A DNA stretch of 64,000 bases from Anthoceros angustus (taxonomy: Eukaryota > Plantae > Anthocerotophyta), in contig MU008201.1 in NCBI GenBank assembly GCA_010909165.1, positions 310,001 through 374,000 of the forward strand, written 5' to 3'. The notes under the pieces were generated by a model that did not search any database, had not been told where the DNA came from, and saw only the letters and a program-made list of their open reading frames with translations. A program made the position numbers and the translations under genes. Below are positions 1-64,000 of this stretch, one piece after another. How positions within the stretch are numbered: the stretch's first letter is position 1; each line of letters opens with the position of its first letter.

Positions 1-379
1 AAGATATTTTGCTTCGTCAACATCTTGCTCACTCATCAGCAACTATGCCTCTTGCATCTATATCTGTGTTCGGACCCACCTCTCAATTTGCATTTGATGA
101 TTCTTCATTACTATTTTGAGGATGACTCCTCTTTGGCTTGAGAGGGGCTCTTCCTCAATCACCGCTCCAACTCCCATTGTTGCGGTGTGATGATCACCCG
201 CTCTTCCAGGTGGATGACACTATTGTGCTTGAACCGCGGGATGAAGCCAATGAAGAGCCTCCTCAAGTCTCGTCGTTCTACCGTCCTCCAAGGTCGAGTG
301 GAAAGAGCCTCCATATGTTGCGGTATTGCTGTAGAGGAACCATTTTTCCACCTCCCGTTTTAGTGTTGTAGACTCATTA

Positions 380-1900
380 GGTGAACCCGCCACCTATAGA
401 GAAGCTATTGAAGGGCTGAAGCTTCCTTTTGGCAAGGCTATTGAGTCGAATATCAATCTCTCATTTCTAATAAAACTTGGGTTCTTGTAGATCTCCTCCG
501 GTCGTAAACCGGTTGCTTGTAAGTGGGTCTTCAAAAAAACTCATCGATGGTAGTGTTGGTAGGTATAAGGCTCGCCTCGTGGCAAAGGGATATAGTCAAG
601 TAAGTTAGACTACAATGAAACATTTGCCCCAGTTGTTAAGTCTACTTCCATAAGAATACTCCTTGCCCTTGCTGCTCACTACAATCTCCTCGTACATCGA
701 TTAGGCGTAAAAGCGCTTTTCTTAATGGCACCTTAGATGAGGTCATCTACATGGCTCAAGGAAGGTTTTATTATAGACCCTAATAAAGTATGTCAACTTT
801 TAAAAACACTTTATGGTCTTAAGCTCCTCCGTGCATGGAATGAAGTGTTTCATGCATTGCTCATAGAATTGGGTTTCACATGTTTGAATGATAGCGTATA
901 TATTTTATGGGATGACAATGATTTTATCATTTTAATTGTTTATGTGGATGATAATATTTTATTTAGCACTTCACCAACTCTTATGGCAAGAATGAAAGCG
1001 ATACTTTGGCAAGGTTTGATATGGTGATTTGGGGCTTATCTTTTCTCTTGGCATTCAATTCCATTTTAACACTCGCGATAACACTATTGATATTCATCAA
1101 GAGCATTTTGTACATCAACTACTTAAGAGGTTCAAGATGGAGGATGCACGACCAGTAAGCACACCTATGTCTACAGGTGAAAAGCTATCTAAGGAACAAT
1201 GCCCGACAACAGAAGAAGAAAAGGCCGAGATGGCACTCAAGCCTTACCGACAAGCTGTTGGTTGTTTAATCTATCTATCAGGTTGGACTAGATTAGACAT
1301 CACACGTGCAGTTAGTAATGTAAGTCAGTTTCTAGAGAACCCTGGCTTGCCACATTGGGCTGCAGTGAAGAGAATTTTTAGGTACCTCAAAGGAACAGCA
1401 CGCAAAGGTTTACGTTTTTCTAAGCAACGGATGGTTTTACTAATGTCCTTTTGTGATGCCGATTGGGCTGGTGACCCGGACACTAGGCGTAGTATTGCAG
1501 CCTCTTTACATTTTAGGTGGATCGGTTATCTCTTGGTCAAGTAAAAGCTCACTACTATTTGTCTTTCCTCTACAGGCGAATATGGTGCCATGACACAAGG
1601 CTAGAGAGGTTATTTTGGATTAGATCTTTCTTAAGTGGACTTAAGCGCTTCATGAAGGACCAACTCGGCTTGGTGCGACAACGATCGATTGCTTTATCGA
1701 AGAATCCGTTTTCATGCTAGAAGTAAGCATATCGAGATTGCTCATCATTTTATAAGACAAGCAGCGGCGTAAAGGTAATAGTGGACTATGTTGCCACTTG
1801 AAAATGTGGCTGACCTTTTGACAAAGTCTTTGCCAAAGTTGGTACATGAAACATACTTTGGCTGGGCTACAATTTATACACGTGAGCAAAGCGAGAACAA
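380..1900 (+). mobile_element. Ty1/copia pol remnant (reverse transcriptase + RNase H), frameshifted
   Basis: Motifs read across frameshifts: KTWVLVD..GRKPVACKWVFK (~472-535), YKARLVAKGYSQ (~564), ETFAPVVK, LYGLK, YVDD (~941), FCDADWAGDPDTRRS (~1450), SKHIEIAHHFIR (~1722), ENVADLLTKSL (~1800). Confidence 0.95.
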
Positions 1901-2084
1901 CTCATTAGTTGATTTCCTCTTTCATGGCTTGGTGATTGGATGAAGCCTTATTGTGTTATGTGATCGTCACACTTGCTGGAACTCTTTTTGCTTATATCGG
2001 TGGGAGTACACTTTCTATTATGAAGTCAATTTTCAAGATATTTTCAAGCTTATCAATTAACTCCTAATTGCAACTAAGTGGGAG

Positions 2085-2333
2085 TAATGGAATATAGCTT
2101 ATTTTGGAATAGATATGTGTTAAAACATAATGGTGATTTTAATTACAATTAAATTAGATTATTCGTTAATTAATAACCATCAATAACGCTTTTTGTATAA
2201 GACCCTTTCTTTGTGTGTAATTTGTATCATCTTTCGATTCCAACTTGCTCTTGACCCTCTTGCTTACCTCTTGCACGATCTTCACACATGCGATCCTAGG
2301 CTATCAACTTCTTTAGTTAGCATAGCTCCCTCA
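2085..2333 (+). mobile_element. Probable 3' LTR of the copia element (~250 bp)
   Basis: Follows the purine tract AAGTGGGAG (2076-2084). Starts TAATGG (decayed TG?), contains TATAAG (~2196) and ends CCCTCA, where hAT coding sequence begins. Confidence 0.6.
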
Positions 2334-2886
2334 TAGATTCATTGTTGAGCAGGTCAAAAGTATGTATAAAGTTGATAGGGTGAGTATGGGAAGTAGAAAG
2401 CTTTTCTCTTTCATTGAAAAGTTGAAAAAAGTCATGGAGTGTATGAGGGTTTTGTAATATCGACTACTCGAAAGTGAACTAAGTTCTTGCATTGCTAGTG
2501 CTAACAAACATGCTTTAGTCAGTTGTTGATGCAAAGAATAATAAGTTTCGATCTTTGTGTGTTGCATGCTTGTCGTCTATTCAGTCCTAAATTTTATCCA
2601 CGAAGATGCAGATGGCGTGCAGTTAGTTAATAGTTTGTTAGAGATATTGTTGAAAAGTTTGGAACTAACTCTTTGGATGCAAATACTAATGTTGTCGACC
2701 CTTTTGTAGTTGATGAGGTGTGTCAATCTGAGTTGCTAATATTTGTGTCCATCTTGAAGTCTTCTTATGCTGGATTGAGTATGTTAGCAGCTTACAAACT
2801 ATACTCAAAAACTCGGGAGTGGGTAATACTGACACCCTCTATTTTATGTCTTTGGGAATTATGTTTGGTCATACCTTGTAGTACCG

Positions 2887-3228
2887 TACTTTAAGGGTTG
2901 ATTCGGCGTTAATTAATTAAAGTTAGTAAAAGTTGAAAATCTAGAAATTATTATAGTTAAAATGTTGAATAGGTAAAAATTTATGAATTTATGATGCCGA
3001 AAACATGGAAATTAGGGTTTGTGTGGAAAATTAGGGTCTGTTTAGGGGAGGTATATATATATCCATTAGTTTTATATATATACCTATGTATTTTAATAAA
3101 TGTTGAAATTTGATAAAATTATTTTTTGTAAATGTTGAAATTTTGAAAATATAAATATTTATGTTGAACCTTGTTTTTCAAAAACAATTATTTGACATTA
3201 TCCTGTTGAACCACCCTTAGAATTGATC
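2887..3228. mobile_element. AT-rich MITE-like insertion splitting the hAT PCST/CERGFS motif (copy 1)
   Basis: Interrupts the motif between ST and AICER. Left end TACTTTAAGGGTTGATTC, right end GAACCACCCTTA, an imperfect inverted repeat. Confidence 0.6.
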
Positions 3229-4683
3229 GCTATATGTGAGCGAGGATTTTCTAAACAAAACTTTATGATGAATAACATGAGAACTAATCTTAATATTTTG
3301 ACCCTTGATGCATTGATGAGTATATCCATCAATGGTCCGCTATTAAAGAGATAGATTGGAATGGTATTTTTAAAGTAGTTCTCTTAATATTTTGACCCTT
3401 GATGCATTGATGAGCAGGTCAAAAGTATGTATAAAGTTGATAGGGTGAGTATGGGAAGTAGAAAGCTTTTCTCTTTCATTGAAAAGTTGAAAAAAGTCAT
3501 GGAGTGTATGAGGGTTTTGTAATATCTGACTACTCTGAAAGTGAACTAAGTTCTTGCATTGCTAGTGCTAACAAACATGCTTTAGCTGTTGTTGATGCAG
3601 TGAATAATAAGTTTCTTGATCTTTGTGTGTTGCATGCTTGTCGTCTATTCAGTCCTAAATTTTATCCTGAAGATGCAGATGAGCGTACACAGTTAGTTAA
3701 TAGTTTGTTAGAGATATTGTTGAAAAAGTTTGGAACTAACTCTTTGGATGCAAATACTAATGTTGTCGACCCTTTTGTAGTTGATGAGGTGTGTCAATCT
3801 GAGTTGCTAATATTTGTGTCCATCTTGAAGTCTTCTTATCTTTGGATTGAGTATGTTAGCGACTTACAAACTATACTCAAAAACTCGGGAGTGGGGTAAT
3901 CGACACCCTCTATTTTATGTCTTTGGGAATTATGTTTGGTCATACCTTGTAGTACCGTACTTTAAGGGTTGATTCGTTAATTAATAACCATCAATAACTT
4001 TTTGTATAAGACCCTTTCTTTGTGTGTAATTTGTATCATCTTTCGATTCCAACTTGCTCTTGACCCTCTTGCTTACCTCTTGCACGATCTTCACATGCGA
4101 TCCTAGGCTATCAACTTCTTTAGTTAGCATAGCTCCCTCATAGATTCTGTTGTTGAGCAGGTCAAAAGTATGTATAAAGTTGATAGGGTGAGTATGGGAA
4201 GTAGAAAGCTTTTCTCTTTCATTGAAAAGTTGAAAAAGTCATGGAGTGTATGAGGGTTTTGTAATATCGACTACTCCAGTGAACTAAGTTCTTGCATTGC
4301 TAGTGCTAACAAACATGCTTTAGCTGTTGTTGATGCAAAGAATAATAAGTTTCCGATCTTTGTGTGTTGCATGCTTGTCGTCTATTCAGGTCCTAAATTT
4401 TATCCGAAGATGCACGGATGGCGTGCAGTTAGTTAATAGTTTGTTAGAGATATTGTTGAAAAAGTTTGGAACTAACTCTTTGGATGCAAATACTAATGTT
4501 GTCGACCCTTTTGTAGTTGATGAGGTGTGTCAATGAGTTGCTAATATTTGTGTCCATCTTGAAGTCTTCTTATCTTTGGATTGAGTATGTTACTTACAAA
4601 CTATACTCAAAAACTAGTGGGGTAATCGACACCCTCTATTTTATGTCTTTGGGAATTATGTTTGGTCATACCTTGTAGTACCG

Positions 4684-5016
4684 TACTTTAAGGGTTGATT
4701 CGTTAATTAATTAAAGTTAGTAAAAGTTGAAAATCTAGAAATTATTATAGTTAAAATGTTGAATAGGTAAAATTTATGAATTTATGATCACGAAAACATG
4801 GAAATTAGGGTTTGTGTGGAAATTAGGGTCTGTTTAGGGAGGTATATATATATCCATTAGTTTTATATATATACCTATGTATTTTAATAAATGTTGAAAT
4901 TTGATAAAATTATTTTTTGTAAATGTTGAAATTTTGAAAATATAAATATTTATGTTGAACCTTGTTTTTCAAAAACAATTATTTCGGCATTATCCTGTTG
5001 AACCACCCTTGGGGTA
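4684..5016. mobile_element. MITE-like insertion (copy 2)
   Basis: Near-identical to 2887-3228. Ends TACTTTAAGGGTTGATTC ... GAACCACCCTTGGGGTA, imperfect TIRs beginning and ending with TA. Confidence 0.6.
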
Positions 5017-5984
5017 ATGCATGCTATATGTGAGCAGGATTTTCTAAACAAAACTTTATGATGAATAACATGAGAACTAATCTTAATATTTTGACCCTTG
5101 ATGCATTGATGAGTATATCCATCAATGGTCCGCTATTAAAGAGATAGATTGGAATGGTATTTTTAAAGTAGTTCTCTTAAATGATGCATTGATGAGTATA
5201 TCCATCAATGGTCCGCTGATAAAAGAGATAGATTGGAATGGTATTTTTAAAGCTTGGAAAGACCAGCTAGCGATAGAATGTACTAGATATTTATATTTTT
5301 ATATTATTATTTATAATTTATTTATTTAAGATTTATTATATTTAGTGACCGAGGGTCGCAAAGGCACGGTCCCTCGGTCCGGACGAAAGGGGCTAAGGCG
5401 GTCCGGACCGAGATAGTACTCGGTGTCATTTGGGACTGAGATAGTACTCGGTCAAAATGACACCCTGATTGTGACCCCCAGCCTCAGGCTTCGTCCCCCG
5501 TAGAACAAGCCTGCATGCCAATCCTTGATGAGTTTCACCTTCTACTTCTTTGATGATAGAATGGAAGATCACACAATGGAGAGGCTGTCCACCCAAACTA
5601 CACACCGGAAGAAACTATTTCGAAACATTGGCGGGTTTGCCATCACAGTCCCAGAGTACAAGAAACATTTTCGGACACTGCACTTTAGTGGGGTAACATG
5701 TAAAATGTGGCAGGCAAGCATTCGCTTAACTTCGCGCATCAGGAGTTTGAAGAGGTCGTCTAGTTTGAACACCTTCCAGCTGCCTGTTCAGGTGGATGCG
5801 CATGCAGTAATGTGTGAGGAGCACCGAGCTGATAGTGCTTCCACGTCTTTGTTTCAAACACTGCGCCCTAAAGCCATGAAAGCTGGCAGCGGTGTTTCCA
5901 CATCTCTGTCTCAAAGATCGCGCCTAAAGCCATGGGGTGATAGTGTTTCCACATCTCATTTACAAGATTGCGCCGAGGCCATGG

Positions 5985-6430
5985 CGGTGATAGTGTTTCC
6001 ACATCTGTTTCAAAGAGGCGCTTCTAAAGCCATGAAATCGCTTTTAGTGTTTCCACATCTCTGTTCAAGTCTATGTTTCCACACTGTTTCAAGTCTCTTT
6101 CCACACCTCTGTTTCCAAGTCTCTGTTTCCAAGTCTCTGTTTCCAAATCTCTGTTTCCAAGTCTCTGTTTCCAAGTCTCTGTTTCTGCTTCCACATCTCT
6201 GTTTCCATGTCTCTGTTTCCACACCTCTGCTTCCAAGTCTCTGCTTCCAAGTCTGTTTCCAAGTCTCTTTCCAAGTCTCTGTTCCATGTCTCTGTTTCCA
6301 TGTCTCTGTTTCCACCTCTGGTTCCAACATCTCTTTCCACCTCTCCGTTTCCACATCTCATTTCCAAGTCTCTGTTTCCACATGCGTAAAGCCATGAAGC
6401 TAGTGTTTCCACATCTCTCTGTTTCAAAGG
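5985..6430. repeat. ~14-bp minisatellite (CTGTTTCCAAGTCT / GTTTCCACATCTCT variants)
   Basis: Tandem repeats visible directly; they generate the spurious ETETWKQR/SLFP ORFs. Confidence 0.95.
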
Positions 6431-7084
6431 CAATAAAGATAAAAGAAGAATCCTTTTGTACATTCCACAATAAAGATCACATCGGAAATCGAATCCATAC
6501 CTCCCGCTCACAAGGCGAGCGCCTTCACTTACTAGGCCACGCGATCAGCCGTCAAGTGGAACACTACGACATGTATAAAACACGTCGTTTTGGAGGACTG
6601 AAAAACCCAACGTGGAATGGGGCATATACGCCCTCCTATCTCCACAGGGCTATGTAGAAGAAGAAGAAGAAGACTGTTATCGTCCACTTGGACGGAACTT
6701 TCCTCCTCTAATGACACTTGTCCATGGTGTGCCTAAGGGCATCCATTCCCTCTAGGCACCCCATCTAAATACAATACCGATCTCACCGCAGTATGCTGAA
6801 CAGCAGTGTTCTTATAAATGTGTGTCCAATTGACCTAAAGCCATCTGGACACACATATGCAGGCACAAGGCATTGTTATACCTACCCGATTCCATAACCC
6901 ATTTGTGCCTGGTGCAGACACATGCATATGCATATGGCTGTGTGGCCCATCCATTGCTCCGCTACATTGCCCACCGCTTGCTTGAGGACGAGCTGCTGTG
7001 CTCGAGTTCCACACAACCACGGCGCCAACGGGCCGATGACGAGCTTGTTTCTTGTTACTCGGTTGGCTTTGAACTTGAACCACT

Positions 7085-7245
7085 CGGCTTTGAAACCAAC
7101 CCTCGAAGTCTCCTCAACAGGGGTAGACGTTGCCGGTCCCCCCGGCGGCGACGCCGATCCTGGCGGCCGGCATCCCCAGCGTTTTCAGCCCCGGGAACTG
7201 GGCTGCCAGTGCCGTCGTCACCGCCGCCTTGTTTACGTTCTCTTC
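7085..7245 (-). pseudogene. Degenerate germin-like protein fragment (unit 0)
   Basis: NVNKAAVTTALAAQFPGLKTLGMPAARIGVAAGG aligns with the intact copies, but the HVHPRATE box and signal peptide are lost. The flank 7280-7910 matches the upstream region of the other GLP copies. Confidence 0.85.
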
Positions 7246-8759
7246 TCCTCCGGATGCAGAGGAGGATGCCGAAAACCATGATGGGTTGCGCGAAAGAGAG
7301 CTGGTGGGTGGGATATCGATGCTGCGAGTGTCGGAGGCGGGCGTGCGGATGTAACAACGTGGGGGTGGTGAGGAGAGCGATGGAGGATTGTGGGTTTTGT
7401 ACCCCTCCCCTGGCTTGGGGGAGTAGGAATGTGGGGCCCTGCAGCTCGTTGAACCTGACCCGCTTGGCAGCTTTGCAGAGGAGGAGGAGTCTGCGTCGGT
7501 AAGACCCACTGGCCATGGGTTGTCCTGTTACACGTCTTGCTTATACAACTGACTTGACCCGGGCGTGCCACTTCCAAAATATCGGGCCATCTGGATAGAT
7601 TAGTCTTCCTGTGTCTTGCGTATCACGTCTCGGAACTGCAAACCTTCTTCTACACCTTGCCCATCCCGTCTCCCAACTGCATCGGATTCATACAAAATTA
7701 CAGAAAACAACTATGAGCATGTAGCATCAAGTCGATGGAAGACCTGCGTCAAAGCACGTTGTCAAAGGACGATGCGTGGTCTCTCCGATGCACGGTGTCT
7801 AGCTGGAGTCCCAGCACCCGAGCTGCATCTTAGAGACGTTTGGACCTGAACCACCTCAAAGAACATACCCAACACTTTCTGGAAACGATTTCCAGAGTTC
7901 ACCATGTATGTACATAGCAGGGTGCACAGTAAGTTCCTCACTCTGTGGCAGGCAGCTTCTCGGGTACGAAAGTGCCCGAGTGGGAGACAATGCGTGACCT
8001 TGATTTCTGAACGTGCTTTCTGAGGGCTTTACTTTAGGGTCTCTGAACTGCTGGATAAGCAGGCATGTTTTCCTCCCAATGAATTTGCGAATGACTTCTT
8101 TGCTTGATGTTGTGGTAACATTGAGTTTATGGCTCTGTGCTTGATGTTGTAGTAACATTAGGTTTAAGGAGGTCTTAAGGGCGAAGGGATTGTTAGATAA
8201 TGCAGTGTCAGTGGCGATGATTAGTAGCTCAGATCAGCAAGAAGCTCAACCAAGAGCCAGGGCTGTGAAAGCCAGTACTTGTAGGGCATGGGATCTGAAG
8301 GGCTTGATGAGGGAGTAATTCTGGAAAGAGCTGACTCAAATAATGTTATTTCAGACAAAAGCTTAGAAAGCTTGGTGCAGCTTGATGATAACTGTTCTGA
8401 AATCCAGTTTTGGCAGCAACTTGTTTAACTATTGAGTGGTGTACAGTCCATCTTGAGCCTCCAGTTTCTGGACTCTCGTGGCCGTCACAGAGACCTGCTG
8501 CTGTTTGCTTGATGTGGCTTGTCTCTGCTACGATGCGGATTTTGGAGGGGGACATTCATTCCTTGGCCCTTGCATCCAAGTTTGGCTGGGCAAACGTCCA
8601 AATGTTGCTGTACTTGCTGAGCAACTTATTCAGCTGTCAAAGAATCATCTCCACCTAGGCAGAAGCGAAGGCAGGCTGCCTCCTCAATATGTTGTGGACC
8701 AGATGAACAGCTTACATTTGTTGTCCGAGTGCTTGAGGCTCTCATAGTGCTTCTACCCA

Positions 8760-9597
8760 CACAAGAGCTACCCAGACAGATTGGAGAACGACGACTTCAG
8801 GCCGATGAAGTTCGAGGTTGCAGCCTGCCAAGCATGTATGCCAACTGTGACAGCTTAGAAGACGCGCAACTTGTGTTTGATGGGCTTGCGCTCGACGGAC
8901 TTAGTCGAAAAAGTGTGCTGACATGGAATGCCATGGTAGGAGGTTAGCCACAGGAGGGAATGGGACAGGACGACCTTTCTCTGCACAGGGCAATTCAAGA
9001 AGAAGGCTTTGTCGCACCTAATTCTGTGACGTTTGTGTGCCTCCTGCAGCATGCGCGAGTGTGGGCACCCCAGCTTTGGAGGGCTTGGTCGCACCTAATT
9101 CCTTTACGTTTCTGTGCCTCCTGCAGCATGCGCAAGTGTGGGCACCCCAGCTTTGGAGAAAGGGACGCAGCTTCACGCCCAGATAAGAGGATGTGGACCT
9201 CAAGCTGATGTGTTTGTGGCCAGCAGTTTGGCGAACATTTATGCAAAGTGTGGCAGCTTGCAAGACACACATGGTTCTATGGTGTCGGTAAGAAAGACGT
9301 CATGATGTGGAACGCCATGATCAGGGTATTCCCATCAGGGCATGGGGCAGGACGCGTTTGGCCTCTACAGGCCTGTGCAAATGTGGCAGCTTTGCATTTG
9401 GGAAGGCAGCGTCACTTGCAGATAAGGAAAACAAAGCCTGCAAACTGATGTGTTTGTACCTATTAGCCTGATAAGCATGTATGCCAAGTCTGGGAGCACG
9501 GTTGATGCACAGCAGGTGTTTCAGGCATTGCTTGAATGATTCGTTATTGCCTGGAACGCACTGATTGCAGGCTATGCCCGGCAGGGAGACACTGATG
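8760..9597 (+). pseudogene. PLS-type PPR gene fragment (unit 0)
   Basis: VLTWNAMVGG, PNSVTFVCLL, DVFVASSLANIYAKCGSLQD, DVMMWNAMI, VIAWNALIAGYA; contains frameshifts and stops. Confidence 0.85.
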
Positions 9598-9599
9598 TG

Positions 9600-10403
9600 G
9601 ATAATCACATCTTTGGTGGCCAAGCTATCAAAAACCTGTCGTGCATCTTCCAGTTCACCACATTTGCGTACATATATGTCCACTAGGCAGTTGCCTAACA
9701 CTACGTTTCCCAGCAGTCCTCTTTCAACAATCTGTGAGTGCAGCTGCCTGCCCTTCTGTAAGCCACCAGTGCTTGCACAGGCTTTCAGAAGGCAAGCAAA
9801 AGTAACATGGTTAGCCAAAATCAACCCCTCCTGCTTCCTTTGTCCATCAACAGCAAGGGCCTCATGACCAAGACCTTGCTGGACATACCCAGCAATCAGG
9901 GTCGTCCATGTCACCACATTCTTTGTGGCCAAGCTCTCAAAAGCCTGACGTGCGTCTTGTAGTTCGCCACATTTTGCATACGTGTCCACCAGGCAGGTGC
10001 CAACAAACAAGTCAGGAGGAATGCCAGTGTGCAACACATCGGAGTGCACTCTTGTGTCAGATTCCAAATCGGCGGCAAATGCACAAGCTTGAAGGGCAGC
10101 TACAAAGACGTGACCATCGGCCTTCACCCCTGACCTACGCATCTCATGGTACAGTTGTATGGCGTCTTCAGGCTTCCCATGTTTAGCGTATGCGTAGATT
10201 ATGGAAAACCACATGAAGGCGTCTGGTTTGCCCACCCTGGTGAACACATCCATGGCTTCCTGCAGCCTACCTCCACATGCATACATGCGCAAGATATGGT
10301 TCCCCAAGTAGTGTGCATTCGCATCGTGCCCAAGCTTGACAGTAAGATCATGAACTCGTCGCCCCATAACCAACAACGGGTCCGGTCGCCATACCGTGGC
10401 CAT
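9600..10403 (-). pseudogene. PLS-type PPR gene fragment (longest open stretch ~270 aa), no E/DYW end
   Basis: ORF 9321..10403 contains LGNHILRMYACGGRLQEAMDVF, FVGTCLVDTYAKCGELQDARQAF, NVVTWTTLIAGY and VTFACLLKACAS. Its C-terminal part is only antisense of the + fragment. Confidence 0.85.
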
Positions 10404-12487
10404 CGTTCAGCAACCGCTGTCGGAACACGAGCCTAACAACAATTGGCATCCTTTAGTGAAGGATTCCAATTGCCCATTTGAGCTTGGGATATGTAGAGTG
10501 CTCGGCTCAGGGTTGTCGCCAGAAGCGGCAGTCATGGTTCGGCCTGAATTCTGTGTGAGCGCCGGTCGAACGATGAATCTCAGTTCTGGTCCACTCTGGT
10601 GGGCTTTAGACCCCAGACATCCTCACATTGCGGGATGAAGGCAGCTAACAAGGGGCTTAAAAGCCCCTTGTTAGCTGGACATACCCAGCAATCAGGGTCG
10701 TCCATGTCACCACATTCTTTGTGGCCAAGTTCCATATATCCTATTCCAAGTTCCATATATGCAACACATGCGCTTCAGCTGTCACAACTAACAACAATTG
10801 GCATCCTTTAGTGAAGGATTCCAATTGCCCATTTGAGCTTGGGATATGTAGAGTGCTCGGCTCAGGGTTGTCGCCAGAAGCGGCAGTCATGGTTCGGCCT
10901 GAATTCTGTGTGAGCGCAACCAAACCTCCTACATTTCCTATTTTTAGCCCTTGTTAGCTGGACATCACACTATCACACAGAGCTCAAGTGCCAGAACAAC
11001 ACGAGCGACAACACTTGCAGAACATCGAACAATCATTTGAAAAGTCGCAGGACGGATGGAAACTGAAGGCTCTGGCAGAGCCAGAGCCAGAGACTGAGGC
11101 CCCCGACTCACGGCAGCTGCTCCAGCCCTAACCTCAGATCATACTGTACATGGCCACAGTCTAGAGCACGGCTGTTTGGCCCAGTCCTCGCAAGTGGCCA
11201 AGTTCCAAACGATTCTGAAGCAGAGCTTCAAATTCCTGCAATCGTGGCCCTGCAACATGTAAAATGTGGCAGGCAAGCACTCGCTTGACTTCGCGCATAA
11301 GGAGTTTCAACACGGATGTGGAGGCACCTCGACCTACCTCCATGTCCAGAGCAGCAACACATGCGCTTCAGCTGTCACAACTAATGTATGTGTGTGAGAG
11401 TAATGTGTGAGGAGCAGCACCTCCATGAAAATATTCATAGTGTTTCCACATGTATCTATCTCGGTTTCAAAGACTGCGCCCTAAAGCCGGAAAGATAAAA
11501 AGGAATCCTATAACTAATGTGTAAGACTAATGTGTGAGGAGCAGCACCTCCATGACACAGCAGATAGTGCTGTATCTCAGTTTCAAAGACTGTGCCCAAG
11601 AGATAAAAAAGATTCTATAATATATTTTAGGTATGATCATGTCAAGAATTGAAACCATTACCGTTCGGTCATTATATGCAACACAACTAACGAAAACAAA
11701 ACAGACACACAAATTTATTTGATGTCCACCAAGATTGAACATGCCCCTATGGGACTTGTTCTTCGGGCAACTTGTTTCATGGAGTAAACTAAACTAAGTA
11801 ACATCAACAGAATCAATATACGATATAAAATATATAGTTTTGAGGATTGACAAACCCAACTTGGAATGGGGCATATACGCCTCTTATTTTCATAGGCCTG
11901 TGTACTAGGAGAAGAAGAAAAAGGAGTATATTATAATCTACTTGAACGAAATTTTCATGGTTTACTTGGTATTTAATAACTTGTACCATGCTGCTTGTAC
12001 TAAGGGCATCTAATCCCTTTAGACATTCCATCTAAGTGTGTACTTAGATGGGGTGGCACAAATGCTTGATAACAAAGTTATTTTAAATGTGTGTTCATTT
12101 CTAAGCCATGTAGCCATGCAAGGCATTGTTATATCCGCTACATTGTCCGGTGCTTGCTTGTGGACAACTATTGTGCTCAAGTTCCATATATCCTATTCCA
12201 AGTTCCACATATATGCAAGACTCACTTACATATGAACAAATTTTTTTGAGGGAAAGAAAGGATGGAAGACCTAGAGTGTAGTGTAAGATGACACAAAATA
12301 CAAAATTTATTTTGAAGATATTTTATTTATATGAATAGAAAGAGGATGTGATGTTGATGGAAATGGTCATGGGTCCGTCCATGAAAGTACATAGCGCTAG
12401 CGCCCACCAAACACCAAGCCTGTTGTGTGCATACAACTAAGTTGAACGCCAAACTGTTCTCAAAAGCGTTCTTTGTGTTGGATTGAA

Positions 12488-13173
12488 TCACTTCTGCGCT
12501 TTCTCAAGAAGACGCACGGTCTTATCGTCGATCCCGAAGGTCTGGGCGAGCACGTCGCTGGAGATGGGCTGAGGAGAGGCAGCGAAGAGCGCCTTGGCCG
12601 CCTGCTGGACCCCCGGGTTCTGGCTGCTGAGCGCGGCGATGGCCCAGGCCTTCCCGTGCCCGGTGTTCTTCTGGAAGTGGAGGAGGCCGCGGGGGAAGAC
12701 GAACAGATCGCCGGCATTCAGCGTCGTCTGGTACAGCACGTTGGCGTTGGACGACACGAAACCCACCTCCAAAGTCCCCTCCACCAGGAACAGCAGCTCG
12801 GTGGCGCGCGGGTGGACGTGCGGCGGGTTCAGCCCCGGCGGCGAAGTCGATCCTGGCAGCCGAGATCCCCAGCGTGTTCAGCCCCGGGAACTGGACTGCG
12901 GACGCCGGCGTCACCGCCGCCTTGTTGGCGTTGTTGGTGTTCCCGGGGTCGCCAGAACCGGGACTTGAAGTCCTCCGATACCGTGTCCTTGGCTGCCTTG
13001 CACGGGAAGCCGTTGATGGTGGGCGAGCCGGCCGGGAGGCCCACGCAGAAGTCCTGAAGCGGGTCCTCGTCTGCTGCCGACGCGATGGGGAGCGCTGCGG
13101 CGTAGATCGCGGCCATGGCCAGGATGGCGAAGGCCAGGCGCCTCGTTGCGAGATGGGTGTCACGTCCCGCCAT
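12488..13173 (-). CDS. Germin-like protein (cupin), type A copy 1, intronless
   Basis: Signal peptide, DPLQDFCV box A, NGFPCK, PPHVHPRATE and GDLFVFPRGLLHFQKN motifs. Frameshifts occur only in G/C homopolymer runs (likely sequencing errors). Confidence 0.9.
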
Positions 13174-13869
13174 TGCGATGATGAGTCTAGAGGAGAGTGT
13201 TGGTGGTGATGGGTTGCACCAAAGAGAGCTGGGAGGTGGGATTATCTATGCTGCGAGCGCCGGAGGCGGATGTGCGGGTTTGCGGATGTGACAATGTGGA
13301 GGTGGTGAGGAGAGCGATGGAGGATTGTGGGTTTTATACCCCTGGCTTGGAGGAGTAGGAATGTGGGGCTGCGCGGCTAGTGGAGACTGACCCGCTTTGC
13401 AGACGAAATGGAGACCGCGTCGGTCGACCCGGCCATGACCCACTGGGTTGTCCTGTGATTACACGTCTTGCTTACACAACTGACTTGACCCGGGCGCGCA
13501 GTTCCTAAATATCGGGCCATCTGGATAGATTAGTCTTTCGGAAGTGCAACGTACTTCTGCACCTTGCCAATCGCGTCTCAGAACTGCATCGGGCATGTTA
13601 AACTGATCCATACAAACTTACAGGAAACAAGTATGTGCATGTAGCGTCAAGTCGATGGAAACCCTGAGTCAAAGATGTCCGATCCGTGGTCTCTTCGATG
13701 CACGGTGTCTAGGAGTCCCAGCAGCACCTGAGCTGCATCTTAGAGACGTTTGGACCTGAATCACCTCAAAGAATATACCAAACACTCTCTGGAAACGATT
13801 CCCGAAGTTCACCATGTACGTACACTCTGTGGCAGCTTCCGGGTACGAAAGTGCCTCAGTCTTTCATAG

Positions 13870-14160
13870 CACTATAAAGATGAAGGGCTTCCTGACCCAT
13901 GCCTTGCTGGGAATATCATGCTATCACGTTACCACATCTTTTTGAACAAGTCCGTCAAACAGTTTCTGAGCCATCTTTTTGAACAAGTCCGTCAAACAGT
14001 TTCTGAGCATCTTCCAAGCTGCCACACTTTGCATACATGTCTACCAATCTCTTGGCTACAAACACATCAGGTTGATGTCCTTGTTCTCTAATTTGTATAT
14101 TAAGCTGTTTCCCCGTCTCCAGAGCCGGGTTGCCGATACTTGCACATTATCAAGCCCTGC
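13870..14160 (-). pseudogene. PPR fragment
   Basis: Minus strand reads PDVFVAKRLVDMYAKCGSLEDAQKLFDGLVQKD...YSQQGMGQEAL. Confidence 0.75.
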
Positions 14161-14399
14161 AGATCTATCCCATGCCCTATAAGTACTGGCTTTCAGCCAT
14201 GAACGTCTCAGCAGGTGTCCTGACCGTGTCACAGTTTTGATTAGCCCCCTCGAGATAGTCCAGATGAGCCCTGGCTCTTGCTCAGCTTCTTGCTGATCTG
14301 AGCTACTCATCATCGCCACTGACACTGCATTATCTGACAACCCTTTCGCCCTACAGACCTTCTTAAACCCATTGTCACACATCTGCTATACCCGATGCT

Positions 14400-14968
14400 A
14401 CCACATTTGCCTCTCCTGTAGGCATGTGCATGGGTGGGCGAATCAGTTCTGGAGAAAGGGAAAGAGCTACACGGACAGATTGGAGAACGAGGACTTCAGG
14501 CGCATGAAGTTCGACGTTGCAGCCTGCCAAACATGTTTGTCGACTGTGGCAGCTTAGTAGACGCGCAACTTGTGTTTGATGGGTTTGCGATCGACGGACT
14601 TAGTCCAAAACGTGTGCTGACATGGAATGCCATGATAGGAGGTTATCCACAGGAGGGAATGGGGAAGGAAACCCTTTCTCTTCACATGGCAATGCAAGAA
14701 GAAGGGTTGGTCGCACCTAATTCTGTGACGTTTGTGTGCCTCCTGCACTATGCGCAAGTGTGCCAGCTTTGGGTCTCTGGCCAGCAGTTTGGCACACATG
14801 TGTGCAAAGTATGGCAGCTTGCAAGACACACATTGTTCTATGGTGTCGGTAAGAAAGACGTCATGATGTGGAACGCCATGATTGCAGGGTATTCCCGTCA
14901 GGGCATGGGGCAGGAAGCATTTGGCCTCTACATGCCTGTGCAAATGTGGCAGCTTTGCATTTGGGAAG
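14400..14968 (+). pseudogene. PPR fragment truncated by LTR insertion
   Basis: ORF 14434.. has LEKGKELHGQI, VLTWNAMIGGY and DVMMWNAMIAGY. It breaks at TTTGGGAAG|TGTGG, whereas B units continue TTTGGGAAG|GCAGC. Confidence 0.85.
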
Positions 14969-17900
14969 TGTGGAACACCGAATTTTGGGTCCACGGTTAG
15001 AAGAGAGGCGGATGCCTCCTAATTTTGTTCATATTAGCTAGGTTTTCTTTTTCTTTTTTTTCTTTTTCTCATCAAGAGATTGCTGATGGGAAGACAGCAA
15101 CGAGAAGTTGCCAGCTGAGAAGTGGGAGGACAGGATGGCAGTTCCCCGACTGGACGGATGGAACGTAGCAAAACCGGACCTAAGGAATGGTCCAACGGCT
15201 AGTCAGGACGGAGGGCTGGTCAGGAGGGTCGGAAAGCTTATGCACGAGGAGACAGGTTCGCCGAAGTCCGAACCTGGAGTGCCGAGGGTTGGTACCAGGC
15301 CTAGGAGCGGCGGCGCCAAATCACTCCCCGGCCGCGACAGACTGAGCATGCAGCGGGAGTAAGTTCCTACTCCAACTGAAGGACGCGCGCGCGCAAGGAG
15401 ATTTTCGCGAGAGACGGACAGGCGCGCGAGAGGAAGGAAAGGGGCAAGAGGAGCAAGGAGGGAGCGCATGCAAGACATATATAGAGGAATCGTCCTTGGC
15501 GCTTGGAGGAGGAAAATCGGGCGTTGTCCTTGGCCTTTGGCAAATTTCGGACAGGCTGAAGATTGGACGGCGGCGGGCGGTTTTAGGACTGCGACGTGGC
15601 AGCGGACTGATCCCCTTGTGCATGGCCCTCAATTTTTCTTTCCTTGGCCTTTGGTAGTTGGAGGATAGCTGAGATTTTCCTTGGCCTTTGGTGGTTGAGG
15701 AATCGCTAACGTTTTGCTAATGGAGGGAAGAGTCCTTGGCCTTTGGACAATAAGGGTCTTGTCCTTGGCCTTTGGGGTTTGGAAAATTCCCCATCACAGT
15801 ATATAAGGAAGTAGTCGGACAGTGATCAGTCCATTTGGGCTGATAGGAAGGATCGGAGGAGCCGGAGGCCAGGAGCCTCTAAAAAAACCACGAAGAAACA
15901 CTTAGCGAATTTTGGAGGAGAAGTCAGCCCAGGGAGAAACGGAGGAGATGAAGGCGCAATAGTCTTGGAGGAGTGCAGTCCGCCAGTAAGGAGGGAGGCG
16001 GCCACAGCCGGCAAAGGAGAAGAAGAAGGAGAAGTCTGTGAAGGAGAAACCCGAGAAAGACCAGGCCGAGAAGGAGGGCCAGGGTTTCTATAGCCAGCGT
16101 GCAAGTCTCCACGAGAGACTTGTGGGATTTTCGACAGGTCAGCGGCGACAACGCAATGGGCTTCTGATAGCACCTTTGGGCCTATTCTAATGTGGAATTG
16201 GTTGAGTCTTGCTACAAGCATCTTGAACTCACAGAGGAAGAAACGGAGAACATGGAGGAAAGGAACGTGCGGATAGATCCGAAGGGATGGACTGTCCAGC
16301 ACATTCGTAAGGTATATGGGAGGCCAGAGAGCGCAAGTGATGGTGTGGCTCCCATCGAGAGGAATGAAGATGGAAAAAGAGCAGTAGTGGCTGACCTTCC
16401 CGAGGAAGCTCTCAGCATGCTCATCGGAGGGGTGGACGCGAAGACGCGAAATGGCTGGAGGACAGATAAGATTGCTGACCTCAAGTGGAAGCTTTTTACA
16501 AGGATAGTGCTGGGGCTGACTTGCGCCGTGAACCACCTACTTGTGCTCTTTCATTTTATGTGGAAGTTGAAGCAAGGAGCTCACCGACTGGGGACCATGC
16601 GTCGCGCCTATGAGCATCATCGAGACAAGCTGCTGAGGCCAAACATCGTGGACAATGAGCAGGCAAGACATGCCCATTTGAGCACTTACCTGGTGCAGTT
16701 GTGGGCGGCACATGGGTTACTCACAGAAGAGGAGCTGGAGGAGTCTTACCAGCTGTTTGAAGTAGTCGCTCTGCGGGACGGTACAGGGGTCCCTCTCCAA
16801 AAGAACGTTAAGAAGGCAGAGGAGGAACCCAAGGTGGAGCAAGGGAGTGCTTCACCTCAGGTGGTGATCTTGGATGATGAGACCACCCCGGCGTCTGACG
16901 CCAAGGAAGGAGAAGTGTCTGTCGTCTAGGAGGAGACAGTGGCACAAAAGGAAGAGGTGGCAGTGCCACCAAGTGTACACGAGGCAACCCCCATGGAGCA
17001 GGATGGTGGAACTAACCCACCCCAGGAAATAATAGAGTCACAGGAGTCCCACCCAACATCATCAGTCAGGAGCGGAGAGACTGCCCAACGGGGAAAAGGC
17101 ACTCGGACTCGATCCCAGGAGGGGGATGAGAAAACTAAGGCTTTGAAGGATCTGCTGACCATCTATCAGCTAATTGACACTCCACTAGTGAAGCAGGCCT
17201 TGCAGGAAGTAGAGGAGTTGGAGGTGAGAGCTGTCATCAGGACAGCCGAGGCGATTGCCCTACAGTCAGGTGGGGAGAAGGATAGCAAAGCTATCAAGGA
17301 GATGGCGCTGGCGAAGGGGCGCCTAGTTGACCTGGAGAGAAGGTTGGGGCTCAGCAAGATTGAAGAGCAGAGGCTGAGACAAGAAAGTAGGGAGCGTGTA
17401 AAGGAAGTGGCCACCCTCAATCAGAAAATTGAGGAGACTGTCCGATGTGGGAAGGAGTGGCAGCAGCAACTCTCAGCCCTTCAGGCTGAGAAGAAGCAGA
17501 ATGGGGATGCACTGAAGACTGTCCTGGAGGAGGCTGAGGCTGCCCAAGCCAAGAATAAAGAACTGGAGACCAAGCTCAAGGAGCTGGAGGAAGGACAGGC
17601 CACTTGGAGTGAGGAACGTGAGGAGCTCACAAAGCAAGCAACAAAGGCTGACCAACGGTGGAAGGAAGAGGTGGCCCACAGGAGGAAGATCATGCATCGC
17701 ATGCTGGTCATCAGGAAGCAACGCTTCCAGGCTGACTATGCTTGGCAACAGGGGATACTGGAGGTATGGAAGGGAGATGCGGCCGAGAATGTTACCTTAC
17801 AGCTTCGTTTGAGTGAGGTGGGTAGCAAAGCATCCCTCTCGAGTGTCACCTCTCGAGGGTCAACAAGCTCGCCAAGGAGATGCGCTCCTTGTTGACAAGG

Positions 17901-18755
17901 AAGTTGCTGGGTCCCCATGATGACGAGAGGGAGATTTTGGAGGAATTGCGACCAGCTTCGGAGATTCAGGACCTGGAGAGTGAAATGGATGCAGAAGGCT
18001 CAGTTTGGGAGGAGCCAATGGAGGAAGAGGTTTCCAGCCAGCCGGTAGGGTTGGTGGGGGTGTCTGGCGGCGGGACAGGAGTTGCACCAACACCCAACCG
18101 CCTTGAAGTAATTGCGGCGGTGGCAGTACAGGTTGCTACAGAGAGGCCGGTGCCTCTGCAAGAGCGCCCCGCGAGAGGGGGCGACGTTCCAGCTTCGTCA
18201 ACAGCCAGCGTCGCCGAGACAGACGTGAAGGCTCCTGTCGCGGCGACGGGAGAGGAGATTCGGACGGGGAACAGTCCCCCGGCGAAGAGAAGGAAGACGG
18301 TGGCAGGGCGCCTGGCCATGCCAACGCCCAAGAAGAAGTAGGAAAACAGTTGGTAGGGGAGTGAAGGGGTCATCAAGACCCATAGGGGGTTAGTGGGATT
18401 GTTAGGAGGGTAGGTTAAGAACCTTTAAGAGGCCACCTACTTGAAACCGTAAGCAAACCCCATGCACCCCCCAGACTTAATTAATGCTAGGGTTTGGGGG
18501 AGTTCCTACAAGAGGGGGAGGAGCTCCCATGATGAAATGTCATGCCTTGCTCTCCTGACCTATGTGTGCTTGTTTGCTATGCAAGCGTGCGTGCCGACTG
18601 TGTGAGGGTGCATGGTGTCTAGTAGGGTCTTGAGGTGCGGTGACCAGGGTAAGGGCTGGGCCCAAGCCTTTCTTTGTTGAGGTAGCAGCTGGGAAGTATT
18701 TGAGCGGTGAGGGAGCGGCGTTGTGGTTGCAGCGACAGTGCGTCAGGCTAGTGTA
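14969..18755 (-). mobile_element. Truncated Ty3/gypsy-like (non-chromovirus, Tat-like) LTR retrotransposon fragment; candidate LTR 14969-15798
   Basis: Sharp left junction defined by the empty site. TGTG...CACA ends, minus-strand CCTCTATATA box (~15478-15487), repeated CCTTGGCCTTTGG motifs at 15490-15780, and a long ORF antisense to the LTR. No gag/pol, second LTR or TSD seen. Confidence 0.6.
15870..18341 (+). CDS. Long charged/coiled-coil ORF (retrotransposon accessory-type), broken by frameshifts or a stop
   Basis: Consecutive ORFs 16192-16929, 16939-17895 and 17880-18341 with E/K/Q heptads and a terminal PAKRRK/PKKK basic motif. The TAG at 16927 reads CAG in copy 2. Confidence 0.6.
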
Positions 18756-18808
18756 GGCATACCCAGCAATCAGGGTCGTCCATGTCACCACATTCTTTGT
18801 GGCCAAGC

Positions 18809-20245
18809 TGTGATTAAACATGGAGAACATCAAGCACGAAGAGAATGCTCGTATCACAAAGTGCTTAAGAATCAAATTTATGAGAGTGTGTGGCGCGACT
18901 TTCGCTGACGGTCAGCCGGGCGCGCACAATCCCGTGTCGATGTAGTAAGGGGTCCGTTCCCAAAGGGAATGATTGGTTCCGTTTTGCACGTCGCGGACCG
19001 ATTCTCGCCTCGTCGTCGGGGCAGTTTCTATCTGAGACCTCAACGCAATCGTTTTCACTCATAATTAGTCTTAAGCGTCCACCGAACAGGCCCGGCGTGG
19101 CCGAACGTTTAAGGACTCGTTCTCGTCCGTTTCCTATCAGTCCGTCCTATGTCTCGTCTAGTCCGTCCCTCCTACCACGCTCACTAAGCACGTTACCAGT
19201 TGGGAAATCGTGGGTGGGTTTGCGTCCCGGACCTCCGCCGCCGCGTTCAACGGGCCTCTCGTCCGGCTCGCACGCCCTCGGAGTTCCGCTGGTCTCACCG
19301 CCCGCTCGGCGCGCCTCGCCCGGAAGAGCAAGGGTCCCTGGTCGTCTGCTCCTGCACACATCACCACACGTTAGGGTCCATCACCAGGACGTGGATCAGT
19401 CTCTCCGGGGCTGTCTTGCCTGCTCAGTGACTCAGGACTCGTGCTAGCAAAGGACACAAAAGGGTCTGCAAAGAGAACGCGGTATTAACCCCAAAAGAAA
19501 GATGCTTTACTAGAGCGGCCTCTGCCCTCTTATACTACGCTCTGAGGAGGCGTCTTTATTACACTCCTATCCTGAGCTGATGTCCAGCTCAGTGTGCCCT
19601 AGCCCCCAGCCCTACTATTTCCCTTAGCCCACCTATCTTCGTCTACGGCGGTGGGGCTGAGGGTGCCCATGATTCCGCCCTGGCGCTGGCGGCCCAATCC
19701 TTAGCTCTGGCAGTTGCGGCGCACCCAATCGGATGATCCGCGAGGCGGGGCCCCTCCCTCATCCCGAGACTGTCAGGCTGAGCTACGGGCGACGACCTGA
19801 CGACCGCAGTGACCACCAAGTGTTCCTCTTCGCCCCCTCTTAACTCGCTGGTGGGTCCCTGCTCTGCGGGTCCACCAGGAAGCTGATCTGCCTGAGTGGG
19901 CTGACGGTGATCCCCCCTTTCCACCTCCTGCGTCCGGACCTTGGGGTCTGCCCTTGCTTCCAGAGTCCGGACCTCGGGGTCCAGTCTCGATTCCGGAGTG
20001 CGGACCTCGGGGTCCGGTCTCGATTCCGGAGTCCGGACCTCGGGGTCCGGTCTCGATTCCGGAGTCCGGACCTCGGGGTCCGGTCTCGATTCCGGAGTCC
20101 GGACCTCGGGGTACGGTCTCGATTCCGGAGTCCGGACCTCCGGGTCCGGTCTCGCGGGTTCCTGGACACCCTCGCCCAGAGCATTCTCCGGGGGTCCGCC
20201 TTCACCCACCGGACCCCCTGCTTGTCTTGGATCCCTTGGACATCA
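18809..20245. mobile_element. Second LTR-like insertion (~1.44 kb)
   Basis: Starts TGTGAT directly after a 53-bp PPR remnant and ends GGACATCA(CA), where unit sequence resumes. Absent from B units. No TSD, because about 1 kb of unit sequence is missing between the flanks. Confidence 0.5.
19965..20152. repeat. 33-bp tandem repeat x~5.5 (CCGGACCTCGGGGTCCGGTCTCGATTCCGGAGT)
   Basis: Directly visible; translates as PEVRTPESRPD repeats. Confidence 0.95.
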
Positions 20246-20792
20246 CACTATCGCACAGAGCTCAAGTGCCAGAACAAAACGAGCGACAAACAACGTCTGT
20301 TTTGAAAGGGGTTTCTCCTGTCAAAAGGGGTTTTGGAAAAAATCCCAACCCTATTTCTCCGAATACCGAAGCTGGGTTGGTTTTTGTTGAGTTTTGTAGG
20401 TGTTGATCCATCGGTTTCGGGCATTCTTGGCTCCGGCACCACTTCCTGTCCGGTCATATACACCGCGGTGGCGCCTTGCACTCGGGTTCTGGCTAATTCG
20501 TCGGTGTGATGAAGGGCCTGTGACCGAATTCTTCCATAATTTCGGCATGTTAGTTGTTTCTGCAATTTGTGTGGTTCTGTATGGTTTTGTATACCAGGGG
20601 GGGGCTAGGCGCGCGTAAGTGCATGCTTAAACAAGGGTATGCGCAAACTTGTGCGCGCACATATCAAAACGAGTGCGAAACATATCACTCGACTAAGGAA
20701 ATATGTCTTTTTGGAGGTCTGCAAATGTGACGGAAGCCCCGACGACATAAGAAGTTGCACAAATTGGCGTACGTCCACATGGACACACCTCA

Positions 20793-20922
20793 TCTATCTA
20801 TCCTATGCCCTAAAGCTACGAAGATAAAACCTCTATCTATCCTATGCCCTAAAGCTATGAAGATAAAACCTCTATCTATCCTATGCCCTAAAGCTACGAA
20901 GATAAAACCTACGAAGATAAAA
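20793..20922. repeat. 39-bp tandem repeat x3 near the left end of the transposon
   Basis: CTATCTATCCTATGCCCTAAAGCTACGAAGATAAAACCT repeated; collapsed to about one unit in copy 2 (~46427). Confidence 0.9.
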
Positions 20923-20949
20923 CCAAAGATACACCCTATCACCTTTCTA

Positions 20950-23900
20950 TCCTCTACGGTGTTTCCGTCTCCTTCGATGGTGACCTTGTGCCGGATCATC
21001 ATCAAACATGCCCTCAAAAGCACCAGTAGCCGTCCGGTTCCGTTGCTCTCCGCCGCTGGGTTCTTGTTGCGATTGGTGAACCGAAGTCGATGTCTATCAT
21101 CATCACCGCTTGTCGCACCACCCTTATGGATTTTCATCCGAATCATCATTTTCTCCAATGCATCTCCTCTCGAACTTGGTGGTTTGCCACATATCTTCAA
21201 CCCTATTACCTTCTTCCACCGGTAGATGTTGAAGTTCAAAAGCGTCTTGATAAGCTCGTCCGGACTTGTAGAGTGCTATCCCTTGCAAAGGAGAACCCAG
21301 ATGCCAAAATAAATGTCTCCGATATCAACGATCGATCCGGTGCTTGGGTCGCTTCCTCCGTTATGCAAACCCTCTCTATCACTGCTGTGTGGAGCCAATA
21401 TCTCCTCCGTAGGTACCTTCCTCAAACGCATTGCTATTCTCGTCACCCACCACGGACAACTAGGTAAGGTTCGTCACATAAGAAATCCAAGTCTTCCACT
21501 GCAATCCAAAAGGCCTGCTCGCCCGTCTGTCTCACATGGGACTGCAATCATATGGCCTCGTCGATCTCGGACACATCCCCATCGAATCTCGCCAACTCGA
21601 TGGTCGCGCTCCCGGGCCTAAAATTCCGAGATACACGATGTTGCGTGGTTCGCGAATCGGAGCCGAATGACAAAGACATCCGAACGTCGATGGGATTTAA
21701 GTTCCGCTCGGCCTCGTCCCTGTTGTACCACTCCCATGCTTTTGAAGATCTCGATGGACTCCTCCTCGATTTTGTCGCAAATATCGGTTGTGATGCCAAA
21801 ACGAGTTCCACCATACTTTGTCTCCGAGATAGATATTTTTGCATCGGTTCTTCGAGGGCTTTCCTAATGGCTCAATGATTTATGCGGTCTGCGTCAGTTT
21901 GCCATGAAGTGGACATAAAGGCGCCCCTTATATCTCGCTTCTGTATTCTCAAGGAACTCCAAACCTCCAACGGTTCCCAATGTGAACAAGTAGAAAGTGC
22001 CTTGCCACGAAGAATATAATCTCCGCCTCTTTCTTCCCTTGAAATTTTGAATTGATGTTGATAACTATGATTGTGCAAATTTCACCGCATCTCGTGTCCC
22101 TCTTTTACCCATCCCATTGGGCGGACAAAGCTCCCAAATCGCCACCCTAAACCATTTTCACTTGGATTGGGTGTATAAGCTGAAGCAAACTCATAAGGGT
22201 TTCGAGTGACATTGCTTTTTGTGCCCGAGGCTTTTAGAAAAGCACGAGAACATTTGGTCAATCGCATCATGTGTGCCCGACAAGAAGGAAGCCCACCTTC
22301 ACCTTATCAAGACCCGCTTCGACAAGCATACTCAAGTATGCAAACAACAACATATTCTTGTTTTCTCCGCCGTGTTGTCCAGCAAGTAAAACGCCTTCGT
22401 AACCATCTCATATGTGAGAATAACATCCCGGATGATATGAATAGTTAAGTTGGCCGTTCAATATTGGAAGTTCACATACACCGGTCTTCATAATGTTGTT
22501 GTATACCAAACAACCCACAACATGGACCCGGATGAGACCATCCGCAAAATCCTTTGGAGGCGGGGAAAATGTGGGAGCTCCGTCTTGCTTTGGTCCATCC
22601 TGCCTATCGCCATACCAATGTATTTGCTCGTTGGCCTTTACACTTCAAACGATGTTTTGCAAGTTTTAGTCGCCCGCCGATCGCCGATCGATGTTCACGA
22701 AGATGCCGCTCATGGACCTCTCAAAAAAGATCACAGAAAGTTGACCTTGGTCCGCGACGCGCATGGCTCACCACGCGCTGCGCGCACAAGTGCGCGCACA
22801 AGTGCGCGCGCCGCGGGTGTGCGACAGCACTACCACTAGTGCGCGCGCACGTGCGCGCGCGCGCGCGCGTGCGCGCACAAGTGCGCGCGCGCGCGCGCGC
22901 GCGCGCGCGCGCAGCGCAGTGCGCGCACGCGCGCGCGCGCGCGCGCGCCCCTCCTTGCTACCGTGCGCGCACGTGCGCGCAGTGCGCGCGCGCGCGCAGC
23001 GCAGGCGCGCAGTAGTCGAGAGGCCGGAGTGCTCATGATTCCATGGAAGTCAAAAGAAACTCGATATGAAATACCTTGTTCTTGTCGGTTGCTGGTCATC
23101 TCGATGGTCGCCTTCAACGCTTCGCATTGGACGATTTTGAAAAGCACTACACTTTGGTATCTTCACTTTTGGAAAATGTTTCTTCCATAAGGCATGTATG
23201 AGAATGAGAGACGGTCAACCAGCTCTTGAAACCTCCCGCTTGTAGTCCCGGAATATCTCTCCTTTGGTATATGAATCGCAAGTTAAAATAAACACATCTG
23301 CTCACCGTTAGCTTGAAAAACTTTTCCATCCAAGCAATGCATTCCGAACATGATCTTCGCCATGCCCTTGGAACTTCAATTCGATGACCATGGTGTGTTC
23401 GTTAGTACTGCTTCAAATGTTCATACCTCCGCCATCCAATGCGTAACACTTTTGAAAAACTTCAAACACAACATTGCAACTGCTCCCTGTGAGAAAATTG
23501 AGAACATTACCTGAGGTTGCTTGTTCTACCTCGATTCTTCTTTCCCAATTTCAGGCAAACATATCTGTTACAACAATGTGAAGACCATGCTGTATTTCTG
23601 CGCACGCCTTCATGGTCCTCTTCAATCTCCGGCTTGGATAATGTCTACGCTTCACGGACAATGGATTTGTGAAAGGCTCGCCCGGATGCTATTGCCGCGG
23701 TTCGCTCGCTCCTCCTTCGCAAAATTCCCATCATTCCCGACCTCCTCCATGGAGCGATGAAGAAACAATTTCATCCGCATTCCATCTTCACGCTCCTAAT
23801 CTCTCGAATTTGGCGTGGTATCCGGAATGCTTGGCCTACCTCCTCTCCCTTCTTCAACGGAGTTGTATCCATGACAGACCTTCCGATGCCTTCCATGCTC

Positions 23901-24126
23901 GGAGTGGTGTCCATGATTGTCACCTTCTCAATCTTCCGCGACGACGCACACGGGCGGCGTACCGAAAACATCATGCGTGAAACATTTTCGAGACCGCCAC
24001 CGCCGCTATGGCCTTCCATTCGCCCGCGACTCCGACCGCACGAGTAGGATGGAGAAGCGCCAGATTTCACCAAACCGGAGCAATCAAGCAACTATGAGAC
24101 GAAGCGTCGCTATGGAGTTTGTCCAT
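20950..24126 (-). CDS. DDD transposase, Sola-like / DUF7869-type, frameshifted, probably with an intron (copy 1)
   Basis: Stitched using both copies: CIAWMEKFFK..MPN, FCALWKKHFPKVKIPKCSRFSKCVQCE, KYIGMAIDGMDQSKTELPHF (~22565-22625), FYLQLDNT.RENKNMLLFAYLSMLV (~22321-22392), KVKVGFLLVGHTHDAIDQMFS (~22245-22305), HNHSYQHQFK. Start and end positions are approximate. Confidence 0.85.
22775..23012. repeat. Alternating (GC)n/(GCAC) tract inside a probable transposase intron
   Basis: Almost pure purine-pyrimidine alternation. Minus-strand AAG|GTATTT donor near 23075; coding motifs resume near 22716. Confidence 0.9.
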
Positions 24127-24525
24127 CCGTGTTTGAACGTTAAAATATGCATACATGATTATGGTGGCGAGTTTAACCCGTTATAGTAGCCGCCAATGTT
24201 AATTACCAAACGCTCGCTTGAAATAAGGGCTATAACGGAAACCTAACCTAACCTTCAACCCGCAGTTAGTTAACCCACTTAGGCAAGTTTGAGTTATTTC
24301 GCCTAAGATTGTGCATGAACTGCGGTTCTCCGCTTGATAAACTTGGCCCGACGGCGTTGAGATCTTGGCATAGGGGCAGAGCGTTGTTGCCGGTGCGGAG
24401 GCTTGATGCGCATGGTGTTCATCGCGGGTAAATGAGCGAATTAGTGCAAGAATGCTGTTGTGCGATGCAAAGCATGGAGGCGCTTCGACATAAGGCATCC
24501 GCATGGCGAGTGCACGATAGTGGAT

Positions 24526-24568
24526 CGCGCGCGCGCGCGCGCGCGCGCGCGCGCGCGCGCGCGCGCGC
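24526..24568. repeat. Perfect (GC)n microsatellite between the divergent genes
   Basis: About 21 consecutive CG/GC dinucleotides. Confidence 0.9.
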
Positions 24569-25857
24569 ATGTGCGATTGAGGCGCACAAGGCATCCGCGT
24601 TTTGAACATGAGTGCTGCCTTGAATCGGCGGTGACGCCCAAGTGACAGGAGACCTCAAGGTCGGTGGGCAACTCTATGGCGTTGAGGCGCGCACAAGGCC
24701 ACCGCGAGTGAGGCCGAATAAACCGCCGGAAGTCTTCGCGACTGTGTGCAAAAGGTGTGTGACAAAAGGCCTCATGTCCGGTGGCAGTGTGTTTGGCCCA
24801 GCCCTGTTGTGGCATGTTACACCCTTTGCTTGTTGGAGCAGGTGCTTGTTGTGGTCACCATTTGCTTGTGGCATGCTTGTTTGTATGTTGCAAGGGTGGA
24901 AGAGCTTGGCAAAGGAGCCTCGTGAAGAAGAGGCTTGTGAAGAAGAGCCTTCTATAAAGGGAGCCGAAATAGTGTTTGGATCTATAATTTGGCTTGTTTC
25001 ATGAAATGAAGACAACTTCAACATTCCATTCTTTCCCGCATGGTTTTGCCTGCTTTCCTCTAATGCTTGACGTGTGCATCCGGGTTGACATGTCCATCCC
25101 ACTGCAAGTGCAAACGCCAACTTTGTAGAGCCTCAACCTCAACCTCCAAAACGCAAAAGGATGTGGTCAATGTCGAAGGACGAGCTCGGAAACGAGGTGC
25201 AGAGGAGGTTCGGTGGTGGTCATGAACCACCAACATCCGCATCATCACCGTCAGAAAGTCGACTCTCCTCCCACAAGGAGCATCCGCGGGAAGAGTGGCC
25301 TTCACAAGGACATCACATGGAGGCCCAAGCCAAGCAAGGAGCATCGCCGGATGATGTGGCATCAAAATTTTTCGATGATATCGGATTGTGCTGTGGACCA
25401 CATTGGAGAATCCTTTCTCCACCGAGAAAAATGTGTTGACGAGATTTGCATGATCTATCGAGCAGGCTCTTGGACAAGGAATGGTGCATACATGAAGAAG
25501 GAACCGACTCTACCTGTGAGAATTTTGATCCCATCCGCCTGGTGAACGGGTATATGGATGCGAGGACATGTAAGATTGTGGTTGGGTACATTCTATGGGC
25601 TTGGAAGTATGAAGTCCGCCGCAATGCGTAATCAAACTCTTGATATGCACAATGAGGAGAAGTTCTTTTGAGGAATTCTAATCTCACCGCTGGTCGACAA
25701 CCGATTCCAAGGCGATGCAATACCCAAGACCGCGGACGGACGCCATGACAAGTGACAAGGTATGTAGACGAAGAGAATCGACCACCACTTTTTTCGTGAT
25801 TGCACCATCAGCTGTGCCGAGATGACAGGCGCGCATGGCCGCGACCGGGTACTGAGA

Positions 25858-26270
25858 TCGCGCGCGCTTGTGCGCGCTCTCCGGGTTGCTCAAGGTGCCA
25901 GCGCCACAGAGCGCGCACGCGAGCGCGCGCACGGGGTGCGCGCACTTGCGCGGCGCGCGCGCAAGACGGTGCGCATGCGCGCATGCGCGTGCGGTGCGCG
26001 CGTGCAAGCACGTGCGCGCATGCACGCGCGCTGCGCGCATGACGGTGCGCCGCATGCGCGCTGCATGATGGTGCGCGCACAAGCATGCGACGCGCATGCG
26101 CGCCGCATGACCCGCAGGCGCACGCAGCGCAGACTGCGCGCGCGCGCGCACGTGCTGCACTGCGCCGCGCATGCGATGCGCGAGCGCATAGTGCAGCGCG
26201 CACTAGTGCGCGCGCGACTTGTGCGCGCATCAGGCTGCGCACAGCGCTCGTGTGAGTGCGGCGGCGCGAG
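25858..26270. repeat. GCGC/GCAT alternating purine-pyrimidine tract (~400 bp)
   Basis: Directly visible; lies downstream of a candidate AAG|GTATGT donor at ~25757. Confidence 0.9.
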
Positions 26271-26529
26271 ACCGGTGCCCGCCTTTGTGTACCGTTAACA
26301 AAGGATGTTTCGTTGATGCATCCGGTTAATGGAGGCGTGGTTGTCTTTGTAATGAGACATTCGGGACTATGCCGGCGCTTGTCCAAAAGAAATAGTTCGG
26401 GGTTGATGATGATGAAGATGGCCGAACAAGTTTGTGGAAAGCGATCCTCCGAGATAGCGATGGAGAGGCTAGGAAAAGCAGCAACCACACTAAAGCACCG
26501 CCATCACCGCTAATATGGGAAATTCATGA

Positions 26530-29100
26530 CGATTCAATGGAACAAGCAGAGGTACTTGCGCGGTATAGATATTCGGATGATGGCGATAGTGAGAATATGA
26601 AGAGCATGAAACCGCAAATGAAGATGTTGAGGACGAGATGCATCGACAACCGAGTTGAAGCACGACAACAATGAGAGGATATACATAGCGAGGCTCAAAA
26701 CGCTCAAATGTCCCAAGAATCGCCATGCATTGGACGATGCCCAGTTCTACAAAGTTTGGATGGGGTCAAAGAATCGTGAAGGAGCGAGCCGTGTACAACC
26801 AACCTCAAGGAGGTAGACGCGGATGTTCTCCACCGCAAGGACGAAAGGTAAACCAAAAGGTGAAAAGAGGAAGAGAGTAATGACATTGACGAGACACCAG
26901 ACGGCCGCCATCACCAAAGTCACGGACAACGACAGAGTGGAGCGAGCCCAACAAAGATAAGGACCGCTACATCAAATTCGAGTCGTCAAGACAAAAGAGG
27001 TGCATTCCGCAGATACGATATGGTTGCCATCACCAAGTTGAAGCGCAGACTACATTACTCGTGACGCCGATCCAAGAGTGGATGAATCATGGGGAAAACA
27101 TCTTCTCCGGAAATTAAAAGGGACCTGCAAGAGGGAGTACTTCCTCGCTATGTATGATCGATCCAAGGAGTGCAAGCTGGAGGTCTTTGACAAAGACAAG
27201 TTGAAAAGGCAGCAGACACCATGGGAGTATTGGTGGGAACCAGCCGGCGCTTCCAACGCAGACGAAGACCCGGAGAACTCACACTTCCGATATGGAAGCT
27301 CATATATATGCAGCTTAACTGCAGAGATGCGTGTCCGCCACGATCACAATGTCAAGGCAGATTTAAGAGGATGTCTTTCATTGAGCAAGTCCTATATTCA
27401 CGATGAAATGAAAATTGCCGAGGAGGGTATTAGCATTACAATGGATTGAAGTACAATCTATATCGGATGCTAGGCGTCATCGGACGCTCGATCGGGAAGA
27501 AATGCGACTTGTCGACAAGCCGTGCTATGCATTGCTAGTGTCCCGCCTCATGTGTGGACACGGTGGACGAGGTTTTCGATCTTTGGGAGAGGGTGAGCCC
27601 CGAGCAAGGTAACCGAAGAAAGGCAGCAAGAGGGGAAATCAAAACGTGGGACAGACAGCGATGGATCCAAATTTGATTATAAAGCCAATGCATGCGACCA
27701 ATTGGAGAGTTTTCTGGCATGCCTGTGAAGCAGTGAAAAGGATTATGTTCATACTGGAGAAAGTGATTCAAGGCGAGTTGACCGTGAGCGCATGAAAACG
27801 TGGATAACGGCCAAGAAGTTGAATGTCATCCGCATGATTTTGCTCGACCGAGGTGCAATTCATTTGCGTGGTTGAGCGAGAATATCCGAGGCAACACCGT
27901 AAGATATAGCGAAATTTCAACCGTGTTTGATCACACAGTGTACACACGCGTCCGCTCGAGTTAGCAAGTCGCAAACTAGTTTGCGACTCTCATGTTGCAC
28001 CTATGAACGCTCTCCATCCTGCGTATATCAAGCATAAGAGTACAAAGAGAAGATGATACCCGATAGCTTCAAAGAGCACATCAATGCGGCAAGAAATTGG
28101 AAGAGGGTGGAAGATTTGCAGAGAGTGAGGAAGACAACGACGCAAAACTAGACATTTTCCATGTTCAAAAGCAAGCAAAGGTCCGCTACTGTAATAACCG
28201 GTGATATTCGTGAAATGGCTGCCTACTTGGGGAAAAGAGAATACAAGTCGTTGGTCGCCGATTTACCAAGGGGCAATTTATCGGAGACATGGGATAAGGA
28301 GATGACATGTGAGGATTTGGAGAAGATAATGGATGGATTCATGACAATCACCGAATGCAAGACTTTCCGTGATATTCATGCATGGACTGACATGCGATGT
28401 CCAAATGCACCGCGAAAATGGTGTGAAAAGGGGGTTTATACAATGGTCCGGGAGAAAGACAATTGGTTTCTGGACGAGGGACTTTACGAGAATCATGAGT
28501 ACATGATGTGGTATGGTGTTCACCCAATCTGAAGATATGAGGAAGTGCGTGCATTGTCCAATAGTGCAAGATTGGAGCAATGCTCGCTTATTCGATAGCG
28601 CTGAAGAAACTTTTGAATGTGTCCAACGATGGCCATGTTGTTTCTCCTTACCAAAAGCCAATAGGGTTGATGGTCCGCTATATGACCTATTCACGTAAAG
28701 AGGGGAATGGGTTATAGATGGATGCTGGAAGCGGAGTGGAATACTTATGCATTACCGAAGGGAGGAATCAGATGTTGACCAAGACGGAGGAGCACAATAT
28801 TCATCGAACAGTATTACAGGCCATGAAGTGTTTCCATGACGAGGAAGAGTTGACCACCAAACCACACAAACGTGACATCCGGTTTTGCCAAAGAGATGGC
28901 TGAGGGAGATCTGGCCGCAACGCTACACTTGGTTCAAGGAACATGCGCACCCATCGACCTTCAAGACTTGAGTCAATCACAGGGAAGAAGAAGGAGAAAG
29001 ATGGCAAAAGGTCCGAAAAACCCTAAGAACCCGAGGAAAGAAGTGCGAAGACCAAGAAAGCGACCCTACTTGGGACAACCAACATCCGAGACGCTTTTTT
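26530..29100 (+). CDS. Putative ParB-like domain + beta-class (N6-adenine/N4-cytosine) DNA methyltransferase, frameshifted (copy 1)
   Basis: IGGN(Q/H)S at 27229-27243, then HDHN...MSFIEQV. VITGDIREM..LGKREYKSLVADLPRG....WD at 28191-28295. SPYQKPIGLM at 28643-28672. DLFT.EGEWVIDGC.GSG......EGRN at 28684-28768. Gene boundaries are approximate. Confidence 0.7.
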
Positions 29101-32100
29101 TGGCGAATCCCAAGGTGGAGAAACGCCATATCTTCCTCTTGCTATTTACGATCCGCAACGGCTGCAGGAGAACGATGACATCGTCGTCCCGAGGACGGAA
29201 AGACAACATTCGCCAAACTAGCTAGAAACATACACCGTTGTCATGTGGTGGAGACTAACAGCGTCTCTCAGCATAGGGGTTATTCTCCATTAAAGGGGTT
29301 TGGGTCCCTAAAGACCAAAAAATGACCCCCGAAAACGGGCCAAAATGCATCATCTTTAGCAAAACCACGCTTTAGACAGGTACTGAAAGACATTGACCAT
29401 GTTCTTTTCTCGTGAATACTTACGCTACAGGTTGAAGTCAAGAAGGTTCATGGATTTCACCTTCACAAGGAAGGGATTTCAAGGATTTTTAACAGTGCTA
29501 GGAATCCTAAACACCTCTTTCGCAGCGATAGTACTTCCTAGCAGGTGAACAGAGGGCAAACCAAACAAAATTAGTCCAAAGAGCAAACTACGGACGTCGG
29601 CGCAACCAACACGCAAAAGTAGCAAGCGAAGAGAACCGTACGGACGTCCCCGAATTGTGAGAGAACATTAACCGATAGCTCGATCATGGCCATCTCGAGA
29701 GGACCAAACTACGACTCTAAAAGTAGCGCTGGACGTCTGCACGAGTACACAACCGGATCTCCATTGTTAGAGTGAAAACATAAGGAATTGGAACAATGCG
29801 CCGGACGCACATTGGCGGAGTCTACTACGTCCGGCGATTTTCTGAGACCCCAATCTTGTGGGCGTCGCGAGATGGAAATGGGATGCGGACGTCCGGCAGA
29901 CATGTATATATTGTTTTCTAGAATATGCTGGATAGGTGATAGACTCAATGGCATAAGAACCAAAAGGTTAAGCGCCCTGGTCGGATCAGACCGGGGGTGC
30001 TTGATGGTGCTTGCTGTTAAGAATTTGGGTCGATTAGAACTAGGATGGTTTTGCTTTTTTGGCGCTTTGAAAACTTTGTAACAACTCCTTTGTTAAGCAA
30101 CCTAGAGGCATATCAATACTAGGATGGAGTGTTGATTTTTAGTGGTTTGAAAAATTTGTAAATCATCCCTAGATCTAGGCGTAAAGTCATGAATATTATT
30201 TTTGAAAATCATTTGTTGGTTGATGTTATATTCCCACATTCGCTTTGTATACAACATGTAAAACCTTTTGGCCTTACTCTATGTGCCCTTCCGATGACTT
30301 GCTGGATCTCTTTGATTGGTGCGCCAAAATGTCCGCTCATTCGAGTTTGATGCACGATAGATGCATAGGCCTTGGTTTCTAGATGAGCTACATTTTCCAA
30401 AATTCGACATGTATGATGGTGGTTTCTAATGGCCAACCTTTTGAAGACGACAATGTTTCACAATGTTTTGCGAGAAGCAAGAAAATAAATAGAATAGATG
30501 ATTTGTCCTTGAGTAATGAAAGCTTGGATGTAGTCGAACACAAGTATAAGAGAGCATCACCGCCACCGCGAGCCCTAGTGAGAGCCATGAGTATCCGAAG
30601 AAGAGGGTCGTCGCCGTGGGGTTTTGACCAAATGCTGAGTATTTCAGTGAGGCTCAAGGAGGACCTGTCTATACCCACCGTGACGCCCACATGTGGCGCA
30701 CTAGGTGTTCAGAGACTAACTATAGCCAAGCTTCGCCAGAGATTTTGAATTTAAGATCGACTTGCTCCATGTGCCACCCATGGATAGATTAAGGTTGAAA
30801 GCGACGACTTGACAAGAAGAAATGTAAGCTCAAGAGTTTGATCAAGAACGGTTGAGGAGGCCTCACCATCCTTTACCTTGTCCCTCACGGGCCCAATGTC
30901 AGATCTGCGCGGCTTATCTCCGACACGGAGGCCAGTCGATGGTATGCCCGCCGTCTGGATTGCTCAATCACGGGGTTTGAAAAGAGAATTGATGTGAGTG
31001 TTGGTGCGGTGGCAAGTGTGCACAAGCAACTTGAACGAAAGTGCTTGCCTACACAAGTATTGACGCAACCCTCTCCAAACCCGTGTATTGCACCTCTTTG
31101 GAGTATAAGGACGTTCGGTGCACTCCAATTCTTTGGAGCATAAGTGCGCCACCATCCGCCACTTGGTACAAAGGTGTGTCCATTTGTGGTGACGGTGAGC
31201 ACATTAGGTCTTCTTTGGGCTCGATGCATGGGCTGTGGGTTCAAATCACCAAAATGGAAATGAGACATGCATTTTGTATGGTTAGCCAAAATGGGGTTGA
31301 GACAAACCCTGCGCCGAGAAACACCTGATTTAAATGTGAGTGCGCGCATGTTTGTGCACACTGCACTACCAAGGAAAAAGCTGATCGTGAATGTCTCGGA
31401 TCGCTTTCCTCGTAATTCCGGCGTACAATGTGAGATATCGTGTATCGCAACAATAATTGAAATGTTTTGCGGTGACATGTCAGGAGAAATACCAAAAGGT
31501 CGATTCCAAGTGGATTTCCGGCGTGTGCGTAAAGGTCCGGAACGTCCATAAAGGGGTTTGGAGAAACCCCTTTCAAAATGTACTGACAACACTTGCGTAA
31601 CATCGAACAATCATTTGAAAAGTCGCAGGACGGATGGAATCGGAGGCTCTGCAGAGCGAGCGAGACCGAGGCCCCGACTCACGGGCTCCGCCCAACTAAC
31701 CTTAGATCATCTTGTACATGGCCACGCCTAGAGCACACTGCTTGGCCCAATCTCGCAAGTGGCCAAGTTCCAACAATTCAAGCGAGCTTCAAAATTCGCA
31801 ATCGTGGCCCCGCAACATGTAAATGTAAGGTAAAGCGTCGCTTGACCGAGCATGAGGAGTTTCAACACGGATGTGGAGGCACCGACCTATCTCCATGTCC
31901 AGGCGAACACATGCGCTTCAAAATTACAACTAATGTATGTGTGTGAGACTAATGTGTGAGGCAGCACTCCATGAAAATACTCATAAGTGTTTCCACATGT
32001 ATCTATCTCGGTTTCAAAGATCGCCCCATGGAGTAAACTAAGCTAAGTAGCACGAGGTATTCTCTCTTGGAAGGTACTTCATCCGGTTCCTTATGCGGTG

Positions 32101-32794
32101 TAGAAGAAGAAAAGAATTTTATTTATCCTCTGCGGTAGAAGAAGAAAAGAATTTTATTTAAGTCCACGAGCGATGGATTTTCGTCATGGGACTTGGTACT
32201 TCAAAATTGTAGCATGGTGTGCCTAAGCTACTTGCACCAAAGGCATCCACTCCTTTAGGCACCCTATCTAAGTATCGATCTAAGGTCATGATGCTTAATC
32301 ACGGCATTCTTATAAATGCAACAGTAGATCAATATACGATATGAAAATATGTAGTTTTTAAGGATTGACAAACCTAATGTGAAATGGGGTATATCGCCTC
32401 CTATTTTCAAAGGCCTATGTACGAAGAAGAAGAAGTATATTATAATCTACTTGAACGAAATTTTCATGGTTATGGGACTTGGTACTGATAACTTGTACCA
32501 TGGTTATGGGACTTGGTACTGAATAACTTGTATCATGGTATGCCTATGTACCATAAGAAGAAGAAGAAGGAGTACATTATAATCTACTTGAAAGAAATTT
32601 TCATGGTTATGGGACTTGGTACTTAATAACTTGTACCATGGTATGGCTAAGGTGCTTGTACTAAGGGCATCCAATCCTTTAGGCACCCTATCTAAGTAGG
32701 ACTTAGATGGGGTGGCGCAACAATAACAAAGGTGTTCATTTCCTAAGTTGTGTAGCCATGCAAGGCATTGTTATATCCGTCGTGCTTGCTTGTG

Positions 32795-32962
32795 GACAAC
32801 TATTGTGCTCAAGTTTCACATATCCGCAAGACTCACCTACATTTGAACAAATTTTATTGAGGGAAAGAAAGGATGGGAGACAACTATTGTGCTCAAGTTT
32901 CACATATCCGCAAGACTCACCTACATTTGAACAAATTTTATTGAGGGAAAGAAAGGATGGGA
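32795..32962. repeat. 84-bp direct duplication downstream of GLP-B (also at ~58301-58470)
   Basis: GACAACTATTGTGCTC...GGATGGGA occurs at 32795 and 32879; single copy in A units. Confidence 0.9.
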
Positions 32963-33182
32963 GACCTGGAGTGTAGTGTAAGATGACACAAAATACAAAA
33001 TTTATTTTGAAGATATTTTATTTATATGAATAGAAAGAGGATGTGATGTTGATGGAAATAGTCATGGGTCCGTCCATGAAAGTACATAGCGCTAGCGCCC
33101 ACCAAACACCTAGCCTGTTGTGTGCATACAACTAAGTTGAACGCCAAACTGTTCTCAAAAGCGTTCTTTGTGTTGGATTGAA

Positions 33183-33867
33183 TCACTTCTGCGCTTTCTC
33201 AAGAAGACGCACGATCTTGTCGTCGATGCCGAAGGTCTGGGCGAGCACGTCGCTGGAGATGGGCTGAGGAAAGGCAGCGAAGAGCGCCTTGGCCGCCTGC
33301 TGGACCCCAGGTTCTGGCTGCTGAGCGCGGCGATGGCCCAGGCCTTCCCGTGCCCGGTGTTCTTCTGGAAGTGGAGGAGGCCGCGGGGAAGACGAACAGA
33401 TCGCCGGCATTCAGCGTCGTCTGGTACAGCACGTTGGCGTTGGACGACACGAAACCCACCTCCAAAGTCCCTCCACCAGGAACAGCAGCTCGGTGGCGCG
33501 CGGGTGGACGTGCGGCGGGTTCAGCCCCCGGCGGCGAAGTCGATCCTGGCAGCCGAGATCCCCAGCGTGTTCAGCCCCCGGAACTGGACTGCGGACGCCG
33601 GCGTCACCGCCGCCTTGTTGGCGTTGTTGGTGTTCCCGGGGTCGCCAGAACCGGGGACTTGAAGTCCTCCGATACCGTGTCCTTGGCTGCCTTGCACGGG
33701 AAGCCGTTGATGGTGGGCGAGCCGGCCGGAGGCCCACGCAGAAGTCCTGAAGCGGGTCCTCGTCTGCTGCCGACGCGATGGGGAGCGCTGCGGCGTAGAT
33801 CGCGGCCATGGCCAGGATGGCGAAGGCCAGGCGCCTCGTTGCGAGATGGGGTGTCACGTCCCGCCAT
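33183..33867 (-). CDS. Germin-like protein, type B copy 1
   Basis: Same motifs as the other copies. B-diagnostic AAFPQ/DDKIV C-terminus. Frameshifts in homopolymers. Confidence 0.88.
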
Positions 33868-34569
33868 TGCGATGATGAGTCTAGAGGAGAGTGTTGGTGG
33901 TGATGGGCTGCACCAAAGAGAGCTGGGAGGTGGGATTATCTATGCTGCGAGCGCCGGAGGCGGATGTGCGGGTTTGCGGATGTGACAATGTGGAGGTGGT
34001 GAGGAGAGCGATGGAGGATTGTGGGTTTTATACCCCTGGCTTGGGGAGTAGGAATGTGGGGCTGCGCGGCTAGTGGAGACTGACCCGCTTTGCAGACGAA
34101 ATGGAGACCGCGTCGGTCGACCCGGCCATGACCCACTGGGTTGTCCTGTGATTACACGTCTTGCTTACACAACTGACTTGACCGGGCGCGCAGTTCCTAA
34201 ATATCGGGCCATCTGGATAGATTAGTCTTCGGAAGTGCAACGTACTTCTGCACCTTGCCAATCGCGTCTCAGAACTGCATCGGGCATGTTAAACTGATCC
34301 ATACAAACTTACAGAAAACAAAGTATGTGCATGTAGCGTCAAGTCGATGGAAACCCTGAGTCAAAGCACGTTGTCTGATCCGTGGTCTCTTCGATGCACG
34401 GTGTCTAGGAGTCCCAGCAGCACCTGAGCTGCATCTTAGAGACGTTTGGACCTGAATCACCTCAAAGAATATACCAAACACTCTCTGGAAACGATTCCCG
34501 AAGTTCACCATGTACGTACACTCTGTGGCAGCTTCCGGGTACGAAAGTGCCTCAGTCTTTCATAGCACT

Positions 34570-36622
34570 ATAAAGATGAAGGGCTTCCTGACCCATGCCT
34601 TGCTGGGAATGCATGCTATCACGTTACCACATCTTTTGAACAAGTCCGTCAAATAGTTTCTGAGCCATCTTTTGAACAAGTCCGTCAAACAGTTTCTGAG
34701 CATCTTCCAAGCTGCCACACTTTGCATACATGTCTACCAATCTCTTGGCTACAAACACATCAGGTTGATGTCCTTGTTCTCTAATTTGTATATTAAGCTG
34801 TTTCCCCGTCTCCAGAGCCGGGTTGCCGATACTTGCACATTATCAAGCCCTGCAGATCTGTCCCATGCCCTATAAGTACTGGCTTTCAGCCATGAACGTC
34901 TCAGCAGGTGTCCTGACCGTGTCACAGTTTTGATTAGCCCCTCGAGATAGTCCAGATGAGCCCTGGCTCTTGCTCAGCTTCTTGCTGATCTGAGCTACTC
35001 ATCATCGCCACTGACACTGCATTATCTGACAACCCTTTCGCCCTAAAGACCTTCTTAAACCCATTGTCAGACATCTGCTATACCCGATGCTACGACATTT
35101 TGCCTCTCCTGCAGGCATGTGCATGGGTGGGCGACAGTTCTGGAGAAGGGAAAGAGCAGACGGACAGATTGCAGAACGAGGACTTCAGGCGCATGAAGTT
35201 CGACGTTGCAGCCTGCCAAACATGTTTGTCGACTGTGGCAGCTTAGTAGACGCGCAACTTGTGTTTGATGGGCTTGCGCTCGACGGACTTAGTCGAAAAG
35301 TGTGCTGACATGGAATGCCATGATAGGAGGTTATCCACAGGAGGAATGGGGCAAGGAACCCTTTCTCTTCACATGGCAATGCAAGAAGAAGGCTTGGTCG
35401 CACCTAATTCTGTGACGTTTGTGTGCCTCCTGCACTATGCGCGAGTGTGCCAGCTTTGGGTCTCTGGCCAGCAGTTTGGCACACATGTGTGCAAAGTGTG
35501 GCAGCTTGCAAGACACACATTGTTCTATGGTGTCGGTAAGAAAGACGTCATGATGTGGAACGCCATGATTGCAGGGTATTCCCATCAGGGCATGGGGCAG
35601 GAAGCATTTGGCCTCTACAGGCCTGTGCAAATGTGGCAGCTTTGCATTTGGGAAGGCAGCTTCACTTGCAGATAAAGAAACAAAGCCTTCAAACTGATGT
35701 GCTTGCACCTATTAGCCTGCTGATAAACATGTATGCCAAGTCTGGGAGCACGGTTGATGCACAGCAGGTGTTTCAGGCATTGCTTGAAAGATCCGTTATT
35801 GCCTGGAACGCACTGATTGCATGCTATGCCCAGCAGGGAGACAGTGATGTGGATCATCACGTCTTTGGTGGCCAAGCTACCAAAAACCTGTCGTGCATCT
35901 TCCAGTTCACCACATTTTGCGTACACGTCCACTAGGCAGTTGCCTAACACTACATTTCCCAGCAGTCCTCTTTCAACAATTGTGAGTGCAGCTGCCTGCC
36001 CTTCTGTAAGGCACCAGTGCTTGCACAGGCGTTCAGAAGGTAAGCAAAACTAACATATATGGTTAGCCAAAATCAACCCCTCCTGCTTCATTTGTCCTTG
36101 AACAGCAAGGGCCTCATGACCAGGACCTTGCTGGCATACCCAGCAATCAGGGTCGTCCATGTCACCACATTCTTTGTGGCCAAGCTCTCAAAAGCCTGAC
36201 GTCCATCTTGTAGTTCGCACATTTTGCATACATGTCAGGAGGAATGCCAGTGTGCAACACATCGGAGTGCACTCTTGTGTCAGATTCCAAGTCGGCGGCA
36301 AATGCACAAGCTTGAAGGACAGCTACAAAGACGTGACCATACGCCTTCACTCCTGACCTACGCATCTCATGGTACAGTTGTATGGCGTCCTCAGGCTTCC
36401 CATGTTTAGCGTATGCGTAGATTATGGAAAACCACATGAAGGCATCTGGTTTGCCCACCCTGCTGGACACATCCATGGCCTCCTGCAGCCTACCATCACA
36501 TGCACACATACGCAAGATATGGTTCCCGAAGTTGTGTGCATTCGCATCGTGCCCAAGCTTGACAGTGAGATCATGAACTCGTCACCCCATAACCAACAAC
36601 GGGTCCGGTCGCCATACCGTGG
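34570..36622. pseudogene. PPR fragment mosaic: - strand 34570-34860, + strand 35090-35850, - strand 35855-36622
   Basis: PLS motifs on alternating strands (VDMYAKCGSLEDA; VIAWNALIACYAQQG; LGNCLVDVYAKCGELEDARQVF). Confidence 0.85.
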
Positions 36623-36681
36623 CCATCGTTCAGGAACCCCTGTCGGGACACGAGCCTAACAACACACCCACCAGCACAGTA

Positions 36682-37174
36682 TGTGAAGGATGCCAATTGC
36701 CCATTTGAGCTTGGGATATGTAGAGTGCTCGGCTCAGGGTTGTCGCCGGAAGCGGCAGTCATGGTTCGGCCTGAATTCTGTGTGAGCGCCGGTCGAACGA
36801 TGAATCTCAGTTCTGGTCCAGTCTGGTGGGCTTCAGACCCCAGACATCCTCACATTGCTGGATGAAGGCAGCTAACCAGGAGCTTAAAATGAGGAACTTA
36901 GGTTAAGGCTAGAAAACGGAGGATCTTCAATATGAAGCATGGTTGCCAACTAGTATTGCTTTGATATCTAAGACCTTGCTTATTGATCTCATGTTACAGA
37001 GCCTTCACTAACAAGAATGAGTGCGCATCGTGGGCTAGGGAAGACTGCTCTAGGGGGGTGCAGACCCAAAACCCTTGAGTCACCATGCGGGCACGAGCGC
37101 TGGAACCTGAAAATGTGAGCGCAACCAAACCTCCTACATTTCCTATTTTTTAGCCCCTTGTTAGCTGGACATCA
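36682..37174. mobile_element. Candidate solo LTR (~490 bp; also 62205-62702, rearranged at ~10455-10966)
   Basis: TGTGAAGG...GGACATCA flanked by CAGTA / CACTA (4/5 match, possible TSD). Confidence 0.4.
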
Positions 37175-38687
37175 CACTATCGCACAGAGCTCAAGTGCCG
37201 GAACAACACGAGCGACAACACTTGCAGGACATCGAACAATCATTTGAAAAGTCGCAGGACGGATGGAAACTGGAGGCTCTGGCAGAGCCAGAGCCAGAGA
37301 CTGAGGCCCCCGACTCACGGCAGCTGCTCCAGCCCTAACCTCAGATCATACTGTACATGGCCACAGTCAAGAGCACGGCTGTTTGGCCCAGTCCTCGCAA
37401 GTGGCCAAGTTCCAAACAATTCTGAAGCAGAGCTTCAAATTCCTGTAAGCGTGGCCCTGCAACATGTAAATGTGGCAGGCAAGCACTCTTGACTTCGCGC
37501 ATAAGGAGTTTCAACATGGATGTGGAGGCACCTCGACCTACCTCCATGTCCAGAGCAGCAATGCGCTTCAGCTGTCACAACTAATGTATGTGTGTGAGAG
37601 TAATGTGAGGAGCAGCACCTCCATGAAAATATTCATAGTGTTTCCACATGTATCTATCTCGGTTTCAAAGACTGCGCCCTAAAGCCGGAAAGATAAAAAG
37701 GAATCCTATAACTAATGTGTAAGACTAATGTGTGAGGCAGCACCTCCATGACACAGCAGATAGTGCTGTATCTCAGTTTCAAAGACTGTGCCCAAGAGAT
37801 AAAAGATTCTATAATATATTTTAGGTATGATCATGTCAAGAATTGAAACCATTACCGTTCGGTCATTATATGCAACACAACTAACGAAAACAAAACAGAC
37901 ACACAAATTTATTTGATGTCCACCAAGATTGAACATGCCCCTATGGGACTTGTTCTTCGGGCAACTTGTTTCATGGAGTAAACTAAACTAAGTAACATCA
38001 ACAGAATCAATATACGATATAAAATATATAGTTTTTGAGGATTGACAAACCCAACTTGGAATGGGGCATATACGCCCTCTTATTTTCATAGGCCTGTGTA
38101 CTAGGAGAAGAAGAAAAAGGAGTATATTATAATCTACTTGAACGAAATTTTCATGGTTTACTTGGTATTTAATAACTTGTACCATGCTGCTTGTACTAAG
38201 GGCATCTAATCCCTTTAGACATTCCATCTAAGTACAGGTACTTAGATGGGGTGGCACAAAATGCTTGATAACAAAGTTATTTTAAATGTGTGTTCATTTC
38301 CTAAGCCATGTAGCCATGCAAGGCATTGTTATATCCGCTACATTGTCCGGTGCTTGCTTGTGGACAACTATTGTGCTCAAGTTCCATATATCCTATTCCA
38401 AGTTCCACATATATGCAAGACTCACTTACATATGAACAAATTTTTTTGAGGGAAAGAAAGGATGGAAGACCTAGAGTGTAGTGTAAGATGACACAAAATA
38501 CAAAATTTATTTTGAAGATATTTTATTTATATGAATAGAAAGAGGATGTGATGTTGATGGAAATGGTCATGGGTCAGTCCATGAAAGTACATAGCGCTAG
38601 CGCCCACCAAGCACCAAGCCTGTTGTGTGCATACAACTAAGTTGAACGCCAAACTGTTCTCAAAAGCGTTCTTTGTGTTGGATTGAA

Positions 38688-39371
38688 TCACTTCTGCGCT
38701 TTCTCAAGAAGACGCACGGTCTTATCGTCGATCCCGAAGGTCTGGGCGAGCACGTCGCTGGAGATGGGCTGAGGAGAGGCAGCGAAGAGCGCCTTGGCCG
38801 CCTGCTGGACCCCGGGTTCTGGCTGCTGAGCGCGGCGATGGCCCAGGCCTTCCCGTACCCGGTGTTCTTCTGGAAGTGGAGGAGGCCGCGGGGGAAGACG
38901 AACAGATCGCCGGCATTCAGCGTCGTCTGGTACAGCACGTTGGCGTTGGACGACACGAAACCCACCTCCAAAGTCCCTCCACCAGGAACAGCAGCTCGGT
39001 GGCGCGCGGGTGGACGTGCGGCGGGTTCAGCCCCGGCGGCGAAGTCGATCCTGGCAGCCGAGATCCCCAGCGTGTTCAGCCCCGGGAACTGGACTGCGGA
39101 CGCCGGCGTCACCGCCGCCTTGTTGGCGTTGTTGGTGTTCCCGGGGTCGCCAGAACCGGGACTTGAAGTCCTCCGATACCGTGTCCTTGGCTGCCTTGCA
39201 CGGGAAGCCGTTGATGGTGGGCGAGCCGGCCGGGAGGCCCACGCAGAAGTCCTGAAGCGGGTCCTCGTCTGCTGCCGACGCGATGGGGAGCGCTGCGGCG
39301 TAGATCGCGGCCATGGCCAGGATGGCGAAGGCCAGGCGCCTCGTTGCGAGATGGGTGTCACGTCCCGCCAT
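38688..39371 (-). CDS. Germin-like protein, type A copy 2
   Basis: Near-identical to 12488-13173 (AASPQ/DDKTV type). Frameshifts in homopolymers. Confidence 0.88.
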
Positions 39372-40069
39372 TGCGATGATGAGTCTAGAGGAGAGTGTTG
39401 GTGGTGATGGGTTGCACCAAAGAGAGCTGGGAGGTGGGATTATCTATGCTGCGAGCGCCGGAGGCGGATGTGCGGGTTTGCGGATGTGACAATGTGGAGG
39501 TGGTGAGGAGAGCGATGGAGGATTGTGGGTTTTATACCCTGGCTTGGAGGAGTAGGAATGTGGGGCTGCGCGGCTAGTGGAGACTGACCCGCTTTGCAGA
39601 CGAAATGGAGACCGCGTCAGTCGACCCGGCCATGACCCACTGGGTTGTCCTGTGATTACACGTCTTGCTTACACAACTGACTTGACCGGGCGCGCAGTTC
39701 CTAAATATCGGGCCATCTGGATAGATTAGTCTTTCGGAAGTGCAACGTACTTCTGCACCTTGCCAATCGCGTCTCAGAACTGCATCGGGCATGTTAAACT
39801 GATCCATACAAACTTACAGGAAACAAGTATGTGCATGTAGCGTCAAGTCGATGGAAACCCTGAGTCAAAGATGTCCGATCCGTGGTCTCTTCGATGCACG
39901 GTGTCTAGGAGTCCCAGCAGCACCTGAGCTGCATCTTAGAGACGTTTGGACCTGAATCACCTCAAAGAATATACCAAACACTCTCTGAAACGATTCCCGA
40001 AGTTCACCATGTACGTACACTCTGTGGCAGCTTCCCGGGTACGAAAGTGCCTCAGTCTTTCATAGCACT

Positions 40070-41152
40070 ATAAAGATGAAGGGCTTCCTGACCCATGCCT
40101 TGCTGGGAATATCATGCTATCACGTTACCACATCTTTTTGAACAAGTCCGTCAAACAGTTTCTGAGCCATCTTTTTGAACAAGTCCGTCAAACAGTTTCT
40201 GAGCATCTTCCAAGCTGCCACACTTTTGCATACATGTCTACCAATCTCTTGGCTACAAACACATCAGGTTGATGTCCTTGTTCTCTAATTTTGTATATTA
40301 GCTGTTTCCCCGTCTCCAGAGCCGGGTTGCCGATACTTGCACATTATCAAGCCCTGCAGATCTATCCCATGCCCTATAAGTACTGGCTTTCAGCCATGAA
40401 CGTCTCAGCAGGTGTCCTGACCGTGTCACAGTTTTGATTAGCCCCTCGAGATAGTCCAGATGAGCCCTGGCTCTTGCTCAGCTTCTTGCTGATCTGAGCT
40501 ACTCATCATCGCCACTGACACTGCATTATGACAACCCTTTCGCCCTACAGACCTTCTTAAACCCATTGTCACACATCTGCTATACCCGATGCTACCACAT
40601 TTGCCTCTCCTGTAGGCATGTGCATGGGTGGGCGAATCAGTTCTGGAGAAAGGGAAAGAGCTACACGGACAGATTGGAGAACGAGGACTTCAGGCGCATG
40701 AAGTTCGACGTTGCAGCCTGCCAAACATGTTTGTCGACTGTGGCAGCTTAGTAGACGCGCAACTTGTGTTTGATGGGTTTGCGATCGACGGACTTAGTCC
40801 AAAACGTGCTGACATGGAATGCCATGATAGGAGGTTATCCACAGGAGGGAATGGGGAAGGAAACCCTTTCTCACATGGCAATGCAAGAAGAAGGGTTGGT
40901 CGCACCTAATTCTGTGACGTTTGTGTGCCTCCTGCACTATGCGCAAGTGTGCCAGCTTTGGGTCTCTGGCCAGTTTGGCACACATGTGTGCAAAGTATGG
41001 CAGCTTGCAAGACACACATTGTTCTATGGTGTCGGTAAGAAAGACGTCATGATGTGGAACGCCATGATTGCAGGTATTCCCGTCAGGCATGGGGCAGGAA
41101 GCATTTGGCCTCTACATGCCTGTGCAAATGTGGCAGCTTTGCATTTGGGAAG
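40070..41152. pseudogene. PPR fragments (- strand 40070-40360; + strand 40600-41152)
   Basis: Copy of 13870-14968 with the same LTR breakpoint. Confidence 0.8.
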
Positions 41153-44100
41153 TGTGGAACACCGAATTTTGGGTCCACAGAAGAGAGGCGGATGCCTCCT
41201 AATTTTGTTCATATTAGCTAGGTTTTCTTTTTCTTTTTTTTCTTTTTCTCATCAAGAGATTGCTGATGGGAAGACAGCAACGAGAAGTTGCCAGCTGAGA
41301 AGTGGGAGGCAGGATGGCGGTTCCCGGCGGGCGGATGGGCATGTAAAACCGGACCTAAAGGAATGGTCCAACGCTAGTCGGACGGAGGCTGGTCGAGGAG
41401 GGTCGGGAAAGCTTATGCGAGGGACAGTTCAAGTCCGAACAGTGCCGAGGGGTTGGTACGAGCCTAGGAGGCGGCAAATCACTCCCGCATGACCATGCAG
41501 CGGGGTAAGTTCTACTCAATCAAGGGCGCGCAAGGAGATTTTCGCGCGAGGCAGACGGTAGCGAGAGGAAGGAAAGGGGCAAGAGGAGCAAGGAGGGAGC
41601 GCATGCAAGACATATATAGAGGAATCGTCCTTGGCGCTTGGAGGAGGAAAATCGGGTTGTCCTTGGCCTTTGGCAAATTTCGGACAGGCTGAAGATTGGG
41701 GCCAGTGTTTTAGGACTATGACGTGGCGTGGTGATCCTTGTGCATGGCCCTCAATTTTTCTTTCCTTGGCCTTTGGTAGTTGGAGGATAGCTGAGATTTT
41801 CCTTGGCCTTTGGTGGTTGAGGAATCGCTAACGTTTTGCTAATGGAGGGAAGAGTCCTTGGCCTTTGGACAATAAGGGTCTTGTCCTTGGCCTTTGGGGT
41901 TTGGAAAATTCCCATCCAGATATAAGGAAGTAGTCGACGATGATCACCATTTTGGGCTGATAGGAAGGATCGGAGGAGCGGCAGAGGCATGTCGCCAGCA
42001 GTGTCCGAAACACTTAGCCGAATTTTGGAGGAGAAGTCAGACTGTCCAGCAGGAGAAACGGAGGAGATGAAGACGCGCAATAGTCTTGGAGGAGTGCGCA
42101 AGCCGTCCAGCAGCAAGGAGGGAGCGGCCCTGTCGGCAAAGGAGAAGAAGAAGGAGAAGTCTGTGAAGGAGAAACCCGAGAAAGACCAGGCCGAGAAGGA
42201 GGGGCCAGGGTTTCTATGTTTCAGCGTGCAAGTCTCCACGAGAGACTTGTGGGATTTTCTGATGAAAGCGACAACGTCTGCAACGGTGGGCTTCGATGAG
42301 CCTTTGGGCCTATTCTAATGTGGAATTGGTTGAGTCTTGCTACAAGCATCTTGAACTCACGGAGGAAGAAACGGAGAACATGGAGGAAAGGAACGTGCGG
42401 ATAGATCCGAAGGATGGTATCGACATTCGTAAGGTATATATGGGAGGAGAGGCGCAAGTGATGGTGTGGCTCCCGAGAGGAATGAAGATGGAAAAAGAGC
42501 AGTAGTGGCTGACCTTCCCGAGGAAGCTCTCAGCATGCTCATCGGAGGGGTGGGCCGCGAAAGCCGAATGGAGGAGGAGATAAGATTGCTGACCTCAAGT
42601 GGAAGCTTTTTACAAGGATAGTGTTGGGGCTGACTTGCTGTCAGCGAACCACCTACTTCAGTGCGTTCTTTCATTTTATGTGGAAGTTGAAGCAAGGAGC
42701 TCAGCCTGACTGGGGGACAGCCATGCTGACGGCCTATGAGCATCATCGAGACAAGCTGCTGAGGCCAAACATCGTGGACAATGAACGAGCAAGACACAGC
42801 CATTTGAGCACTTACCTGGTGCAGTTGTGGGCGGCACATGGGTTACTCACAGAAGAGGAGCTGGAGGAGTCTTACCAGCTGTTTGAAGTAGTCGCTCTGC
42901 CGGGCAGTGCAGGGGTCCCTCTCCAAAAGAAGCGTTAAGGAGGAGGAACCCAAGGTGGAGCAAGGGAGTGCTTCACCTCAGGTGGTGATCTTGGATGATG
43001 AGACCACCCCGGCGTCGCCAAGGAAGGAGAAGTGTCGTCCAGGAGGAGTGGCACAAAAGGAAGAGGTGGCAGTGCCACCAAGTGTACAGGAGGCAACCCC
43101 CATGGAGCAGGATGGTGGAACTAACCCACCCCAGGAAATAACAGAGTCACAGGAGTCCCACCCAACATCACTCGATCGGGAGGCGGAGGCGCCCAGCGGG
43201 AAAAGGCACTCGGACTCGATCCTGAGGGGATGAGAAAACTAAGGCTTTGAAGGATCTGTGACCATCATCGTGACTAATTGACACTACTAGAAGCAGCCTT
43301 GCGGAGTAGAGGTTGGAGGTGAGATCATCGTGACAGTAGGCGATTGCCCTGATCAGTGGGGAGAAGGATAGCAAAGCTATCAAGGAGATGGCGCGGCGAA
43401 GGCGCCTAGTTGACTGGAGAAGGTTGGGGCTCAAGATTGAAGAGCGGTGAGACAAGAAAGTAGGGGAGGCGTGTAAAGAGTGGCCACCCTCAATTAGAAA
43501 ATTGAGGAGGCATCCGATGTGGGAAGGAGTGGCGTGAACTCATTGCCAGTGAGAAGAAGCGAATGGGGATGCATCAAGAGGCATCTGGAGGAGGTCGTGG
43601 TGCCCAAGCCAAGAATAAAGGCGGAGACCAAGCTCAAGGAGCCTGGAGGAAGGAGCCACTTGGAGTGAGGAACGTGAGGAGCTCACAAAGCAAGCAACAA
43701 AGGCGACCAACGGTGGAAGGAAGAGGTGGCCCATCATGCATCGCATCTGGTCATCAGAAACAACGCGCTTCGGTGACTGCTCTTGGCAGGGGATACCGGA
43801 GGTATGGAAGGGAGATGCGGCCGAGAATGTTACCTTGCCCCTTGAGTGAGGTGGGTAGCAAAGCATCCCTCTCGAGTGTCACCTCTCGAGGGTCAACAAG
43901 CTCGCCAGGAGATGCGCTCCTTGTTGACAAGGAAGTTCTTTGGGTCCCCATGATGGAGGGAGATTTTGGAGGAATTGCGACCAGCCGGTCAGACTGGAGA
44001 GTGAAATGGATGCAAGGCTCGGTTTGGGAGGAGCCAATGGAGGAAGAGGTTTCAGGGGTTGGTGGGTGTCTGTGAGACGAGTTGCACTAACACCCAACCG

Positions 44101-45945
44101 CCTTGAAGTGCGGCGGTGGCAGACAGTTTACTGAGGCCGGTGCCTTTGCAAGAGCGCCTACGAGAGGCGGCGTTCTAACATCAACAACTAAGCGCCGCCA
44201 AGCAGATGTGAAGGCTCCTGTCGGCGGGAGAGGGAAGAGAAAGATCCCGCGAAGAGAAGGAAGAGCGGTGGCGGCGCACGCCCGAAGAAGTAGGAAAGCA
44301 GTTGGTAGGGGAGTGAAGGGTCATCAAGACCCATAGGGGTTAGTGGGATTGTTAGGAGGGTAGGTTAAGAACCTTTGAGGCCACCTACTTGAAACCAGCA
44401 AAGCAACCCCATGCACCCCGCACTTAATTAATGCTAGGGTTTGGGGAGTTCCTACAAGAGGGGAGGAGCTCCCATGATGAAATGTCATGCCTTGCCTCGA
44501 CCTATGTGTGCTTGTTTGCTATGGCGTGCGTCTTGCGTGTGAGGGGTGCATGGTGTCTAGTAGGGTCTTGAGGTGCGGTGACTGTAAGGCCGGGCCCAAG
44601 CCTTTCTTTATTGAGGTAGAAGTATTTGAGGGAGGCGTTGTGGTTGCGGCGGTCGTCAGGCTGTGTAGGCATACCCGGCGTCAGGGGTCGCCCATGTCAC
44701 CACATTCTTTGTATTGGCCATGATTAAACATGGAGAACATCAAGCACGAGAATGCTCGTATCACAAAGTGCTTAAGAATCAAATTTATGAGTGTGTGGCG
44801 CGACTTTCTGACGGTAAGGCGCACAATCCCGTGTCGATGTAGTAAGGGTCCGTTCCCAAAGGGAATGATTGGTTCCGTTTGCACGCGTCGCGGACCGATT
44901 CTCGCCGTCGGCTTTATCGAGACCTCAACGCAATCGTTTCACTCATAATAGTCTTAAGCGTCCAAGCGGGCGTGGCGACGCGTTTAAGGACTCGTTCGTC
45001 CGTTTCCTGCCCGTCTCGTCCTATGTCTCGTCTGGTCAGTCCCTCTACCGCTCACTAAGCACGCGTTACGCTTGGGAAATCGTGGGTGGGTTTTGCCCGA
45101 CCTCCGCCGCTTCAACGGGCCTCTCGTCCGGCTCGCACGCCCTCGGAGTTCTCACACGTTCCGCTCGCCCGATGCCTCCCCCGGGAAGAGCAAGGTCCCT
45201 GATCGTCGCTCCGCACATCACCACACGTTAGTCCATCACCGGGACGTGGACTGCCTCCGGGGGTTCTTGCCGCTTGACTCGGGACTCGTGCTAGCAAAGG
45301 ACACAAAAGGGTGCAAAGAGCCAGTATTAACCCCAAAGAAAGATGCTTTACTGGCCTCGCCTCTTATACTACGAGGAGGCGTCTTTATTACACTCCTATC
45401 CCGAGTGATGTCCAGCCTCGGTGTGCCTAGCCCTGACCTACTATTTCCTTAGCCCACCCATCTTCGCTCTGGGGTGGGTGGGTGCCCATGATTCCGCCTG
45501 GCGGCCCAATCAGCTGCAGCGGCGCACCAATCGGATGATCCATGGCCCTCCTCATCCCGAGACTCAGCCGAGCTACATGACGACGGCAGACGGACCCAAG
45601 TGTTCCTCTTGCCTCTTAACTGGTCCAGCACTGGTCCTGGGTCCAGGCAGTGCTGGGTGGGGGCGGTCCCCTTTCCACCTCCCTGGACCTTGGGGCTGCT
45701 TCAGTCCGGACCTGGGTCCGATCTCGATTCCGGGGTGCGGACCTCGGGTCGCCGGGTCTCGACCGGATCGGGTCCGGTCTCGATTCCGAGTCCGGACCTC
45801 GGGGTCCGGTCTCGGAGTCCGGACCTCGAGTCCGGTCTCGATTCGAGTCCGGACCTCCGGTCCGTCGGGTTCCTGGACACCCTCGCCCGAGCATTCTCCG
45901 GGTCCGCCTTCACCCACCGGACCCGCTTGGATCCCTTGGACATCA
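41153..45945. mobile_element. Copy 2 of the gypsy-like fragment (41153-44667) and LTR-like piece (44721-45945)
   Basis: Colinear with 14969-20245 but with many more indels. Confidence 0.65.
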
Positions 45946-46499
45946 CACTGTCGCGCAGGCTCGTGCGTAACAAAACGAGCGACAAACAACGCCTGCTTTG
46001 AAAGGGTTTCTCTGTCAAAGGGTTTTGGAAAAATCCCAACCCTATTCCAAAAATTGGCTGGTTGGTTTTGTTGAGTTTTGTAGGTGTTGATCCATCGGAT
46101 TCGGGCATTCTCGGCTCGACTTCTGTCGTCATTTACCGGTGGCGCCTTGCACTCGGGTTCATGGATATGTCGGTGTGATGAAGGGGCTGTGAGAATTCTT
46201 CCATAATTTCGGCATGTTAGTTGTTTCTGCAATTTGTGTGGTTCTGTATGGTTTTGTATACGTGGGGCTAGGCGTAAGTGCTTAAACAAGGGTATGCGCA
46301 AACTTGTGCGCGCACATATCAAAACAGTGCGAAACATATCATTCGAGAAATATGTCTTCTTGGAGGTGATGTGGCGGAAGCCGGCGACATAAGTTGCACA
46401 AATTCGCGTCCACATGACACACCTCATCTATCTATCCTATGCCCTAAAGCTAGAAGATACCCTATCTATCTATCCTCCTCTATCCTCTAAAGCTACGTG

Positions 46500-49400
46500 T
46501 CCCTATCACCTTTCTATCCTCTACGGTGTTTAGTCTCCTTCGAGTGACCTTGTCGGATCATCATCAAACATGCCTTCAAAAGCACCGATGGCCGTCCGGT
46601 TCCCTCTGCCGCGGGTTCTTGTTGCGATTGGTGCGGCCGGAAGTCGGATGTCTATCATCGCGCTTGTACTACACCACCCTTATTTATTTTCATCCAAATC
46701 ATCTTCCTCCTCTCCTCTGGTGGTGGTTTGCCATTATCTTCAACCCTACCTTCTTCCACGGTGGTAGATGTTGAAGTTCGAATAGCTTTGTCTTGATAAG
46801 CTCACGTATGCGGACTTGTAGAGTGCTATCCCTTGCAAAGGAGAACCCAGTATGCCAAAATAAATGTCTCCGATATCAGCAGATCCGGTGCTTGGGTCGC
46901 TTCCTCCGTTATGCAAACCCTCTCTATCATTGTGTGGAGCCAATATCTCCTCTGGTAGGTACCTTCCCTCAAAGCGCATTGCTATTCTCTGTCACCCACC
47001 GGACAACTAGGTAAGGTTCGTCACATAAGAAATCCAAGTCTTCGACCGCAATCCAAAAGGCTGTTCGCGATCTCACATGGGATGCAATCATATGGCCTCG
47101 TCGATCTCGGACACATCCCATCGAATCTCGCCAACTCGATGGGCTGCGGCCTAAAATTCCGATACATGGCGTTTCGGTTTGGCTGGGCCGGAATGACAAA
47201 GACATCTGGAGCGTCGATGGGATTTAAGTTCCTCGGCCCTCGTCCCTGTACCACTCCCATGCTTTTGAAGATCTCGATGGACTCCTCCTCGATTTTGTCG
47301 CAAATATGTGATGCCAAACGAGTTCCACCATACTTTGTCTTCCGATAGATATTTTTGCATCGGTTCTTGAGGGCTTTCCTAATGGCTCTCAATGATTTAT
47401 GCTGCGTCGCGGTTTTGCTGAAGTGGACATAAAGGCGCTCCCCTTATCTCTGTTGGTATTCTCAAGGAACTCCAAACCCTCAACGGTTCCCAATGAGTAG
47501 TGAAAGTGCCTTGCCACGAAGAAGTATTACGTGGCTCCATGACTCTTTCTTCCCTTGAAATTTTGAATTGATGATAACTATGATTGTGCAAATTCTTACG
47601 CATCTCGTGTCCCTCTTTACCCATCCCATTGGGCGGACAAAGCTCACGAAATCGGCCACCTCGGAAACCATTTTCACTTGGATTGGGTGTATAAGCACGA
47701 TGAATCAAACTCATAAGGGTTTCGAGTGACATTGCTTTTTGTGCACGAGACTTTTAGAAAAGCATGAGAACATTTGATCAAGCTGCATCATGCGTGTGCG
47801 ACAAGAAGGAAGCCCACCTTCACCTTATCGAAGACCGCTTCTCGACAAGCATACTCAAGTATGCAAACAACAACATATTCTTGTTTTCTCGGCCGTGTTG
47901 TCCAGTTGCAAGTAAAACGTCTTGAGAACCATCTCATATGTGAGAATAACATCACGGATGATATGAATAGTTAAGTTGGCGTCGTTCGAATATTCGGAAG
48001 TTCACAAACACCACGGTCTTCATAATGTTGTTGTATACCAAACAACCCACAACATGGACCCATGAGACCATCGCAAAATCCTTTGGAGGCGGGAAAATGT
48101 GGAGCTCGTCTTGCTTTGGTCCATCCGTCTATCGCCATTCCAATGTATTTGCTCGGTTGGCCTTTACACTTCAAGCGATGTTTTGCAAGTTTTAGTCGCT
48201 TGATCGCCGATCGATGTTCACGAAGTCTTGCTCATGGACCTCATCACGAAAAAATGGATCACTGGGTTTTCCTTGGTGCGCCGCTGCATGGACCCATGGA
48301 CCCGCGCACGTCGCGCTGTGCGCGTGCGCGCAGCAGCGCACAGCGTGCGGCGCTGCTGCACGCCGTCGGCGCGCGTGCGCGCACTCGCGCGCAGTGCCCG
48401 CCGCCGTCGCGCGCAGCGCGCTCCACTCGTGGGCGCGCGCGCATCAGCGCCATTGCGCGCGCGTCGCGCACCCCATGTTCGCGCCTGCGCGCACCACATG
48501 TGTGCTGCGCGCGCATGCGCGCACGTGTGCGCGCCGCACGCGCAGGCGAGCGGCGAGTGCTCATGATTCCATGGAAGTCAAAACGAAAACTCGGGATATA
48601 AAATACCTTGTTCTTGTCGGTTGCTGGTCATCTCGATGGCTGTCTTCAACGTTTCGCATTGGACGCATTTTGAAAAACGGCTACATTTTGGTATCTTCAC
48701 TTTTGGAAAATGTTTCTTCCACAAAGCACAGAAGTGAGAATGAGAGACGTTAGTCAAACCAGCTCTTGAAACCTCTCGTTTGTAGTCCTGGAATATCTCT
48801 CCTTTGGTATATGAATCTGGCAAGTTGAAAATTGAAACATTGGGCATTCGTTAGCTTGAAAAACTTTTCCATCCAAGCAATGCATTCCGAACATGATCTT
48901 GATTTGGGCGTCCTTGGAACTTCAATTCATGACCATGGTGTGTTCGTTAGTACTCTGTTTCAAATGTTCATCGCCATCCAATGCGAACACTTTTAAAACT
49001 TCAAACAACATTGCAACTTTTCTCGGAGAAAATTGAGAACATTGCGACGATGGGGTTGTTCTACCTCGATTCTTCTTTCCAATTCTCGAGGCAATCCCAA
49101 GCGATTCTTCTGAATGAAGACCATGCGTTATGTTCTCAATTGCGACTTCATGGTCCTCTTCAATCTCCGGATAATGTCTACGCTTCGGGCAATGTTCAAT
49201 ACGTGGCGTGGCTCGGCTGGATGCTATTGCCGTGGTGTTCTACGCATCCCTTCCGCAAAATTCCCCATCATTCCGACCTCCTCCATGGGCGATGAAGAAA
49301 CAATTTCGCCATTCCATCTTCACCTCGTTCTAATCTGGATTTGGCGTGGTATCCGAGCTTGGCCTACCTCCTCTCCCTTCAAGCGGAGTTGTATCGATGA

Positions 49401-49640
49401 GAGACCTTGATGCCTTCCATGCTCGGAGTGGTGTCCATGATTGTCACCTTCTCAATCTTCCGACGGCGCGGTCTGAAGGCGGCGTACTGCACAACATCAT
49501 TTTCGTGACCGCCACGCCGCTATGGCCTTCCGCCGCCCGACTTGGACCGCCGAGTAGGATGGAAGCGCTGCATTTCACCACTTCTTCAAAAGCGGTGTCG
49601 CAACTAAGGAAGAAAGCTGCGTATTATGGAGTTTGTCCAT
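46500..49640 (-). CDS. Sola-like/DUF7869-type transposase copy 2 (heavily frameshifted)
   Basis: ORF 48578..48847 (FCALWKKHFPKVKIPKCSRFSKCVQCE), KYIGMAIDG (~48125-48152), FYLQLDNT (~47893-47917), HTHDA.DQMFS (~47765-47800). Confidence 0.8.
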
Positions 49641-52019
49641 CGTGTTTGAACGTTAAAATATGCATACATGATTATGGTGAGTTTAACCCGTTATAGTAGC
49701 CGCCTTAATTACCAAACGTTCTTGAAATAAGGGCTATAAGCAACCTAACCTAACCTTCAACCCGATTAGTTAACCACAGTTAGGCAAGCAGATTTTTGCG
49801 CATAAGATTGTGCCCAGAACCTTCGTGGGTTCTCGTTGGATAAACTTGCTTGGTGTGATTTGATTTCCTTGTGAAGTGAGCAAGAAGCGGTTCGGTGTCG
49901 ACTTGCATGTTCATTGGCGTCATGGACGAGGCATCCCACGTGTTGGGCATGAGCATGTGGTGGCGGTTGAGTGCGCAAAGAAGCAGCGTTCGGTGTCGAC
50001 TTGCAGCGATTGGGCGTTTCGGACACAAGGCATCCTTTTTGAGAGTGTGCGGTGGATCGGCGGTGAGAGCGCCCAAGTGCGGCAAGACCGCGCGTTCTTG
50101 GTGTGCGCACATGTGCATTGGATGGGCTTTCGGCACAAGGCTCGCGTTTGAACATGAGCTTTATTGAATCGGCGGGTGGCGCCCAGTGTGAGAGACCTTC
50201 GGTGGGCGACCTCTTGATTGGAGCGTTTGGGCACAAACCATGCGTTTTGTCTTGAGCGACCGTGCAGTGAAGTCTTCGACCAGTGTGTGCGCCAAAAAGT
50301 GTGACAAAAGGCCTCTGTCCGTTTGTGGCGAGGCGGTCGGTCGCGGTTGGTGCACCGCCTCTTGCTTGCATGCACCCTGCACCTTGGGTATGGTGCTTTT
50401 GTGGTGCATCAACCCATGCTTGTGGTGAGCCTTGGTCTTTGCTTCAGCGGTGTGGTGTGGCACCGGGAGTTCGCGTTGTGAAGAAGGAGCTTGTGAGCCT
50501 TCTATAAAGGAGAAATAGCAGTTTGTGATCTATAATTTGGCTTGTTTCATGAAATGAAGACAACTTCAACATTCCATTCTTTCCGCATGGTCCGGTTGCC
50601 TCCGTTTTCCTCTAATGCTTGGCGTGTGCATCTGCGGTTGAGACATGTCCATCCCACAGTGCGCGTGCAAAAAGCCAACTTTGTAGAACCTCAACCTCGG
50701 CCCAAACCTCCAAAAGCGCAAAGCGAAGCCAATGTCGAAGACGAGCTTAGGAAGAGCGGAGGAGGTTGGGTGGTGGTCATGAACCACCAACATCCGACCA
50801 TCACTGTAAAGTCGACTCTCCTCCCACAAGGAGCATCGATGGGAAGAGTGGCCTTCACAAGGGACATCACGGTGGAGGCCCAAGCAAGGGAGCATCATGC
50901 GGATGACAGGCATCAACATTTTCGATGATATCGGGATTGTGCCGGGGACCACATTGGAGAATCCTTTCTCTGGAGAAAAATGTGTTGGAGATTTGCACAG
51001 ATCTATCGAGCAGGCTCTTGGACAAGGAATGGTGCATCCATGAAGAAGGCGACTCTACAGAGAATTTTGATCCCATCCAGCGCTCGGGTGAGCGGGTATA
51101 TGGATGCGTTGAGGACACGAGAAGATTGTGGTTGGGTACATTCTATGGGCTTGGAAGTATGAAGTCCGTCATGAGAATCAAACTCTTGATATGCACAATG
51201 AGGAGAAGTTCTTTTGAGGAATTCTAACATCATCGCTGCTGGTATTGAGTGCGGACAACTGATTCAAGGCGATGCAATACTCAAGACTGCGAAGTGGACT
51301 TCGCGCCATGACAAGTGACAAGGTATGTGACGAAGAGAATCGACTCATCGGTGCACCATCACCAGTCTTTGGAGATGCATCGGCGCGCTGGCTGCAGTCC
51401 CGAGAACGGTCGCGCCTTGTCGCCGCTGCCTCGCGCATGGGTGCTTGTGCGCGCAGCACAGGCCCGCGCGCAGGCGCCTTGGGCGCGCAGCACCAGCCAT
51501 GCCGCGTGCACAGGTCTCGCGCAGCGCTTGTGCGCGCAGCAGCTCACATGCGCGCGCCGGGCAGCGCACTGTCGCGCGCCACGCGCCGCGCGACGAGCGC
51601 CCAAGTGCGGCGCATGTGCGCATGCTGAGGCACGCAGCATGTGCCCTCCAGCGCGCTGCATGCGCCGAGGACGCGCACATGCGGCGCAGCCGCGCGAGGT
51701 GCCTTGTGCATGCTGCAGTGCGCAGCGTGCGCGCCTTGTGCGTCTGTACGGAGCATGCGCGAGCGGCCGGTGCGGAAGGCGAGGGCGAGCGCCGGTGCTT
51801 TACCGTGTATGTGGATGTTTGGTTGATGCATCGGTTAATGGGCGTGGTTGTCTTTGTAATGAGACATTCGGGACTATCTTTGGCGTTTCTCCAAAAGAAA
51901 TAGTTGGGTTGATGATGATGAAGATGGCGAACAAGCTTGTGAAAGCGATCCTCCGAGATAGCGATGGAGAGGCTAGGAAAAGCGATTCGCAACCACGACC
52001 AAAACCGTCATCACCGCTC

Positions 52020-54600
52020 AATATGGGAAATTCGATGGCGATTCAATGGAACAAAAGAGGTACTTGGCGGTATAGATATTCGGATGGCGATAGTGGAGAA
52101 TATGAAGAGCATGAAACCGCAAATGAAGATGTTGAGGCGATCGTGATGTGAGTTGAAGCCACGACAACAACGAGAGGATATACATAGCGAGGGGCTCAAA
52201 ACGTTCGTCAAATGTCCCAAGAATCGCCATGCATTGGACGATGCCAGTGCTTCTACAAAGTTTGGATGAGGGTCAAAGAATCATGAAGGAGCGAGCCCGT
52301 GTACAACCAACCTCAAGGAGGTACGCGGATGTTCGTTTCACACTGCAGGACGAAAGGTAAACGCGGAAAAGAGGAAGAGGAATGACATTGAGACACGGCG
52401 ACGTCATCACCAAACAGGACGGACAACGAGTGGAGCGAGCGCAGACATAAGGACCGTTACATCAAATTCGAGTCGGTAGCACAAAAGAGGTGCATTCCGC
52501 ATACGGATATGGTTGCCATCACCAAGTTGAAGCGAGACTACATTACTCGTGGCCTTTCGATCCAGAGTGGATGAATCATGGGGAAAACATCTTCTCGGAA
52601 ATTAAAAGGGACCTGCAAGAGGGAGTACTTCCTATGTATGATCGATCCAAGGAGTGCGCGTGAGGTCTTTGACAAAGACAAGTTGAAAAGGCAGCGACAC
52701 CATGGGAGTATTGGGTGGGAACCATAGCTTCTATCCAGCGCTTCTAAGACCGGAGAACTCACACTTCCGATATGGAAGCTCATATATGCGAGCTTAACCC
52801 AAGCAGAGATGCGGTGTCGGCCACAGATCACAATGTCAAGGTGATTTCCGGAAGAGAATGTCTTTCATTGAGCAAGTCCGGTATATTCACGATGAAATGA
52901 AAATTGCGGCTGAGGAGGGTATTAGCATTACAATGGATTGGAAGTACAATCTATATCGGATGCTAGGCGTCGACGCGATCGGGAAGAAATGCGACTTGTC
53001 GACGAGCTGCTATGCATTGCTAGTGTCCCGCCTCATGTGTGGACACGGGTGGACGAGTTTTCGATCTTTGGGAGAGGGTGAGCTTCCGAGCAAAAGGGCG
53101 AAAGAGAGGAAATCAAAGCGTGGGGGCCGGATACGAGCCGGTGCGGGATCCAAATTTGATTATAAAGCCAATGCATGCGACCAATTGGAGAGTTTTCCGG
53201 GCATGCCTCGAAGCGGTGAAAAGGATTATGTTGTCCGGAGAAAGTGATTCAAGGCGAGTTGACCGTGGCGGCGTAACGTGGATACGAGGCCAGAAGTTGA
53301 ATGTCATCCGACGACATTTTGCTCGGGGGTGCAATTCATTTGCGGTTGAGAGAAATACCGAGGCACTCACACCGAAGATATAGCGAAATTTCAACCGGTG
53401 TTTGATCACATTGTAAGTACACGTGTATTTTTCAACGAGTTAGCGCAAACTAGTTTGCGCGCTTTCATGTTGCACCTATGACGTCTCCATCCCGTGCGCA
53501 GAGCGGTGAGTACAAAGAGAAGATGATACCCGATAGCTTCAAAGAGCACATCAATGCGGCAAGAAATTGGAAGAGGGTGGAAGATTTGCGAGAGAGGAAG
53601 ACAACGACGCAAACTAGACATTTTCCATGTTCAAAAGCAAGCAAAGGTCCGTTACCGGGTAATAACGGTGATATTCGTGAAATGGCTGCCTACTTGGGGA
53701 AAAGAGAATACAAGGTTGGTCGATTTACCAAGGGGCAATTTATCGGAGACATGGGATAAGGAGATGACATGTGAGGATTTGGAGAAGATAATGGATGGAT
53801 TCATGACAATCACCGAATGCAAGACTTTCCGTGATATTCATGCATGGACGGACCATGCACGGGATGTCCAAATGCACCGAAAATGGTGTGAAAAGGGGGT
53901 TTATACAATGGTGCAGAGAAAGACAATTTGGTCTTTGGACGAGGGACTTTACGAGGCTGCGAGTACATGATGTGGGTATGGTGTTCACCCAAGCTGAAGA
54001 TATGAGGAAGTGCGTGCATTGTCCAATAGTCGGTAGAGATTGGAGCAATGCCGCGTTTCGACATAAGCGATCGTGAAGAAACTTTTGAATGTGTCCAACG
54101 ATGGCCATGTTGTTTCTCCTTACCAAAAGCCAATAGGGTTGATGGTCACGCTGACCTATTCACGAAGGGAATGGGTTATAGATGGATGCTCGGAAGCGGG
54201 TGGAATACTTGCGGCATTCTTGGAAGGGCGAACGTATTGCTGTTGACCAAGAGGAGCACAATATTCATCGAGCAGTATTCAGCCATGAAGTGTTTCCTCT
54301 GAGGAGGAAGAGTTGACCACCAAACCACACAAAGCGTGGACATCCGGTTTTGCCAAAGAGATGGCGGCGGGGATCAGTTAAGCCCGGGCATAGCGCTACA
54401 CTTGGTTCAAGGAACATGCGCACCCATCGACCTTCAAGACTTGAGTCAATCACGGGGAAGAAGGAGAAAGATGGCAAAGGTCCGGAAAACCCTAAGAACC
54501 CAGACGGAAAAGAAGTGCGAAGACGAGCGACCCTACTTGGGACAACCAACCATGAGGCGTTTGGCTTTGGCGAATCCCAAGGTGGAGAAAGCGCCATATC
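52020..54600 (+). CDS. ParB-like + beta-class DNA amino-methyltransferase copy 2 (heavily frameshifted)
   Basis: GGNHS at 52714-52728; VDLPRGNLSETWD (~53719-53757); SPYQKPIGLM at 54115-54144; EWVIDGCS..GGILAAFLEGR..IAVDQEEH (~54169-54260). Confidence 0.65.
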
Positions 54601-57600
54601 TTCCTCTTGCTATTACGATCCGCAAGCTGCGAGAGCGATGACATCGTCGTCCAGGAGACGGAAAGACAACGTCGCCAAACTAGCTAGAAACATACACCGT
54701 TGTCATGTGGTGGAGACTAAGTCTCTCAAAGATAGGGGTTATTCTCCATTAAAGGGGTTTGGGTCCCTAAAGACCAAAAATGACCCAGCAGGCCAAAATG
54801 CATCATCTTTAGCAAAACCACTCTTTAGACATGTCTTGAAAGACATTGACCATGTTATTTTCTCGTGAATACTTACGCTATGAGGTTGAAGCCGAAGAAG
54901 GTTTAGTTCACCTTCACAAGGAAGGGATTTCAAGGATTTTTAACGGTGCTAGGAATCCTAAACACCTCTTCGCGTGATAGTACTTCCTAGCGGGGTGAGC
55001 ATGAGGCAAACCAAACAAAATTAGTCCACAAGCCAAAGCTGCGCGGACGTCCGGCGCAACCAACACATAAAAGTAGCACAAGCGAAAAAACAGCTATGGC
55101 CGGACGTCCGCGCAATTGTGAAGAACATTAAATAGCGATCATGGCCATCTCGAGAGGACCAAACTACGACTCTAAAAGTAGCGGGGTCGGTGCATTGTGA
55201 GTACACAACCACAGGATCTCCATTGTTAGAGTGAAAAACACGAAGGAATTGGAATGCGGACGTTCGGCACATTGGCGGGAGCTTCTGGCGGACGTCCGGC
55301 GCATTTTCTAGACCCCAATCTTGTGCGTCCGCGAGATGGAAATGGTGGAGTGGATCGGGACGTCGCGTATGTATATATTGTTTGTCTTTAGATATGTGCT
55401 CGGGATAGGTGCATAGACTCAATGGCATAGAACTCCAAGGTTAAGCACCCCGGTCGGATCGATACCGGATGGGGTGCTTGACTTGGTGCTTTTGAATCAT
55501 AGTTACTCTTGGGTTAGTACTAGGATGGCTTGCTTGTTTTGGCGCTTTGAAAACTTTGTAACAACTCCTTTGTTAAGCAACCTAGAGGCATATCAATACT
55601 AGGATGGAGTGTTGATTTTAGTGGTTTGAAAAATTTGTAAATCATCCGGTATCTAGGCGTAAAGTCATGAATATTATTTTTGAAAATCATTTGTTGGTTG
55701 ATGTTATATTCCACATTCGCTTTGTATACAACATGTAAAACCTTTTGGCCTTACTCTATGTGCCCTTCCGATGACTTGCATTTGGATCTCTTTGATTGGT
55801 GCCAAATGTCCGCTCATTCGAGTTTGATGCGTATAGATGCATAGGCCTTGGTTTCTAGATGAGCTACATTTTCCAAAATTCGACATGTATGATGGTGGTT
55901 TCTAATGGCCAACCTTTTGAAGGCGACAATGTTTCACAATGTTTTGCGTAGAAGCAAGAAAATAAATAGAATAGATGATTTGTCCTTGAGTAATGAAAGC
56001 ACATCGGATGCGATCGAACACAAGTATAAGAGAGCATCCTGCCACCGCGAGCCCTAGTGAGAGTGAGTATCTGAAAGAGGGCTGGTCGCCCGAAATGGGG
56101 TTTTGACCAAATGGTGAGTAGGTGAGGCTCAAGGAGGACATGTCTATACCTTTGTGGCGCCACTACGGTGTGGCTAGGTGTTCGACGAACTATAGCCAAG
56201 CTTCCGGAGATTTTGAATTTAAGATCGACTTGCTCCATGTGCCACCCATGGATAGATTAAGGTTGAAAGCGATGCGGACTTGACAAGAAGAAATGTAAGC
56301 TCAAGAGTTTGATCAAGAACGGTTGAGGAGGCCTCACCATCCTTTACCTTGTCCAATTCTTGCGCGGGCCTAATCTGCAGATCTAAGCGGCTTATCTCCG
56401 ACACGGAGGCCAGTCGATGGTATGCCCGCCGTCTGGATTGCTCGAATCACGGGTTTGAAAAGAGAATTGATGTGAGTGTTGGTGCGGTGGCAAGTGTGCA
56501 CAAGCAACTTGAACGAAAGTGCTTGCCTACACAAGTATTGACGCAACCCTCTCCAAACCCGTGTATTGCACCTCTTTGGAGTATAAGTCGGGACGTTCGG
56601 TGCACTCCGCTCTTTGGAGCATAAGTGCGCCACCATCCGCCACTTGGTACAAAGGTGTGTCCGCCATTTGTGCGGACGGTGGGCACATTAGGTCTTCTTG
56701 GGCTCGGATGCATGGGGTGTGGGTTCGCAAATCAAGCGTGAAATGAGACATGTGCATTTTGATGGTTGGGGCCAAAATGGGGTTGAGACAAACCCCTATC
56801 TTGAAACACTGTCGCTTAAATGTGAGTGCGCGCATGTTTGTGCACAAATACCGTGGCACCCAAGGAAAAGCTGATCGTGAATGTCTCGGATCGCTTTCCT
56901 CGTAATTCGGCGTACAATGTGAGATATCGTGTATCGCAACAATAATTGAAATGTTTTGCGGGTGACATGTCGTGGAGAAATACCAAAAGGTCGATTCGGT
57001 CGGATTTCCGGCGTGTGCGTAAAGGTCCGGAACGTCCATAAAGGGTTTGGAGAAACCCCTTTCAAAAAGACGCTGACAACACTTGCGTAACATCGAACAA
57101 TCATTTGAAAAGTCGCAGGACGGATGGGCGGAGGCTCTGCAGAGCGAGCGAGACCGAGGCCCCGACTCACGGCAATGCTCCGGCCTAACCTTAGATCATC
57201 TCGTACATGGCCACGCCTAGAGCACTTGGCCCAATCTCAAGTGGCCAAGTTCCAACAATTCAAGCGAGCTTCAAATTCCACCTGCAAGCAACATGTAAAT
57301 GTGGAAGCATTCGCTTGACTTGAGCATGAGGAGTTTCAACACGGATGTGGAGGCACCTCGACCTATCTCCATGTCCAGCGACACACGCGCTTCAAATTCA
57401 CAACTAATGTATGTGTGTGAGACTAATGTGTGAGGAGCAGCACCTCCATGAAAATACTCATAGTGTTTCCACATGTATCTATCTCGGTTTCAAAGACTGC
57501 CCCCATGGAGTAAACTAAGCTAAGTAGCACCAGAGGTATTCCTCTCTTGGAAGGTACTTCATCCGGTTCCTCTTGCGGTGTAGAAGAAGAAAAAGAATTT

Positions 57601-58688
57601 TATTTATCCCCTTGCGGTGTAGAAGAAGAAAAAGAATTTTATTTAAGTCCACGAACGATGGATTTTCGTCATGGGACTTGGTACTTCAAAAATTGTAGCA
57701 TGGTGTGCCTAAGCTACTTGCACCAAAGGCATCCACTCCCTTTAGGCACCCTATCTAAGTATCGATCTAAGGTCATGATGCTTAATCACGGCATTCTTAT
57801 AAATGCAACAACAGAGATCAATATACGATATGAAATATGTAGTTTTTAAGGATTGACAAACCTAATGTGAAATGGGGTATATACGCCCTCCTATTTTCAA
57901 AGGCCTATGTACCAGAAGAAGAAGAAGAAGTATATTATAATCTACTTGAACGAAATTTTCATGGTTATGGGACTTGGTACTGATAACTTGTACCATGGTT
58001 ATGGGACTTGGTACTGAATAACTTGTATCATGGTATGCCTATGTACCATAAGAAGAAGAAGAAGGAGTACATTATAATCTACTTGAAAGAAATTTTCATG
58101 GTTATGGGACTTGGTACTTAATAACTTGTACCATGGTATGGCTAAGGTGCTTGTACTAAGGGCATCCAATCCCTTTAGGCACCCTATCTAAGTACACGGA
58201 CTTAGATGGGGTGGCGCAAACTGTTTAATAACAGTGTGTTCATTTCCTAAGTTGTGTAGCCATGCAAGGCATTGTTATATCCGTCCGGTGCTTGCTTGTG
58301 GACAACTATTGTGCTCAAGTTTCACATATCCGCAAGACTCACCTACATTTGAACAAATTTTATTGAGGGAAAGAAAGGATGGGAGACAACTATTGTGCTC
58401 AAGTTTCACATATCCGCAAGACTCACCTACATTTGAACAAATTTTATTGAGGGAAAGAAAGGATGGGAGACCTGGAGTGTAGTGTAAGATGACACAAAAT
58501 ACAAAATTTATTTTGAAGATATTTTATTTATATGAATAGAAAGAGGATGTGATGTTGATGGAAATAGTCATGGGTCCGTCCATGAAAGTACATAGCGCTA
58601 GCGCCCACCAAACACCTAGCCTGTTGTGTGCATACAACTAAGTTGAACGCCAAACTGTTCTCAAAAGCGTTCTTTGTGTTGGATTGAA

Positions 58689-59375
58689 TCACTTCTGCGC
58701 TTTCTCAAGAAGACGCACGATCTTGTCGTCGATGCCGAAGGTCTGGGCGAGCACGTCGCTGGAGATGGGCTGAGGAAAGGCAGCGAAGAGCGCCTTGGCC
58801 GCCTGCTGGACCCCGGTTCTGGCTGCTGAGCGCGGCGATGGCCCAGGCCTTCCCGTGCCCGGTGTTCTTCTGGAAGTGGAGGAGGCCGCGGGGAAGACGA
58901 ACAGATCGCCGGCATTCAGCGTCGTCTGGTACAGCACGTTGGCGTTGGACGACACGAAACCCACCTCCAAAGTCCCCTCCACCAGGAACAGCAGCTCGGT
59001 GGCGCGCGGGTGGACGTGCGGCGGGTTCAGCCCCCCGGCGGCGAAGTCGATCCTGGCAGCCGAGATCCCCAGCGTGTTCAGCCCCGGGAACTGGACTGCG
59101 GACGCCGGCGTCACCGCCGCCTTGTTGGCGTTGTTGGTGTTCCCGGGGGTCGCCAGAACCGGGGACTTGAAGTCCTCCGATACCGTGTCCTTGGCTGCCT
59201 TGCACGGGAAGCCGTTGATGGTGGGCGAGCCGGCCGGGAGGCCCACGCAGAAGTCCTGAAGCGGGTCCTCGTCTGCTGCCGACGCGATGGGGAGCGCTGC
59301 GGCGTAGATCGCGGCCATGGCCAGGATGGCGAAGGCCAGGCGCCTCGTTGCGAGATGGGTGTCACGTCCCGCCAT
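58689..59375 (-). CDS. Germin-like protein, type B copy 2 (best preserved, 228 aa)
   Basis: Continuous ORF with signal peptide, QDFCV and GLNPPHVHPRATE. A short region near box 2 is shifted by compensating homopolymer deletions; RGLLHFQKN is read in the alternative frame. Confidence 0.93.
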   Translation of the reverse strand: MAGRDTHLATRRLAFAILAMAAIYAAALPIASAADEDPLQDFCVGLPAGSPTINGFPCKAAKDTVSEDFKSPVLATPGNTNNANKAAVTPASAVQFPGLNTLGISAARIDFAAGGLNPPHVHPRATELLFLVEGTLEVGFVSSNANVLYQTTLNAGDLFVFPAASSTSRRTPGTGRPGPSPRSAARTGVQQAAKALFAAFPQPISSDVLAQTFGIDDKIVRLLEKAQK

Positions 59376-60074
59376 TGCGATGATGAGTCTAGAGGAGAGT
59401 GTTGGTGGTGATGGGCTGCACCAAAGAGAGCTGGGAGGTGGGATTATCTATGCTGCGAGCGCCGGAGGCGGATGTGCGGGTTTGCGGATGTGACAATGTG
59501 GAGGTGGTGAGGAGAGCGATGGAGGATTGTGGGTTTTATACCCCTGGCTTGGGGAGTAGGAATGTGGGGCTGCGCGGCTAGTGGAGACTGACCCGCTTTG
59601 CAGACGAAATGGAGACCGCGTCGGTCGACCCGGCCATGACCCACTGGGTTGTCCTGTGATTACACGTCTTGCTTACACAACTGACTTGACCCGGGCGCGC
59701 AGTTCCTAAATATCGGGCCATCTGGATAGATTAGTCTTTCGGAAGTGCAACGTACTTCTGCACCTTGCCAATCGCGTCTCAGAACTGCATCGGGCATGTT
59801 AAACCGATCCATACAAACTTACAGAAAACAAAGTATGTGCATGTAGCGTCAAGTCGATGGAAACCCTGAGTCAAAGCACGTTGTCTGATCCGTGGTCTCT
59901 TCGATGCACGGTGTCTAGGAGTCCCAGCAGCACCTGAGCTGCATCTTAGAGACGTTTGGACCTGAATCACCTCAAAGAATATACCAAACACTCTCTGGAA
60001 ACGATTCCGAAGTTCACCATGTACGTACACTCTGTGGCAGCTTCCCGGGTACGAAAGTGCCTCAGTCTTTCATA

Positions 60075-62150
60075 GCACTATAAAGATGAAGGGCTTCCTG
60101 ACCCATGCCTTGCTGGGAATGCCATGCTATCACGTTACCACATCTTTTTGAACAAGTCCGTCAAATAGTTTCTGAGCCATCTTTTTGAACAAGTCCGTCA
60201 AACAGTTTCTGAGCATCTTCCAAGCTGCCACACTTTGCATACATGTCTACCAATCTCTTGGCTACAAACACATCAGGTTGATGTCCTTGTTCTCTTATTT
60301 GTATATTAAGCTGTTTCCCCGTCTCCAGAGCCGGGTTGCCGATACTTGCACATTATCAAGCCCTGCAGATCTGTCCCATGCCCTATAAGTACTGGCTTTC
60401 AGCCATGAACGTCTCAGCAGGTGTCCTGACCGTGTCACAGTTTTGATTAGCCCCCTCGAGATAGTCCAGATGAGCCCTGGCCCTTGCTTGAGCTTCTTGC
60501 TGATCTGAGCTACTGATCATCGCCACTGACACTGCATTATCTGACAACCCTTTCGCCCTAAAGACCTTCTTAAACCCGTTGACAGACATCTGCTATACCC
60601 GATGCTACGACATTTGCCTCTCCTGCAGGCATGTGCATGGGTGGGCGACCCAGTTCTGGAGAAGGGGAAAGAGATACAGAGGCAGATTGCAGAACGAGGA
60701 CTTCAGGCCCATGAAGTTCGAGGTTGCAGCCTGCCAAACATGTTTGTCGACTGTGGCAGCTTAGTAGACGCGCAATTTGTGTTTGATGGGCTTGCGCTCG
60801 ACGGACTTAGTCGAAAAAGTGTGTTGACATGGAATGCCATGATAGGAGGTTATCCACAGGAGGGAATGGGGCAGGAACCCCTTTCTCTTCACATGGCAAT
60901 GCAAGAAGAAGGCTTGGTCGCACCTAATTCTGTGACGTTTGTGTGCCTCCTGCACTATGCGCGAGTGTGCCAGCTTTGGGTCTCTGGCCAGCAGTTTGGC
61001 ACACATGTGTGCAAAGTGTGGCAGCTTGCAAGACACACATTGTTCTATGGTGTCGGTAAGAAAGACGTCATGATGTGGAACGCCATGATTGCAGGGTATT
61101 CCCATCAGGGCATGGGGCAGGAAGCATTTGGCCTCTACAGGCCTGTGCAAATGTGGCAGCTTTGCATTTGGGAAGGCAGCTTCACTTGCAGATAAGGGAA
61201 ACAAAGCCTTCAAACTGATGTGCTTGCACCTATTAGCCTGCTGATAAACATGTATGCCAAGTCTGGGAGCACGGTTGATGCACAGCAGGTGTTTCAGGCA
61301 TTGCTTGAAAGATCCGTTATTGCCTGGAACGCACTGATTGCATGCTATGCCCAGCAGGGAGACAGTGATGTGGATCATCACGTCTTTGGTGGCCAAGCTA
61401 CCAAAAACCTGTCGTGCATCTTCCAGTTCACCACATTTTGCGTACACGTCCACTAGGCAGTTGCCTAACACTACATTTCCCAGCAGTCCTCTTTCAACAA
61501 TTGTGAGTGCAGCTGCCTGCCCTTCTGTAAGGCACCAGTGCTTGCACAGGCGTTCAGAAGGTAAGCAAAACTAACATATATGGTTAGCCAAAATCAACCC
61601 CTCCTGCTTCATTTGTCCTTGAACAGCAAGGGCCTCATGACCAGGACCTTGCTGGGCATACCCAGCAATCAGGGTCGTCCATGTCACCACATTCTTTGTG
61701 GCCAAGCTCTCAAAAGCCTGACGTCCATCTTGTAGTTCGCCACATTTTGCATACATGTCAGGAGGAATGCCAGTGTGCAACACATCGGAGTGCACTCTTG
61801 TGTCAGATTCCAAGTCGGCGGCAAATGCACAAGCTTGAAGGACAGCTACAAAGACGTGACCATACGCCTTCACTCCTGACCTACGCATCTCATGGTACAG
61901 TTGTATGGCGTCCTCAGGCTTCCCATGTTTAGCGTATGCGTAGATTATGGAAAACCACATGAAGGCATCTGGTTTGCCCACCCTGCTGGACACATCCATG
62001 GCCTCCTGCAGCCTACCATCACATGCACACATACGCAAGATATGGTTCCCGAAGTTGTGTGCATTCGCATCGTGCCCAAGCTTGACAGTGAGATCATGAA
62101 CTCGTCACCCCATAACCAACAACGGGTCCGGTCGCCATACCGTGGCCATC
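60075..62150. pseudogene. PPR fragment mosaic (- 60075-60370; + 60602-61370; - 61375-62150)
   Basis: Copy of 34570-36622 with scattered substitutions. Confidence 0.85.
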
Positions 62151-63872
62151 GTTCAGGAACCCCTGTCGGGACACGAGCCTAACAACACACCCACCAGCAC
62201 AGTATGTGAAGGATGCCAATTGCCCATTTGAGCTTGGGATATGTAGAGTGCTCGGCTCAGGGTTGTCGCCGGAAGCGGCAGTCATGGTTCGGCCTGAATT
62301 CTGTGTGAGCGCCGGTCGAACGATGAATCTCAGTTCTGGTCCAGTCTGGTGGGCTTCAGACCCCAGACATCCTCACATTGCTGGATGAAGGCAGCTAACC
62401 AGGAGCTTAAAAATGAGGAACTTAGGTTAAGGCTAGAAAACGGAGGATCTTCAATATGAAGCATGGTTGCCAACTAGTATTGCTTTGATATCTAAGACCT
62501 TGCTTATTGATCTCATGTTACAGAGCCTTCACTAACAAGAATGAGTGCGCATCGTGGGGCTAGGGAAGACTGCTCTAGGGCCGGGGTGCAGACCCAAAAC
62601 CCTTGAGTCACCATGCGGGCACGAGCGCTGGAACCTGAAAATGTGAGCGCAACCAAACCTCCTACATTTCCTATTTTTTAGCCCCTTGTTAGCTGGACAT
62701 CACACTATCGCACAGAGCTCAAGTGCCGGAACAACACGAGCGACAACACTTGCAGGACATCGAACAATCATTTGAAAAGTCGCAGGACGGATGGAAACTG
62801 GAGGTTTGGCAGAGCCAGAGCCAGAGACTGAGGCCCTGACTCACGGCAGCTGCTCCAGCCCTAACCTCAGATCATACTGTACATGGCCACAGTCAAGAGC
62901 ACGGCTGTTTGGCCCAGTCCTCGCAAGTGGCCAAGTTCCAAACAATTCTGAAGCAGAGCTTCAAATTCCTGTAAGCGTGGCCCTGCAACATGTAAAATGT
63001 GGCAGGCAAGCATTCGCTTGACGTCGCGCATGAGGAGTTTCAACATGGATGTGGAGGCACCTCGACCTATCTCCATGTCCAGAGCAGCAACACATGCGCT
63101 TCAGCTGTCACAACTAATGTATGTGTGTGAGACTAATGTGTGAGGAGCAGCACCTCCATGAAAATACTCAGTGTGTTTCCACATGTATCTATCTCGGTTT
63201 TAAAGACTGCGCCCTAAAGCCGTAAAGATAAAAAGGGACCCTATAACTAATGTGTAAGACTAATGTGTGAGGAGCAGCACCTCCATGATGCAGCTGATAG
63301 TGTTTCCACATGTATCTCAGTTTCAAAGACCGTGCCCAAGAGATAAAAAAGGATCCTATAATACATTTCAGGTATGTTGATCTCAAGAATCGAAACCATT
63401 ACCGTTCGGTCATTATAGGCAACACGACTAACGAAAACAAAACAGACAAACAAATTTATTTGATGTCCACTAAGGGTGAACATGCCGCCCTGGGACTCGT
63501 TCTCCAGGCAACTTGCTCCATGGAGTAAACTAAACTAAGTAGCACCAGAGGTATTCCTCTCTTGGAAGGTACTTCATCCGGTCCCCCTTGCGGTGTAGAG
63601 TGCAATCAACACGATCAATATGCGATATAAAATATATAGTTTTTGAGGATTAACAAACCCAACGTGGAATGGGGCATATACGCCCTCCTATTTTCACAGG
63701 CCTTATGTACTAGAAGAAGAAGACATTGGGAAGCGCAGTGAAGACAGAGTCCAATGCGCAGTGAAGACAGAGTCCAATGTCGGAAAAGCTCCTCTATTTG
63801 CCGGCAAAGACAACAAAATTTTCATGGTTATGGGCCTTGGCTAGCTAGTGTCTATAGGTGTCATGGTGACTA

Positions 63873-64000
63873 CATCTCTTGCTCCATCTCTTGCCATCTC
63901 TTGCTCCATCTCTTGCCATCTCTTGCTCCATCTCTTGCCATCTCTTGCTCCATCTCTTGTCCTCTCTTGCTCCATCTCTTGCCATCTCTTGCCATCTCTT
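63873..64000. repeat. 10/12-bp compound tandem repeat (ATCTCTTGCTCC / ATCTCTTGCC) running off the window
   Basis: Directly visible. Confidence 0.95.

What the first reader, a model, noticed from the sequence alone, without database searches (positions are those of the whole stretch)
28190..28830. Beta-class methyltransferase domain with a non-canonical catalytic motif (DLPR instead of DPPY/SPPY)
Motif order matches the beta class: GD start, catalytic strand LVADLPRG followed by WD, then PYQKPxxL (cf. HPTQKPxxL), then the SAM-binding GEWVIDGxxGSG with downstream GRN.IAVD. Both copies read GATTTACCAAGGGGC (DLPRG), so loss of the aromatic residue is unlikely to be a single sequencing error. Inference: the enzyme has altered specificity or chemistry, or is a catalytically dead SAM/DNA-binding module. 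The leading D fits 6mA-type enzymes better than SPPY 4mC-type enzymes.
Basis: partly seen in the sequence, partly recalled or inferred. Interest (0 to 1): 0.8.

Follow-up and report, generated by a model that had tools for sequence, protein, structure and literature searches.

The report
Plant transposon's disarmed methyltransferase cargo
The odd motif lies in the cargo gene of an 11.3-kb cut-and-paste jumping gene of a plant-like genome: a bacterial-type DNA methyltransferase domain joined to a likely ParB-type DNA-binding domain, whose relatives keep the catalytic tyrosine that this version has replaced by arginine, so the protein likely no longer methylates and would at most bind its own element.

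Summary
Observation confirmed. DLPRG is in both copies (28260, 53722) and aligns column for column with motif IV of beta-class amino-methyltransferases. The gene is cargo of an 11.3-kb DNA transposon (20289-31584) with terminal inverted repeats, a 4-5-bp target duplication shown by three empty sites, and a head-to-head DUF7869 (Sola1-like) transposase. A likely ParB-like region lies upstream. Relatives keep the tyrosine: 55 of 57 eukaryotic family loci covering motif IV (53 DIPY), and about 3,900 viral stretches with D-x-P-Y-G-x5-W-D, against no methyltransferase with R or W there. So DLPR is not a family-wide new chemistry. It is not shown to be private decay either: AGG is three changes from Tyr, no stop codon is forced when both noisy copies are combined, and the element looks young. 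The two-copy argument is weak: both copies share one insertion site and shared errors. Best reading: a lineage-specific, likely catalytically dead variant of a known design (Ectocarpus Sola1-1_Ec32). The scan noted this kind of element before, in this genome and others. No usable fold was obtained.

The parts
20289..31584 (.). DNA transposon, copy 1 (11,296 bp; Sola1-like)
   Evidence: Filled site versus three empty sites near 11007, 37214 and 62742; CpG o/e 0.98 against 0.64-0.65 in the flanks, CG-rich runs removed
20285..20288 (+). Target site duplication GACA (5-bp GACAA also fits), left
   Evidence: repeated at 31585-31588
31585..31588 (+). Target site duplication GACA, right
20300..20318 (+). 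Left terminal inverted repeat core (19 nt, 100% complementary to 31560-31578); outer ~11 nt noisy
31560..31578 (-). Right terminal inverted repeat core
21875..23277 (-). Transposase fragments (DUF7869), frameshifted; head-to-head with the cargo gene; true ends not fixed
   Evidence: Pfam PF25273 31.4 bits, above the cut-off of 26, at 22270-22407; profile and tblastn hits
27141..27410 (+). Likely ParB-like region of the cargo gene (GGNH..., DHN...MSFIEQVRYIH); gene start about 26450, judged by eye
   Evidence: Aligns to the family's upstream domain: 60.0 bits in copy 2 (shuffles <=19.2) but only 22.6 in copy 1 (shuffles up to 22.4). The ParB label is by analogy to PMC12477816 and recalled motif pattern; Pfam gave no ParB hit
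28188..28800 (+). Beta-class amino-methyltransferase-like domain, without the family's introns, frameshifted in the assembly
   Evidence: motif IV to PYQKP is 386 nt against 461-518 nt in 54 family loci
28260..28274 (+). Motif IV, D-L-P-R-G; AGG (28269-28271) in the column of the family's Tyr
29591..29895 (.). Cluster of the palindrome CGGACGTCCG (3 matches here, 4 at 55044-55298); candidate binding sites, inferred
   Evidence: 10 matches in the window at <=1 mismatch, 1.21 expected, 0 of 100 shuffles reach 10; 7 of the 10 lie in the two clusters, which are duplicates of each other
45985..57074 (.). Copy 2 of the element at the same insertion site (tandem duplicate); motif IV at 53722

Best explanation
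This is the cargo gene of a Sola1-like cut-and-paste transposon, encoding a likely ParB-type DNA-binding region followed by a beta-class DNA amino-methyltransferase domain in which the base-stacking tyrosine of motif IV is replaced by arginine, so the protein likely methylates poorly or not at all and would act by binding a palindrome repeated in its own element. Shown: element ends, target duplication, transposase, homology, the D-L-P-R codons in the assembly, and tyrosine in relatives. Inferred: that the true gene is intact and the frameshifts are long-read noise; that the change belongs to this element lineage rather than to one dead copy; loss of catalysis (from mutants of other enzymes); retained SAM binding (D-x-x-S-G-x-G loop and motif II acid present, motif I Phe replaced by Cys); palindrome binding and any benefit to the element, such as protection from host silencing.
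For: Element anatomy. Homologous head-to-head layout in 5 of 6 family loci with >=4.5 kb upstream. Tyr in 55 of 57 family loci. About 3,900 viral stretches match D-x-P-Y-G-x5-W-D, and 122 of 122 sampled are beta-class, against 3 chance non-methyltransferase hits for the R/S pattern and 0 hits for W. Tyr-to-Gly in the DPPY of HP0593 abolishes activity (PMC3036652, passages), and the aromatic stacks the target base (PMC4738411; PMC10406627). AGG is 3 changes from Tyr, which suggests an old change. A path through both copies reads 552 residues with 0 stops (9 frameshift steps). Inverted repeats and target duplication are intact and CpG is not depleted. The deepest read-derived contig (depth 186 of 195) also lacks an aromatic codon, and no single insertion restores one. 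Precedent for transposon-borne inactive amino-methyltransferases: DIRS1 (PMC4738411).
Against: No close homologue was found: the window branch is 2.06 changes per site from the family, and only 12 of 31 family-conserved columns of the motif IV exon are identical. So conservation of R, and selection on the gene after the change, are untested. Intactness is inferred from noisy copies, and one 2-nt gap is shared by both. The read set behaves like noisy long reads (8 of 8 listed one-letter losses lie in homopolymer runs) and may be the assembly's own source. In RlmJ the motif IV Tyr does not stack and a Trp elsewhere takes over (PMC3814359), so loss of the aromatic need not kill activity. The ParB label has no Pfam support.
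Confidence: 0.45

Rival explanations
1. Plain decay: the cargo gene became dispensable in this subfamily, was carried along as the element spread, and the arginine is one of many neutral changes with no meaning.
For: Long branch; motif I Phe also lost; both copies share a frameshift at 28367; decayed family copies show DIPS, DILY and DIP-stop (3 of 57); Ectocarpus giant transposons are often moved in trans (PMC12477816).
Against: No stop codon is forced over 552 residues. GD, D-x-P-x-G, WD, EY, PYQKP, WVxD, GxG and GRN..VD are all still readable. Differences between the copies look like noise: other parts of the same duplication differ at only 10 of 1411 and 44 of 2780 columns.
Confidence: 0.3
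2. Active enzyme with a variant site: arginine holds the flipped base by cation-pi stacking, or a nearby aromatic such as the W of WD takes over, and the protein still writes 6mA (leading D) on its element.
For: D and the second P are kept; SAM-side motifs are present; RlmJ shows that another aromatic can replace the motif IV Tyr in stacking; the best PDB sequence matches of a family member are mostly 6mA enzymes (CcrM E 0.008, RsrI E 0.2; weak).
Against: 0 beta-class enzymes with R or W against about 3,900 stretches with Y in the same sequence context; the W of WD is also present in those Tyr-bearing enzymes, so it is not a compensating gain; Tyr mutants are inactive or weak.
Confidence: 0.13
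3. Sequencing artefact: the true codon is TGG (DLPW, canonical type) or TAY, miscalled the same way in both copies.
For: The assembly here is noisy (9% gaps between copies; differences about twice as dense near CG). Shared errors exist (28367; both copies read T at 30089 where the run reads A). TGG is one change from AGG.
Against: Both copies and the deepest contig agree on A at 28269; the copies are identical over about 115 nt from the motif onward; DLPWG-x5-WD was not found in viral contigs; Tyr would need three shared errors.
Confidence: 0.12

Closest known systems
Sola1-1_Ec32 of Ectocarpus (PMC12477816; passages and supplement rows seen, figures not)
   Same: Sola-1 element with a 4-bp target duplication biased to end in A and AACCG termini (here GACA and AACAA). 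It carries a gene on the strand opposite to the transposase that encodes a ParB-like domain plus an N4-C/N6-A methyltransferase domain, proposed to bind and modify its own element.
   Different: 21.5 kb with 282-bp imperfect inverted repeats, against 11.3 kb with a 19-nt perfect core here; brown alga versus plant-like host; its motif IV was not given in what I read; here motif IV lacks the aromatic. I did not compare the sequences.
Unnamed eukaryotic family in metagenome loci L078-L162
   Same: Colinear ParB-like and methyltransferase regions, head-to-head DUF7869 transposase, palindrome arrays in L092 and L124; groups with the window at 100/100 support.
   Different: DIPY and DLFSGTG kept; introns present where the window gene has none; palindromes differ in sequence and lie between the two genes.
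Beta-class amino-methyltransferases (PF01555: CcrM, M.RsrI, M.MboIIA, phage DLPYG enzymes)
   Same: Motif IV before motif I; DLPxG-x5-WD spacing identical to L043, L044 and L064.
   Different: Arg for Tyr; fused to an N-terminal region; carried by a eukaryotic transposon.
Plavaka PAG2/PAG3 of Bostrychia (bioRxiv 10.1101/2025.02.11.637652; passages; supplements closed)
   Same: Transposon accessory genes with PF01555 and ParB-like domains next to inverted-repeat arrays.
   Different: EnSpm-type element; ParB is fused to a 2OG oxygenase and the methylase to SET, on separate genes.
Marchantia MpDN4MT1 and rotifer N4CMT (10.1101/2021.02.12.428880, PMC8885841; passages)
   Same: Beta-class enzymes of bacterial origin in eukaryotes.
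   Different: SPPY 4mC writers domesticated as host genes, with shown activity; not transposon cargo.

Membership tests
Beta-class DNA amino-methyltransferase (PF01555) | Motif IV lies N-terminal of SAM-binding motif I | tested here: met
Beta-class DNA amino-methyltransferase (PF01555) | [DNSH]-P-P-[YFW] catalytic motif with aromatic fourth residue | tested here: not met
   DLPR in both copies; relatives DIPY. So not filed as an active member.
Beta-class DNA amino-methyltransferase (PF01555) | Pfam PF01555 score above cut-off | tested here: inconclusive
   Window pieces: no hit. Family exons of L092 and L145 pass (42.1 and 32.8 bits, cut-off 26.7) and are linked to the window by profile hits.
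Beta-class DNA amino-methyltransferase (PF01555) | F-x-G-x-G SAM-binding loop and acidic motif II | tested here: inconclusive
   Reads D-G-C-S-G-x-G (Phe to Cys) and ..AVD across noisy frames
Beta-class DNA amino-methyltransferase (PF01555) | Permuted Rossmann fold | tested here: inconclusive
   Single-sequence model had pLDDT 29.6; no alignment-based model was obtained
Beta-class DNA amino-methyltransferase (PF01555) | Methyl transfer to N6-A or N4-C | not testable with these tools
   needs an assay
Sola (Sola1) transposon | 4-bp target site duplication | tested here: met
   GACA on both sides, once in three empty sites; a 5-bp reading also fits; criterion from PMC10741241
Sola (Sola1) transposon | Terminal inverted repeats (11-1124 bp) | tested here: met
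   19-nt perfect core
Sola (Sola1) transposon | DDD transposase of the Sola1 clade | tested here: inconclusive
   DUF7869 above cut-off, with DGMDQ-, QLDNT- and GHTHD.ID-type stretches. That these mark Sola1 is recalled and taken from earlier notes; no Sola1 reference sequence was compared, and search gave no listed paper using DUF7869.
ParB-like plus methyltransferase transposon accessory proteins | N-terminal ParB-like domain fused to the methyltransferase | tested here: inconclusive
   Upstream region is homologous to the family's (60 bits) and joined by a stop-free path; no Pfam ParB hit, only DUF6551 at E 0.04-0.08 in 2 of 3 family ORFs
ParB-like plus methyltransferase transposon accessory proteins | Gene on the strand opposite to the transposase, with repeated palindromes in the element | tested here: met

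The most novel reading that the evidence does not exclude
A young, multi-copy Sola1-like family in a land plant has turned its methyltransferase cargo into an intact, intronless pseudo-enzyme (or an arginine-based variant) that is still under selection, while sister families keep DIPY. This gives a natural pair for asking whether transposon ParB-methyltransferase proteins help their element by writing a mark or merely by binding it.
Probability: 0.4. Interest if true: 0.6.

Novelty: new variant of a known kind. Interest (0 to 1): 0.36.

Why it matters
ParB-plus-methyltransferase cargo has been proposed to let transposons bind and epigenetically mark themselves (PMC12477816), but I found no functional test in the papers searched. 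If a lineage kept the gene after losing the catalytic aromatic, binding rather than methylation would be the selected function in that lineage. It also cautions against reading 6mA or 4mC capacity from motif order alone. As new methyltransferase chemistry the case is weak.

Tried and rejected
No whole genome was held, so other copies in this genome could not be read. Homologue searches with window pieces were empty or spurious: three word-based protein searches; HMMER over representatives (4 repeat-protein hits, spurious); PDB; phage tblastn; the search for related loci in metagenomes and viruses; Pfam, PHROGs and NCBIfam (only phrog_18293 methyltransferase at E 0.1). ESM Atlas: a 0.90 hit to a cluster with 10% PF01555 (a lead only); the Plavaka-like hits for 52798-53244 had low recognition and were not used. 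A 25-sequence prokaryotic profile was not significant on single fragments and only modest when frameshift-aware (top two peaks 25.2 and 23.0 bits, next 21.7, controls <=19.9). The single-sequence fold was meaningless. No alignment-based fold was obtained, so the fold and the position of Arg in it remain open. I first read the G3 allele at 28270 in run X1 as a real frameshift from accurate short reads, and rejected this after finding all 8 listed one-letter losses in homopolymer runs. An intron across motif IV was rejected by eye. A Pfam scan of 136 other open stretches missed the transposase because its pieces are short. No RNA holder was listed. No link was found between the ORF-like stretch at 24950-25750 and the family's N-terminus. 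Rows dropped before counts: L077 and L094 (the same unrelated protein, chance matches) and 27 of 84 family loci in which no motif IV exon was found. The tree used 14 family and 19 prokaryotic or viral rows after removing near-duplicates and rows with stops.

Full report
Observation. The 15-nt motif is at 28260 and 53722. In copy 1 an open stretch 28161-28529 reads ...VITGDIREMAAYLGKREYKSLVADLPRGNLSETWD...; SPYQKPIGL, EWVIDG and GRN/IAVD follow in other frames. The window is eukaryotic and plant-like (PPR and copia RT fragments) and holds a tandem duplication of about 26 kb. Earlier notes call the host a likely hornwort; I did not test that.

Sequence quality. The two gene copies differ at 593 of 3173 columns with 102 gaps, about twice as densely near CG (0.253 versus 0.129). 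Other parts of the same duplication differ at 10 of 1411 and 44 of 2780 columns. Contigs of run X1 side with copy 2 at several places where copy 1 differs. I read this as uncorrected long-read noise (inference). X1's deepest contig over 28199-28369 matches letter for letter except for one G missing in the GGGG of the motif (depth 186 of 195). All 8 listed one-letter losses of X1 fall in homopolymer runs, including another G4 at 29295. So the missing G is not evidence of a real frameshift, and X1 may not be independent of the assembly. Both copies share a 2-nt gap at 28367 that an X1 contig fills, so two-copy agreement does not exclude systematic error. Still, AGG is three changes from Tyr or Phe and one from Trp, and no single insertion into the X1 allele gives an aromatic.

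Homologues. Standard searches failed (see Tried and rejected). A DNA pattern for PYQKP-x16-W[VI]xD found 85 metagenome loci. 84 encode one intron-bearing eukaryotic family and 1 is a chance match. 78 of the 80 listed loci come from one series of assemblies, so they are not independent; L105 comes from another source and has DAPY. Of the 84, 57 cover motif IV: DIPY 53, DAPY 1, DILY 1, DIPS 1, DIP-stop 1 (43 DIPY of 47 distinct exons). Family C-terminal exons pass the PF01555 cut-off (2 of 2 tested). Family profiles hit the window gene at E about 4e-7 for both the motif IV exon and the motif X/I exon. The pattern came from the window, so the latter hit is partly circular; the former is not. Frameshift-aware alignment puts DLPR on DIPY, with 67.4 and 51.3 bits against shuffles of 18.2 or less. 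A tree groups the window with this family (100/100) on a long branch of 2.06. Viral beta-class enzymes have the same DLPYG-x5-WD spacing as the window. In viral contigs the Tyr pattern matches about 3,900 stretches (122 of 122 sampled are beta-class), the Trp pattern 0, and the Arg/Ser pattern 3, none a methyltransferase. The window gene lacks the family's intron between motif IV and PYQKP (386 and 396 nt against 461-518) and reads straight from motif I to motif II.

Context. Family loci carry a DUF7869 transposase head-to-head with the gene in 5 of 6 loci with enough upstream DNA. The window has the same transposase on the minus strand at about 21875-23277 and 47400-48850. A 19-nt perfect inverted repeat (20300-20318 and 31560-31578) and three empty sites define an element at 20289-31584 flanked by GACA. 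Copy 2 (45985-57074) has the same flanks, so the two copies are one insertion, duplicated. CpG o/e is 0.98 inside and 0.64-0.65 outside, consistent with a young insertion. Upstream of the methyltransferase domain a region aligns to the family's GGSH...WDHN...MSSIERIRFFH domain (60 bits in copy 2, not above shuffles in copy 1). I call it ParB-like by analogy and recall; Pfam does not. A best path through both copies joins this region to the end of the methyltransferase in 552 residues with no stop and 9 frameshift steps (heuristic). The palindrome CGGACGTCCG clusters 3' of the gene (7 of 10 window matches, 1.21 expected). Family loci L092 and L124 have different palindrome arrays between the two genes; 4 other long loci showed none of that kind.

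Mechanism. In amino-methyltransferases the fourth residue of motif IV stacks the flipped base (PMC4738411 and PMC10406627, passages). Tyr-to-Gly inactivates HP0593, and that paper reports reduced activity for M.TaqI Y108A/G (PMC3036652, passages). The ancestral state here is Tyr, so Arg is derived and likely disables or weakens catalysis. Three codon changes, an apparently stop-free frame, otherwise readable motifs and a young element argue that the change is older than this insertion and belongs to the lineage. I therefore commit to a likely dead enzyme fold kept as part of a DNA-binding accessory protein (0.45), ahead of plain decay (0.30), a variant active site (0.13; RlmJ shows that another aromatic can stack, PMC3814359, passages) and a shared miscall (0.12). 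Binding, SAM use and benefit to the element are untested.

Comparison. It works like the ParB-like plus N4/N6 methyltransferase cargo of Ectocarpus Sola1-1_Ec32 (PMC12477816; passages and supplement rows). It meets the Sola criteria for target duplication and inverted repeats (PMC10741241, passages), but the clade of the transposase was not tested against a Sola1 reference. It fails the catalytic-motif test for an active beta-class enzyme. Other papers seen as passages: 10.1101/2021.02.12.428880, PMC8885841, 10.1101/2025.02.11.637652 (supplements closed and may list more accessory genes), PMC5751038, and 10.64898/2026.05.21.726589 (no mention of Sola or ParB). Searches listed no paper on a land-plant Sola element with this cargo or on a DLPR motif; none used DLPR as a term, and subscription papers are mostly missing. 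Earlier notes of this scan describe the same kind of element in this genome (11.5 kb) and 'disarmed' versions in Mutator-type elements elsewhere. They gave me the Sola and ParB lead and are not counted as support.

Verdict. Real feature, known design, with a lineage-specific loss of the catalytic aromatic that needs accurate sequence to confirm. New variant of a known kind; interest 0.36.

Noticed in passing
window 22780-23010, 24515-24580, 25850-26250 and the matching places 48300-48550, 51400-51750: CG-rich pseudo-repeats at the same places in both copies, one inside the transposase frame where the family has about 16 residues but the window about 400 nt. They may be basecalling artefacts over structured or modified DNA, or a real insertion.
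   Followed up: partly
window 10909-37113 / 37114-62641 / from 62642: Tandem array of about 26-kb units with PPR fragments. Each unit holds one empty and one filled copy of the transposon's target repeat. It could be partly an assembly duplication.
   Followed up: partly
window 24950-25750 (+) and 50500-51230: ORF-like stretch between the transposase and the cargo gene, with no Pfam hit and no match to the family's N-terminus; possibly a third gene.
   Followed up: partly
window 30016-31017: Read-contig depth rises to 900-1800 near the right end of the element, suggesting many short non-autonomous derivatives (depth is not a copy number).
   Followed up: no
run X1 on window 28240-28308: A divergent contig (13 differences in 69 letters, no gap, depth 8.7) spans motif IV, but its letters were not shown; it may be a paralogue with another residue there.
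   Followed up: no
L124 (about 3.0-3.2 kb before PYQKP) and L092 (3.2-3.5 kb before): Arrays of spaced palindromes (CGATG-N5-CATCG x4; CGATA-N5-TATCG x6) between transposase and cargo gene, different in each subfamily, as expected if binding site and protein co-vary.
   Followed up: partly
L120: Transposase lies downstream on the same strand as the methyltransferase gene, unlike the head-to-head layout of 5 other loci.
   Followed up: no
window 16192-18341 (+) and 19893-20189: Long coiled-coil-like ORFs without a Pfam family above cut-off, and a 33-nt tandem repeat just left of the insertion site.
   Followed up: no
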